Origin: Ophelia neglecta | Lineage: Eukaryota | NCBI GenBank assembly: GCA_965285935.1 | Contig: OZ260662.1 | Span: 89,032,001-89,096,000, forward strand | Length of the DNA: 64,000 nucleotides | Direction: 5' to 3' | Shown here: piece by piece, positions 1 to 64,000 of the stretch | Numbering within the stretch: the first letter of the stretch is position 1 | Layout: each line of letters starts with the position of its first letter | Made by a program: the position numbers and the translations under genes | The notes under the pieces: generated by a model | What the model was told of the DNA's origin: nothing | Seen by the model: only the letters and a program-made list of their open reading frames with translations | Database searches by the model: none

Positions 1-891
1 ACAATGAGCTAAGCATCTCATATATCCTCAGTATAAAAAAAAAACCATATTACAACAATTTTTAACCAATCCCTTGAAATTGAGCTTAGCGGTTTCTGAT
101 AAACTGCAGCAAAAGGTATTCATTTAGTAATGAGTGTTGCTGTTCCTTATAAATTTGTAATAAACTATGAAAAAAAATAAATGTACATGTATTTGTACAT
201 GTGGCATCGTTATTCTTTATTTGTACAATTTTTCATATTACATCGATGTGTTGACGCAATACTATCGGTTGAAAGATTCCTACAACATGTAATATTGCCC
301 CAGACAAGAAAATGCGGGTTCACTTGATACCTCCCTTTATTATATGCATTGTTGATTCAGCCACATTGCTGAGTTGATAATAATAATTGACAGATCTAAA
401 ACGGGTTCGATACCCGGTAAACACATCGAAAACACTGATCAAAATAATCCATTTAATCGGTGTACGTTGTCTCAATTACATAAACTGGGTTAAAAGGATG
501 AAAACGCCAGCTCACCAGGTTACGCTAAGTGGACCCCAACCACCAAACTATCAAATGTGGCCCATAAGTGTAACAAAAATGAAAATTCTATATATTTAAT
601 TTTAAAGCTAAAAAAGATAAGTAAAAACATGTATATCTGTTTTTAGTTGCAAGCCAGCTGGCTGGTCTAAGAGCAGCAAGCAACATATTTCTCTGGTCCC
701 GACCAGCACGCAAAGTACATTTACTGTTTCACTGGGTCAGTACAATGATGTCCACCACATACAGATCCATCTAGTGGTCTCTAGATGATCTGATGGCAAC
801 CAGCTAAGAAATTTATTGGCTGATCTGTTGCTATAAGGTTATTTTGTAACCTATTCTGTTCTTAAAGGGTTATTTTGTCAGCCAGCTGAAA

Positions 892-984
892 CTTCTCATG
901 AGGTCTCTGTCTCTAGGATAACCTCTAGTCCCTGCTACAGCGGCCGCAGCACATTTCAGCACTTTTGGCAGAACCGAATGGGCT
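892..984 (+). repeat. Diverged ~93-bp copy of 2422-2515 (fragment of a duplicated GT31 pseudogene)
   Basis: ttctcatg(a/c)ggtctctgtct..aggata..c..tagtccctgctacagcgg(c/t)cgcagcacattt(t)cagcac...tggcagaaccgaatgggc is present at both loci in the same orientation. Confidence 0.85.
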
Positions 985-2412
985 CAAAACAGGTATACAT
1001 CAGGACATATAGTTGGGGACCCACGTATGCTGATTCAATTAAAATTATCATATATGATGTTATCAGTGTTGACCTTTTCATCTAGAAATATTAAGCATTT
1101 CTTCATTATGCACTAGTAAACAATGTTATCATGTTTATAAACTGTGTACGAAACGGGCAAACAGTTTTTTTTTTTTTGGTAAATGAGGATTTTATTCTCG
1201 GGTGCCTTTTTTGTTGATCGTTTACTAATTGTGGACGTTGGGCTACGGTTTTCAGTAAGCCATCGTTCAAGAGACATTGACAAGTCGACGCCCCATTGAC
1301 CCAGTTTGGATACTGAAAGTCAAACCTGAGTGACGGCGGTCATGAAGCTAAAATGGAGACCAGATAGTCATGAATAATTTTGTCGGTGAACTGGGGCTGC
1401 ATATCTCAATTAAAACGACATCGTTATCAATCAGATTGGTGAAATGATTGCGGGAAAACTCGGATGCCCTAAACTCAAGGACTTGGTCTTCTTAGCTCGT
1501 AAATATTTCAGTTTCAATCTACCATGCAATATTTCATTCCCGCTCTACCAATGTGCTGATCGAACTAATGATATTATCTTCCCAGTGTTTTGTCAGATTT
1601 CATCTCGCGTTGAGGAGGAAAGTTTTGATGATTTACTGGGGGTCAGCCTCGTGCTGGCTTGGAGCGATTAGCCTACAGATATTGACCCATGTTATAACGC
1701 TCCGAGCCCCGGGGCCGTCTGCTAGAGATATCATCGTAAACTTTGGGAACTGCGAACAGGTAGCCTTAAGCAAAACATCGTATCTCACCAAAACGGCAAA
1801 AGGTCAAAAGCCAAAGGTTAAGGTCAAGGCTGTAGAATGAACCAAAACTTGCATGTAAAATCTACGAAGTAGTGAGCCGGCAGAAAGGCAAAAGCCTCAT
1901 ATTTTTTTTATGTGCTGAAAACGGTATCCGCTCTCTCTTTCCGTTAAATCTCTCTAGTGGCAAGTATAATCTTTGGTTGGCTCGTTTCAACCCCACACAT
2001 GGTTAGTCTGATTATACAAGATCACGAGCAGAATGGAATTGGATGTGGGAGGGGAGTGGTCATATTTTACGCACTTTTGGTTCTGCCCTTTCTTATCAAA
2101 GTCATTCTCGTGAAGTCATACTAGCGGCAGTTAACATGGCCTGCCACTTGAAACTCCCGCTCTTCACTCGTGGTTCTCCCCTAACCACATTAAGTTAACT
2201 GCTCAGATATCTACTGTGTTTCTTTGCGAGCAGACCCTAATCCTATTGATTAAATATGCAACTGAAGCCTAGATTTAGTTTTATTTGAGCTCAAATCGTT
2301 TGAGGACTATGTTAAGTGGACGACATTCTTTGTATACAGTAGAGGTGCATGACGGACCTATCGTCCTGTAACAAGTGAGAAGAGGAATCGGCGCCTTCTA
2401 TTGAAGTATACC

Positions 2413-3350
2413 ATCGACATTCTTCTCATGCGGTCTCTGTCTCCAGGATACCCCATAGTCCCTGCTACAGCGGTCGCAGCACATTTTCAGCACGCTTGGC
2501 AGAACCGAATGGGCGATAAAACTTCTCTTCTCTTGATTGGAACAAATATCTTTATCTAAAAGGCCCGTAAACGAGGAAATAATGCTATAAATTAGGTGTA
2601 GGAAGACCGAGGTTGACGTTAAGGGTGCTCGCTCGGGTAAAATATCCTGCTTGGCAAACTTGATATAACGTGACCTGAGCAGACGATAGGGAGCATTGTG
2701 CTGGTTGTGGACCGGATATGTCACTGTTATTATACTGCTTAAAAAAAGAAACAAAACGATAGGAACGCGGTTTATATAATATCTGGATTCAACGATCAAT
2801 ATGTCATATTATGATCTTACCAAATGGTCAGGGGAGGGAGAGGGGGATAACTGGTATAAGCTTCTTACCACTGAGTCAGATTCAAAAGGAAAGTGATTTG
2901 CAAAAAAATCTGCTTTCTGCATAAACATGGTTTTCTAAACATAAAATATGGAGCATGGCCAAAAGTGATTTCTACTAAGTGGTTTGTTTTGTTTTGTTTA
3001 AATGAGGGACGCCCATATTTATAGAATCTGAATGAACATAGTCCTTGAAGCAACTGAATAGATAGCACCAACAGAAATTGGGTTTCAATATGTCCTTGTT
3101 GCAGCCACCTCGTCTTCTGAGGAGCCCAGGTACCCTAATCATGCCAGCAAGAGCGGCCATGAGAGACCACATTTGTTCAGTTGAAGTGGGGAGAATGACT
3201 TGGCCTTCACCCGTGAACATAATTCCGTTACCAAGTCAGACTGTTAAGTCAGTAGTAGTTCTTTCTGCTTTTTTCAAAGCCATTTGAAGAGTACTGCGCG
3301 TTCCGCCAAGGGTTAGCGGACAATGAAGAGTTCGGAGTCATGTTGCCTCA
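2413..3350 (+). pseudogene. Decayed GT31 (beta-1,3-galactosyltransferase-like) gene, copy 1
   Basis: Manual translation across frameshifts gives, in GT31 order: IDILLMRSLSPG, HAWQN, KTSLLLIGT, RLTLRVL, VT*ADD (cf. MKxDDD). After a probable intron (acceptor caacag ~3074) come ARAAMRD..V..TWP..VVLS. Confidence 0.45.
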
Positions 3351-6109
3351 TTAAGCAATCAGCTTTCAACAGCAACCTCTTCTTGCTAGAAGTTATATAC
3401 TTGTGAAGAGGGGATAGCATGTGTTTGGGGTCTTATTAGTAACAGCGAAAGTATTTGGTCGGGATCACATTTAAGGCAGAAAACCGGTATCCGTGTTCAT
3501 TTGTAAGGGTTGTTCCAGAAATTGTCATTGGGTAGAGGGGGTGGGGTGGCATTTCTTCGGGACCCTCCCCATCCGGACAAAATATTTGGGCAACCTCCGA
3601 GTTCAACCCCTCGAGCCCTCTGACCAAGAACATCAGTTGAGACCACATTTATATATATATATATAAGGGGTAAAATATGTTCCACCTCGTGGATATGAAA
3701 TTTAATCCCCCCCCCCCCCCGCTCCATTTGGGGATGATATCTGAAGACAAAAACGTTAAGGAGAGAGAATGAATTTACGGGCGATAATTAACTGAAAGAA
3801 AGGACCGTAATATAATGTTAATATTAAAACAATTGTGTTGTACCTAACCCGTTGAAAAACCAATGCAAAACTAATTTTAATCTCCCGGCTCTATGATAAC
3901 ATCTTAGAATCCAACTAATCAATGACAACCTGACTACGGTGGCGACGGACCCAAGCTCAGGTCACTCACTACCCCTTTTAGGCTGAGAATCCTTAATGGC
4001 TCGATGTTTCCTTTTCTCGGCTACATGCTTGGTTTCCTTTTAATTTGCCTATATAATGGGGGAGAGCGGGAGAGCAGGTATTTTTAAAACATAGAATTGA
4101 TGACAAATGTGTATGTGAGGTTACAGTACTCGACTCCCCGACTTCAATCATCAACCTAGGATGACAGCTGACAATGGATGTTCGTGGCTGACTCGCTGGG
4201 TTGTAGTGGGTCACTCAGCACCGGAAGGAAAGTGGTGCATTCTCACGTACTTATAAGATTCAGGTTTGGCCTTAAACGAACTGAAGAACCTGCAGGTAGA
4301 ACTGATATGCCGGTTACCAGTTTGTAATTCTACTATTTATCAAATACTAAAATAAAAGATGCATTACAAATGAACTTCTCAGTTTTGCTTGCCAACATTA
4401 TCCAAAACGGTTGTCACATTCATAAGCATTTTTGGTATCTATGTTAAAAAGAGACACAAAAGACATGCCATAGCCAAGGGAAGGGGCTTTTAGCCATCCT
4501 ATAGCGTATCTTTGGTATGGACAGCGTGCTAGCTCAACACTTCCGGTTTTATTCGTCTCCTTGCACTATCTTCGTACTGTTAATGTGTTTTCAGCTATTG
4601 AGTGGCTAGTAATTTTTCATACATTGCATAACTAAAACTGTCCTTCTAATATCAGAGCGTGTCCAAGTTCGTTTTCGTCTCTTATTCAGGCGACTCATGT
4701 GTGCATATTCCTTATTTGTTTGAAAAAGGAGTAATGCTCAAAATTCAATTCCGATACCAGTGAGACAACCAAAAGTCTACATATATAAAAAATATATCAA
4801 AAATTATACAGGTGTGCTTTTCGTTGAGAGACAATCACTTATGTGACAATTAGCAATGGTTTCATCTAAAAAAGTATGGTCTATGGAAGCAGCTCGTACT
4901 CCTCCTTCATATTGGTTCTTCAAAATTCACCACGCTGTGGGAGCGCCCACAAGTCTGTAACTGTGTTATCTATAGCCTGGCGTGATGATACTAGCAAAAA
5001 CAACTTTTAAAAAGGTAGCCGTCATACACTAAAGTTTGTTGATAACTGAAGTAACTGAGGAATGGCAAACTCCGTTTCGTTATGGTTCAAAAGTAACCTA
5101 AACTGAATATATATCGCAGGAACAAAGCTTAATTTTTCATAAAAGCAACAACTGCAAAACAGCAAAATAATCACAATATATGTACGTGTTAACAAGTAGA
5201 GAACCCAAAACCTTGCAACACATATTCCAATCCCGTCATATCCAAACATCTCGAGGTGATATTTTACTTCATTTTCTACTTATGTATTACCATCTTATCG
5301 AGTTGAAATCTATATATTTTTTTAAACATTTTATGTGTTGCCACTGCAATTTTTGTTTAAGTTTAAGAATGGGACCAATTTCATCTAATGAAAAAAACCT
5401 GAATCAAAAGTTAGCTTTTGTATTTTGACCAGAATATAAACCTGATCCGATAATTGTTTAATATTTTTACCTGAATATAAACCAGTAATCGTCGAAAAGT
5501 TATGCCCAGTTCAATATTTACTAATTAACCAGCTAATAAAGGAAAGAAGATTTTATCATATGATTAAGGTTTTCAAATATAGCTCCAGCGATAATTAGCC
5601 TCCTATTTTAGGTGTTAGAAACTGATAACATGATTACACCCAGCTAAAAGTTTCCCTAAGGATCCGTTTTGCTCGAGATACCCGTCATTATATAAAGAGA
5701 TTAACAAACACAAACCCTATACAGAAGGAAAAATAAACCTGTGTGAACCTAAAGTTAAACAAGACATTTGGTTTTCTGATGTTGAGACCTCTTATAATGC
5801 AGGTAAAGGTAAATCATATACATCTACTGACAAGACGAATACATAATATGACCTATATGAATTATTTTCACTTAAAACCCATACCTAATAGGTCTCCAAA
5901 ATATCTTGAACTATTCAGGCGTTCGTTGAAGGGCCAGTACTGAGCCTTACAGAAAAATGAATAATGGTAACCTGTAGGTTGAATGAAAATAATTCCTATG
6001 CTTTTATAATACCTGGACGCATGGACTTTTCTTTTCTTATAAGAGAACTTGCTTGTAGATGAAAGTCATCAAAGGACTTCAAAGAGCACAAAAGGAAAGA
6101 GCAGATACC

Positions 6110-6370
6110 TTGTCAGGGACACTCTCTAATAATTTCCGAGGCTCTATGTGTACCCAGCAAGAAAACTGATGAAGGTTGAGTTTTGTCGCTGCCAGTCTGG
6201 TACACTAATAGCACTTGGCTTTGATCCACGGTAAGACATTTCTGCCCAACAAGGTGACCTTGAAATTGACGGATCCCATCTCCCGGTCTCGCGTCCAGTA
6301 AAAAATGGGTGTAATGTGCGCCAGCAACATAGTCTGCTCGATTCCATTACCACAAACTCCCCCTAATGGC
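6110..6370 (-). pseudogene. Decayed GT31-like exon, copy 2 (N-terminal catalytic part)
   Basis: Reads PLGGVCGNGIEQTMLLAHITPIFYWTRDREMGSVNFKVTLLGR, resembling C..LLxxV.S..RR..IR.TWG...VFLLG. Ends at a possible donor gacaag|gtatct. Confidence 0.3.
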
Positions 6371-7058
6371 CAGGGCACTTCTGCCTATTTGCCACTTGTG
6401 TATCTTCAGTCTAAAGATGATCGATAACTCTTCCCAGAGGAGAACGTCCAAGACATTTTCATTTCTCCAATTTTACTTCATTAATTAGAGGAGGGAGAGT
6501 GGGAATGCTGACTACTTCGCTTCCATTAGGGTGGCCATATCAGAGCCAGTTCCCTGGCTCCACCTTATCAGGAGTGGCTGACACTTCACTTCGTCGTCCC
6601 CCTCTCCCAACACCCGACGGGCAAACGGCGTCAGCGATACCTTCCTTAACCCTGGTCAGAATCCCCAACCCCCACCGACAATGAATCTACCCATCAATGA
6701 GAATTCAACAGATATTGGACATATGGATATGTATCACTGGCAATCGTGATAAAACCCGGTCGGGTCGGGTTTAACAGCTATAGACAACCAATTATTTCGA
6801 AACGCGCCAACATTTAATGGACGTAAATCAAATCGTTCCGTTTCCCCAGCCGATCGCCATCAGACAATCAATTTGGATGTCCACTATGTGATCGATTTCA
6901 CATTGGATCCCAATTGCTATCAGTCGATGGTTTTCTGATAAATATAGTTACTACCATTGGCGAACACAGGCTATCTTCATCTAATGCAAAGGTCATTTGT
7001 TTCTTCCACTATCAGATTTTTGTTGGTGCTTCATTGGCCAATATCCTTACACCTAGTA

Positions 7059-8260
7059 TCATTTGCAATGGAACGCTTCAGCATTTTTGTCACTGAGAAA
7101 GATGTCTTCTAAGGCCGGGGTTACCCGAACAAACCAACCGTCTGCGAGTATTGAGTCCGCTAAATCTGGCGTGAGTACATCACTAGTGTGTTTCTTCATC
7201 TTTTTACCATCAATTTTCCGTCCGGCTGGACACAGGAAAACCACCAATGCCACGTGTATTGAGCACGGGTAGGGATGCAAACATCATGAAAGATACCCAA
7301 TGATTGGCAAATCCCTTGTAAAATATGATGGGGAAACTGGTAAAGTGTCATCTGTCATCGTCCGCGGCCGAGCTGTGGTTATAATGCCAAGTTATCAACC
7401 CCACCCATCAATGGCCATTGCGTTTTTTTTCCATCAAAAATATAAACACAGGTAAATGAGCTCGCATGGAGATGACGGATTCATTAGGCAAATGATGAAA
7501 ACTGCCGTTAGATTTAGACAAAGATAACTTGTTTGGACTGAAAATAAAATGACCTAAATCAGTTAGGGCCATTGCTGTCAATTATAGCAAATGCTTGCTG
7601 TCAGGAAGAACTACATTGAATGACAATGCTGTTAGTGCCGTACACTTGGTAACCAACGCAGATATAATTAAATGAGAGAAGATTTCTGTCATTGAGGGCG
7701 TATTAGACACTCATATCTGAGACGTATGTATCTCTACTCATATATTGGGGTGTATAAACCATACAATCGTCTGCTCCAGTCGAAAATACACGTAGAAAAT
7801 TTGTGTTCATAAACATCATTCGTTCTTCGGCAGTGAATCACAAAAAGCCATTTGTAGCAAGATTTGACTTGGAAAGGCGAAGATCCACAGAATCCGTATT
7901 GATTTCGCTAAGAGAAATATTTGATTTCGTTCTGTTGGCCTCGTTTATCAAAGCCCGCGAGATGTTCCAACCCTCGGGGTGAGCTTTGTTCATGGTCGGC
8001 ATATTTCTTATGGGGCAAAGAGAGAAATTCTTCCCAATCAATATAAATACTAGAGCTGAACATTAAAAGTGCCGATTAACAGCAAGGCCTATTTGTACCG
8101 AGAATCGTTAACACAAATGTACATTTTATCGCCCATATGGGAGCAAGTTTAAGACTTGTAATTTCTTTTTCATTAGCAATATCTCGCTGGATGCCTTAAT
8201 TCTGTTCTATGATGGTCATGATAATAGAATCAGAAGGATGTAAACGACAGGAAACAGTAT
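7059..8260 (-). pseudogene. Decayed GT31 gene, copy 3
   Basis: Ordered motifs: VVYILLILLS*PS*NR (~8200-8260), YLYLIGK, SRALINEANRT..TDSVDLRLSK (ORF 7838-8041), GADDCMV (~7770), GIITTARPR..VSPSYFTRDLPIIGYLS*C (7281-7390), VLTPDLADSIL..PALEDIFL (ORF 7059-7280; cf. YVxSxDxA...LEDVF). Confidence 0.6.
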
Positions 8261-9545
8261 AGAATCAAACAGAATGATCTCGTGGACTATACCGCATGAT
8301 ACATCGACCTACTTCTACTCTGGCATCCTGTTCAACTAAATATTGTAACCGCTGGCAATATCTTGCAACATACAGGACAAGTATCTGTCGTTTTGTCTTA
8401 TACTAGAGCGAACACTCGGGAATGGCCATTCAATGGACGCCCAGTGCCCATATTTGTATGGGCCCGTGGGAAAACCTGGTCCGTTGTTTTGTGTGATCTA
8501 AAGCATCCTTACCTGCCGGGTGTCTCAATAACTTCTTGTAAGTCATGAAGGAACCAATCCAAATTATAAGCCATGCCAAGCTAAAGCTGGTGGGCCAAGT
8601 TGCAACCACATTTGTCAGCATGGTACCGGGAAAATAATGTTTCCGATTCTTTTGAAGATGGCACAATCCTACAGGGGTTCTTGTTGTCTATGGTCTCTTA
8701 GATCAGTAAATTCCTGCTGTTGGTTTACAAGCAAGACCGGGGCTGTGGATGGCTCTTTCAGCCTGCAGCCCCGAGTGATTTGGCGTGGTTTAAATACCAT
8801 TGATGGCCTGGAAGGGATTACCTAACTGCAGTGGTACCATTTAAAACACAACTTAATGAATTGCATTTCCGCCACGCGTATATAGTGGTGAAATGTGGTG
8901 GTATGGGTCTGATCATATTTGAAAATTGTTAGTAGTATATTTCATAATTAAATTCATTCTTCATTGTTGGCGCAGTATCGAGGTACGTCATGTAGGCATG
9001 TCTTAAGAGGACATTATGCAGTTTTTATCCGCTTTTTGGCTTTTAAAGTATTAAATTATTGTAAATGTGGCAAGGTTGGGGGTGAGAGAAAGGGAGTCGG
9101 TGTGGAAATAGCGTCGTTTCGTTCAAAAGGGTTTGGACTCTTACTGTCCAGGGTATTTAACGTCGGGATCTACATGGGTCAAATTTCTGGATGAGTGGTT
9201 TGTTTGGGTGGGGTATAGGGTGGGGTCAGGTGTGGAGGGAAGTTGAGTTGTGGAGTTAAAGAATTGTGACACCAACAGGGGAGTAACATATATGTGGCTA
9301 CCTCCTACTGGCGGATATAATCAAAATTACATTTCGAAATAAATGGGCCGATTTCAAATTTATACAGATGACAAGAATAAGCAAAAAAAGATCGATGCCC
9401 CCAATACTTTCCTATTCAAGTACAAAGCCTGCTGTTAAATTGACTATGAAGTGTCATTTCCTGGAAAATGTCATTTCTCCTATAGAAGTGCTGTAGTAGT
9501 AATCCTTTTTTTTATTGGACAAAATCCTTCGTGGTTGCCATAAAA

Positions 9546-9565
9546 TGTGTGTGTGTGTGTGTGTG
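9546..9565. repeat. (TG)10 microsatellite
   Basis: Perfect TG dinucleotide run. Confidence 0.95.
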
Positions 9566-9849
9566 AGTCATATGGTGGGGTGGCGTTTGGGGGGTTTGGG
9601 AGGAGCTTCATCGAGAACTGACCAAAGATTTGCCCCCCCCCCCTTCACGTAGCTAATGCACTTATCTATTTCATTCGGTGTAATTTAACTTTCGGATATC
9701 ATTTAGGTTTCTTCGGGGAGGAAGACCCAGACTAACGGTCGGCTTCTCGTGCCCGTAATGAGCCTTATTTCTCTGGAGACTCCCATCGAGAGCTATCCTT
9801 TGAAATCAAGTCCGAAAGATAGCATCTGTAAAAAATAGTCGAGAGCGGC

Positions 9850-10620
9850 TAAACAAAACTAAATACTTTCTTAAGCAGAATTTGGATCGTGACGCACAAC
9901 AGATGTATAATGTTAATATGTCGGTTATTTTCAAAATCCATCTCAGTGTGACAAACAGGCAGTTCCCGCACCATACCCCTCTGGGAGCTTATTCATCATT
10001 CAGTCCAATATTTCAGCAAGTATTAATATGATCAAGTCACTAACTGCTCAAATAGTAATGTGACTGTCTTTACAATAACTTTAGTTTCCAATTAGCAAAC
10101 GATTAACACGTTAATTTATTCAATTTAATTGATAGCGTTTTTTATTTATTTATATGTACATCAAACGCACATTAACTATGTATAACATATCGTTCAACGC
10201 AGTTGAGTAAACATTTACAACAGAATCTATTATGTAGGATTTCGTCCTGGCTGGACGGTGCATAACCCCAATAAATGTCAGCGTGCATGCACATCACTCT
10301 AACAGTTAGACACGGTCAGAGGTTATTTTGGGGATACTGTATTCAGCGCTGCGGGGTAACGTATGGTGCCCTAAAATTGTCGGGGTCTTAATATCGTCAC
10401 AATTGAACCTATTTCAACCGGAGTTGCGAAACAGCAGGGTGAGTAAGCAATTTCATTAAGTTTTATCCATTTTCTTGCCTTGCAAAACCTGCAATTGATA
10501 TAAATCAAGAGATGTAAAATATGGACATCGACAAAATGGGCTCTGACAATTAAGCGATACCAGATTTCGAGTGAATTTGTACAGGAGACATTTTCTTCAA
10601 ATGGGCGATAATAGAGTAAA
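9850..10620 (-). pseudogene. Possible very decayed GT31 gene, copy 4
   Basis: ENVSC...LHLLIYIN.RF..RKWI (ORF 10371-10649) and VVRHDPNS (~9880-9905; cf. VIRDPxSKW). This is the weakest copy. Confidence 0.2.
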
Positions 10621-10939
10621 TTAGGATACGCGGCGTTGCGCGCGCACAATCCAAATAGGATAACCCAACCTATACAGATTGGCGTCCCATTTTAAAAAGC
10701 ATGTGCGCCATTGCCCGTAATTTTGGTAAACATTTCTTCCTTCCATGATAACCGTCTCCATTTTAGTCGGGACAAACAGTGTTAGTGACAAACAACGTCT
10801 TTGTCTTCACTTCCTATCGTAACATCTGATAAATCAAGTCTTAACCCATTTCTTTAATATGTTTGGGCCCTTGCCCATCCCCTTTTGGAGATATCATCAG
10901 GATTTTGTCTTATTTTGGGTGATAATCGACGAAAAGTGA

Positions 10940-12000
10940 GTGAATATTGCAATGATAGCCAGTCCTTTGGGACAAGACACTGACTTCTCACGGACCTTGC
11001 TCCCTATTCGCTGTCAGCTCAAATCAATGTTGACCGACTATAGAAGCTCTCCTGCCACTTTCCTCTCGTCCCGTCATTCGCGCAGAGGACTTGTCCCAAA
11101 TGTGACACAGGCGAGAATTAGCGCGTGAATAACACATATTCTTGCTCATCCATTGTAATGTCTGTATAATTGACTTGTCTGAAGACGGGACGCCTCTTTT
11201 AAAAATGATTAATCCGATAACAAGGATTTTCCTTTACAGACGTTTATTGCCCCACAATCCCATGTCTCCTTTTAAGCGGAAGACCATTAATTAGAGGAGA
11301 CATGCCCATTTTCTTTGAATACTGAGCAGCCAATGCCACCATAGTTTCTGTATTCAATTTTATAGAGATAAATGTAATTTTCCGTTTCGTTTGAGAAAAG
11401 AGTGAGGCATTATGCAGTAGTATCTGCTGTATATGACATTGTGTGGTCGGGATCTGTAATAATATTGTAACGGTTACGCTATTCCATCCAAAACATCGGT
11501 ATAGGGGAAAGGGCGTGGATTACATTTTTGTGATCTGGATGTCGAGTGAAGTCAGTTCCATACTAGAGAACGTAAGATTATCATCTAGAAGATTCGAAGA
11601 TCCGAGTCTAACCGGAAATGTTGTCTACGCCTCTGTTTACGAATCTTGTCTTAGATTTAACTTGATGATAATGAAAGTTTTAAAGGAGTTAAGGGATAAC
11701 ATATATTTAAGTCATTCTAGGACTATTTTTGGAATATAATTAGCTAGTAAGCCATCAGCCAATGATTTCAATAGATTCGTAAATACTAATCTACCACGAG
11801 AACAGTTACACCATGGTAGCATTGCAACAATAATAAGGCTACGACCATAGCAGTCGACAATGACACCACAGGGGCACTCGAGGTGCTGACCCAATGTCAC
11901 ATGAACGCTCTATCACAATTACCAGTTTATCAAATCATCCAACATCTCCAGATAGAATCACTCCGTTTGGTGAGCTATCTATCGGCTTTTTCCTCTTATA
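10940..12000 (+). pseudogene. Decayed GT31 gene, copy 5
   Basis: ORF 10940-11128 contains MLTDYRSSPATF..RHSRR (cf. KSSPxNFxRRxAIR). ORF 11443-11739 contains YRGKGVDYIFVIWMSS..ILENVRLSSRRFED..GNVVY..Y..NLMIMKVL (cf. VFVLG...ESxxYGDI..GNFxDSY.NLTLK). Confidence 0.55.
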
Positions 12001-12894
12001 TTTCATTACATTTATTATTATGGGAGACACGTTAGTTCGTATAAAGTAGCCGTTGGATCACTGTTGATGAATGGCACTCGGTATTTATCCCTGCCATAGT
12101 TGGGCGCCTGTATTAAAGCTCCTTGGCGGCCAATGAATAGGTGGGAGGGTTGACCTCTGCGGCTTAGCGTTTGACACTTCAAAATATGAGGAATGTATGA
12201 TAGGGCCTGTCACTACCTCAAACATGGCCGGGCCCCTTTTCCGCGGATTAGCTGCTCAACGAGGCCGTGAATATTAAAGTCCTGTGGCAGGGACTTGACA
12301 CGTTGTACGTGCATGTTTTGTTACAAAAGTCTTCTTAGCTTAGACAGATTACCAAGGAATCAGCTGCCAAGAAAAGGTTCTGTCCAATATTTCCGCAGGA
12401 ACTAGTGGCCGGTTTCATTATTTGCAAACTTTAATAACGGTACAGTACATGTATGCTGGTCAGGTAGTGCAATTCAGTGATCTGTAGCCTCGGGATTTTG
12501 TTTGTGGAGAGTGCAGAAATGATAAGCATCCCCGATCGAGTTGAACACATCATTTAATCAGGAGTTTCTCCGAGAACTTCTTTAATTTTTTCAACATAAA
12601 TATATCAACGCCCTCACCCTGGAGCCAAGCATTTTAAGTAGCAGAGCCTAGTGTTATTTCATTGAAATTATAAAAATGGTATGTTGGTTGCTAATGGTGA
12701 AGGCTAGCTATAATGAATTTCCAAGTCGACAGATATCACACCAAGTCCTGTAGGGCTTCAAAAGAATACTACCCATTGATGTTGGGAATGCCAGTACATC
12801 AGAACGATACTAAAATTACTACTCACAAGCTTATTATACTAAATATAGTAACAGTCGTTAACTGTCAAAGAATATATCATTTTGACGGTAGCTG

Positions 12895-13088
12895 CAAGGG
12901 CGTAACTAGGGGGTTTGGGGGGTTCGTCCTAACCCCCCTTTGTTAGCTGACTTAACTGGAGTTGTCAAAAAAATTGTTCTATAGTTCGAACCGCACAATC
13001 TACGAACCACCACCAGAAAAACCCGTGTTGGTCCATTTCATGTCGCGCTGAAGGGTACCCCCCTTGTGGAATCCTGGGAACGCCCCTG
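12895..13088. mobile_element. Non-autonomous DNA transposon (MITE) with 5-bp TSD
   Basis: Imperfect TIRs caagggcgt / acgcccctg. Identical flanking AGCTG at 12890-12894 and 13089-13093. Confidence 0.8.
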
Positions 13089-14819
13089 AGCTGTGTGAAA
13101 AAAATCGGGACCACATCATGGTGTACGGCCTCAATGACATCTGAAATGACGGCTATTCGACGCCGTCGTTCACATATCTAAAACAATAATCAGCATTTAG
13201 CACATAGTCCTGCTATATGGCCTATGCCTTATGTCAACGTAAACGTAGTTCAGCTTAGCAAATGTACAAACCAATTTTGCTAGAGACTCGGGAATAAAAA
13301 GTGAGCAATATACCTGTTTTGTCACGTGTGTGAGCCATACAGCACTGACAACTCAAATATATCCACATAATATATTTCGTAATCCCACAATTCCAAACCA
13401 ATACCATCCCATGTCTCATTTGTTTACATTTCATATAAGCGGCCATTGGAAAGTTTAGCAGAGTAAAAATTAAAATAAACACTCGTTCGGACATTGGATT
13501 AATATAAGATTCTAGATATTAATATAACCATTGGAGAAAAACAATATAATTATTTAAACACATCTTCACCAGACTGATGTTTCAACATATGCACTTGAAA
13601 GTGCTTTCCCTCTCTGAACACTGTAGATTCCTTTTTTTAGCATGTACTATTTCAAAGGTGCAAAGTTATTCCTTTTCTTTAAGAAAAAACATCTTATTTC
13701 AATAGGTGCTCGGGAAGATAAAGTGAGCGGAGTAGTCACAATAAGGCGTGAGAAGCAATATTAATATATATCCACTTCTAGTCACGTAGTTCAAAGAGCA
13801 TTGCCCACATCATGAGTCAAAAGAAAATTGCAATTTCCATGTAACAGAAACATTTTTTGTGATATTTCTCAAGTCCATTATTTACCTCGCACTACTGACT
13901 GGTAGCGCTATACCGCCCGCACTACTATCAACCTCCTTTACACTTACTACTAATATCACCGACGTGGTCTTATACCTATAGTTTGGGTTATATAAGTATC
14001 ACATAAGTACTTCAAGACGTAATCATCGTATCATAAGAACAAACTGTCACTGTCAGGCCCAATCACAAACCCATAAATTCACATAACTAAGCCTACCAGG
14101 CCTATTAAAAGAAAGAAATATTGTTCGACAAGTATTTTAGTTCTCTTGTAACTTTTCGCGGTCATCGTAGGAGTATAGTGACTTAAGTAGTATAAACTAC
14201 CAGCTCTGCCCCATAAGATGGCCTTGTTCGAAAGAATGACCATGATAATATTGCAGCAGTATGAGGGAGGCAGTTATGTGACATGGCTAGCTACAACATG
14301 AAACAGTTTTCGGTGTGGTTTTCGTTGTAATTTAGCCCTTTAAGATGTTAACTATTAGATTTCTGATACGAACCCTGTTGTTAATATTGCAGCACCATAA
14401 TGCCTGGTTTTACCAACCCAGAAAGCCATACTGAAGACTGCATTCTGTAACTCATACAAGGCAGTCTATATAACGAAATGAACGCTTCACAAATAGACGC
14501 ATTACATTGAATAAGTATGTGACATTTTTGTTGCAGTTGTCGTGCATGCGTTACGTTATTTTGTATAATATTATGCGGTTAGGACAGCGATTTCGCACCT
14601 CATATTTATACAATTTTCTCTTTGAATGAGATTTGGAAAACTTCTTTACGGTAAACGGAAGTACAGGTACAAGACTGTTAAACAGCAGCAGACGACACAG
14701 ACTTATAATTGCCTTCTATAAATTCCATGTCGATACAAATACTTTAGTAGGCTGTGGCTATTATTCAATATCCGTGCCTATCATTTCTAAATTTGCATAC
14801 TTCTTTCAACCCAAATCGT

Positions 14820-16107
14820 TTTAATTAGGGATAATATTTTCCTCATAGGGTGGTGAATGTTGTTAAGAAAAAGATATGTGTTGACTTTTTTCCGCAAATT
14901 TTGTATAAGCCTAATAATTTCCGATTATGTAAGTGGGTAGTAAAATGAAAAAGTTTAAACGTAATCCATCATTATAGTGTATTTGGAACTCCGAACTGCA
15001 TGAACTCTTGTCTATTAATACATGTAATAAGTGTTTTCCCAATGGGGGATTTTCTCCTTTCTCCTTCACCCTCGCTGTATAAGACTCTGTGTCACGTGAG
15101 TCGTCATCCGCCTTCGTAAGGTAGTCCGCATCTTTCGCATAATCTGTGCGAATTGAAACAATAATAAAAATACTCAGATCACAAATTATCAATATATTTA
15201 TTTAGTATGTACTGTTTAATTAAGTTATTTCATATACATATACAGTGTATATAAATGTAGCATACATTATATTATAAACACAGTTTATGCGCGATAAGTG
15301 GATATACACAGGTTATATACATGTATGTATGTAGAACATATAGTGATGATTTGTGATCATTTAATTTGTTTGAAATTCCAGCGCCTGTGCCTTTAAGAGT
15401 GCCTTTTAATTATATTTAACCCCATGCCATAGTGACCCAGTTAGCCTCGAGACGGGCGATGTGATTCACATACAAATTAATGCTATAAACATACCGGTGC
15501 AAGATGGGCATCGTACCAAAGTTAGTTTTTTTTTTTTAATTTGGAATTAAATTCTTTTAATTTTTTGGGTGCAAGAATTAGTTTTTTTCTAAGTAGAGAG
15601 TTCATAATTATGGGCAAATTGAGATAGTTGATAAAAAAAGTGCAGTCTTCGTTATCATTTCTTATACTGAAATCTATGGTTTTCTCCTTTACGGCATTTT
15701 CTCAAAACTTTGCCCAGACTGCTTGTTGATAAAATTTACTATCCTATTCATGCTTAGGTCTAGATGAAAGAAAAACAGTTACAACTAGTTTGACGGCCCT
15801 TTAAAGAACAAAAAGAATTAAGGTTTCATGAATTAGCAACAAGAACTTGCCTGGAGGAGTTTGCGGTGACTGCAGAGCAAACGATACAGCGGTAACGATA
15901 GTGCTTATGTACCCCGCGCCAATCGATATGTCAGAGCGAGGCCGAGGGCTATAAATAGCTACAAACACCAGCGACCGTAAACAAAGACATGTGCTCGCTG
16001 TGGCCGTGAACTCACATTAGCAGTGTAGCCAGCCAGGTCTCGGATCACAAACTAGCAGGGCGCCTGTTAACACGGCTATTCTTACTACCTACTGACAATA
16101 ACATTGG
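14820..16107 (-). pseudogene. Decayed GT31 gene, copy 6 (two exonic segments)
   Basis: Segment ~15850-16107 reads MLLSVGSKNSRVNRR....ETW..MSLFTVAG. The segment after acceptor cgcacag (~15143) reads DYAKDADYLTKADDDS (intact DxD motif), then LPTYIIGNY*AYTKFAEK (cf. PPYxxG.GYV.S..VA), then PYEENII in another frame. Confidence 0.65.
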
Positions 16108-17832
16108 CTTGGTTGGCGAGGTACCTCCTAATGATATTAAGCATACACATATTGCATAGTTTTTGCTGAGAAAATAGATCACATTGTCAAAGAGGTTGAC
16201 GTTAAATTGGTCAACTCCTTCAGTACGCCCAAGGCCTGCTCATGATGGTGGTATAGAAGTACCTTCTATATAACGTGTTTAATTGCCAAACCGTGAAGGG
16301 ATCCACGTGATAGCTTCATAGTCCCTGGACCCCAGACCAAAGGTAAACAATTTTTTCTATTCGGGATCACATCAACAATTAAGAATTCTAAAAGATCAAT
16401 CAAATTTTGTCTCTAAGGGGTACACCATTTGCAAATCGGGGGTTGGGGCGAGGTCGGTTGGACATTTCGAGAAAAAAAATTGGTCCCTCAGGTTCAGGCA
16501 TTCTCTCCTGTGCATTTTTGTGAAAAATGGCAGGTCTGAGGCCGCGCGAGAAAATTAATTGGCTGCTAAATATTCTTCCACCCCCCTCCGAAACTCCTAC
16601 AGGTGCGTCTCTACTGTATATGATACCACTACAGATTGCATAAAATTATATATATACATGTATATCTGTACATGGATTTGTAATAACATAGACTTATAAA
16701 ACAGATTTTAGTGGGTTTGTTTTTGTGAAAACAACGTTTTTCTTAATTTAAGCTTTAGCCTCAGAGTATCCTTGTCAGCAGTGGCAATTACTTCTGAAGT
16801 TATAGGTGGTTAGTAAGGGAATTTAGAAGTTAAGAACTATAATATCACGGTCAGCTGGTTAGCAGAGTACCTCGGAAGTGGGCTGATCAAAGTCAGTCTT
16901 GATCTGCCGTGTGTGTAGGCCTCCTTCACAGCCCAGTCCACCCTGACAAGCCTTATCTTGGTGTGATTCTGAGATTGTTCCAGGAATCAATGTTGTTTGA
17001 ACAAGGCACCACATAACAGTCACTGACCACGGACCTACTGTGGACACAGGGATACTTACTGCATGGTCTAGCCTACTCAAACATATGTACATTGTACCTT
17101 TATCCTGAACAACTATTAAGCCAGAGTTACTAAGACCTTTCATTAATAGTTTATGACCAGGTATTTCAGGCCATCAGGCCATGAACAAAACCATGAATAT
17201 ATAAGGAATATCAACATGTCACTAGAAAAACACGATGAGTAAAATGTGATCGATCAGTTTTTGAAACCCGCTTTGAAAATAGAGGCTTTAAATATGTTTA
17301 AATATTTATAGTCTCATTAAAGCCTTTCCTATTGTATTCCCCGGTATAAAGTGGCCAGTTGAAGACTGCGTTTCCACTTTATTATTTTCAGACAGACAAT
17401 ACATTTTGTATTCTCCCTGTTTTTACCAATCAATATCCTTACCAATGACTGTAATGTGCTGTTTTCAAGACAACTATACTGGTCTCCCAGGAACCCTATC
17501 GACCACAACACAGAATGATTGGTTTCGCGCCAAGGCTAGCCACAGGCTAAACGCCAATTTCTGTACGTTTGGTATACATTGTATGGGAAAACGTTGTTTA
17601 TGTATTAATCATAAAACAATAAGATTGGTCATTTATCAAGCATTAGGTGAGATTACAATGGTGAGGTTCCACAAACTAGAGATAACCTGACATGTTCGGT
17701 GTATAGCGAACAGGTGCCAGTCTCCCGCGATTGGGCGATTGTACACCTTAATAATAGCTCTGTTGTGGTTTTATTGATAGTGTTGTTGATGTTGGGATAG
17801 TTCCAATCCTAAGCAGGTATTAATCAAGTTAG

Positions 17833-19110
17833 GTGTTCAGGAATATGCCTAGTCCCTGCAATGACTACATAATCACACTGAATGACAATATGAAGATGTT
17901 AGTTCGTTTAATGCAAGCACTTCACCCGGCGGTCATATCCGGGATCTTGCGGAGATCATGGGAAGTTGAAGTTGACTCTTGTCGTATTTCTACCGTCCTT
18001 CAGTCCGTCCTTTGTTCGAATCCCCAGACCACTGGCCTCAAACAAAAAGCGACAATTAACCTCTTTTCGAACCCCCTGTAGATCCAGTCAGCAGCATGTT
18101 TAATTCAAGTTGTCTAATAAATAACGAGCGAAGAATAATATAAATACCATAACGACATTGTCTTGACCTTTCAGTGACCCAGTGGACACTTGGCCCTGTC
18201 ACATTGTCTTCTTGTTATCTAGAACTATGGTCAATGGTGCTGCCAACTTTGACTGATATGATAATCAGTTGCAAAGAACCCTAACTTTCATTATAAATCG
18301 ACCTTAAGCCCCTTGAAGGTGACCCTCCTCTTCCTGGGTTGCCAGCTTTGACCAACTTTGGAACTTGATATAATGTCATACCGGAAGTGAATGATGACCT
18401 CAATGTGCCTTCCCTCGTATACCACACATCACTTCCTAAAATTTTAGGGAGCGTGACGTCATCATTGGGTTATTTGGTGTGCACATCCGCCAGATATAGT
18501 GCCTTTTTAAATGACAGGTTGTCTTTAATATATGGAACATGGAGACATTGAAAATACAAACTTGAATGTTTTGACATAAATGTATTGGAAATTTCGTATT
18601 TTGGAAGAAATACGTGCGCTAAAAAACGACAGTTACCAGATGATGTTTATCCGTATAGGAAATGTCTCAGTGTACATATACCGAGTACGCACGTGTGTAA
18701 GACGGACTACTTATTTCTTCATCCGCGACATTACCCAAGAGCCTCTAGGCCATATACCTAGGTAACAAATCAAGTGCCGTGTCTTTTTAAACGATATTAT
18801 ACCACTCGGTCCATGTCTTCCCTCGTCCCAAATCACACGTCCCGTCCTTAACCTGGATATTTTTTCCTGATTTATAGATACTCGCCTATCGTTAATTTTC
18901 CGACAAGTAGATACTTGTTGGGTGGACCTATTCATCGTCCCGTAGGGCCCTTGTGGCAATTTTTATGTTAGACCATGGCCACAATTGGGCATAACCTGTC
19001 AAAATTGTTTGGCAGTGGAGTACTTGTACTCGAACCAGCCAGTTTTGAAAAGAAGAATTTCATTATTGAAGACCTGCACTGACATGTCGGTAGAGTATAC
19101 CATATTTGAA
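17833..19110 (+). pseudogene. Decayed GT31 gene, copy 7
   Basis: KMLVRLMQA..GILRRSWE..ISTVL (ORF 17833-18081), TCVRRTTYFFIRD (ORF 18580-18765), NFIIEDLH* (~19056-19083; cf. FxxEDVY). Confidence 0.4.
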
Positions 19111-19639
19111 GAAAGCCGGGATATGACATTGTTGATGATATATATATATATGATTTAGTAAGCGTGCTCCGACTATCGTATTTCAACTCCATTCAAGGTT
19201 AACTGATCGCAATTTTATAGATTCCATTGTGAATATGAATTTTTGGTTGAAATCACAATATCATAAATTAACAAAAAAACATTGAGAAATAATGTTTATT
19301 TGAATTGATTTGTTTCAGCCCTAGTAATAAATATCATTTTGTTGAATACGACAAAATATATTTTTTAATGAATTTGAAGCATTGCGCAATGCTGGACTGG
19401 AAATCTTAGACAATTCACGCGTTTCCGGTATTTCCTGCATAGTTTTTTTTAACATCTATAGAATATAGGCCGATTGGGCGATTTGGATGATTTATTAAGA
19501 AGATTGGTATTATAATGAAACATGGAAAAATAGGTCCGATATCAGATTAAGCGGAAATGATTATAGCATTAAAGAAGCTCTGGAAATTTTACCTTAAAAA
19601 TCACCCAAAGAACACTAATTTCAGCAGAGCTTAATTTGT

Positions 19640-19806
19640 GATTTGAGACCACCCTAGGGACTGGAAAATACTGGCTTGAATATGGGGGTGGTCGGTTAAG
19701 GCAGGTAATTTTACGTTGACAATATGCAGTATGGCCTTCAAATAAGAGGTCTAAATAGCCAGGTAGTCTTAATTGCCAGGTGGTCTTTAATGCAGGTTAA
19801 ACTGTA
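19640..19806. mobile_element. Degenerate Tc1/mariner-type MITE (right end)
   Basis: Iterated gaccacc/caggtggtc/gcagg motifs ending ...caggttaaactgTA. A similar left end (TAcagt...gtcacctg repeats) lies at ~44730-44890. Confidence 0.45.
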
Positions 19807-21649
19807 ATATTGCTGTGCAACCACTTTCCGTCTAGATGATATCAACCTTGGTCTGACTTCGGCTTTGCTATTGCGCCTGGTCAATATATTACATAAGATT
19901 TCATTAGTTGCTAGCAAATCAATATGACACTAAAATTTTATAAGCGTCAATAAAATGTTGATAGAACGTGAACAGGGAGCAGCATTGAGGGGTACCTGGA
20001 AATTGTACAGAAACTGTGCCTGATTATCTGCATAATGACCAAATTTAGTTTTGTATTAAAAATGGTTATATTTGGGTGTGCCAATAGTATGTTTCGTTAA
20101 TTTATTTGCAGTGGAAATTTCGACATAAAACATGAGCTTTACAAAGTATTGGAAATCAGTCCCTCATTATTTGTTTCTGACAATGATTATTAAAATAATC
20201 ATTGGCTAATTGATTAGATAAGCAACTTCATCGAGTTGGTTTAAGCATTTCAATAAAATGTAGCTCAAGTATTCTAGATGTTGTACCTGTCTTTTATTAA
20301 TTGCCATGCAGGTAAGCTTTTTGTCAGATCTGAGAACACATTACATTTGTCGTTCTTATCGGCAAATTACCCGATCTTTACCTGTTCTTATCGTTCCGAG
20401 AAATAGGTCAGCTTTCTAGCTGACGTATGAATACACGCGGTGTATTGCTGTATACAGTTTTAATGAGTTAAGACCTTAGCAAAAGTACACCCGCACCGTA
20501 TGTAAAACCGACTCGAAATCTAAAGTTCAACACTTAAGACCCGGACTGACAAACATGTTATTTGAACATGCTTCAAAGCCTTTATAGAGGCAATGTAGTT
20601 CATCTGCTCTTAGCGGAGTGCAGTAGCACCGAGGAGCAGAGCAGTGATCCGCCCGGCGTCAGTGCAAGAGTACATGGTAAGGGGAGACAGAGCTCTGATC
20701 TCACTATTAAACTACAGCCGCATGCTTGATACTCGTGTCTGACTGTACCATCTATATATCTGCATGGCTAAGAGGATATTTTAATAAAGCTGACATGTTT
20801 TAGCAGAGGAATTGAGACTTTAGTGTTTACGTAAGCGCAGTTAAGAGTGAACAAGGTCATATAAAATGCAGGAAGGGCTGATGATGTATTCCTTTTTTCC
20901 AATTTAATTGAACACAAATTATTTATTGCCCAATCATTTAATACGAAAATTGATTGGACCTTTTTGGACATCATTGTTTAAAAACTAAAATTTAAGCCCC
21001 CACCCCCCACCCCTTCCCCTTGTTGTAAGAATTTAAGTTCAATTGAGGTCACTGAGGATGTACATCGAATTGTAGAGGACAAAGAACATGGCGGTTAGCT
21101 CTGAATTATTAGGTATTATACCTCGTATACATACGCGTCATCATCATGTGACAGACGGTTTATTCAACACCTACTAATGCCAACCTACGCAGTCCACTTC
21201 AGCAGCTTCGCTTTACCCTCCCCCCGGACAGAAAAACCTGTGTGCGGATCTACATGTAATTAACAGTGACATTATGAAAAATAACGGTGGGTGACCATTC
21301 ACAACTTGTGTCCAAGTATTCGTATAGACGGATTTAAATGTAGTCAGTTTTTAAGCATGATTCTAGCGAATGCATGGTTTTTTTCACCTGGCTTATGGAA
21401 ATACAAAATGCCGAGCACGTTAAATTGTCGTGGTCATAAGTCATGCTTTTACTTTCGATCGCGGAATATACCCGCTTCTAACCGACACTTGTAGTGGGTG
21501 CTGTTGTAAACAACATCGATTTTTTGTGGTCATGCTCTGTTTATATCGAACATCCACGAGATGTTATCCATGCAAACTGCTTATTTCTTTTATGCAAAAA
21601 GGGCATGCAATACAAAGTTTAATACTTTAACTCGACGTTTCTTTAGAAC

Positions 21650-22960
21650 CCGGTGTTGTTTTATGCCTCACAAATATTTGCATTCATCAGTTTCAACTCG
21701 CTATGACCTATTCACTATATTTTGTTGGCGTCATGAGATATGCCTATACACCATGATGCAAGCCCAGTATTTCATTTCAAGTGATGGTACTATAGCTGTA
21801 TATGTATTCTATACAATCCTGTATGGGTTACCCGTGACCTGGGTGACAGCTGCCTATACTGTGATTCTTTTACTGACTGGCAAAAAGTGGACTGTCGCCA
21901 AAAAAAATGTATGCGGCTGGTTTGACATTTTGTGACAAGAATTGGCCAGCCCTCATACCATCGTAATTTGCCATAATCGCTTTGCCAAAATTGGTAGTTA
22001 ATTGCTTTAATACGGCAATTGAGCTGATTTTTAGAATTGTTATTGCCTTTCCAATATTTTGGTCAGTGCTTGATTCGTTTGATTCAATTAAAAAAGTAAT
22101 TCCATAGAAGTTTTGGTCCACATTTTTCAATTGATATAAATGAAATATACGGCATATTGCAAATATTGCAAGGACTGACTTTGGGTCGTATCTATATATA
22201 CCACGTATGTATATAACTTGCTCAAATATCTAAGAATTATTAGAATTTAAGTCGGTATAGACTTGAAAATGAAACTTCTTACGTCCGAGCGGGACCATTG
22301 TAATATATTTCAATATAAATCCAATATGAAAAGTATATAATATCAACAATACGTCGTCACATGTTTACACAAATTCAAATATTGTTAGCTGTGGCCTATT
22401 TCCAGTTTGGAGGTTATTTGAACATCACTTAAAAGTGTGTGCATAAAAATGTTTTATTACTTATTGCAATATGATCATTGTATAAACTTGTAGTCGCTAT
22501 TTGTATTTAATGGGTCTATTTCTATATTAGGCCTATGACATGCCGTTCTTGCGGAAAACATATCATCATATTTATTATTTAAATAAGTTGGGTTTTTTGA
22601 TAAAAAAAAATAACATTTACATGTAATGATGAGCGCATATGTATATATAGGTGCTGAGAGTCAAGGATACACTACAGTATCGACGTGTACGTGTGTCCTC
22701 CCATATTCGTTCATAATGCGCCGCTCAGCGTAATTTGGTGTGCTGATATATACGTATACGACAAATTACATGGTTATTTCCAGCTTTCATTACCGCGGTA
22801 CATATTTTACCACCAGTACAGTACGTTGTTACCCAGGCACTGCCTTGTCCCTCGACATATTTGTGATGTATTTGTTGCCCCATGGAATACTGGCCACGGT
22901 GTGCTTATGTCTTATTGCCAATAATAAGGCACTCAATACCAATATCACACTATATTTTAT
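21650..22960 (-). pseudogene. Decayed GT31 gene, copy 8 (signal anchor plus catalytic domain)
   Basis: Signal anchor YSVILVLSALLLAIR (~22910-22955) and FVVYVYISTPNYAERRIM (~22710-22766). After a gap: ITFLIES..DQNI..FGKAIMANYDG..PAAYIFFGDSPLF (ORF 21870-22130; cf. brainiac-type YxLFVDDD), then PIQD..AYLMT. Confidence 0.55.
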
Positions 22961-24257
22961 ACTATATATTGGGTTTAGGAAACTAGTCTAAAGACAGTAA
23001 AAAATCGTCCCAAAAGCCGTTTATTCACAAGGGCTATACTGCCCTTCGTTGTAAAGTTTAATGCTCTTCGCACAGTTTCACTCCGTTACCGCAGAGTGTA
23101 CGAGCGGTAAGTTGACTGGGTAATCTGCTACAAAGGGTATAGGGCTATACACAACGGTCACCAAAAGACCACCCAGAGCTCTCAGATCATGTCGATACGT
23201 CGATTTGATACGATATTTTGAGAGTGCAGCCCGCCGCTTCTAGCGTACGCATAATTATATTATTATTTTTATTGAAGAATCCCTGTTCACTAATACCATT
23301 AAGCCAATTCTGATGTGAGGACTGTTTGCGTTCTTTTGTTATTGGTTTCATCTTTTAGGCTTGGGCTCTGCATAATGTGGAAAAAGTTAAGTGGAACATC
23401 TTTGCATAAAATGATGTATATCCTACAGAAAAAATTCTTTCCCAATCCCCTAAGAAGAAAAAAAGTTGGTACAAACATGTTATCTAACATGCACACAGTT
23501 ATCTAACCGTGCGTCCCTTCTTTAATTATAATATAATTATTGGGACATGTATATGATTTGTGCCTGATTTTATCATAGACAATGTCTTTTATTTTATACC
23601 TTTTTCTTAAACGGAAACAAAAAGCTTGTGTCCTATTTCTTGTTCAATCCAATAATAATATGTGAGTAGTATAGTTATCATATTAACGTCATCAAATAAC
23701 AGAATGTAAGTAACTAAATGTCAGTATTGCCGTGCGAATTATATAATATTATACGAAGGAAAATTGCCAATATACTCGAATACAGGCCTAATAATGAATA
23801 GCACTTCTAGCTTGTATTGCAATTGGTGACTTTACGAGTATTCCAAATGATGGGCCCTCGCCGGCTTAATGCCTGTCGCATTTTCCAGGCCACAGGAGCA
23901 TATAATCGGATTCAGGTCAAGATTCATAAAGTAGGAGGACCTGGCTCCATTATCGCTAATCTCTGTCTCGTGACATGAGACCGAAATAAAGTAGACTTCA
24001 TTAGTTAGGCGGAAAGTTGAGTATAAGCAAAATTATCGATCTCCCCTATGGTCCTAGGGAGCGATTCGGTGTCCTAGATCTCCCCCAAAAGGTTTAGGGA
24101 GAGATTGAGTTTGTTCTTATACTGTTTCAGGACTATTTGCAAGAAATGTGATTTTTTTTACAATTACTTTTCAATCTAGGATTGTTTCAACTTGTTCCAT
24201 TTTATTGTCTGTTTTTTCAGAGCTTTTTGAACGTGATGTGTGGCCTCTAGCCTGAGA

Positions 24258-27033
24258 ATGCCGAGCGAATACAAGAAGGAGGGCGGCTGGGGTTGGGTCA
24301 TCGTGGCCGCCTCGTTCCTGATTCACGTCATTGTCGCTGGTGTCGCCTACAGCTGCGGAGTGTATCACGTGATCTTTTTGGAGTTCTACGGTTTAAGTCA
24401 CTTCAAGACGGCATGGGTAGGGGCGCTGCTGATGTCCATGACAGCCCTAGCGGGTAAGAAAACACACATAATACTACTACTTTGCAATACTAAAAGAAGT
24501 CTGGCGCGGACCTTGCATATATAGAACCTTTTTTTCTGTATGAAGGATACCCATCTTACCATTTATATGATTATTTTTCAGCTATTCCAGGCACGTTTAT
24601 TAGCTACCATGTTGGTTATCGGGCGACAGTGGTGTTAGGCGGGCTGATAGCGGCAGGGGGTCTAGCTATCTCAACAATATGTACACAACTCTGGCAAATA
24701 TACCTCTCCCTAGGACTGATGACAGGTAAAATATTTGGCAATATATAACCTGATAGTTATAAAAAATGCAATGTGTCGTGAGACTCAGGAGATGACTCTT
24801 TTGATGATTTTTCAAGGTAAATTTTCAAATCTACCAAAATGGACATAAAATGTATTTGTTTAAAGTAGGCTAAAGCATCATTTTTTTCTGAACATGATTG
24901 TAATTAATTCTTGAGTATCCAATCATTGTCAAGTGTTTATCACTGGATTTAAATGGAAAATACATGAAGGGGAAGGGCCTGTTGAAAACAGTGACGGCCC
25001 GAGGCCAAATCTAGGGTATCTGTTCCAACCTTGCCCTGTTCTTGAACCGCATTATTGTATACACAGCCTGGTAGACCTACCATGTTTTTACTGGCGATTA
25101 GATGCAGTTTACATGCCTAGATCGCATCCAGGTTGGAGAGGAGCTCGGAAAAATAATGTGCCTCCTCTATAATCAGGATGTCTCAATTATTGAATTACTG
25201 GAACTCCTATAATGCTGCCACTTACTACATTTTCGGATTTTCATAAGAAGCACCACATCCCCTCCCCCCCCCCCGCCTCCCCGGAGACCCTTTCAGCCAT
25301 GTCCACTTCCTGTTTATTCCATTGATTTTTTTAAACTCTATTAAAACCCTCACTCATCATTTGTTAACTGGCTCTGGGAGAATTTCAATCAAGTCTAGAT
25401 GGCTGAGGTCAGACCGTCATTGCATCCGGCGCAGTTAATATTGTCTAGTTATCTCCCGAATAACGACATCAAAGCCTGATTACAGTTGATGGATTTGAAA
25501 CCGAATTCCACAAATAAGTTAAATTCAATTAGGAACGGAAGTTATCCTTCTTCTCTTTTTCTGATTAATTGATAAATTGGACAAGTAATTTACCATGATA
25601 GACACAAACAAGTGTTGCCTCTCTCGGTTATATACCCAATATGTAGGACAATAGGAGCTCGTCGTACCATTAGCATTTTTTGTAAGTAAATCCCGTAAAT
25701 ATATCTTTTTCTTACAGGTATAGGCTTTGGCCTGGCGCTCACTCCTTCAATCCTCATACTTGACTATTATTTCTATGATCACCGCAATTTGGCCGCAAGT
25801 ATTGCTGTTTCCGGTTCTGGATTGGGAATCATGGCCTTTCCAGTGGCCGCGTTTCACTTGGAGGATCTGTTGGCCTGGAAGGGAATGGCACTTATATTCA
25901 GTGGTATCTGTCTCAATATTTGTGTGTGCGCAGCTATAATGCGCAAGGTTGACAGAAAAGAGGAATGTGGTCGCAGTAAACGGAAGGCACTGAAAATTTT
26001 CGAGCCTTCAATCTTGAAGAGCCCCGCGTTCCAAGCCTTAATGTGGAGTAATTTTTTCTGGTGTGTTGGAGCGTCAATTGTGTTCGTGCATTTGTCCGAA
26101 TTTGCCTCAGCACGTGGTGTTACTAGCGAGGATGGGGCCATGCTGATTGGTGTCGTCGGCATTTCTTTGCTCGTCAACAGGGCGATATTCCAGTTATTTA
26201 GCCATTCCGCCAAATTGGACCATGTCAGCAATGTTTTATGCACCGTTTGCCTGACGGCCATTATGACCGGTCTGTTTCCGGAACTCTTCAACCACAAAGC
26301 CGGCATGATAGGATACGCCATGTTGTTTGGGATGCACATCGGCTATTGGACCACCTTTGTGCCGTATGTGGCACAGGAGACCATCGGAGAGGAGTACATT
26401 GCTTACGGACGGGGGTATCTGACACTGTCTATAGCACTAGGATTGGCAGGAGGACCTCCTCTCGCCGGATGGGTTTTAGACTACAAAGAGGACTTCGATA
26501 TTATCTTCTACCTCGCGGGTATGTTTATCAAAATACTTCAACCATCTGCAAACTGTCGCCAAATAATCTTCATAAAATGTAATTGTTACACAACTATTCA
26601 TTAAATTAACATGGTACTACTATATATTCTATTATCTTTGTTGGAGGAATGATTGTATGAGAACGATGAAACAGTCGAGAGATTGTTGACCTGCTTTCTC
26701 CAAAATCCCCGAAAACACATTGATAACTTGTATAATATAACTAGTATAATATTCAATAGTAGACTAGTTTGGTTATTTTTGGCCTCATATGGGCAAGATT
26801 GCTCCGGTACTAAGTAGTATAGGTAAGTTGGCTCCACTGTGCACGGAAACTCAATGGCTTTCTATGAATATTCCTTCTTAGGAGCTTGTCTCACAGCGGC
26901 GACGTGTATCTTGTTGATGGCAAACTTCAAGCGATGCCACTACCGGCCCGGCATCGACTTCAGCGATTGTGACTCCGTGAGCAGTGCCGGACGCTCAACA
27001 TTGCAGGGAGACGACGAAACACTGATTGTGTAA
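24258..27033 (+). CDS. SLC16/monocarboxylate-transporter-family MFS protein, 4 coding exons, 430 aa
   Basis: Exons 24258-24453, 24582-24725, 25718-26518, 26882-27033, all GT-AG and phase 1, total 1293 nt with an open frame. Has the EGGWGW N-terminal SLC16 motif, GYR loop motif, YF...R.LA.SIA.SGSG and GPPLAG. Confidence 0.93.
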
Positions 27034-29554
27034 GTTCCGGTTGTTAAGGTTTAATACTTCTGTTAGACTATTCTATTATGTGGCTGGCTCGACGGGCGAA
27101 TGCAAACTAATTTCTTTTTTCTGTGTTTCTGAATTACAAATAGGATTGATAGATATTCATATGCATACCTGTGCAATTATTATTAGCGCATAAAATGTAA
27201 GAATAAAAGTTATTCGATACTATTAGTTTTCTTTGTTATCATGAAGATAATGACTTTAATTTTGTTCCAGTACAAGTTTAATGACCACGGTTTAACTTGC
27301 CCAAGAAGAGAATAATTCCGGGGTGACTGGACTAAGAATGTGACGGTGACCGTTACTTGTCGTTTTAGAGGGGCATTTAAAGAACACAAAAATCCCAGGA
27401 AAAAAGTTACTTTACGTTGAACGTGAAATTAATTATTTTCCCATTAAAATGAGCTTATTAACGTGTCACCAACACCCAGCAGAAGGCTGCACCTATTTGA
27501 AGACCTTCGTAAGCCTATATGTAAACACTCTTTTCACTGGAATTCGGGATCTTTTATGATCTAACACATTTCGGTCAACAGCCGACAAACAAAGGCATCG
27601 GTCGCAGTTTGAAGGAATTAAATATTTTCATTTGACCTACTTCCGTTCGGTGAACACCAATCACTCTGCATACCCTGGATGTAAAGCAGATAGTACATAA
27701 TCTGTTTTCGTACTTTTTGTTTCTACTCAGGATGTCATTCCTCTGATTAACCGAGAGAAAAAAATAGTCAGCAATTCATAACATATACATTTGACCTCTC
27801 GATGGGATTTGAACTCTCGAGGCGGCGTGTCCTGTTCGTGGTTGACCCCTGAGAAGGCTTTGTGAATTTGTGATGGTCACGTGTGCTATTTTATACTCGC
27901 AAATATCAATGCAAAATGTTCTATATGCTGAAAATAAGTATTATAATGTTGTTTGCTCTTCGGACAATTTTGTTTACTTTGTGAAACTTTGGTTATATTA
28001 AGTGGCATGAGAATGGAAGAAATGTTGATTCAAGTTCTTTCAGGGCCTGTGTTTAAACGTTTACAGTCAATGCACTCTATAGTCCGCGTGCATTCTTGTT
28101 TATTGATATAAACTTAATGACAATAATATATTCCTTTGAAAACTATTATATAGAGTTATATAATCATTCATAGAACATCCGTCTGCTATCGAAGAAAGGC
28201 AGCGATGCTTTTGTTATCAATATTTACTGTTAAACTAAAAGTCATACGTTCCATTTATGCTTGTTTTGCGGCAGTTGATGATGGTTAAAATAATTCTTAG
28301 TGTATATGTTTACACTTTGAGCAATGCAGTAAACAGTAGCTTATTTTTGAAGTATTCCGAAGGTATTTTTTTATTAACATGCAATTAATTTTTTTAAATA
28401 ATTTTGAAACGCATCATTGTTGTTAATTGTCTGAATCATTATTCGGCTCGTACGTGGCCGTTATCATATTAGAAAATAAAAACAAAAAGAAATTTAAAAT
28501 ATCAAAAGGGCCTGTGCCTAAATATATATCACAACATTGTGTAAAAAGTATTATTATATATGCACTTTGAAATAAACTAGTATTTTAATTAAGCATATGC
28601 CAATGCTTGTTATCTCTTTTAGATTGACCAGTTTAAGGAGCTGGGGCGATAGCTTATATACTGTATCGCCAAAAAATACAGCCTTGCTACATTCTACATA
28701 TAAAGAGACAAAACAAGTCCGGTGAGAATCAATTGTCGGCCGTAACATCAGCAATCAATTAACTTAGACCGAAAGATGTTTGCTAATAGCAAAATAATTC
28801 AACGTATTAATACAAATGTGAAAATGTTTCATGGTTAATTAATTGTATCGTATTAAAGCATACTTTTTTTTAAAAACTTGTGTGTATGTATACCTTGAAC
28901 AAAAAACATGCTAGGAATAGTTTCTGGATGACATGATAAATTGCCATATTGAAATTCTACCTGCGTGTAGGATATGGCCATGCCATGAATTTTCAAGAAA
29001 TGGTACATTGTGCGAAAAGCAGGTTGAGTATATTTTGCAGATTTGTTTGATCCTTATGTAAGTGTTTGCGGTCGTTACCTCAAACACAAATTACCTATAG
29101 GGGGTATTATTTTATTTTCTCGGGACAATGGTGTGCTTTCGACCTCAAGTATCAAGTAGTTTATGTGCATTTTGTGGTTAAGATATAATACAAAAATGGT
29201 AATGTTTCATGCTTTTAAATCTGTTAGTTTTTTTCTCTTGAATATGGCCCTCTTAAATAGGACCAAAGATAGTTTAATAATTCCATGAATTGAAGCTTGA
29301 AACATACTACGTCCCAGATCTAAGCCCCTTCGTGGAGATTAAATATGACAGAGCTCATAAAAACGATGCTTATCAAGACGGCCTAACCTGATGAGACACA
29401 AACTTCCAGAGGCGTAGGAAGGAAAATCAAAGTGAGGAGGCCAACTTTACATCAGCGTCATAAAAAGGGGGGGGGGGGGCAAAACATATGATGCCCCTGG
29501 GGGGGGGATGCCCCCAACCCCCCCCCCCCCCCGCTTCCGACGCCACTGTAAATT

Positions 29555-29923
29555 TCTTTTATCTATTTATTAAATATCTTACATTTTATCTTACTTTACT
29601 AACACTTTTTAGTCAAAAAAACATCTGACCCATCCACCTAGAATTTTTTTTATAAAATAGAGCTCAATAACCGCTTATTTCTTACTATTATCCCCATGTA
29701 AATAAAAATAGACAGTACAATAAACGATTAACTATACACAACTTAAGACACTAAATGGCCCACATGGTGTCTATGTGTGGTTAAGCCCCAAAAATCCAAA
29801 TCCACTATTATCCCCATGTAAATAAAAATAGACAGTACAATAAACGATTAACTATACACAACTTAAGACACTAAATGGCCCACATGGTGTCTATGTGTGG
29901 TTAAGCCCCAAAAATCCAAATCC
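29555..29923 (+). mobile_element. 5'-truncated I-group LINE 3'UTR, with its last 120 bp present twice in tandem
   Basis: Homologous to ~30442-30694. Identical 120-bp units at 29684-29803 and 29804-29923, each ending in an aaatccaaatcc tail. Confidence 0.85.
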
Positions 29924-29982
29924 ACTGTAATTTGATCTTTACATGCCAAAAAACATTGAATAAATTCAATTATTGGCCATGT

Positions 29983-30694
29983 CAATCCCGTCTTCTGACT
30001 ACAAGAGCCCGATAAACCAGTATGGCTGCAAACAATGGCAAACCGCCTGGGACCAAGTCATAGAAAACAAACTGCACTCTGTCTGGCCCACCATACCAAA
30101 ATCATTTCGAAAGCCACTTGCTTCCCGGAGAGACGATTTGATCATGTCTCGTCTGCGCATCGGCCACTCTCATTTTACACATACTCATCTTCTGAGAAGA
30201 GAGGACCCACCTTTTTGTGAGGGCTGCCAATGCCAGATTACCATCCAACACATTCTGCTGGAGTGTAGCGATTTCGCCGAGGCTACATACCGTTTTTATA
30301 ACGTTAACAGCCTCAAAACCTTATTCGACAAGGTCTGCCCACAGCAGATCCTTAATTTCTTAAAATCTATAGATCTCTACTACAAAATGTAATAGACATT
30401 AAACGTAGAAACCATTTTAAAAATGCGAAAGTTTAAGGAACTTTCTTTTATCTATTTATTAAACAACTAACCTTTTATGTTCCTCTACTAACACTCTATA
30501 TTCAGAAAAACATCTGACCCATCCACCTAGAAGATTTTTTCATAAAATAGAGCTCAGTAAACCGCTTATTTCTTACTATTATCCCCATGTAAATAAAAAT
30601 AGACAGTACAATAAACGATTAACTATACCCAACTTAAGACACTAAATGGCCCACCTGGTGTCTATGTGTCGTTAAGCCCCAAAAATCCAAATCC
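29983..30694 (+). mobile_element. 5'-truncated I-group (I/Nimb-like) LINE: ORF2 C-terminus, 3'UTR and (AAATCC)2 tail
   Basis: ORF to 30392 has SRLRIGHSHFTH..PPFCEGC..TIQHILLEC (C-terminal zinc knuckle). Flanked by a 58/59-bp direct repeat (29924-29982 and 30695-30752). Confidence 0.88.
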
Positions 30695-31009
30695 ACTGTA
30701 AATTGATCTTTACATGCCAAAAAAATTGAATAAATTCAATTATTGGCCATGTAATGTGTTTGTAAATAACCTGCCCACAGGTAACTATATGATTATGGTC
30801 AAGCCAACTGAGGAGAGACGCTTCTGACCAATGCTGCATTACACCATTTTGAGAGAGCAAAAAGTGAGAGGGTCATCATTACAAAGTAGGGGGGGGGGGG
30901 GCAAAACATATGATGGCCCCCCACATTTTTAGTGGGGGGGGGGCATGGACCCCCCCCCCCCCCGGCCCCCCCGCTTCCTACGCCACTGACTTCTCCATAA
31001 GTTGGAGCA

Positions 31010-31800
31010 GTATAAGGCATGTACCAAACTCATTCTGTTTTATGGTGCCGAAATTTGGGGGTATGAGGCATCAGTAAACTTAAACAGGAGTTTCCTCAGG
31101 AGGTACCTGAAACTTAAAAGGTGTCCACCGACCAATATCCTGCTGTTAGAGGTAGGGGTCCTACCACTGTCGGTTAAGAGACATCGCAGGGTGTTGAACT
31201 TCCGGGCTAGTATCCTAGATATTAGAAGCGAGAAAAAACTTTAGCAAAATTGCCTTTGATAAAAACCAAATATTACAAAAGCAATGCTTGGTCGAAAGAA
31301 GACGTCAAAATTCTGAAAGAGTACAATATAATCGACTATTGGCAGCCGCAGTTAAGATGTAAAATCCAAAGAGCGGTCCAATCAGGAGTTTAGTGCCATT
31401 GATAGTATGCTGAAATGTTTTTGAAAATTGTAACAATTCGTCAAAACATGCTCGGTAGCAAGACTACCCTGTTAATATCCCATGGTGCGTCGGTGCTTGG
31501 CATCTTGGGGAAAGGAATGCCACGGAGTTAACCAGCTACAGACTTCGAAACTGTTTCATTGCTATGGAGACGGTCACGTGGAAGTCAGCCTCACCGATAG
31601 ACGGCAATAGTGTGAAGTATGCGGCGAGTTAGATGACGATCTGGACTACATGCTTGAGGGCACACATTTCAATGAATTCAGGAAAAACCTAATCGACCCT
31701 TACTGTTAGAGGGAAGCGACACCATCTAAGCCGAGAAAACTATTCATCAGTTAACCCACGCAAGCACTTAACAACATTGTACGTTATATCCGAAAGATTG
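31010..31800 (+). mobile_element. Degenerate LINE ORF2 C-terminal remnant
   Basis: ILFYGAEIWGYE..FLRRYLKLKR..TNILLLEVG.LPL, later YRLRN..IAMET..CEVC..YMLE..HF..FRK, with several stops. Confidence 0.7.
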
Positions 31801-32478
31801 GACTAATGAATAAAGAGACATATATTATTGCCTAGCTAAGAGGGAAACTTGAGATAAAAATGATTGTTTAGTCGACACTTTTATTCTCCAATGAGTTAAC
31901 TTTATGGAATAGATGCCCTTATTAACAGAATACGCAAATAAGGCTAGCAGTTACTGACCATATATATGTAACTAATGATATGTATTTGCTTTGAATCTGA
32001 AGTGTCCCTATATTTGCATTATATGCCGGTAACCCAAGAAGTGACGAGGTATACTATAATGTTATGAATTTACTAATAAGAATATGTCCGCTTCCAATTG
32101 GAATGATGTAGGTACGTCTTATATAGGGTCTTATCTTCTTTTGACGAGGGATTTATTTTAAAAAAGTATCAGAAATATAAAATCCATCAAGGTTCATCAA
32201 ATTCTACCGTTTCCTAATATTTCCAACCCTTTAAAGATTTTTTTTACGAAGTGCATGTAGGCCTTTATAATACGGAAAGAGTGAGTATGAATACAGCAAT
32301 TTTTCAATAGTAAGACATTTTCCACTGCGTTTGAATAATAAATTATCAGGTCCAATGTTTTGCAAAGATCATATCAGAACGTCGGCAATAAACAACTAAC
32401 CGATGTGTTTTACAATCAAAAATTAATGTGTTAATTTCATTCATCAGCTTTTTTTAACCAAAACAGTGAGCGCGTTTG

Positions 32479-32528
32479 ATTGGTAAATATCTAGTGACGT
32501 AAAAGGTTGTCGGCAGCAACGTTATAAA
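32479..32528 (+). promoter_or_regulatory. Candidate Pol II promoter of the GPCR gene: inverted CCAAT, CRE-like site, TATA
   Basis: ATTGG 32479-32483, TGACGTAA 32495-32502 and TATAAA 32523-32528, in canonical order ~160 bp upstream of the ATG. Confidence 0.55.
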
Positions 32529-32683
32529 GGGAAGACAAGGTGACTTCAGCAGACACTTAACAATAATCAAAATGGAAAACTGAATATATTTTTCTAGTCT
32601 TGTGCCACGTATGATATCGTTAGACATATCTTCTGAATAGTGTCAATCGATTGCAGAGTTTCGGATCTGGTAACGCAAAAGGA

Positions 32684-35419
32684 ATGGCTAGTAATATCAC
32701 CAACCGATGGACGACCAGCCGTGAAACGCTACTTTTAAGTGACACAGATGATCTTTTTACTGCGACTGTGACTGTCGTTACGGATTCATATGTGAATAGC
32801 CCCGATAGTACGACGAAACACTGCGAACTGTCATTCGCTGTGGTTTTGACATTGTCTTTGGCAACAGTTATTATTGGTGTTCCGAAAGTGAAAGATGGTA
32901 TAGAATCTCTATGGCGCCAGTGCACCACGCGTGGCTTTGGTAATGATCCACCATGTTATTTGCTACTCGGAAATTGCGCAATAGGATGCGCATTTCTTTG
33001 CCCAGCAAACATCCTATTTTTTATGGTTTGTAAAGTTTCCTACATGTCAATAGAAGGAGGTGTTATCGCTCTATATATTCATTGGTATTTGTGGCTGGTG
33101 CTTCACACTATGTCGGCTGTTCTTACTGCCTGTGTTTCAGCTCACAGACTGCATCAGATAGAATCTTGTTTCTTAAAGAAAGAAAGAAGACGACCGTCGA
33201 AGCTCAAACAATGGATTTTCGGCCCGTTGCCTGGAATTTCGGCAGTTACTCTCTTAACCATTACCTTCACAGTAGACGTTGTCAAAAACCAAGCGGATCC
33301 ACTAGACCTGGGAATGATATGTTCTACGGAGACTCTTGCAAGCTTGCTGTCATCTATGGCACATGGTAACTACACCCGGTGGTTGCAGTGGACAATTAAC
33401 TTGGTTTCACTGGCTGTGACTGTTGGGGGATACGCAATTTGCATCTGGCGGGTGAGGTGTTTAACAAGGGCAGTGTCCCCGAGCAAAGAAGGTCAAATAT
33501 TCGGCGAGGGGAGAGAGACAGTAAATAGTAGGCGTCAGCGATTTTCATTGAGCTCCTGTAGGGGCCTGGGCAGGTCTTCTCTTGCCTTAACCAGAACAAG
33601 TGCCCAATGGCCACTTTCCCGAATGGATTCAAGCGTAGATACAACGGCAAACCCCCTACTAAATTTGCGGGTGGCTTGGGGTCTAGAGAAGGCCGTTCGG
33701 GTACTAGGAGCGGACGAACGCCACAGCAGATCAAGTAGGTCCTTATCCTATCAGACACCCTCCTTATTCAGCCGCATAAAATCTTCCATTGGTAGGGATT
33801 CTGATATTGACTGCGAGACAGATTTGTCACAGAGCGGTACATTTAGACCAAATCGGGCCAGTACTGTAGGTAGCTGCGCGGCCGAAGACATAAAGGCTGC
33901 ACGCATGGCAGCTCTTGGAAAAGTTAGACTTGCAGGAGAGTCTTTCAAAACGATCGCGGAAATGGAGAACACAGTCGACCAGCGACCCTTGCTCCGAAGC
34001 CTCCGTCACACGCGTCGCTACCCAGGCTGTAAGTCCATAGGTCGCCTTAGTGTGGATAGTCTAGACATTCCTGGCTATGTAAAAAATAGGCCTCGCTTAG
34101 ACTCGGGAAGCTCAACAGGTTCATTTAAGTACAGTTTCGAGTCGTTAGTAATTAGAAAGCCCAATGAATCAGAGAGCGAAACAGCGCAGGTTTATACAGT
34201 AGAGACTTCCTGCCAAACTGACCCAGAACCAATTGAACAGGCTAGAAGCTCGGCTACGTCCAAATCTAGTTTCATTCCTCAAAATTCTGTTAAAAACACT
34301 AGATATTCTATGAACGGCGAGGAAGATTTCCTTTGGTCAATCACAAGAGCAACAGAGGGTAACAAACAGGAAGATGAAACTATAAGCAATTTAGAAATAT
34401 CAGAGGAAAAAATGAAAAGCAATAAAAACCTCCAAGACAGGTGTTCACCAGCCGAAATAATCTTAGACAACGACATATCAGAAAAAACATTAGCCCAAAC
34501 TGGTGAGATATATCTCGATTCAATGGAGGCGCACACAAATGAAGAAACAGATGCTGAATTGCCCCATGGAAACATAACTGGGGGACCGGACACACCGGCA
34601 GCTGATGGCACTACTGAAGGAGTTCGGACCCCAAGAGCAATGTCACTTGACCTTGGCGGGTCTAGAACTTTCGTGGACCGAAGGATGAATACTTCCGGTG
34701 GATGGACATCTAGAGCTGAAGATGAACAAGTGCTGCCTCCCAGGCCCAGATGTGGTACATTGACAAACATTGACGAAGCAAGGGCTTCCACGGGGACAAT
34801 GTCGTGGCGAAGGGACACTTTTCCAGGACACCCTTCTCAGCCGGCCATTCGGGTTGAAAAACCATCAGTTGACACAAAAAATTCATTCATCAACGATCAA
34901 CCAACATTCCTCAACTATCGGCGCACGCGTTATGGCGGTAACAAGGTGGTGTTCAGTGACATTTCGGGCTCTGTGTGTTCTAATCGCTCAATTACTGACA
35001 GTATTACGATCGCTCCGCCTATGTTAGCATCTCCCGTGGTGAGCAGACGGCGACGGCCCCAACTAACTCTAGATTCTCGTCTCTTGTCTCGCGGGAGTCT
35101 GTATATCATGCCTGAGAATGAGTCTGCGGAATCTACTAGGCAGGCTCCAGTATACAATGTAATACTCAAACATTCCATAGTGAAAGTATTAACATTCCTT
35201 TCTCTCTATCTTCTCTCGAACGTTATGTTCCTGGTTCAGACGTTCGTAAAGACATCGACAGTGTACGCGCTATATATTGTAGCCGAGTGTATCTCTCTTT
35301 TATATTTTGCTGTTACACTTTACGTGTATACTATTAGAACTAACAGCAGGACTACTGCAACTCAGCCGCAGCAATCCCCAAGTCGTCCCAACACACGGTT
35401 AAGAAGTTCATACGTGTGA
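32684..35419 (+). CDS. Intronless divergent 7-TM (rhodopsin-like) GPCR with giant ICL3, 911 aa
   Basis: First in-frame ATG at 32684 (MASNIT, with an N-glycosylation sequon). Five hydrophobic helices to ~33457 (TM3 ends SAHRL at the DRY position), a ~573-aa polar loop, then two helices from 35177 (TM7 ends TLYVY). Confidence 0.8.
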   Translation: MASNITNRWTTSRETLLLSDTDDLFTATVTVVTDSYVNSPDSTTKHCELSFAVVLTLSLATVIIGVPKVKDGIESLWRQCTTRGFGNDPPCYLLLGNCAIGCAFLCPANILFFMVCKVSYMSIEGGVIALYIHWYLWLVLHTMSAVLTACVSAHRLHQIESCFLKKERRRPSKLKQWIFGPLPGISAVTLLTITFTVDVVKNQADPLDLGMICSTETLASLLSSMAHGNYTRWLQWTINLVSLAVTVGGYAICIWRVRCLTRAVSPSKEGQIFGEGRETVNSRRQRFSLSSCRGLGRSSLALTRTSAQWPLSRMDSSVDTTANPLLNLRVAWGLEKAVRVLGADERHSRSSRSLSYQTPSLFSRIKSSIGRDSDIDCETDLSQSGTFRPNRASTVGSCAAEDIKAARMAALGKVRLAGESFKTIAEMENTVDQRPLLRSLRHTRRYPGCKSIGRLSVDSLDIPGYVKNRPRLDSGSSTGSFKYSFESLVIRKPNESESETAQVYTVETSCQTDPEPIEQARSSATSKSSFIPQNSVKNTRYSMNGEEDFLWSITRATEGNKQEDETISNLEISEEKMKSNKNLQDRCSPAEIILDNDISEKTLAQTGEIYLDSMEAHTNEETDAELPHGNITGGPDTPAADGTTEGVRTPRAMSLDLGGSRTFVDRRMNTSGGWTSRAEDEQVLPPRPRCGTLTNIDEARASTGTMSWRRDTFPGHPSQPAIRVEKPSVDTKNSFINDQPTFLNYRRTRYGGNKVVFSDISGSVCSNRSITDSITIAPPMLASPVVSRRRRPQLTLDSRLLSRGSLYIMPENESAESTRQAPVYNVILKHSIVKVLTFLSLYLLSNVMFLVQTFVKTSTVYALYIVAECISLLYFAVTLYVYTIRTNSRTTATQPQQSPSRPNTRLRSSYV

Positions 35420-37601
35420 CTGAAATAGAGAAAATGCAACGTCCTACATAATTAATACATCGATGACTTTATGCAAGAAAGTCTTTATCTCTTGTGCTCT
35501 GACATTAGCCCTTATGGCCATTTATATATTGTGTGTATTATTATATTGGTTTGTGAATGTCTGCTTGTAAACAACTTGAAAGCGACTCTATCACGATGTC
35601 AGTAAAACTCGATGAATTTGTACTTTGTCCTCCTTACCATTAGATGTCAGTTGACATAGATCAATTTTCTGGGTCATGGTGTAATTTGAACAATTTCAAT
35701 ATTTCATGTGTTGGTCAACCATGAGGCGATTTCGATTAGATTTGCTACGTATTTAGTGTGCGTTTCCATTGAAGCGGAGGCGCTCTATTTTAGATAGAGC
35801 TCTAGAGCTCCTATCATACGGTTCAGTGACCATAGAGAACTGCCGTCGCAAGCATGCTTAGAGTAGACGCACACTAAGTATAGGTTAGAGTGTGAGTTCA
35901 GCCCTATTACCTCGGATAGGGCGGCGAGTCAATCGAGGCGTATAGGGTGTCAACGGCTCTTTCGACCTCAAATTTGGTTGGAACTATAGACATTGTGAAA
36001 TTTGACCAAGTATTACATTACTTTATTTCTACAGACATGTATACACTGGAGTATCAAATATCAAACAGCTGGATTAAGGACTATAAGGCATTATAGTCCT
36101 TAGCATCGGGGGCCCAGGGTTTGGAAGTGAGCGATATGAACGGGTCTTTTTAGTGATCTTAATAGTTGGTCATTTTCCGTAGGTGCGTTTTGTGTGTGTG
36201 TTTTGGGACGGGGTGGAGTTGTTTTGCTACACATAAACCTCGCCCTTGTATAATATCGCTACATACTGTTAATGATTATACTGGACAATGAACACTTTTC
36301 TGAATACTGCATTGTATTTTTTATACGTAATTTGTTCAATTTTCATACCTTTCGTTCAGCATCACAAAATTTAAATTTAGATTACATTATTTCCACTGCA
36401 AAAGACAGTTGTACTGTTACGCGTTAAATAATCAAATATACATTGTATTTATTTCCTGACCCACCAAGTCAAATAGAAATCAATCGAAAGAAGAGAGTTT
36501 TAATGGTACTATCTATAACATTCACGATGTCGTAATATAATACAATAACAGTCAATTTTTGATTAAATAAGTTTCAGTTATCTTTTACCATGTCATTTAT
36601 TATAACAATACTAGCAATCATATTACAATCGAAAACATTCTGTTCTGAAAAGATATCGAATTTATCGTATGATTTAAACCATTTTTGGGACAAATTATAG
36701 GGCTACAAAATAAAGATTTTTTATAATTTTGTTCAAAGGCATAAACAATTTAACGATACATACATAACATGGTTTAAATCTGTAGGAATATAGCAACTGC
36801 TTCAGATCCTTAAACTTTGAAACAATCTATAATACTTTTGAAACGACCCCATCTATAATGTATCACCACCTCATTCAAATCAAGTAATCAAAGTTTTCAG
36901 AAGGCATGGTGAAGCGGGGTGGGGCGATGAGCACACATCTTTTACACACCCTTTTACACATCTAATTTTACACACGAACGATCACAGAGCTGCTGTAAAT
37001 AATTTGCCCTTATTGCGTATAAACTTTAAAATTTGTCCACGTTCACAATATGGCCATTTAAATGCCAGTTCTTGCACACAGGCACATTAATATCACAAGG
37101 AAGTCAAGTTCTATTATACCTAATCATATATATATAACGAGCAAGTCGCATGTACCAAGAACAGGAATCATCTGCTCGTCACCTCGGACTACACAAATAA
37201 ATGCAGATATAAGTTGCTTGCTTGCTCTTAATTACCCAAATTATATTTTTAGCGAAAAAACCGTCTTTAGTCAGCATGTTTTAAGTCTGAATCAAAATTC
37301 GGTTTCTAATAACTATGTCAAGATAATTATTACACAAACTAAATAATCAAGCATATTTCAAAGGAGGAACGGCAAACGAATAATTAATAAATTATCCAGG
37401 TAGAACATAATCAAAAGGGGAGTTTATGGAAGGACAAAAAAGACGGATTATTGATTATTCTATTTAGACAGCTATGAGTTTACAACCTACTCACACATAT
37501 ACATATGTATAGTATGTATGTGTAAAAATTATGCCATGGGTTTGTCAAAGTATATAAAATTACTCATGCTGACAATAACTTTATAAGCGTGAATACGATA
37601 A

Positions 37602-40512
37602 TTAGCGCCGTTCATTCATTAGTAATCCTAATTCTATGTCATCTATGTCAGCTAAGTCAGTAGCCAATGTTCTCCTGACATCAGCGTCAGTCACCGGCGC
37701 CGAGTCGTGAACACATTTTACAGGTGTTTCCGTACCCGAGTCTTCTGCTAAGTCTGTCTCCCTGTCGCTCATTCCACCCATGAAGGGTAAGGTTAGATTT
37801 CGGGCACACTCTTGGTCAATGTTATAAAGGGGGTCGGAGCTCTGGTAGCCTTGACTGCCATAAGGACTGCCTCTGACCGATGACGAAACATGATTTGGCG
37901 GTCGCCATCGTTCAACTTCAGTGGGCGCCAACTCGTGTAAACCTTGCCTCCGGGCTGCACTCCTAGGATTTTTGCGGTCCAAAGTTGCTATAGCTGCTCT
38001 ATAGTCCTCTTCATCTACATTGGTCTCACTTTCACATTGAGGGAACACTACATCAGATTCACTCCTGCTGTGATGCCTACCAAGCCACGGTCTAAACTGC
38101 GGGTTAGAAGACGCCACAAAGGGCCCACTGTTCTCCTCTGGTGATGTTGGGACTACCTCGTTTGGCACATGCTCATTATTGTAAAGATTACAGCGTGGAA
38201 GTGAATAGTCCCCATTGCCAGCTGCCAAACGTGCAGAGCTATGACAGTTGGATTCTGAAGCAATCATTGATGTTCTAGTCTTCCCTTAAAATAATATACA
38301 TATCAATATGTATCTTTGCAGTTCTCAAATTTTTAGCATTACATGCCAAAAATCAATTCCGCTATTATATTTATTCAATATAATAATCACAGGAAACATT
38401 ATTACTATTAATTAATATCAGTTTACGTAAATCTATTTACTTACTCCTTTTTCTCCTCTTGTTTTTAATTGCTACTATCGCCACGATAATTCCGACGACA
38501 ATGAGAATACATATTATTCCCCCGACCACAATATGCCAAGTTTGGACCGTCTGCTTGTCATGAGTAGCCAGCGGGGATGGTTCATCCGTCGGTTTGAGTG
38601 CTATGCGTTTCAGATAAACATCTGTCGAGAAATGGCTTTACATAACATGACCGGTTGCGCTAACGTAACATCAACAAGCTCAAAATGTATCGAATAGCAT
38701 GACTTCCACATTACACATTATCAAAGAAACAATCAAACTGACTTTTACTTGAAAACCTAGTAAATGGATATCAATTTCGAGAATCTGGGCACTTACCGGG
38801 GCATTCTCGTTCGCATTCCTTCTGAGTATCTCGGACCGGGTCGCATATCTCACTGCACTGATGGCATTTTTGGGTGACTATAAAACAATGATGAAACGAG
38901 TGATCAAAAATTACATATTAATTATGAAAATTGAAACCCTGTTAAGCAAGCTACCAGTGATACCGAATTGATTGTAGACAAATACCATTCAACTCCATTC
39001 AGACACAGTGAGTAAGGAAACTAGGGAGGTGGCATTGGACAGAGGAATCATTCTTATGGTAAGGGGGAGGGCCATTTGAAGTTCAGGCGATGAATTTATG
39101 TTAAATAGTACCCAATATACATCCCAAACCAACAGCCAGTAACGTTGGTTTAACACGGGATATGCATGAACCATTCTTCCCTCACTACGCATGCGCGACC
39201 CAATTAGTCAATAGCTTCATTGCCACAGCCTTGGCGGTAATGCCTGCAGCGTGACATTCAGTGAATGTAAGTGGGTGTCATGTATTGTTTTTGTTGAAAT
39301 TACAAATGGCGTTTGCCTTCAAACGCGGTTAGGGATGGCGAACGTGCGTGGGCATCATGCAGTCAACAATGATAAGACTGGCTCAACTTTAAGGGTAACT
39401 ACTTGCCAAACCCCTAATCTAACGTTTACTGCTCTATCTTTAAAGCACTTAAGACATGTTATATGTTAGATAAAGTCACAACCATCCAACGCCAACAAGA
39501 GTGATCAGTAGTTTTACTTTTATAATGCTCTGCATTAATTTGGCCTTATAAAAGAACTAGATAAAGTCACAACCATCCAATGTCAACTAGAATGATCAGT
39601 AGTTTTACATTTATAATGCTCTGCATAAATTTGGCCTTAAGAACTACTTCACAAAGATGCCAACAAAATGGTGAAACCTGGTAACCTCGGGTGACTAGCG
39701 AATGGCCGGCAACATGGTAGCACCACAACATGATAACGTGAGTCTTTTAACATAATAGTTGGGAAATTTGATTTAAAAAAAAATATCAGTAAAAGGGCTT
39801 TGATTGGCCAAGCGTTACCGGATGTACAAGAAGGCCCTGGCAGATAAGTGCATGTGCCGTCATGTTATCTTTTTTATAGCCTTTGTAAATTCCTAACCAG
39901 GCGATTCTAATCGAATATATACCACATTATTATAGGGAAAGGGATAAGATAGTAAAGGTTTCTGTCCGACGGTTGTGTAATTGCTGAATAAATCAGTTAA
40001 TCTGTTATACCCTATTGGTAGATACTAGATAGCAAGAAAAAATTCTGATCAGATTCAGTTTTTCTTGAAAGTGTTTTTTGAAAGTACGTCACCAGTGGAA
40101 AAGAATGTAAATTTATTGATGATCCTGCTTTTTTGCAGCTAAAAAATACCCTGGAAGACCCTACGAAAGTCAGCTGTTGAGACTGAATATAAACAATCCC
40201 ACAAATCTTCAAAGGGGAGGACAAGAATTTGTCTTAAAAATCAACAATCATTGTTTTTATTATCCATGACTATTGTTCTATTCACCCACAGTTTTTATCT
40301 AATAACTGAGGATTAGTGGTAAATAATTCTCAGACTATTGAATAGAATTTCATCACCGTTGTGTTTTATCATATGATTTTGCCAATATAAATAAAGAGTC
40401 TACCTTTGTCTATGTACTTATCCGGTCCAACACACTCTCCCGCGAGCCGCCCTGTCAACACCAGGAGGCCTAGACTTACATACAACCCGCCATGTTCCCC
40501 TCTGTGAGACAC
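37602..40512 (-). CDS. Single-CRD TNF-receptor-like type I membrane protein (BCMA/TACI/Grindelwald-like)
   Basis: Exons 40512-40404, 38877-38797, 38621-38445, 38284-37602 (GT-AG, phase 1, frame consistent). They give LYVSLGLLVLTGRLAG, then ECVGPDKYIDKVTQKCHQCSEICDPVRDTQKECERECP, TM WHIVVGGIICILIVVGIIVAIVAI, KNKRRKRRK and a ~230-aa tail. Start codon unresolved. Confidence 0.8.
39467..39646. repeat. Two-copy ~91-bp tandem duplication (intronic)
   Basis: tagataaagtcacaaccatccaa...ataatgctctgcat.aatttggcctta starts at 39467 and again at 39558. Confidence 0.9.
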
Positions 40513-41029
40513 CTGTGAAAGGAAAGAACACAGTATATAAACAAACAAAAATACTTCTTAAGCACAAGGCACCTGTTAAATAAATGCAAGTACCCATGGG
40601 TATAAAAGATGGCCGACCATATCAGTTAGTTCGCGCCAGCTGAGAGTAACGGCATCGCCCACATTATTATATTCATTTTATGTTTAAGTTAAATGTTGTT
40701 TCTATTGCATAAAGCATTAAACTATAGCCCATCGACCTTACATAGAGTCAAGAAGTGCCCGTGGTCACTATACATACATACAAAATAGTACCGATACACA
40801 AGGCCACCAGTGAACCCGGAAGAGAACTTAAATAACTCCGGACAGAAGTATACAAACAACTGACATAAAGCAAAAACAAAAAATAAATGAATAGGTAAAC
40901 CATACAGCAATACACGTCTGCAAAGCTAGCAAATAAACTAGAAAACAAGCACCTCAAAGTCATAAATTAGCGTAATCATACAGCTAGACTAAGATAGGGT
41001 GACTGGTAGAGTATCAAAGCATGAAATAC

Positions 41030-41676
41030 AATTTACAATTTATTTATTTTATATAGCGCCAATTCAACAGTATAAATGTTATCAGAGGACGCTTTACAGA
41101 ACATAAGATGAATAAAACTTATATGTAGACACAGTAACACATTAAAACATTTTGAACAGGTGGGTCTACAATTTACGTTTAAAAACTTCAAAATCCGTGA
41201 TGACTCTGAGATCGCGAGGTAAGTTATTCCACAATTTAGGACCTTAAACACTAAAGGCTCGATCGGCAAAGGTGTTGTGTTTCGTGAATGGAATATGCAG
41301 GATTAATTCTTGGCATTCAGAGCGTAAACCTGATCTTACAGTTTGTTTCAATTTTATCAATTCAGAAAGGTATTTTGGAGCTTGGCCGTGAATGCTCTTG
41401 AAAACAAGGGTCAGAATTTTGTGCTGTATCCGTAGATTAATAGGCAGCCAATGTTAAGTTTAAGGTGTGTCTCTGCTACTGTCAAATTTACCTGCTCCCA
41501 TAATGACCTTAGCTGTCATGTTCTGGATTCTCTGTAACTTTCTTACATCTATGTCGGGAAGGCCAGCGTAGAGGGCATTAGTATGTAACTTTCTTACATC
41601 TACGTCGGGAAGGCCAGCGTAGAGGGCATTAGTATAATCCAAGTGTGATATTACCAGACCAAGTACAGACGTCTCC
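41030..41676 (-). mobile_element. 5'-truncated L2-clade LINE (ORF2 C-terminus and 3'UTR)
   Basis: LVISHLDYTNALYAGLP..KLQRIQN, HWLPI..RIQHKIL.LVFK..HG.APKYL, RAFS..PKLWN.LP. Contains an in-frame 51-bp tandem duplication at 41533-41635. Confidence 0.88.
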
Positions 41677-42028
41677 AAACCCCAGAGAACATAGTAAATT
41701 CATAACATAGCCAACCCAGTTCTTCCTGCCTCGAGCTGCGTCTTCAAGAAGAATATTATATACTTTACTTATAATAACTTATATAACGCGCTGGTCCAAC
41801 AGTGAGAACTCTAACTCTGAGAACGTCTAACCTTCATCAAGCGCTAACAGAACTGTCTTGGAGATCCCCATATATATCTATGCCACACAGGTCGGCTCAC
41901 TGCGTAGGACTATTTTGATTTAGTTTAGTGAAACAAATTCCCAGCACACTAAGCGCAGTGCCCCGGTAGTTATTCAAAGAACTATAACGTCACCGCCCGG
42001 TTAAATGTTTGATCAGGTCTACTCATTA

Positions 42029-42447
42029 AGTAGGCGAAGGAGGTAAAGTCAAAGTGAGGGGGCCAACTTTACATCGGCGGCATAAAAGGCGGGGGGGGGG
42101 GGGGCAAAAACTATAATGCCCCCCCCCCGCCGCCCCCCCCCCCCCGCTTCGTATGCATTGTACATTGATTTTTACATGCTAAAAAACATTGAATAAATTC
42201 AATTATTGGGTATTGGGTATGTAATTGGTTTGTAAATAACCTGCCCACAGGTAACTATATGATTATGGTCAAGCCAACTGAGGACAGACGCTTCTGACCA
42301 CTGCTGCATTGCACCATTTTGAGAGGGAAAAAAGTAAGAGGGTCATCATTAAGAAGTGGGGGGGGGGGGGGCAACAAATATGATGGCCCCCCATTTTTTG
42401 AAGTGGGGGGGGGGGCATGTCCCCCCCCCCCGCTTCCTACGCCACTG
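42029..42447. mobile_element. Uninterrupted copy of the 29407-30988 MITE family
   Basis: Colinear homology (aaagtgagg.ggccaactttacatc; acctgcccacaggtaactatatgattatggtcaagcc; cttcctacgccactg end). Probable TSD catta/cacta with 1 mismatch. Confidence 0.85.
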
Positions 42448-42649
42448 CACTATAGTGTTCCTCTTGCGCGTTATGTCTCCAGGAGAGGGGGGGGGGATTC
42501 TGTTTCAAGAAGGGGTGGGGGGGGGGGGTATTTGTCTATTTATAAATACTTCTGGTTCTTTCCAGTCACCTTTATTTCTTTTTGTTTTAATTTTAATATA
42601 AAAAGTAAGGCATCTTAGCAATTTTTTTCTTAGCGAAGAAGGTTCTTTT

Positions 42650-43200
42650 AAATAACCAATATGCCTTAATGCTAAATAATAATGGATTTAAAGGAACTGT
42701 CAAGACTGATGTGGAGTAATTTAGACATAGGAATATTCTATGGCCTTGAACTTTATTATAAATATGGCATATAGCCCCGCAGCTGGTAATATGTTTTCCC
42801 TTTTCTTCGAAGTTGACGTGAAGTCCTAGGACTACGCATTACTCGCTACCAACAACATACAATGGTGGGCGGGAGCTGTGCGTAGGGATCCTTACCGGTG
42901 CTACGAAGGAAAGCAATATGAGAAGCTCATTAACTAGCTTTGTCATTGAAAGATATTGAACCGCTGGGGGTTCTTCGTTTTTTCCCAAGGGCCTTGAGAC
43001 AAAACCTAACCTCATATTGTCTTCACATAAATTTAGCACATAATAAGTTCCTTGGGGGCTATAAGAAAAAAATGTTTAAGGAATTTGTCAACTTTTGGTG
43101 AAGTATGTCCATGATTCTTGTGTTAAAGAAATCCATGTTAAATTCAAACGAATTAGCACAAGATAGCATTTTTTACTTCTCCAGCTGGTTCATTTTTCCA
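42650..43200 (+). pseudogene. Decayed leucine-rich-repeat gene fragment
   Basis: YALMLNNNGF (42660), LLATNNI, LHINLAHNKF..KKMFKEFVNF (43021) and LKKSMLNSNEL show LxxLxLxxNxL-type spacing, with intervening stops. Confidence 0.4.
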
Positions 43201-43739
43201 ACAAGTCATCGCCCCATGTGATAACATTAAAACATCAAAATAAGAGTCCAATACCACCTGGTATACCTATAACAACCTGTATAATCTTATAAAAGGATGG
43301 CTCCAACTGTCCGGTCAATGTAGACGGTGCTAGTTCTGTCACCATTCATTCTGGTGGTTAGATATGATTTTACCATTGGACAATCTTATCAAGATACGCC
43401 AACAGGGAGCAGCACACTTTCATATGTCTTGTCACCATTATCCCAAACAAACACATGAGCAGCGCACTACCAGATAGTCGAATCAAAATAGACATTGATG
43501 TGCTTTTGCCGCTACTAAAACATTCTCAATCCGGAAGTCGGTAAGTTTTGTGTGTACCTTAAATATTCACAGGTACGCGAGACGCCTACCCGCTGCTACT
43601 TATGTATGCTAAGTTATACATAAGTAGAAGTAGACAGGTGCCTCCCGTACCTGTGCAGCCAATGACTATCTAATAGTCAAACAAAGCACATAGCCTACTT
43701 CTTGACATAATATACAGCATATTTGTTTAAATATTTAAT

Positions 43740-45970
43740 GTCAGGCAAAGCTAGCATTTTAATGCCCACAGTCCCATTCTAGTTTTAATCGTTCTTGCGC
43801 AATACATGGTCTGCACGAACTGCATGCCTATAAGAGGGTCCTTCATTGCAAAGCATTGGTTAGTCGTTGTACGCATATACCACGGCATTGTTTGTCGAGT
43901 TGAAATTATCCCTCTTACCAAATATGATTATTTTGACAAAGTTCTAAGAATAATGTGTCTCTAACTAATACTTCTGTTATGGCGCGTGATGTTCAGGGTA
44001 AATATATACTTAGTTCATCTTAGTCTATTAATAAACATTCAAACATGGCTGTCCCGATAATAAATATGTTTAAACCAAATATGGCTGTCATTGCACCTGC
44101 ACCGTCATTGTTGTTACTTTTATTAATACTCTACTTAGATGGTCCATTAATACAACTTATACAAAATGTCATTTGGGCCGCTTTTGCTTCAGTGCGGCGA
44201 CTACCTCCACGCAGTGTTTACACAGACTATTACACACTATAGAGGAAAATACTATCGTCATGGCTGTAATACAATCATGCACTAATCCCGAGTGTCTACT
44301 CAAAAATTATCAACATTTTACAAGTCCAGTAGCACTTGGATTAAGAACATTTCATATTATTTGGACAACTAAAAAGTCTAGGTTAATATACGAACGAATA
44401 TAATAAATAAATCAAGGTTCGATATAAAACGTATAAACTTTGCGATTGGAGCTAGATTTTTATATGGGGAAGCTGAGCTATAGGAGGCCATCTTGCATAG
44501 CATACGAATGAAATTCATTATATTGTTAAGTCTTTATAAAAATGTATATACCCCCCACCCACTAGGTAGGTATTATGCTTTATAACGCAGGTAGGGTATT
44601 TAACTTGACCAGTTTAGTGAGTGGAAGTCACGTGTCCTGGATGTGATATATTGTACTTTTCCGGGACAATTATGGAGATCTATGTTATTGTTGAACCATG
44701 TACACTCTGTGTATATATAGGCCTATATATACAGTACAATCTTTCTTTGTGGTCACCTGTGCAAAAAAATGTCACCTGCCAACAAAGGTCACTAAATAAT
44801 AGCCCAACCCCATATATGCCTGCGCTAACTGACCTGCCTATTAAGGTCCCCTGTAATGTGGTCAGTTTTTTCAAGTTCCTTTACTGACATGATGAGACGG
44901 ACCGCCTTCATAGTACTAGGCCTATAAGTGCTGACATTACTGATGTTTTAAGGCACGCTTACCACGACGATGCAGGCTTAACGGCTGCTCGGCCTAGTAA
45001 CATAATAAGCCTCGACTAGTAACACATTAAGGGGGCGACGGGTGGTACATTTTAGTTCACTTAGTTAGCTTACACTGTTAGTTTTTACAAACTCTCTCTA
45101 CCCGCTAGTGAATCAACACGTATACATCTCCGACCGGTAAACTTAAAGCCACGATGGTGTTGCATGATAGACAAAATGTGCTTATATTTGCAATGGTTAG
45201 GAATTCTCCATAATTGTCTACTTTGTTGTTTTGATATTTATTGTAACAACACCTACCAAACAAGCTTTTTAGAAGTATATGTAACATGTTTACCTTGATG
45301 CGTTTACTGGGATGATGAGTCATGGAGCTAAACTGAGGCTTCACTTCTTAAAGGTCCCCGGTTCGGGCTTGTCACAATCTACCGATTTTTAGTATGACAA
45401 GCTTACAGGTACGGACACTGCATATACAACAACTATGGCACAATCACATTTACCAGCGTCTGTTAGTCCAGATATGACAGATATTCCACAACTGGAGATG
45501 AACTATTACCAATGCAACGGAGTAAATATTTCCCTTCACCTACACGCCTCCACAAGTAGGTTATTAAGGTCTTTCCTGTGACATTATTACGTTGTGGCCC
45601 GTGGGAAATCCCGAAATGCCAAAAATATAATTTCATGCTAAATAATGAGAGGCGTCATCTGGCGAATATTATGAAAATTATTATCAGAATATCAGAAAGA
45701 AAACTGCTCTAAATAGTAGTAATGAAAGGCAGGACTACTTTCATTCAAATGTAAAAATAATCCGGCACGAGCAATTTGAGTATGATACGCAAGGGTATCG
45801 TTTGTTGTACTGAAACAAATTATACAATTTCTAACCGAGCATTCTTCTGAGTAATAACTATGGCGAAGGGAATGCTGACGTATGAATGTGGGTATTCGAA
45901 CCAAGTCCCGTCCATGCACCAGTACAAAAACGGCAGAACTGAGGATTAAATCAACTAAAATTCTTTTCAT
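43740..45970 (-). pseudogene. Decayed intronless Toll-like-receptor-like gene
   Basis: Signal-peptide-like MKRILVDLILSSAVFVLVHG; LRR-like LAFRDFP, EIFTPL, VSLSY*K..EPGTF, ISTFCLSCNTI; a hydrophobic segment at ~44230-44280; TIR-like GLNI/YYRD, RHIIL..LSK, LEW. Order is consistent with a TLR. Confidence 0.4.
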
Positions 45971-47979
45971 TATAAAGTGTGTATAACAATGTCATATTTG
46001 TATGTTATATTAACCGATCCCTAGTTAACAGACAGCGAGAGGGGGGGGGGGGAGTAATCAAGCACCGCAATATTATCCCGGCCACACACACACACTCGCG
46101 ATTTTTTGCCGTTGTTGCTAAAGTTTACCTGGTTTAGATTTTGACCACATCACAATAAGAGACAGACATTTTGCTTTATTTTGGTTGAAATACTGCATAT
46201 ACATGTACATTTTATTTGCAACTGGAACAAGGCCTTCACGAATGAGAAGGGTATTTCTCCGAACGCCCCGAGAGACATTTGCCACAGCTACCCCTGGTGG
46301 CATAATTTGTAACTCAAACATGCATGTCAATATCAATCTTCACAAAACAAAATTTGGCTTTGGTTTGACAGGATACCATCAAACGGTTATAGAGACATAG
46401 CAAAAAACGTAAAATTGCAACAATGAAGCTCCTCCTGGCAAAATATCCATCAATGGCGCTTTTACGTACAGTCTATAAGTCAAGCATATTACCCAATATA
46501 ATCTACAATATAAAGTTGCATTGTCCTTTAATATGCAAATTAATCGGAGTCGGTTTTCCGGTCTGAACCGTCTGTGGAAGTGAATAGTTACCTAGTAAAC
46601 ATAACAAGCAGTATCTGCATAGGATATTATGTGTCTTTTACGATTGTTTTATATCTAATTGGTTGAACATAGCAAACGTTTCTCTCTGTGTCTCTGTACG
46701 TATATCCACACCAATACTGCTTACATGCGTCTAGGAGTATTTTTAGCCTCCTCAAGGGGCTACAAACTAGTGTCTAGGCCAAATAGCAAAATAAGTAGCT
46801 GAAGATGGTATACTTAACTTCTTCTCAGTTAATTGCTCTAATTTAATATAATTGTACAGGATTCATGAATACATTGACAAACGATGAGGCCTTGGCACGG
46901 TGGCCCAGGTGCTTCTGGGTAATTTACCAAACAAAAGCCAACAATCTCGAGGGAGTTTGATATAATGTGTCTACGTATTTGAGGCATAATGCCGTTCATT
47001 CGTTGGTAAAATCATAAGAGTCTCATAGCTATCCTCAGAGATATAATGCGTAATAGTGGCCGGATATAGAATTGGCCGCCATTTTCTCGACTTTTCCCGT
47101 TTTCCCAAGGTCGATATAGATTTCCACACTTTTTCCCCACATTGTGCCACTTTTAATTTTTCAATCCACTTGTTACTCTTTTGTTATTTCTTTTACTATT
47201 GTCTTGGCCAACATTTATTCGCGCCTTGCGAAACTGACTCTCACTTAAAGTGAGAGATAAAACTTAAGATGAACCCCAGCATTCTTGGATTTGTTGGTGC
47301 ATATGGGGAAGGCGACCCCCCCCCCCCCCCCCTCCTTAGGAAATTAAGTGGGACGTCGATCATGGGTTTACGCCATCTACAACACACGTGCAAAGGCAAC
47401 CTTTAAGTATTTGGCCTGACGGTTTTGGTAAAACATACCGAAATTGCAATTTTTCTGTTTCTAATTTTGTTTTTCAGTATTAGGATAGTGCATTGGATAG
47501 TGTTATGGTAACCACACTGCTTTTTCAAGTGTACACTTGATATCATTTATTTAGCTAGATCTTTAACTCAAAGGTGGGTATTATAAGCACACGCGGGTTC
47601 ACGCCCTATATATATCGTCAATCGTATAGTGATTTACAATGGACATAAAACCTAGTTTTATGTTGTACTTGACGAGAAATAGGGAATATATTAACATTAT
47701 TATAAACATTATTTAATCGGGATCGGGGGCCTTGAAAATTAGTGTTTCACAGAGGGGGATGGGGGTGGGGAATTTTTTTGAGGAACACTAATTGTAGAAC
47801 CCCCCCCCCCCCCCACTTCAGTGATGATTTCTTACTTGTCCCGTAGAGCCATCAGACCTGAACGTTTTATGAAAGTTCAAGAAGTATTCTTGGTATTCCT
47901 TATTATTTATATTTATAACAGAGTGTCAATTTTGATCTTTGTTGCTTTTCCAGAAGCTTCTCTTTTTGTATAATTACTG

Positions 47980-48300
47980 GTAAAAGGCACAAGTGGAAGA
48001 ATAAGTTTAAACATCCATACAATAGAAATCAACACTATTACCATTCAGCAATGTCTGACTCAATGCAACTATATTCAATTTATGAACAAGAGATTCTGGA
48101 TAACATTGGACGTTTTTATGGATTTGAAGCACGCAATACGCATGATTGGCAAACTGCAATCATGGACTGACGCAGCAAACATTCGGCTTAAAAGTGTCCT
48201 CAAAGATATATTCACAACTCAAGAGGGGGTAACAAGAGGGAATTGTTTGAAAGGAGGAAGTGAAATTACTATCTTTAGTATCTGGCTCAATATCTGACAG
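47980..48300 (+). mobile_element. Old LINE reverse-transcriptase remnant
   Basis: IRLKSVLKDIFTTQEGVTRGNCL resembles F...GVRQG..LSP. Confidence 0.45.
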
Positions 48301-50718
48301 TGCAGACAAGATCGGCGTATAGTACCCTTCCTGATCTATCGTCGTATATTCTAGGCAGTTGTTATTTTCAATTTGTAACATGTATTCCCCTGTAAACTTC
48401 AATTTTTATGGTTGCAATTATAATAAACGTATCTTATCCTATCTTAACTAGAATTTGAGACATAACGATTTGGTCGTGATTGAACCATCGACTGTACAGA
48501 TAGGCCTACGCTCTTCAACAATGATATTTTCAAAAGAGGAAAATATCATGACGCGCTGAACTTTTGTTTTGAATCCCTTTCTATGTATACAGAAACTTGG
48601 CTTACGATGAGTGAAATACATGTAGGACTAATATGGTAGTAGGCCTATTAAGTGTTTACCATGCAGTTAGCACATTGAATGTAATGATCATGGCTCACAA
48701 TATATATTGAGCATATAATACAGTTCTTCAGCACTGTATGCCCTACAGCATCACGTTTTTAGATGTTGTGTCAAAATGGAAAAAAAAACCCAAACAATAA
48801 ACTAGGAAAATAAATTATAAAGCATCATTTTAGACCTTTATAATGAGAATCAGAGAATGAGAGGCAGCCTGAGTACCGGTAGAGGTGCTCCTTGACTATA
48901 GTTGGCAGTGCTCCAGTTTCGCACACAACAAACGCACACGATTCATACCAGGCATGACATTAAGAGCAAAGCCTACTTCCGCAATTACTTTTGGTCATTT
49001 ATTAACGAATCTGGAATCACGAAAGATTGTGATGAATCAGCCACTTGCGGGATCGTGGTCCCGGGCGTGGTGACCACTGTAGAATTTCAATTCGGACAAA
49101 TATATTGACCCAATCGTTAAGTGTACGAATTGACAGATTCAACAATTAAAAAAAAGACTTTTCGGGACATTTTTGCACATCGGATTTATTTCAAAATTAT
49201 TTATGAACTATTGAGCAGTACTTTTGTAATGGATTCACGTTATTTTACGGGTCATAACTTCTTACACTACTAGTGCTTTTGGCTTTCCATTTCCGTTCAT
49301 TACAGTCATTACTGTTACGAATCGCGTGCCTATATTGACTGACAAGTTACGTCAAACAAATCTTATAATCAGATAATATCTATTAAATAAGTGGGAATAT
49401 ATTCCGGTTTTTTCCAGGAAGTTGACTTTTACAATGCTAGTGGGAACTTTTGATTTGGGTCAATTGGGGGAGACCCAAACGTTTGAACATTGGTCACAAT
49501 CTCTTACTTTGTTCTCTGTACACAATCAACGTAGATACTGTTAAAATGTAACACTTAGACAAATGATTGATTGAAAGTGCATACAATCAAACAATTTAAT
49601 TACCAAAATCATTGACCTAAGATTTCCATTCAATATCATGGTAACATTTAATTTTGCAGCATTAAATTAACGTTGAGCAGTTCCGGAGTTGTGGCCACAC
49701 AAATAACAACGTCTGACTAACTGTGTAGAGGTTTGTATCAACTTCCGCCCTCATTACAACGGGGGAAATAACCTAAAACAAACAAGAAATATTCATCGTA
49801 CGTGAAGTAGAAGACAGAGTGTCTGAAGGAGTCATTTGATTGAAATTAAAATCAGAATTAAACACCATAAATATGCTATCAATCAATCAATAGCAATCAA
49901 ACTTCCTGAAGCCGCTCGTAGCCAATTGACCTTTGTCTGACTCGTTTGGCTTTGATACTACTGCGGCATATTAATGATGACAGCTGAATTGGCTGGATTA
50001 ATTATTAGACTAAAATTGCTGACGAAATAAACTCCAACATTAATTTTGTTTTCACTAGGAAAATTGAGTTTAATGGATTTGTCTTTTGTTACGAAAGCCA
50101 GCGATTGAATATAATCATATTTTTATTAAGCATATATACTTTTATGATAAATGCTCGTAGATATGGTGAGGTAGCAAAGACTCTGAGGGTTAAATGACAA
50201 CGCCTCATGAGTATTCCTTCGCATTATAAAGATAAATTGGGAACCCGGAAGATATATTGTAATATGGATAACAGTACCCTTCAGTAAATTTACATTTCTT
50301 ATCTCGTATCTCGCATTTTACTTCGATGACTAGTGCATGCTTGAGTTACAAGTACGGCATATTGTACAGTGTGTTTTGCATTAAAACACGAAGACTTGGT
50401 CCTATTAATTAAGTGTTAAATGCTTGCACACCGTGCAAAGTACCTAGTATAATGAGTGCTCCTTTTTTTTATTATACTTAAAGTCACTGTTTATGGGACA
50501 GTCGTTGTTACACCCAGTACTTCCCAGTGTCAACACTTACGGTGATTATTTTAACTTAATCAGGTAGTTTTGTGAAATAAGTCGAGAGAAGAGTAAGCTT
50601 CTAGAGGTATATATACAGCGGGATTACGAAAAAACGAATAGTCCGTTTCAGCTTGTCAACAAGTAACATTGGTCTTAAAAAACCATTTGTAACACACATT
50701 TGCAAAAAAACACCGGCG

Positions 50719-51552
50719 ATGGACTCTTACAATTACCAAGCATACGATCGCCGTGATGACCGCCACGTCAAGGGCGGATCACGTGATACGTACAGTGAAG
50801 CTATCCAGTGGGAGTCGTCAAACAGAAAACCTGATCAGCGACAATACTATGACAACCCGGCATACGACCTCAGCTCTTGGAATACAGAGCAGGGGCAGGA
50901 CCATCGCGACTATCGCCAAACCTCTCCAAGCAGACGACATGAGGGCGAAAAAGATGACCGCTACGCGGAGCCTCTAGATTACAACAGCCGATATGCTTAC
51001 AGGGATGATAAAGCAAAAGGGTATCCAGAGAGAGAGCCGAATAAAGCTTGGAAACAACCATACGATACTAGGGACACGCGTGATAGAGGTAATGATGAGA
51101 CAGACTATCGAAACAATTATAATCGGTATCCTAACGATAAACGAGAAGACAAATATAGGACCCCGGCAACCGACTATCAGGGAGACGGCGACAAGGGTCG
51201 CCATGACGACGACTCGGGCGATTATAGACGTCACCATGATGACAGAGATGATTATCGAGGCCGTTATGACGACAGGGGCGATAATCGGGATCGTTATGAA
51301 GATAGAGATGCCTACCAGGGCCGTTATGAATACCGGGACGATTATCGGGGCAGTTATATGGACCGGGAAGACTATGGAGGCCGTTATGACAACCGGGACG
51401 ACTACCGAAACCGTAATGAAGAAAGAGGTGAATATGGCCGTTCTGACAGACACAAATACCAAGGCCGCCATGACGACACCAATACCAATCGAGGCCGGCA
51501 TGGAAGCATTAATGATTATTGGGGCCACAGGGGAGGTTCTTCTCCTCTAGAG
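50719..51552 (+). CDS. First coding exon of a type II membrane protein (R/D/Y-rich cytoplasmic N-terminus)
   Basis: Acceptor tttcag at 50651, ATG at 50719, phase-0 donor GAG|gtcagt at 51552. Contains an NPxY motif (NPAY 50854-50865) and 30-bp coding repeats. Confidence 0.75.
51196..51504 (+). repeat. Coding minisatellite, ~10 degenerate 30-bp units (consensus ~GRYDDRDDYR)
   Basis: ggccgttatga(c/a)..cggga.ga.tatc recurs with a 30-nt period. Confidence 0.85.
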
Positions 51553-51989
51553 GTCAGTAATTACTTTTTGTCTGGCACATACAGTTAGTACTTTCTCTAT
51601 AGATTTGGCCAATGAGCCAAGCCCCCAAATTTTGTCCGCCGGTACCATGTGAGGGGAATAATGCTCATAGTGGCTTTGTGCAAAAGTGACTGTTTTCATA
51701 ATTTATAAAGCTGCCGTTTTGTTCTGTATATACCTGCAAACCGTATAAAGATATGTCAATCCATTGTTTCAGAGGAATTTAAGCGCAAAGTGTTTTACTA
51801 AATATAATATTTTTACCTAAATTGAGCTTACTTTTACTATTACCCCAAACATATTATTCCTATGAATCGGATTGAACAATTGGAGCACCCTGCAATTGAT
51901 GAAGCCTAATTATGACGGCCAATTTTCTAAAAACCTAATTTGATGCTTTTAGCTATAACAAAATTTCTAAGGCACTGTTTTCACCCAGT

Positions 51990-53050
51990 TTACTCAATGC
52001 CATGCCCTTTCTTTAAAGTGGATATCAGGGACAAATTTAGAATGTAGTATTGCCTTTGGGGATGTAAGACATTTATCGTAGCATTCTAGAAATGTTTCGA
52101 TCGAACCAGCGTCTTTGAAGAGTATACTGAATAGTTCCTTGTCGCCAATGTTTTGAGACAGCCAGTACTGACCAAAAGTATACGCAAACCATATGTCCGG
52201 GGATCTAGTATAGACACCCAGAGATTTATCACTCGACAATGTCTCTTGAATTTTATTGCTTTAATCTAAGCTCCAACAGGAGCATACTTGTCGAAGTGTT
52301 GCGTTTAAGCTACCGTAGAGTAGGACAGGTTCTATGAAGCTCTCAAATAGTCGATATTTTTCAGGACCGGAAGTTTTAAGTTGTACAGTTTTTTTTCGAT
52401 GAGGAGTTGTGCCTTTTTAAGTTGCTCTTACGCCCGCTTTTTTGCCTGTATCCGGGTAGTATTAGCTGACAGCACTATAACCCCAAAAGTTTGAACTTGG
52501 CTACATTCTCCAATTCTGACACGTCATACACACAGTCGGTTGCCGTTCCCAGAAGCTATTACGTTTGTTTTTGTGTGGTTGACAAGCATGGTCCATCGCT
52601 AGCAGTATACATGGAGGTTGTCCATGTACTGTTGGAGGCCTACTACATTATCTGAGATGAGCACGCAATTATCTGCGTATAGGAGTAAAAAAATCCTATA
52701 AATCCCAGTCCGCCTGTACTTCTGAAGGCTGGAAACTGGCCTCCATTTCGTTCACCATAAGGCAAAAAAGAACGGCGAGGCTTATTCGCCCTGTCTCATC
52801 CCTAGGAGGCATTTGAATGTCTCTCCCATTGCAACGTACAGTCTTTGTATGATTCAGTTTCTATCGGTCAGGAAATTTTTGACCAATGAACAAGTTGTCC
52901 AGTAGCAGCAACTCACTTTGGAAACCTGTGTGTACGGATACACATTTCCCGCTGCCCAATTTGACTTTCTGGTATTCAATATTCTTGTGAAAAGTAACAA
53001 AACGTTGATAGCAAATTGATAGGTCTGTAATGTTTGACTTCTTCTGCGAT
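51990..53050 (-). mobile_element. Degenerate LINE RT remnant (intronic)
   Basis: FKCLLGMRQGE*ASPFFF..IFLLLYADNCVLIS..GLQQYMDNLHVYC*RW.MLVNHTKT. Confidence 0.8.
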
Positions 53051-53444
53051 TCCTTTTTTTGTGTAAAGGAAGGGGGACTCCAAGTACTCAACTTTTGGGA
53101 ATTTCCCTGCTCATTGTATATTATTGTACAGTAAAATACAAAGACTATCTAGGTACGCTTTTCTTAACAAGGCTTTTGATTAAACGCGGAGTTGCGGAAG
53201 CTATGCGGACGCGGAGGTCATGTGTATTTGAGAGTGACAGGAAGCAAAAAATGCTTCAGGGAGGCTAGGTTCACGGCTGAGGGTTAATTTCAGGGTTAGG
53301 GGAATGGTCAGGAACACGATTAATAGATCTATTGCTTTGTTCTAATTTTGGGATTTACATCCGCAATGCACCGCGCATCCGCTTATAATCAAAAGCCCTC
53401 AAAATTTGGTGATTCATCGAGATTTACAAACTATATACATATAA

Positions 53445-53870
53445 GGGAGCGTTCATTATTTATGGCCGGGGGGGGGGGGGGGGGGGTGGTAAATTTGGGG
53501 GGGGGACAGTTTTTTTTAGTCTATTCACAGGGTGCGCAATTTTTTTAACCCTTTTTACAGGGGGAGCGTTTTATCACGTATTTCTTATTGACACTTTTGT
53601 GTAGCTATTTTATAGAAATATATATTGTACAAAAGTGTGTAGTGAAACTGATCATACTTAGACAAATTCTGTCTTTGATGGGGGGGGGGGGGGCAATTAT
53701 TTTTCCACCTATTTCCAAGGGGGGGGGGGGCGATTTTTTCCACCTATTTCTGAGGGGGGGGGGGCAATTTTTTTCCCACCTATTTCCAGGAGGGGGGGGG
53801 GGCAATTTTGTTTGACGTACTCATTTCAAAAATGTACCACCCCCCCCGGCCATAAATAATGAACGCTCCC
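53445..53870. mobile_element. PIF/Harbinger (Tourist-like) MITE
   Basis: Long TIR gggagcgttcattatttatggccgggggg / cccccccggccataaataatgaacgctccc. TAA TSD on both sides. Internal poly-G/ttttccacctattt repeats. Confidence 0.9.
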
Positions 53871-54574
53871 TAACGTACAGTACTCCCAGCGACCTTAACG
53901 ACTTTTAAAGATTAATTGGCAACTTAAATTACAACTACCTGTCTAGGTTTAATCTTTTGATATAAATCACCATATGGCTATGTAGAGCTTGGGTTGGTCG
54001 ACCACACCTTTTTCTGTACTTTGTTCATACTCGTCCGAGGCGTTTGACACTTTGGACCACTCGATACTTCTTCATTATTTGGACGAGTTTGTGATTAGTG
54101 ATTTTGTAAAACGCTATTTGAGAGGTATTTATATTCTAGGAAACAATATCTAAAGCTTATAATAAGGATTCCTCGCATAAACTTTTATTTCTACCATTTG
54201 TCATTTTTATTTTATCTTTTGTTATCATAATGTACCATTATAACTATACAACTAACACGTACCGTATAAGACTACTTTTATTATTTCTTGTCGTGTACAA
54301 ATTGAATTAAATTGTGACGATAAACCAATCTCCATATAGAACCTGCTCTAAAATCCGGCGTACTTAAGGAATCCATATTGAGGCTACTTTTCTGTTCTAA
54401 ATACGCTGACATATTTATATCGGTTTGAAATCCAACCAATTATCTCTTAGTGAAAAACTAAGCACATGTTATTTCGGAGGCAAAAAAGCATTTACCAAGC
54501 ATATAATATATAGTACGCTAGATGGCATGATGCTAGTTTAAAAGAAAGTGTCATATATTTGCGTAACCAGATAC

Positions 54575-54849
54575 TGTTCATATGTTATAGTTAAAGTTCC
54601 TGATAGACGACATCAGACGGAAACGAATTTAACTTCATCTGTTTATTTTTATACAAAAACCACGCTACTACAATTCCTAGGCGGTCCTTCTCATTACCGG
54701 GACCCCCTCTCGGGCGTCGCTACTAGCAACTATAACTATTTACCGCACATAGCGTGCATAACCGCAATACTATTCTTATGGTAATAATTACCACACAAAA
54801 CTACGGAACCGCAATAGTATTTCTTATAACAATATAACCCTTCAGAACA
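54575..54849 (-). repeat. 3' LTR
   Basis: 4 substitutions relative to 61146-61420. Confidence 0.97.
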
Positions 54850-54863
54850 TGCTCCCCCTTCCT
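54850..54863 (-). other. Polypurine tract
   Basis: Minus-strand aggaagggggagca directly precedes the 3' LTR. Confidence 0.85.
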
Positions 54864-55269
54864 GATATTACATACCAATGAAATATGAGAATAGTACCAT
54901 AAAATCACTTGAATACAAAAGTCATTTACTTAATTATCTTAATCTCTCATATATCTAAAACTTTAATAACACTTAGGTAATATGATGTATCTCAGCTTAT
55001 AGTCTATGATTATACCATATAAGTAAATTAAACAAGAAAAGAAAATAACATAGCAGATCACGTCAATTGGCTGCTAGAATTAAAAGTCTAAATTAAATGT
55101 CAACTTGCTGATTTAGTGTCCAATTAACCTATATATCGCAAAATATGTTTAAATGTCCTAGAATAATATCCTTAACATTGTAGTGATAATATTGTACTGA
55201 GCTGACTATTTGCGAAGCCTAAGAAGTTAATACTGAAACTTCTGGAATATTATTTTTATTGACACAAGT

Positions 55270-58200
55270 CTAGTTCAATCCACTGAGCTGTTGCAATCCA
55301 CTGGGCATATCCGTGAGATCGGCCGAACCAGCACCTGGTTCCCTATCTGAACCTTCACAACACGTACATGGGTTATCCTTCCCGGGGCTTGTTCCCACAA
55401 TGCGCCCCATAGGCCACTTTCCACGCCCTGTGTCTGGAGCGATAATGAGCACTATATCTCCGACCTTAACATCACGATGCGGAGTGAACCACTTTTTGCG
55501 GGCAGTGAGACAAGGGAGCCACTCACGCATCCATCGATGCCAGAAGTGTCTCACCAACTCCTGCACATGCCGCCATCGACGCCTAGGACTAAAGTGAGTC
55601 TTGTCCACAGACTCGGGGGCAAACGGTCCACCCACGGAGCCATGCAGGAATTGGTCTGGCGTGAGTGGTGTGTCATCTTGAGGGTGTGCTGACTGGTATG
55701 TCAGTGGTCGTGAGTTGATGAGGCCTTCGGCCCCCGCGAACGCCGTAAGTAGTTCCTCATCTGTAACCTCTGCGTTTCTCAAGATGGCGTAGATTGCGTT
55801 CTTCGCAGACTTGATCATCGCTTCGTGGACCCCACTAAAGTGTGGTGCTAGTGGGGGGTTAAAATGCCACTTGATGTACTTGTTAGCTGTAGACTGTTCG
55901 ATTTTGCCTTGATCAAGGTTTGCCACTAGTTGAAGGAGTTCCTTATCGGCACCAATGAAATTTCCACCGTTGTCTGATAACATATCCTGTGGTCGTCCTC
56001 GGCGAGAAGCAAAACGGTAAAACGCATTCATAAAAGAGTCAGTGTCCATACTATAGGCCAGTTCGAGGTGCACTGCCCTTGTTGCTAAACACGTGAACAA
56101 GCAAATGTATCGCTTTGCTCGGGACCTCCCTCTACCCTGTTTGGTGTAGAATGGACCACCATAGTCTACTGACGTTTGTGTGAAGGCACGAAGTGACGCT
56201 TGTAGTCGTAATTTTGGCAGTGGCGCCATGATCTGACCTGCTGGTGAAGCCTTTAACTTTCTGCATGCAGCACACTCTTTTTCCCAAGCACGGATCTCTT
56301 CTCGGGCGGATATGATCCAATATCTAGTAGATATAGCGGACAAGGTCTGGTTGGTGCCACAAACATGTTTGCCGTCTTCATGATACTGCTTCACTACGAG
56401 TTTTGTCGCCCAATCCTTCCTGGGCAGTATAACTGGGTAACGGACGTCATATGGCAGGAATTCTGCATATTTGAGGCGCCCATCAGATCTGATGACACCC
56501 TCTTCATCATGAATTGGCTTTAAAGCTAGAAGTTTGCGTCTTTTGGCAGTTCCTTGCCCTTAGATAAGGCTAAGTATTCTTTCCAAAAGGCTTTTTTCTG
56601 GGCCTTCCGCACAATTTGGAACTCGGCTTCTCTGAGATCATTGGGCTTCAACTCTCCATTGGATCCCATTTCTTGTGGAAGTTTACAATTGTCTATGAAG
56701 CGATTTACCCATGCCTGAACCCGAGTTAGACGCCTCCAGTTGGAAAATCTCTTAGGATCTAGATACCATGGTGTTGGGTCTTCTTGGTGGGCGACCATGG
56801 TCGTTTTAGTCCCCAGTGGCACATCACTCTTTTCTGCCAGCATTCCTACACTGATTCGGTCTCTGTAACTCTTTTTCATTTCCTTACTTTCTTTTACCTG
56901 TTTCTCAATACGATTTTCTGGCCAGTCGACCTCACTCTCTTTTAAGAACACAGGCCCCTGCCACCAGGTTTCTGCACTGATCAATTCACCAGCAGCGATA
57001 CCACGTGTTAAAAGATCAGCTGGATTGATATTTGTAGGTATGTATCTCCACTGGTCAGGGCTTGTGCTGCTTTGGATGTTACCAATTCGGTTCGCTACGA
57101 ACGGCTTGAAATGTCTGCTGTGACCTCTGATCCACCAAAGTACATTAATACTATCAGACCAGAATACTGTCTCACTCAATTTCTTTTGTAGTATATTTGT
57201 GATAGTCTCTGCCAATCTTAGCCCCAACACTGCTGCCAATAACTCCATTCGAGGGATGCTCATAGCTGTGAGGGGTGCCACACGGGTTTTAGCTGCAATT
57301 AGATGACATGAGACCTCACCATTGTGGTAAGTATTTCTGGCATATACGGCACTGCCATAAGCTTGCTCAGATGCGTCGACAAATACATGAAGAGACATCG
57401 AGTCCACCTCACTGTCCATCTGAATACACCTGGGAATTCTGACCTTATCCAAGTTATATAAATTGCATTAAAAAACCCAGGGGATCAAACAAAGTTGCCA
57501 CTTTCTTCAACACATTCCGCTTGGTAAACTGGAAACTGTCTGGCAGAGGGTGTGACTTGAAAGTGAATATGTCATCATTTGCAGACCATTGTATCCTCAG
57601 TGTCTTAACGGAAGGTAAGTAACACTTGTCCAAGTCAACCTGTGAGGCTCTGCCTTCAGGGGGACCCGCTGCATGACAACAGGTGAACTTGACAGCCATT
57701 TCCTGGCATGCATACCTGCCCGAGTCCAAAGTTCTGATAATTGTTCATACAGGGCTATGCCAGTTTTGGTCATCTTTCACAGAGTCGAGGCTGTCATCCA
57801 TGTATGTGGATGACAAGACTGTTTCAGCAGCGAGAGGAAATTCTTTGTAATGAACTTCAGCATGGTGTTGTGATACTAACTGTGCCAAGAAGGGCGATGA
57901 ATTTACACCGAACACCACACGGCTGAATTCATAGACATCAGGATCTTTGGTAAGATCCATATCTCGCCACATAAATCTATGATATGGTCTGTCTTGTGGG
58001 GATATTTCTATTTGTAAGTACATTTCAGCGATGTCAGCTGCCAAGGCCACAGGTGATCTTCGGAAACGGATCAAAACATCGAACAGTTCAACCTGTAATT
58101 TTGGCCCTTGGTCTATACAGTCATAGAGTGACACATTTTCACATTTGGCGGAGGCATCAAACACAATGCCAACTTTGGTTGACTCCTTATCTGGCCGCAC

Positions 58201-61119
58201 CACAGGAAAGTGCGGAAGATACCAACATGGCTTCTGTACTTTTTCTGTCTCAGAGACTTTACGAATATAACCTTTTGTCATGTAGCTATCAATAACTTCT
58301 TTGTAGGCAGTACTAAGCTCAATGTTTTTGGAAAGTCTATTCTCTGTACTTTTCAGCCGATGGAATGCCATCTCACTATTGTCTGGCAATTCACCTGGAT
58401 CAGTCTTCCAAGGGATGGACACTTGGTAATGTCCATTCTCAAATTTGGTTGTCATAAAGGCTGAGTCTTTACACTCTGTTTCTTTGGGCCGGTCCTATTA
58501 GCATCCAAACCTGAATTTTCAATTTCCCAGAACCGACGTATCATTTGATCCAAGTCTACTGAACCTCAAGTAAAGTATGTCTGGGCAAAGTGAGTTTGAG
58601 AATTATTTAGTCTTGTCAAGGGATTGCCAATACAAGTCCAGCCAAGGGGAGTTAACCTGGCTATGGGGTCTCCTGGCTCACCTCTCACATCCTGGAGGGA
58701 ACAATGTAACTCGGCATAGTCAGCACCAATCAAAATATCAACCGTTGGTCGTGGGCCAGCATCTGGGAATTCTATTCCCCTTAAATGACTCCATCTTTTG
58801 GCGTTTTGCTGCCAGCTGACCACTTCCATGGCCCCTGTGACTCTATCAACTGTGAATGCATTTACTTCTTCATTTATCTTTCTAGCCAAGCTCTGAAGGT
58901 TAAAGGTCACTGGCATTGTCTCAAATGTATCCACCTGACCATTTAGAACATTCACTGTCACTTTTTGAGTTTGTCCTTGAAGCCCCAATTCAGATGCTAT
59001 TTCTGAGTTTAAATATGTCTGAGTACTGGCATCGTCAAGGAGTGCATTAATTTTGACTGTCCTTAGGCCAGCTTTCAATAGCACAGGCACAGTCCTAAGC
59101 GCTATGAGGGATCTACTGTTACTAGGAGATGAGGCCATGGTAGTAGTATGCGATCTCCCTTCGGACTGCTTCTCTATAGAGGGCTCCACCGGCTCCTTCG
59201 GCTTAGTTTTGTCAGACACATTGTCTTCGCCTGGTTCTGCGATATTCGTGAAGGTCCCCTTGCTTTTATTATCATCCGACTTCTTGTCGCTAAATACTCC
59301 ATCGACCTTCTTTTCATGAAGCATTCTGCTGTGTGTCGATTTACAATTGTCAATGCCACACACACGGCTTCGAGGGCAAGTACTTCCCTGGTGCCATCTA
59401 TTGAGACACCAGAAACCCAATTTTAGTTCCTTGGCCTTGTCCCACCGTTGTGAGACTGACATTGTCTTAAACACTTGACAGTTCCACAGTCCGTGAGGGC
59501 TGTCGCAAAGCACACACTTCCTATCCACTTTCTTTCTGGGCAACTGTTCCTCTAGTTGAGCAACAAATGATCTGGCACGGCCAACCTTATCTGTATTATC
59601 TCTCATTCCTTTTATTGTTTCTGTTGCCGTTGTAAGGATTCTGCTTCCTTATTGGCAAACTCTCTCAAGGCTGGAATACCCTCAATTTTACAATTCTCAA
59701 AAATCCATCTGTGGTACTTAGCTAACAGTGACTCGTTAAGTTTTCTTTGAAGTGATATATACAGTGAACCACTGCCCAGTTCATTTCCTTGATTCGCTTC
59801 TTTCAAATTGACTATCAGCATTTCCAGCAATTCAGTGAATCTTTCTAAATCTTTGCCATTGCCATCACGGATTTGCTTAAAGGATTCTAACTCTTGCATT
59901 CGCAGTGCAAGTAGTCTGTTTTTTCCACCATATTTACGTTCAAGTATTTCCTTAGCTGTGTCATAAGCTGCTGCCGAATGTCCTAATCCCTCAATCACCC
60001 GAAGTGGCTCACCTTGCAAGCTGCCCCTAAGTTGTAGGAGTTTGTATTGAGGAGTTGCTGGTGCTTTATCGACACATGAATAAAACACAGCCTTCCAGGA
60101 TTCGTAGTTCTTTTTGTTACCACTGAATGTTGGTATGCTTACTCTTCGAAGTTGTCTCCATAGGTCATCTCCGATCTGATGTGCAGTAGACGCTGCATGT
60201 GATCGCGACTCACCAATCGCATTGATTGGCACAGGATTTGACTGGTATAATGAATTGCCACTGTAGTCCGATGATATGTCTCCCATTAGTGCGGAATGGG
60301 GTACTGACGATAGATTTTCCATAGGAGTTGGTGACAATGCCGATATGGGAATCATATTTTGTGGTGTAACACCCGGAGTGGTTCGAACCGGAGGTAAAAA
60401 TTCCGGAGTAGATAAATGCTGAGGAGGCACGAATGATGATTGATGCTCAGCTGGCGATGACATAAATTGTTGGTAGGGTAGAGCCGAGGACATGTACACG
60501 GTCGAAGTTGGTGCTCTATGAGACGAGAATCGTAGTTGCTGCTTTACAGGAGTATGCTGATCCGAAAACATTACAGAAGTAGTATCAGGCTTGGGCGGCG
60601 AATGTGTATACCCATGTGCCTGACTTGACGATGTAGAATGAGCCATAGTTTGAAATGAAAGCTGATTCTCTAATGCTATACGATTCTTCTCGATTTGTAA
60701 TTCAATATTTGAAATTTTCCTTCTACCCTCTTCGATTTGAGACTGCAACTCTTCCGTAGGATTGGTAGGTGATTCCATCTGACGCCGTATGGGGACGGAT
60801 GTACGACGCCCGTACGATAATTCATCATTGTCAGCCTGCTCTAATATTTCATTTGCAAAATCTTCTACACTCTCAAATTCTCTTTCAATTTTTTCCATCT
60901 CATCAGAGATTTCATTTAAGCGCAGACCATCAGCCTGAATTTTATAGTACTCACGTGACTGTCCCATTATTTCCATAACATTGTCCATAGCCATCTGTAC
61001 GGCGTCCATATTATCGCTCACTGCGCTCCGAGCCGGCAAGTCAGATTCCAACAGCCGAATCTGCGACGAGTAAAACGAGCTTTAGCTACTGACTTACTTC
61101 TCTTCAAAGTTCCGTCCAT
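55270..61119 (-). pseudogene. Frameshifted BEL/Pao gag-pol
   Basis: ATG at 61119. Gag IPTFSG..W..F, three Cys/His knuckles, protease ALLDDAS, RT YMDD, RNase H HVFVDAS..AYG, integrase VDYGGP/SDNG/E, C-terminal FW.RW..EWL..KW. Broken into 6 ORF-track pieces plus a short N-terminal fragment. Confidence 0.95.
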
Positions 61120-61124
61120 CTTAT

Positions 61125-61140
61125 CCACGCTTTGCTACCA
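61125..61140 (-). other. Primer-binding site, probably for initiator tRNA-Met
   Basis: Minus-strand TGGTAGCAAAGCGTGG, 5 nt after the 5' LTR, resembles the complement of the eukaryotic tRNAiMet 3' end (..CTCTGCTACCA). Confidence 0.75.
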
Positions 61141-61145
61141 TTAAA

Positions 61146-61420
61146 TGTTCCTATGTTATAGTTAAAGTTCCTGATAGACGACATCAGACGGAAACGAATT
61201 TAACTTCATCTGCTTATTTTTATACAAAAACCACGCTACTACAATTCCTAGGCGGTCCTTCTCATTACCGGGACCCCCTCTCGGGCGTCGCTACTAGCAA
61301 CTATAACTAATTACCGCACATAGCGTGCATAACCGCAATACTATTTTTATGGTAATAATTACCACACAAAACTACGGAACCGCAATAGTATTTCTTATAA
61401 CAATATAACCCTTCAGAACA
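61146..61420 (-). repeat. 5' LTR
   Basis: 275 bp, TG..CA, ~98.5% identical to the 3' LTR. Confidence 0.97.
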
Positions 61421-61679
61421 GATACTAGGTAATATTGTATACACGGATCTCTCGGGTAATCGTTGGCTCCCTTGCGAAGTCTTCGCCTTCGCTGGGGAGG
61501 CAGTGAATGATGGATTCGGGTGGCCGGACTGTTTGTCGGAGTGATGTATGCATAATAAACTTTGTGTTATTCATGCCTCTGTACCCAGGACGAACAGCTC
61601 AAATATTGGCATAGTAATAACACGAAGCAATTAGAACAAACGCACTATGGACTATAGTATTACTGTGGGTAAACGTTGC

Positions 61680-62280
61680 CGAGTCTCACATTAGAACCGT
61701 TTGACATCAAGGCTGACAATTTGAAAAGACTTTTAAATAAAATGTCTCTCTCCGAGCTCTACAAATGTACTGTAATATTTAGAGAGATAATACCATATAG
61801 AGCTTGCGCTGGGCAGATTAAGGGTTTTCACCCACCGTCAACTCTCAAATGTCTGTCACAATGATTGGATGGTCATCTCTTTTCAATGAATTTTCATTGC
61901 TGCAAGCTCCAGTTATTTGGACGAACTTGCAGATTACCGGACTCGAGTATGAAGAAACAACTCTTTTTCCTGAGGCAGTTATCTACCGCATCTCAATCGC
62001 AAGCCGACAATAATTGTATTAAAAAGGATTTGTGAATGACTCGCTTATTAATATACTAAGCAAGTGTGGTCGACTGGACACCTTCAAACGTACCTCGAGC
62101 ATGCGTCGTTCCCGTCAGAATCTCAATAGAAAGCTATGGTTTCCGAAACTGTTAGGGTCTCAGAGCCATCGTTCATTACGGCCTCGAGTTCAAACATATT
62201 TGGACTTGCGACATGTGTATAAGAGTTATCTGAAATGGTTGGTTAACATGGTATTCTTTTGCGACCAATTAAGTAAAAAT
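61680..62280 (+). mobile_element. Very old LINE ORF2 remnant
   Basis: KKQLFFLRQL (cf. KRLYFLRxL) and KLLGSQSHRSL, with many stops. Confidence 0.4.
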
Positions 62281-63296
62281 TAGATTAGTGTATCACTTTA
62301 TGTCAATAATATGTCAGTAATATGTAAGGGAGGGACAATTTGTTATATGTAAAAAAAACCTTGCTCGAGAAACCATAAAGGTAACGGTAGTATTCTATTT
62401 CCCATGCTTAAATTTCGATAAATATGTCATTTGTATCACTTAAATTATTCTCTTGGATTTTTGTAATTAACATTCGTAAATGTACTCTTCGATATCGGAG
62501 TAAATAAAGTTATATATGATATCAGCTTTCTCGTACCATACTTAAAGACCTTGGAATTGGTATGTATAAACTGATCTAGGTGATGCTATATGACAAAAAC
62601 CCTCATTTTTATATCCAAGTTTAATAATAACAGATGTATTTCAGGATGATTAATTTACCAATGTTTACCAATGTCGAGACAAGTCTCTACTTCTATCAAT
62701 ATGAAATGTAAATCAAATGGTATATTGGGCGTGAAATTGAAAATTAACTAAATTTGGCGTATGAACAAAGATGACGTGAAAATGCGTTGCTCTATGTATG
62801 GTTATAATTTCGGTAAGCCATATTCAGTTCTGTTTGTTGCTACTTATATATACACGAAACTCATAGCAGACTATGTAGGTCCAAATAGGGTCAATGATAC
62901 CATAACCCACAATTCTCTCTTTACAAATTCAACATAGGGCGTCTTTGTTACTCTTAAACACAATGCTATCTCACATTTTCAAACTCTTGTGGTATATACT
63001 TTCCCAAAATCACCATGTGCATTATTCCCTTCAGACGATACCAGGTTCGTGGATTATATACTGTGTCAAAAAAGATAGCAATTGAACATTGTATTGTTCT
63101 TGACTGAATTAAGCGATGTGTTTAGGTCATAATATTCCGTCGTTAGGAATGAAAAAATGAATTTATATACTAACTCACACCAGGTTACTCCAGAAGCTAA
63201 AACGATTAGAGAAGACCGAATTTCCGTGGCACAAAACTAAGGAATCCTTTGTTTAGATGAAAACATATATGCTCTACTTCTGTATTCATATTTCAG

Positions 63297-63729
63297 GACG
63301 AGGATTTTCCAGAGGTGGACTATGGAGAAGATGAGAAGGTACAGACAAATGAAGGTTTCATACTAATTCAGAATATCATATTTTTTATAAATGTCCGTTG
63401 CCGATTTGTTATACTGCAGGTCACAGCTACCATGGCTTAATTCAATTTATTTCAGAGCCCTCCATCAGTCCGGCGTGACTCAGGCTATTCTGACCAGCTG
63501 TACGCTAAAGCAAAGCCTAAAACTACAGGTAAAGATGCCCTCGCAGTGACCTCTTCCAAAGACCAGCTACATGGTCCAGACGATGGAGACGATGGTCCGG
63601 AAGTACCAGAGAAAAATTTCGCCAAGCAGAAGAGGACTCGTATGATTTGCATTGCAGTATTTGCCATATGTACGATTGGACTCGCTGCATTAGCGGGAAC
63701 CTTGGCCTACTTTCTAACGCGACCTGAAG
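63297..63729 (+). CDS. Downstream exons of the type II membrane protein, including the TM anchor
   Basis: Exons 63297-63338 (DEDFPEVDYGEDEK, phase 0-0) and 63456-63729 (SPPSVRRDSG..KQKRTR-MICIAVFAICTIGLAALAGTLAYFL-TRPE, phase-1 donor). Frame-compatible with the exon ending at 51552. The gene continues beyond the window. Confidence 0.75.
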
Positions 63730-64000
63730 GTCTGTTTGACATGCCTATGAGAACTTATTTATAAATGATAAATTTAAAGTCTTTGCTTGTGGTAAATTGT
63801 GTTTTGCCTGCCCTGTCAGCAAGCTATTACTTTTCCTGCGGGTTGAAACATGGTGTGCAGAGAAAGAGCGAGGTTATATTAAAACCAATTACTGAAAATA
63901 ACATGGGAGATTAACATGGGACCTTCTATGTAGGTCTCTTTTTTCTATGCTCAACTTGTATACTATGATTTAGAACTATATTTTTTATGACATGGGTTTA

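What the first reader, a model, noticed from the sequence alone, without database searches (positions are those of the whole stretch)
29407..30988. A LINE repeatedly inserting at the same nucleotide of a MITE, with a tail that recreates its target
Seen: compared with the empty MITE at 42029-42447, this copy has three LINE 3' ends, each ending AAATCCAAATCC and each followed immediately by ACT (29804, 29924, 30695). The original MITE site is CGCC|ACTGTAAATT at an internal TIR-like motif (29545). Insertion A (29555-29803) has a ~10-bp TSD. Insertion C (29983-30694) has a 58/59-bp TSD starting at the same base. A and C differ by many substitutions in the shared 3'UTR, so they are independent events. 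Known: TPRT joins the 3' tail to the first-strand nick, and some LINEs target DNA transposons (Tx1 in Xenopus), but I-group LINEs are not generally known for this. Inference: a sequence-specific I/Nimb-like LINE targets CC|ACTG of this MITE family. Because its tail ends in CC, each insertion rebuilds CC|ACTG and invites stacking, making it a hyper-parasite that could hitchhike with the MITE.
Basis: partly seen in the sequence, partly recalled or inferred. Interest (0 to 1): 0.75.

Follow-up and report, generated by a model that had tools for sequence, protein, structure and literature searches.

The report
Stacked LINE ends, not MITE-targeted
Two separate broken copies of a common jumping gene, plus a local duplicate of one of them, are joined at the same base inside one small transposon, but genome-wide this jumping gene does not aim at that transposon, so the case is fairly ordinary.

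Summary
Three LINE 3' ends (A 29555-29803, B 29804-29923, C 29983-30694) each end in AAATCCAAATCC followed by ACT, inside a MITE-like element with a 59/58-bp repeat around C.

The main inference fails. The genome has 3289 such tails. Only 10 are followed by ACT, and 3 of those are this locus. At least 490 other MITE copies carry the same internal site, and none is occupied. None of 70 sampled tail flanks lies in the MITE.

A and C are independent copies, because each has dozens of closer relatives elsewhere. B is a copy of A: it is 120/120 identical and shares a haplotype found nowhere else.

The LINE (APE endonuclease, RT, RNase H; full copy 5.7 kb) makes 8-16-bp TSDs. 21 of 28 TSDs start with TCC, CC or a similar suffix of its own tail unit. 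Its 3' ends pile up head-to-tail: 16 of 95 tails have a same-strand LINE piece within 60 bp, against 1 opposite-strand piece.

Best reading: this family primes by tail microhomology and so re-uses one nick. The MITE is incidental. Reads could not test the assembly. Two earlier scan notes have similar titles (s1-740116, s1-735162); I did not check them.

The parts
29402..29406 (.). 5-bp flanking repeat ACTTC of the MITE (left copy)
   Evidence: the same 5 bp recur at 30989-30993. Other copies also have 5-bp repeats.
29407..29542 (+). MITE left arm, with an internal second copy of the 3' terminal module (...CGCTTCCGACG)
   Evidence: (D5, I10)
29543..29554 (+). First copy of the target, CCACTGTAAATT (upstream TSD copy of insertion A)
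   Evidence: it falls in the CC-start class of family TSDs.
29555..29803 (+). Insertion A: a 249-bp 5'-truncated LINE 3' UTR and tail
   Evidence: At least 39 other genomic copies are closer to its first 129 bp than C is.
29804..29923 (+). B: a 120-bp tandem duplicate of the end of A, with ACT microhomology at both unit borders
   Evidence: 100% identity to A. The 59-nt A/B haplotype occurs only twice in the genome, with no match at 1 mismatch.
29924..29982 (+). Middle copy of the target (59 bp): downstream TSD copy of A and upstream TSD copy of C
   Evidence: D6
29983..30694 (+). Insertion C: a 712-bp 5'-truncated LINE, comprising the last 136 codons of ORF2 (to the stop codon at 30390-30392), the 3' UTR and the tail
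   Evidence: 39 other copies are closer to its 30446-30574 than A is.
30695..30752 (+). Third copy of the target (58 bp), downstream TSD copy of C
30753..30988 (+). MITE right arm, ending CGCTTCCTACGCCACTG
   Evidence: positive control
30989..30993 (.). 5-bp flanking repeat ACTTC of the MITE (right copy)
42029..42447 (+). Second, uninterrupted but diverged copy of the same MITE family

Best explanation
An abundant LINE that is not site-specific (APE endonuclease, RT and RNase H in ORF2, CCHC ORF1, short (AAATCC)n tail) was joined twice, independently, to the same bottom-strand nick position (CG|CCACTG) in one copy of a MITE. Later, the last 120 bp of the first-listed copy (A) was duplicated in tandem to give B. 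The shared position does not reflect recognition of the MITE. This family starts reverse transcription on a 3'-OH whose last 1-6 bases pair with the UCC end of its tail repeat. As a result, a site that has been used once is likely to be used again. My preferred route is that C was primed in or at the tail of A, where complementarity is longest, which leaves the tail/flank border unchanged. The alternative route is that the nick regenerated in the upstream target copy was used again. Shown here: the lack of specificity, the independence of A and C, the derivation of B from A, the microhomology at TSD starts, and the family-wide head-to-tail piling. Inferred: the order of events and the priming route.
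For: No specificity:
- The genome has 3289 tails. Only 10 read tail+ACT, and 3 of those are this locus. The 7 others have unrelated flanks.
- Of 13 near-matches to the tail-MITE junction, only the 2 in this window are real. There are 490 unoccupied copies of the site.
- 70 sampled tails have heterogeneous flanks, and none lies in the MITE, with a working positive control.

Independence of A and C:
- 39 other copies are 91-94% identical to the first 129 bp of A, and C is not among the top 40.
- The reverse holds for C.
- The first 102 nt shared by A and C are 86% identical, against 57 of 59 columns for the flanking repeat.

B comes from A:
- B is 120/120 identical to the end of A.
- Their shared 59-nt haplotype is unique, with 0 copies at 1 mismatch and 19 at 2.

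Priming habit:
- 28 of 55 mapped 5' junctions have an exact TSD of at least 8 bp. Mismatched-pair controls average 5.4.
- TSD lengths are 8-16 bp.
- 21 of 28 begin with TCC, CC, ATCC, AATCC, AAATCC or C.

Piling:
- 16 of 95 tails have a same-strand LINE piece within 60 bp downstream, against 1 opposite-strand piece.
- In 6 stacks the partners are not each other's nearest relatives.

Analogues in print:
- The first nucleotide of TSDs correlates with microsatellite-like tails in RTE-related elements (PMC6007223, abstract).
Against: - The order of A and C cannot be told. Both orders give the same structure, and both copies are 6-7% from their nearest relatives.
- Most direct stacks in the sample show no flank letters between the old tail and the new 5' end. 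That fits template jumping within one event as well as priming inside an old tail.
- Clear same-nick doubles with a TSD between the two pieces are rare in the sample. L019 is one candidate, too short to tell from a duplication. L088 and L103 turned out to be local duplications.
- C's 58-60-bp duplication is far outside the 8-16 bp seen elsewhere.
- The sample comes only from the first 9.7 Mb of one contig, and 29 of its 70 tails lie in a dense 0.42-Mb subterminal stretch.
- The structure was not confirmed by reads.
Confidence: 0.6

Rival explanations
1. One compound retrotransposition event. Reverse transcription of the C RNA at the nick was followed by template switches onto the target overhang and then onto a second LINE RNA (A). 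Both copies would then have arrived together at one nick.
For: R2 proteins extend products by jumping from finished cDNA to further 3' UTR RNA molecules, and head-to-tail repeats have been ascribed to tandem template copying (PMC11371274, passages). Direct stacks without intervening flank are common in this family. A and C appear similarly old.
Against: This needs at least three ordered switches (RNA to target DNA, DNA to RNA, RNA to target DNA again) plus a matching second-strand nick. The 12-bp and 58-60-bp target copies look like two ordinary staggered cuts. There is no direct evidence for this enzyme.
Confidence: 0.15
2. The native site was re-used. C inserted first with a long duplication that regenerated the whole original site upstream, and A later hit that regenerated native site. 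The old tail played no role.
For: The structure is equally compatible with this order. The upstream 59-bp copy preserves the full original context.
Against: The native site is not hot, because none of at least 490 other copies is occupied. By my own rough estimate, not computed in any call, about 3300 insertions on 10 to 100 million CC/TCC sites would give well under one chance double hit per genome.
Confidence: 0.12
3. One reading: a sequence-specific LINE that recognises CC|ACTG of this MITE family and stacks because its tail rebuilds that site.
For: Three tails are followed by ACT at one site. A and C are independent copies.
Against: Searches show no enrichment of ACT or ACTG, no other occupied MITE copy, and no sampled flank in the MITE. 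B is a duplicate.
Confidence: 0.03
4. The whole A-B-C arrangement is an assembly artefact, or arose by segmental duplication of a single insertion.
For: B is a perfect 120-bp tandem copy. Look-alike structures elsewhere (L088, L103) are duplications. No read or contig spanning the structure was seen.
Against: A and C differ in 5' truncation point and in sequence, with dozens of closer relatives elsewhere. C holds 463 bp that A lacks. The two long target copies differ at 2 columns, which collapse or duplication artefacts would not produce.
Confidence: 0.05

Closest known systems
LINE/SINE families with microsatellite-like tails whose TSD start matches the tail (RTE-related retroposons; PMC6007223, abstract read)
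   Same: Short tandem-repeat tail. The first bases of the TSD correlate with the tail repeat, which implies that tail-primer pairing helps choose or use the nick.
   Different: This element carries RNase H and a CCHC ORF1, so it is not RTE-like. The thymine-stretch signature of RTE was not looked for.
[quoted passage not shown]
   Same: A new copy lands at the border of a tract that matches its own tail, in the same orientation, so many insertions share one apparent nucleotide.
   Different: There the tract is poly(A) and the data are thousands of events. Here the tract is a 12-18-nt (AAATCC)n tail and the evidence is one locus plus a sample of 95 tails.
Target-specific LINEs such as Tx1-type elements in other transposons or snRNA genes, and R1/R2 in rDNA (recalled; an earlier scan note on a U5-specific LINE in this genome was seen by title only)
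   Same: Repeated insertion at one nucleotide of a repeated host sequence.
   Different: In those families nearly all copies share the target. Here only this locus among 3289 tails does.
Template jumping by LINE reverse transcriptases giving head-to-tail products (PMC11371274, passages read)
   Same: Head-to-tail 3' ends without target sequence between them, as in L018, L027 and L097.
   Different: It does not by itself place a 58-bp target copy between B and C.

Membership tests
Target-specific LINE | Most copies are flanked by the same target sequence | tested here: not met
   70 sampled flanks are heterogeneous. Only 10 tail+ACT occur in the genome, 3 of them at this locus.
Target-specific LINE | Many copies of the target family are occupied at the same position | tested here: not met
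   Of 13 near-matches to the junction, only the 2 in this window are real. 490 copies of the site are unoccupied. None of 70 flanks lies in the MITE.
RNase H-bearing APE-type LINE (I / Nimb-like group; the group's definition is recalled) | N-terminal APE-type endonuclease and a reverse transcriptase in ORF2 | tested here: met
   Exo_endo_phos_2 at 3.2e-24 and RVT_1 at 1.3e-34 on L106:2570-5101.
RNase H-bearing APE-type LINE (I / Nimb-like group; the group's definition is recalled) | RNase H domain downstream of the RT | tested here: met
   PF00075 at 1.2e-12 on L015:44-1222.
RNase H-bearing APE-type LINE (I / Nimb-like group; the group's definition is recalled) | ORF1 with CCHC zinc knuckles | tested here: met
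   Two CX2CX4HX4C motifs at ORF1 residues 227 and 246, and a third looser one read by eye in the printed sequence.
RNase H-bearing APE-type LINE (I / Nimb-like group; the group's definition is recalled) | RT groups with reference I or Nimb elements in a tree | not tested
   No reference set was fetched. Whether it is I, Nimb or another clade stays open.
MITE (short non-autonomous TIR transposon) | Terminal inverted repeats, a flanking target duplication, many short non-coding copies | tested here: met
   15-nt TIR at 93% (I10). 5-bp flanking repeats in the window copy and in L044, L045, L046, L050 and L055. 490 copies of the internal site. Copies are about 430-470 bp. The superfamily was not determined.
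TPRT with tail-target microhomology | Frequent 5' truncation, variable TSDs, and TSD starts that match the tail unit | tested here: met
   Fragment lengths run from 24 bp to full length. TSDs are 8-16 bp, and 21 of 28 start with a suffix of AAATCC. Control: 5.4 chance repeats of at least 8 bp against 28 observed.

The most novel reading that the evidence does not exclude
The (AAATCC)n tail may act as a self-renewing landing pad. Each insertion would leave a better primer-pairing site than it found, so the family builds oriented head-to-tail arrays. That could include the dense pile-up at the start of contig C1, where 30 tails lie in 0.42 Mb and 28 are on one strand with 5' ends pointing to the contig end. 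That pile-up could reflect priming on chromosome ends or on broken DNA.
Probability: 0.15. Interest if true: 0.5.

Novelty: new member of a known kind. Interest (0 to 1): 0.25.

Why it matters
It removes a tempting claim, that a LINE hyper-parasitises a MITE, by a direct genome-wide test. In its place it gives a documented priming habit of one abundant invertebrate LINE family: TSDs that begin with the end of the tail unit, and strongly oriented stacking of 3' ends. It is also a caution for TE annotation. 'Same-nucleotide' double insertions can come from nick or tail re-use or from small duplications (B here; L088 and L103 elsewhere) without any target recognition.

Tried and rejected
- **Deriving A from C by local duplication:** rejected. 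It needs a 770-bp duplication plus a precise 511-bp deletion, and it does not fit the closer relatives found elsewhere.
- **B as a third retrotransposition hit:** rejected.
- **L088, L103 and L019 as independent parallels of the window's structure:** L088 and L103 proved to be duplications. In L088 the two pieces share the same 5' start and rare variants, and the paralogue L091 has a single copy. L019 is too short to decide.
- **Age ordering of A and C from identity to nearest relatives:** uninformative, at 94% against 93%.
- **Read support:** only short contigs of one sample were available, and no piece spans the structure. One 67-letter contig lies on 30693-30747 from its letter 13 on, which is too little on the left side to count as bridging.
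- **Tail length:** only 1 copy in the genome has four full units.
- **Hebe paper (PMC2861651):** its passages did not bear on the question.
- **Not done:** I did not classify the LINE below 'APE + RT + RNase H', did not determine the MITE superfamily, did not try to identify the organism, and did not search whether this LINE family is already described. The three paper searches were about mechanism.
- **Earlier scan notes:** seen by title or summary lines only, and not tested.
Full report
**What is there**

Window 29407-30988 is one copy of a short TIR element. Its ends are CAGAGGCGTAGGAAG...CTTCCTACGCCACTG, a 15-nt inverted repeat at 93% (I10). It is flanked by ACTTC on both sides. It is interrupted after an internal second copy of its own 3' module.

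The interruption holds three 3' ends of one LINE, all on the + strand. Each ends in AAGCCCCAAAAATCCAAATCC, at 29783, 29903 and 30674 (0.01 expected from shuffles).
- A is 29555-29803.
- B is 29804-29923.
- C is 29983-30694. It still encodes the last 136 codons of ORF2.

Target sequence appears three times:
- CCACTGTAAATT before A.
- A 59-bp copy between B and C.
- A 58-bp copy after C. The 59-bp and 58-bp copies differ by one substitution and one single-base gap.

The window's genome (G000, 762 Mb) has 3289 matches to the 21-letter tail at up to one mismatch.
- Exactly 10 read tail+ACT, and 3 of them are this locus. The other 7 have unrelated flanks, none in the MITE.
- The tail-MITE junction, at up to 2 mismatches, has 13 matches. 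11 of them are chance matches with no LINE upstream and no MITE downstream. The reversed-pattern control gave 6.
- The uninterrupted site has 490 matches at up to 2 mismatches.
- I fetched 72 of the first 100 listed tail places, all on contig C1 between 0.03 and 9.7 Mb. After dropping 2 whose 101-bp surroundings were identical to another's, 70 distinct tails remained.
- The flanks of these 70 are heterogeneous, and none begins with ACT. None matches the MITE apart from one G-run match, while the window's own flank matches 7 of 7 MITE copies.

The LINE does not target this MITE or ACTG.

**How many events**

- The first 129 bp of A has 39 other genomic copies at 91-94% identity, and C is not among the 40 best.
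- The matching part of C has 39 others at 89-93%, and A is not among them.
- A and C also differ in truncation point.
- They are 86% alike over the first 102 shared nt, while the long target copies agree at 57 of 59 columns.

So A and C are independent copies.

B is different. It is 120/120 identical to the end of A. The 59-nt A/B haplotype occurs twice in the genome, with no copy at one mismatch and 19 at two. The unit is bordered by ACT on both sides. B is therefore a tandem duplicate of A or, less likely, a second pass over the same RNA. It is not a third hit.

**The LINE**

A natural full-length copy (G000:C1, about 354094-359778, 5.7 kb, TSD CACGCAAACAGG) has two open frames.
- ORF1 is an open frame of 472 codons with CCHC knuckles.
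- ORF2 is an open frame of 1237 codons with an APE-type endonuclease, RT and RNase H.

I did not place it in a tree.

**How it lands**

- In the unbiased sample, 55 fragments have their 5' junction inside the fetched locus.
- 28 of these have an exact flanking repeat of at least 8 bp, and 22 have one of at least 10 bp. Mismatched pairs average 5.4 and 2.4 respectively.
- TSD lengths are 8-16 bp.
- 21 of 28 begin with a suffix of the tail unit: TCC 9, CC 5, ATCC 2, AATCC 2, AAATCC 2, C 1. The other 7 do not.

So the nicked strand's 3' end usually pairs with the UCC end of the tail repeat. The window's site then reads CG|CCACTGTAAATT, an ordinary 12-bp TSD of the CC class. The same principle is in print for RTE-related elements (PMC6007223, abstract).

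**Piling**

- Of 95 tails, 16 have another LINE piece on the same strand within 60 bp downstream, and 1 has one on the opposite strand.
- Of 94 tail-reaching fragments, 11 are followed within 60 bp by another tail-reaching fragment. In 7 of these the gap is 5 bp or less.
- In six stacks the partners are not each other's nearest relatives. Their ranks are 22 of 64, 11 of 74, 62 of 77, 78 of 79, 37-38 of 86 and 31 of 87. These are independent copies, not duplications.
- Three look-alikes of the window's exact pattern were examined. L088 and L103 are duplications. L019 is undecidable.

**Mechanism**

The shared nucleotide is best explained by re-use of one nick in a family that depends on tail-primer pairing.
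- If A came first, a nick 5' of the last TCC of its tail gives a primer that pairs with the incoming tail. The tail/flank border then stays exactly where it was. [quoted passage not shown]
- If C came first, its long duplication regenerated the native site upstream.
- A single compound event with template switches is also possible (PMC11371274, passages).

The structure cannot tell these apart, and both copies look similarly old. I prefer the first route because the native site is unoccupied in at least 490 other copies.

Two things remain unexplained:
- C's 58-60-bp duplication.
- The absence of flank letters between old tail and new 5' end in most direct stacks.

**Limits**

- The sample is from one end of one contig.
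- The read check was inconclusive. Only short contigs of a single sample were available, and none spans the structure.
- No supplementary files were consulted.

**Verdict**

The structure is real and neat. Its striking interpretation, a MITE-targeting hyper-parasite, is refuted, and what remains belongs to a known kind of LINE behaviour.

Noticed in passing
G000:C1:1-420000 (loci L001-L030): The first 30 exact tails listed on contig C1 all lie in its first 0.42 Mb. That is about 71 per Mb, against 4.3 per Mb genome-wide. 28 of the 30 are on the + strand, so their 5' ends point to the contig start. This looks like an oriented subterminal pile-up.
   Followed up: no
window 29407-30988 and 42029-42447; loci L044-L055: The MITE family has 5-bp flanking repeats: ACTTC, CTTTC, CAAGA, GATTA, AAAAG and TACCT, plus one copy with 8 bp. 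Its ends are CAGAGGCG...CGCCACTG. It carries an internal second copy of its roughly 100-bp 3' module, with G-run/C-run palindromes. The superfamily is unknown.
   Followed up: partly
L088 and L091 (G000:C1:7124089-7125109 and 7315684-7316704); L103 (G000:C1:9669605-9671440): These structures mimic two insertions at one nick. They are really local duplications of a LINE end plus its flank, because the pieces share rare variants or the same 5' start.
   Followed up: yes
L020-L023 (G000:C1:387604-390852): Three LINE ends lie 1613 and 1615 bp apart with identical flanks. This is a tandem array of a 1.6-kb unit that contains the LINE end.
   Followed up: no
window 31002-31244 (+): The MITE itself sits in a fragment of another LINE-like ORF (...ILFYGAEIWG...), so the locus is nested three deep.
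   Followed up: no
sampled tails: 9 of 70 tails are followed by AA(A)CCC. This could be a common variant of the last tail unit or a second favoured target start.
   Followed up: no
window 30693-30747: One 67-letter contig of run X3, at near single-copy depth, lies here only from its letter 13 on.
   Followed up: no

What the first reader, a model, noticed from the sequence alone, without database searches (positions are those of the whole stretch)
37602..40512. BCMA/TACI/Grindelwald-type single-CRD TNF receptor in an invertebrate
Seen: splicing three small exons absent from the ORF track gives C-x5-Y-I-D-K-V-x3-C-x2-C-x3-C-x9-C-x3-C, a short stalk, a TM helix, a basic stop-transfer and a long tail. 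The tail has no evident death domain but contains SPEE, matching the (P/S/A/T)x(Q/E)E TRAF motif. Known: this six-Cys spacing with YxD matches the CRDs of TNFRSF17/TNFRSF13B (Y-F/W-D-x-L ligand-binding hairpin) and Drosophila Grindelwald. Inference: a probably unannotated member linking insect Grnd and vertebrate BAFF/APRIL receptors, located next to decayed LRR/TLR genes.
Basis: partly seen in the sequence, partly recalled or inferred. Interest (0 to 1): 0.7.

Follow-up and report, generated by a model that had tools for sequence, protein, structure and literature searches.

The report
Invertebrate BCMA-like TNF receptor gene
Four stretches of DNA join in one reading frame into a predicted small membrane protein that likely folds like the fly receptor Grindelwald and the human B-cell receptor BCMA and likely binds a TNF-type signal; it is one of about twenty relatives in this genome and of a kind already reported across invertebrates, so it is mostly ordinary.

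Summary
The core observation holds. Four minus-strand exons (three GT-AG, phase-1 introns) give one open frame of 349 aa: hydrophobic leader, one six-Cys domain, TM helix, basic stop-transfer, and a tail predicted disordered. The genome holds at least 22 related loci. Two on C8 share the intron positions, the 81-nt exon 2 and a C-terminal DDIELGxxMN motif that occurs only in these three genes. A paralog's domain model matches Grindelwald (Z 5.7, 1.7 A over 39 residues), then BCMA, TACI and Fn14. Relatives occur in brachiopod, gastropods, nemertean and amphioxus; the profile reaches fish TACI. The reference allele has no in-frame ATG (GTG); a second allele has ATG there. Grnd-like single-CRD receptors, with a Capitella expansion, are already in a preprint, and this scan noted similar genes in other genomes. 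Verdict: new member of a known kind; ligand and signalling are inferred.

The parts
40404..40512 (-). Exon 1: 26-codon leader with a hydrophobic core (signal-peptide-like, inferred), first Cys and first strand of the hairpin (Y-I-D-K); acceptor tttcacag, donor gtagac
   Evidence: the donor falls at the same codon position and phase as in both C8 paralogs
40510..40512 (-). First codon of exon 1: GTG in the reference, ATG in a second allele (likely start codon; possible start-loss polymorphism)
   Evidence: 40512 C>T in a 150-base contig in each of 3 DNA runs of one sample, each allele at about half depth; codon effect
40476..40493 (-). Out-of-frame ATG opening a 5-codon frame inside exon 1
38797..38877 (-). 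Exon 2 (81 nt): five of the six Cys, CxxCxxxC-x9-CxxxC
   Evidence: 81 nt also in both C8 paralogs
38445..38621 (-). Exon 3: short stalk, transmembrane helix (about 38538-38467) and basic stop-transfer run
37602..38284 (-). Exon 4: 227-aa cytoplasmic tail, predicted disordered, no death domain detected
   Evidence: no Pfam family at E<=10; single-sequence model, mean pLDDT 44.5, pTM 0.18
38133..38144 (-). SPEE, a chance-level TRAF-like match
37614..37643 (-). Conserved C-terminal motif DDIELGxxMN, shared with the two C8 paralogs

Best explanation
Four exons join in one open frame into a predicted single-pass membrane protein with one six-cysteine outer domain, which likely acts as a TNF-family receptor of the single-CRD (Grnd/BCMA/TACI/Fn14-fold) kind. 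Shown: exon layout, open frame, Cys spacing, TM helix, a paralog family, a conserved C-terminal motif, and at least 10 TNF-domain and 126 TRAF-type MATH matches in the genome. Predicted by proxy (a paralog's domain): a beta-hairpin followed by a helix-loop-helix. Inferred from the Eiger:Grnd and APRIL:BCMA precedents: three receptors dock by the hairpin into the grooves of a TNF trimer made by this animal; clustering brings the disordered tails together, and short linear motifs recruit adaptors (TRAF-type likely; JNK output by analogy with the fly). There is no death-domain route. The residue run under selection in the tail is DDIELGxxMN, not SPEE; it is likely a docking site, either for a signalling adaptor or for COPII export (it contains a DxE di-acidic motif). 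The protein is likely type I, starting at the exon-1 ATG of the second allele; the GTG reference allele would be weakly translated or null unless an upstream coding exon exists.
For: Open spliced frame with canonical splice sites. The junction adds 12.6 bits to a paralog HMM. Two C8 paralogs have the same four-exon, all-phase-1 layout, the same intron position and an 81-nt exon 2. The motif pattern, built from these three genes, finds them and nothing else in 762 Mb; control 0. A shuffled tail shares any 6-mer with either paralog in 274 of 20,000 trials. The family profile's top three PDB sequence hits are BCMA and TACI (E 0.005-0.008). Model of paralog L021 (pLDDT 81): Foldseek ranks Grnd 1-2 (TM 0.77, 0.70) and BCMA/TACI next, all at E>0.1; VIA-align gives only 5 of 48,161 chains at Z>=2, namely Grnd (5.7, 1.7 A, 39 aligned), BCMA twice, TACI and Fn14. 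The profile finds 66 proteins, 50 with a full domain, including a teleost TACI. The nearest Atlas clusters of the Lingula relative include grindelwald (0.93), a mollusc cluster with TACI/BCMA domains in 15-18% of members (0.93) and Fn14 (0.92). In 440 bases around exon 1, two of four exonic allele differences are synonymous in this frame and none touches a Cys. TNF ligands and TRAF-type domains are present.
Against: The fold was modelled on a paralog (50% identical over exon 2), not on this gene's own domain, which has 13 rather than 12 residues between the first two Cys. Z 5.7 is below the tool's own caution level of 8, and Foldseek E-values are above 0.1. Pfam hits of nine paralog domains to BCMA-Tall_bind, TACI-CRD2 and TNFR_c6 are all under the curated cut-offs (best 21.6 against 27 bits; one of nine has no hit), and exon 2 alone hits Grnd only at E 8.3. 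Whole-tail similarity to the C8 paralogs is weak (83 and 34 of 1000 shuffles score as high). No TRAF consensus is conserved among the three tails. The reference allele has no in-frame Met before residue 129, and the exon-1 donor (gtagac) departs from consensus. The ligands compared with PDB resemble TRAIL/FasL/RANKL/LT-alpha rather than BAFF/APRIL (3 of 10 checked).
Confidence: 0.7

Rival explanations
1. The protein is a real surface molecule with this fold but acts as a decoy or scavenger for TNF ligands, or binds a non-TNF partner; the conserved tail motif serves trafficking only.
For: The only conserved tail element contains a DxE di-acidic motif, a known Sec24/COPII export signal type (PMC2718219, passages). 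No TRAF consensus is shared by the three tails. The family is expanded and diverse, as fast-evolving recognition families are.
Against: The conserved run is ten residues with invariant L, G, M and N, longer than a DxE signal needs. Tails of 227-480 aa are kept open in all three genes. TRAF-type domains are plentiful.
Confidence: 0.15
2. The gene is decaying: the reference haplotype is a start-loss null and the locus is on its way to a pseudogene.
For: GTG at the first codon, an out-of-frame ATG 19 bases on, first in-frame Met at residue 129. The one good upstream ATG-exon candidate (42946-42896) partly overlaps weakly repeated DNA.
Against: The second allele has an in-frame ATG. All four exons are open, all six Cys and the tail motif are intact, and the second haplotype shows no difference in exons 2 or 4 in run X1, whose 10 differences over 36000-40470 are all listed.
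Confidence: 0.08
3. One reading: a direct evolutionary link, orthologous to both insect Grnd and vertebrate BCMA/TACI, that signals through the SPEE TRAF motif.
For: Sequence is nearest BCMA/TACI while the modelled fold is nearest Grnd; the profile reaches amphioxus and teleost TACI.
Against: SPEE is chance-level and unconserved. The tree of 43 domains leaves 28 of 40 inner branches open and places this gene in no supported set. At least 18 six-Cys loci and 4 extra-Cys loci coexist here, so one-to-one orthology is not expected.
Confidence: 0.07

Closest known systems
Invertebrate 'grnd-like' single-CRD TNFRSF homologs (bioRxiv 10.1101/2024.07.27.603686: 115 homologs in 148 proteomes, 12 in one annelid, Capitella expansion)
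   Same: One CRD with CXXCXXXC, a TM helix behind it, a lineage-specific paralog expansion beside several TNF ligands.
   Different: The text read does not separate six-Cys from eight-Cys forms or type I from type III forms and names no tail motif. Its supplements were closed, so whether this gene is in its set is unknown.
Drosophila Grindelwald (PDB 6ZSY, 6ZT0; PMC8024323)
   Same: Best structural match of the paralog model (Z 5.7, 1.7 A, 39 aligned); hairpin plus helix-loop-helix; no death domain.
   Different: Grnd has 8 Cys (X2+C2 modules); this gene has 6. Loci with extra hairpin Cys lie separately on C1. No tail likeness was tested.
Vertebrate BCMA (TNFRSF17) and TACI (TNFRSF13B)
   Same: Six-Cys spacing with an aromatic-x-Asp hairpin; top PDB sequence hits of the family profile; the profile finds teleost TACI.
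   Different: D-K-V in place of D-x-L (Val is the commonest residue there in the relatives found: 24 of 79 domains, Leu 5). A signal-peptide-like leader, whereas BCMA and TACI are type III (PMC6001812). Pfam scores are under cut-off; the tail is 227 aa and unrelated by the tests made.
Fn14 (TNFRSF12A)
   Same: Single six-Cys CRD, type I layout; weak structural match (Z 2.4) and Atlas neighbour of the Lingula relative (0.92).
   Different: No sequence hit to Fn14; much longer tail.

Membership tests
Invertebrate grnd-like single-CRD TNFRSF | One CRD with the CXXCXXXC signature | tested here: met
   C41-C44-C48 and no second CRD
Invertebrate grnd-like single-CRD TNFRSF | TM helix C-terminal to the CRD | tested here: met
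   TM begins about 30 residues after C62; hydropathy 3.36 over 19 residues
Invertebrate grnd-like single-CRD TNFRSF | CRD superposes on Grnd (6ZSY/6ZT0) | tested here: inconclusive
   Met for paralog L021 (TM 0.77; Z 5.7, 1.7 A); this gene's own domain is split by an intron and was not folded
Invertebrate grnd-like single-CRD TNFRSF | Binds a TNF trimer 3:3 | not testable with these tools
   Needs a binding assay with this gene's ectodomain
Grindelwald proper (arthropod) | Eight Cys, X2+C2 modules (PMC8024323) | tested here: not met
   Six ectodomain Cys; loci with 8-10 Cys lie on C1
Grindelwald proper (arthropod) | Tail binds Traf2 and Veli/Lin7 | not tested
   No Grnd tail sequence was in hand
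TNFRSF13B/17 (TACI/BCMA) | Six-Cys CRD with aromatic-x-Asp hairpin | tested here: met
   Y-I-D at the aligned place
TNFRSF13B/17 (TACI/BCMA) | Asp-x-Leu at the hairpin tip | tested here: not met
   D-K-V
TNFRSF13B/17 (TACI/BCMA) | Type III topology, no signal peptide (PMC6001812) | tested here: inconclusive
   Exon 1 has a 26-codon leader with a hydrophobic core (11-residue hydropathy 2.2), but no signal-peptide predictor was run and the 5' end is unsettled; several paralogs seem to start at a Met just before the CRD
TNFRSF13B/17 (TACI/BCMA) | Pfam PF09257 or PF09305 over the curated cut-off | tested here: not met
   0 of 9 paralog domains pass; best 21.6 against 27 bits; the window's exon pieces give no hit
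TNFRSF13B/17 (TACI/BCMA) | A BAFF/APRIL-type ligand in the genome | tested here: inconclusive
   3 of 10 TNF matches were compared with PDB; best hits TRAIL, FasL, RANKL, LT-alpha; intron-split ligands may be missed
Death receptors | Intracellular death domain | tested here: not met
   No Pfam family in the tail; no six-helix bundle in a low-confidence single-sequence model
TRAF-binding TNF receptors | Conserved TRAF-interacting motif in the tail | tested here: inconclusive

The most novel reading that the evidence does not exclude
The six-Cys BCMA/TACI/Fn14-type receptor is an ancient bilaterian lineage, distinct from eight-Cys Grindelwald and present beside it in this lophotrochozoan. Here it has expanded to about 18 loci, switches between signal-peptide (type I) and leaderless (type III, BCMA-like) forms, pairs with TRAIL/FasL-like rather than BAFF/APRIL-like ligands, and one sub-family signals through an undescribed DDIELGxxMN docking motif instead of a TRAF consensus.
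Probability: 0.2. Interest if true: 0.6.

Novelty: new member of a known kind. Interest (0 to 1): 0.3.

Why it matters
Vertebrate BAFF/APRIL receptors control B cells, and one preprint (10.1101/2021.12.26.474206) called Grnd arthropod-specific. A genome with both six-Cys and extra-Cys single-CRD receptors, about ten TNF ligands and many TRAF-type genes is a good place to test where the BCMA/TACI-type domain came from, which ligands it took first, and whether invertebrate TNF signalling reaches NF-kB, which PMC7674686 names as open. Pfam misses these genes at its cut-offs and an intron splits this one's domain, so annotation will under-count them. The gene itself adds a member, not a new kind.

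Tried and rejected
RNA: no RNA holder listed; the three runs laid are DNA contigs of one sample and show no splice joints; this says nothing on expression. Complex prediction: one paralog domain (L021) with three copies of one TNF domain (L012) gave 'no answer' (0.01, mark 0.34; alignments not used, controls not folded); it is no evidence either way, and the pair was 1 of some 200 possible. Word-index protein searches found nothing for the tail (410 candidates), for a TNF domain or for an MFS exon at a too strict E-value. The Atlas does not hold the tail. A genome search with the last 40 tail residues found only itself; the C8 motif came from reading the paralog loci. Domain tree: unresolved, bootstrap not settled (43 domains chosen by hand from the own-genome loci and 17 of the stored relatives). 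A C8:40.82 Mb hit (E 0.94) showed no CxxCxxxC and was dropped. LRR-like pattern matches at 15,500-15,800 are scattered, broken by stops and unsupported by tblastn or Pfam. An upstream ATG exon at 42946-42896 is neither accepted nor excluded. A one-base slip that would put the internal ATG in frame was considered; neither allele shows an indel there. Literature searches; none was run for the DDIELG motif itself, so 'undescribed' is untested. The search of earlier findings near this place returned nothing.

Full report
Gene model. On the minus strand, exons 40512-40404, 38877-38797, 38621-38445 and 38284-37602 are bounded by GT..AG introns, all of phase 1. They join into one open frame of 349 aa; the other frames have 25 and 30 stops. 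The product has a 26-codon leader with a hydrophobic core, six Cys spaced C-x13-C-x2-C-x3-C-x9-C-x3-C, a stalk of about 30 residues, a TM helix (hydropathy 3.36 over 19 residues), a K/R run and a 227-aa tail.

Is the splice real? It rests on comparison. A search of the genome with exon 2 gave 16 matches and one with a paralog domain 21; with one more found there are at least 22 loci: 18 of six-Cys type (this one, 2 on C8, 14 on C12, 1 on C9) and 4 on C1 with 8-10 Cys. Five C12 loci near 71.1 Mb are near-copies of five near 61.3 Mb and may be a duplication or an uncollapsed haplotype. An HMM from 10 intron-free domains scores the spliced domain 48.2 bits, exon 2 with its intron 35.6, and shuffles at most 9.6. 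The two C8 genes have the same four exons, phases and first-intron position and an 81-nt exon 2. All three end in DDIELGxxMN. A DNA pattern built from the three finds only them in 762 Mb, control 0; that it finds them is by construction, that it finds nothing else is the result. Shuffled tails share a 6-mer with either paralog in 274 of 20,000 trials. Against this, whole-tail alignment scores are reached by 83 and 34 of 1000 shuffles, so only the motif is clearly conserved.

The 5' end. The reference exon 1 begins with GTG and holds only out-of-frame ATGs; the first in-frame Met is residue 129, inside the tail. Three DNA runs of one sample carry two 150-base contigs over 40441-40590 at about half depth each; the second reads ATG at 40512-40510, with two synonymous and one other non-synonymous exonic change. 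The simplest reading is a start codon present on one allele and lost on the reference allele. An upstream coding exon is not excluded: one candidate at 42946-42896 has a good donor but overlaps weak repeats.

What the domain is. Nine paralog domains hit Pfam BCMA-Tall_bind, TACI-CRD2 or TNFR_c6 in eight cases, all under cut-off. The family profile's best PDB sequences are BCMA and TACI (E 0.005-0.008); of 16 rows, four are unrelated. A model of paralog L021 (pLDDT 81; hairpin then two helices) ranks Grnd first in Foldseek (TM 0.77, E 0.13), then BCMA and TACI. In VIA-align only 5 of 48,161 chains reach Z 2: Grnd 5.7 (1.7 A, 39 aligned), BCMA 3.7 and 2.2, TACI 2.6, Fn14 2.4. These scores are modest, as expected for 39 residues, but no unrelated chain is listed. 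The profile finds 66 proteins among 1.84 billion; 50 have a full domain and some of the rest are unrelated repeats. Of 30 looked up, named ones are from Lingula, five gastropod genera, Lineus, Branchiostoma and a teleost TACI; one is labelled Piridium, probably host carry-over. The Atlas neighbours of the Lingula protein are a mollusc cluster, grindelwald, a mollusc cluster with TACI/BCMA domains in a minority of members, and Fn14, with TACI, BAFF-R and BCMA under 0.9. A tree of 43 domains is unresolved.

Sub-type. PMC8024323 (passages and the section on Grnd structure) gives Grnd eight Cys in X2+C2 modules, without the Asp-x-Leu motif of Fn14, BCMA and TACI. This gene has six Cys and D-K-V; Val is the commonest residue at that place in the relatives (24 of 79 domains). 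So it works like these receptors but is a member of neither Grnd proper nor TNFRSF13B/17. Paralogs come with a leader (L016-L019, L021, L023, L029) or with a Met a few residues before the first Cys and stops upstream (L024-L028 and both C8 genes); the latter look type III like BCMA and TACI (PMC6001812, passages), though upstream exons were not excluded.

Tail and pathway. The tail has no Pfam family, and a single-sequence model is low-confidence, with three short helices. SPEE is chance-level (48.9% of shuffles) and unconserved. DDIELGxxMN contains a DxE di-acidic motif, a Sec24-binding export signal type (PMC2718219, passages), but is longer than that needs; its partner is unknown. The genome has 10 TNF-domain matches, eight clustered at C12:19.6 Mb, 17 matches to canonical TNFR repeats and 126 to TRAF-type MATH domains. 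Three ligands checked resemble TRAIL, FasL, RANKL or LT-alpha. Ligand binding, clustering and adaptor recruitment are inferred from Eiger:Grnd (PMC8024323) and from general knowledge of TNF receptors.

Surroundings. No LRR or TIR remnant was found: 0 tblastn hits with 21 frames from TIR loci and no such Pfam hit in 189 of 267 open frames. TIR genes are abundant elsewhere (150 scored matches, nearest about 250 kb away). Neighbours are an MFS transporter exon, a 931-aa orphan frame and a broken Pao element. The mitochondrial contig uses table 5 with nad3-trnS-nad2-cox1 on one strand, which fits a lophotrochozoan (gene-order knowledge recalled).

Prior art. bioRxiv 10.1101/2024.07.27.603686 (abstract, Results, Discussion, first part of Methods; supplements closed) reports 115 grnd homologs, single-CRD with CXXCXXXC, in cnidarians, molluscs and annelids, with 12 in one annelid, and builds a tree with nine human receptors of grnd-like domain. 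bioRxiv 10.1101/2021.12.26.474206 (passages) held Grnd to be arthropod-specific. PMC7674686 (passages) notes JNK, not NF-kB, output in invertebrates. PMC3697994 (passages) gave no motif consensus. This scan noted similar genes in other genomes (e1-8148012, e1-9502168); these are unchecked notes and no support.

Verdict. A real, probably unannotated gene; a new member of a known kind. Interest 0.3. The extras worth keeping are the tail motif, the ATG/GTG allele pair and the coexistence of six-Cys and extra-Cys, leader-bearing and leaderless forms in one genome.

Noticed in passing
G000:C2:54.134-54.142 Mb (L014, L070): An intron-split TNF-domain gene (minus strand) lies tail to tail with a canonical multi-CRD TNF receptor gene (plus strand); a linked ligand-receptor pair is possible.
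   Followed up: partly
G000:C12:19.57-19.61 Mb (L005-L007, L009-L013): Tandem cluster of eight TNF-domain genes; the one compared with PDB is nearest TRAIL and FasL. It is on the same contig as most single-CRD loci.
   Followed up: partly
G000:C1:23.28 Mb (L065) and C1:35.27 Mb (L068, L069, L098): Single-CRD receptor-like loci with 8-10 Cys and a Cys in the hairpin, closer in layout to Grnd; the C1:23.28 locus is flanked by TRAF-type MATH matches within 7 kb.
   Followed up: partly
G000:C12:61.34-61.36 Mb (L021, L023, L029): Three paralogs carry a second Cys-rich segment right behind the CRD in the same exon.
   Followed up: no
genome-wide: Large immune-gene expansions: 150 scored TIR matches of 229 candidates, many in 800-1000-aa open frames, and 126 TRAF-type MATH matches.
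   Followed up: no
window 32624-35419 (+): 931-aa open frame with hydrophobic segments at both ends and a very long polar middle, GPCR-like in layout by eye, with no Pfam hit at E<=10.
   Followed up: partly
window 25699-26604 (+): MFS transporter exon (MFS_1, E 3.9e-14).
   Followed up: partly
window 55270-61081 (-): Pao/BEL-type retroelement in five frames, broken by frame changes.
   Followed up: partly
window 50605-51588 (+): 327-aa D/R/Y/G-rich repetitive frame with no Pfam hit; a TM-ending frame at 63441-63764 may belong to the same gene.
   Followed up: no
G000:C223 (L102): Mitochondrial contig with nad4L and nad4 directly after cox1, all on one strand.
   Followed up: no
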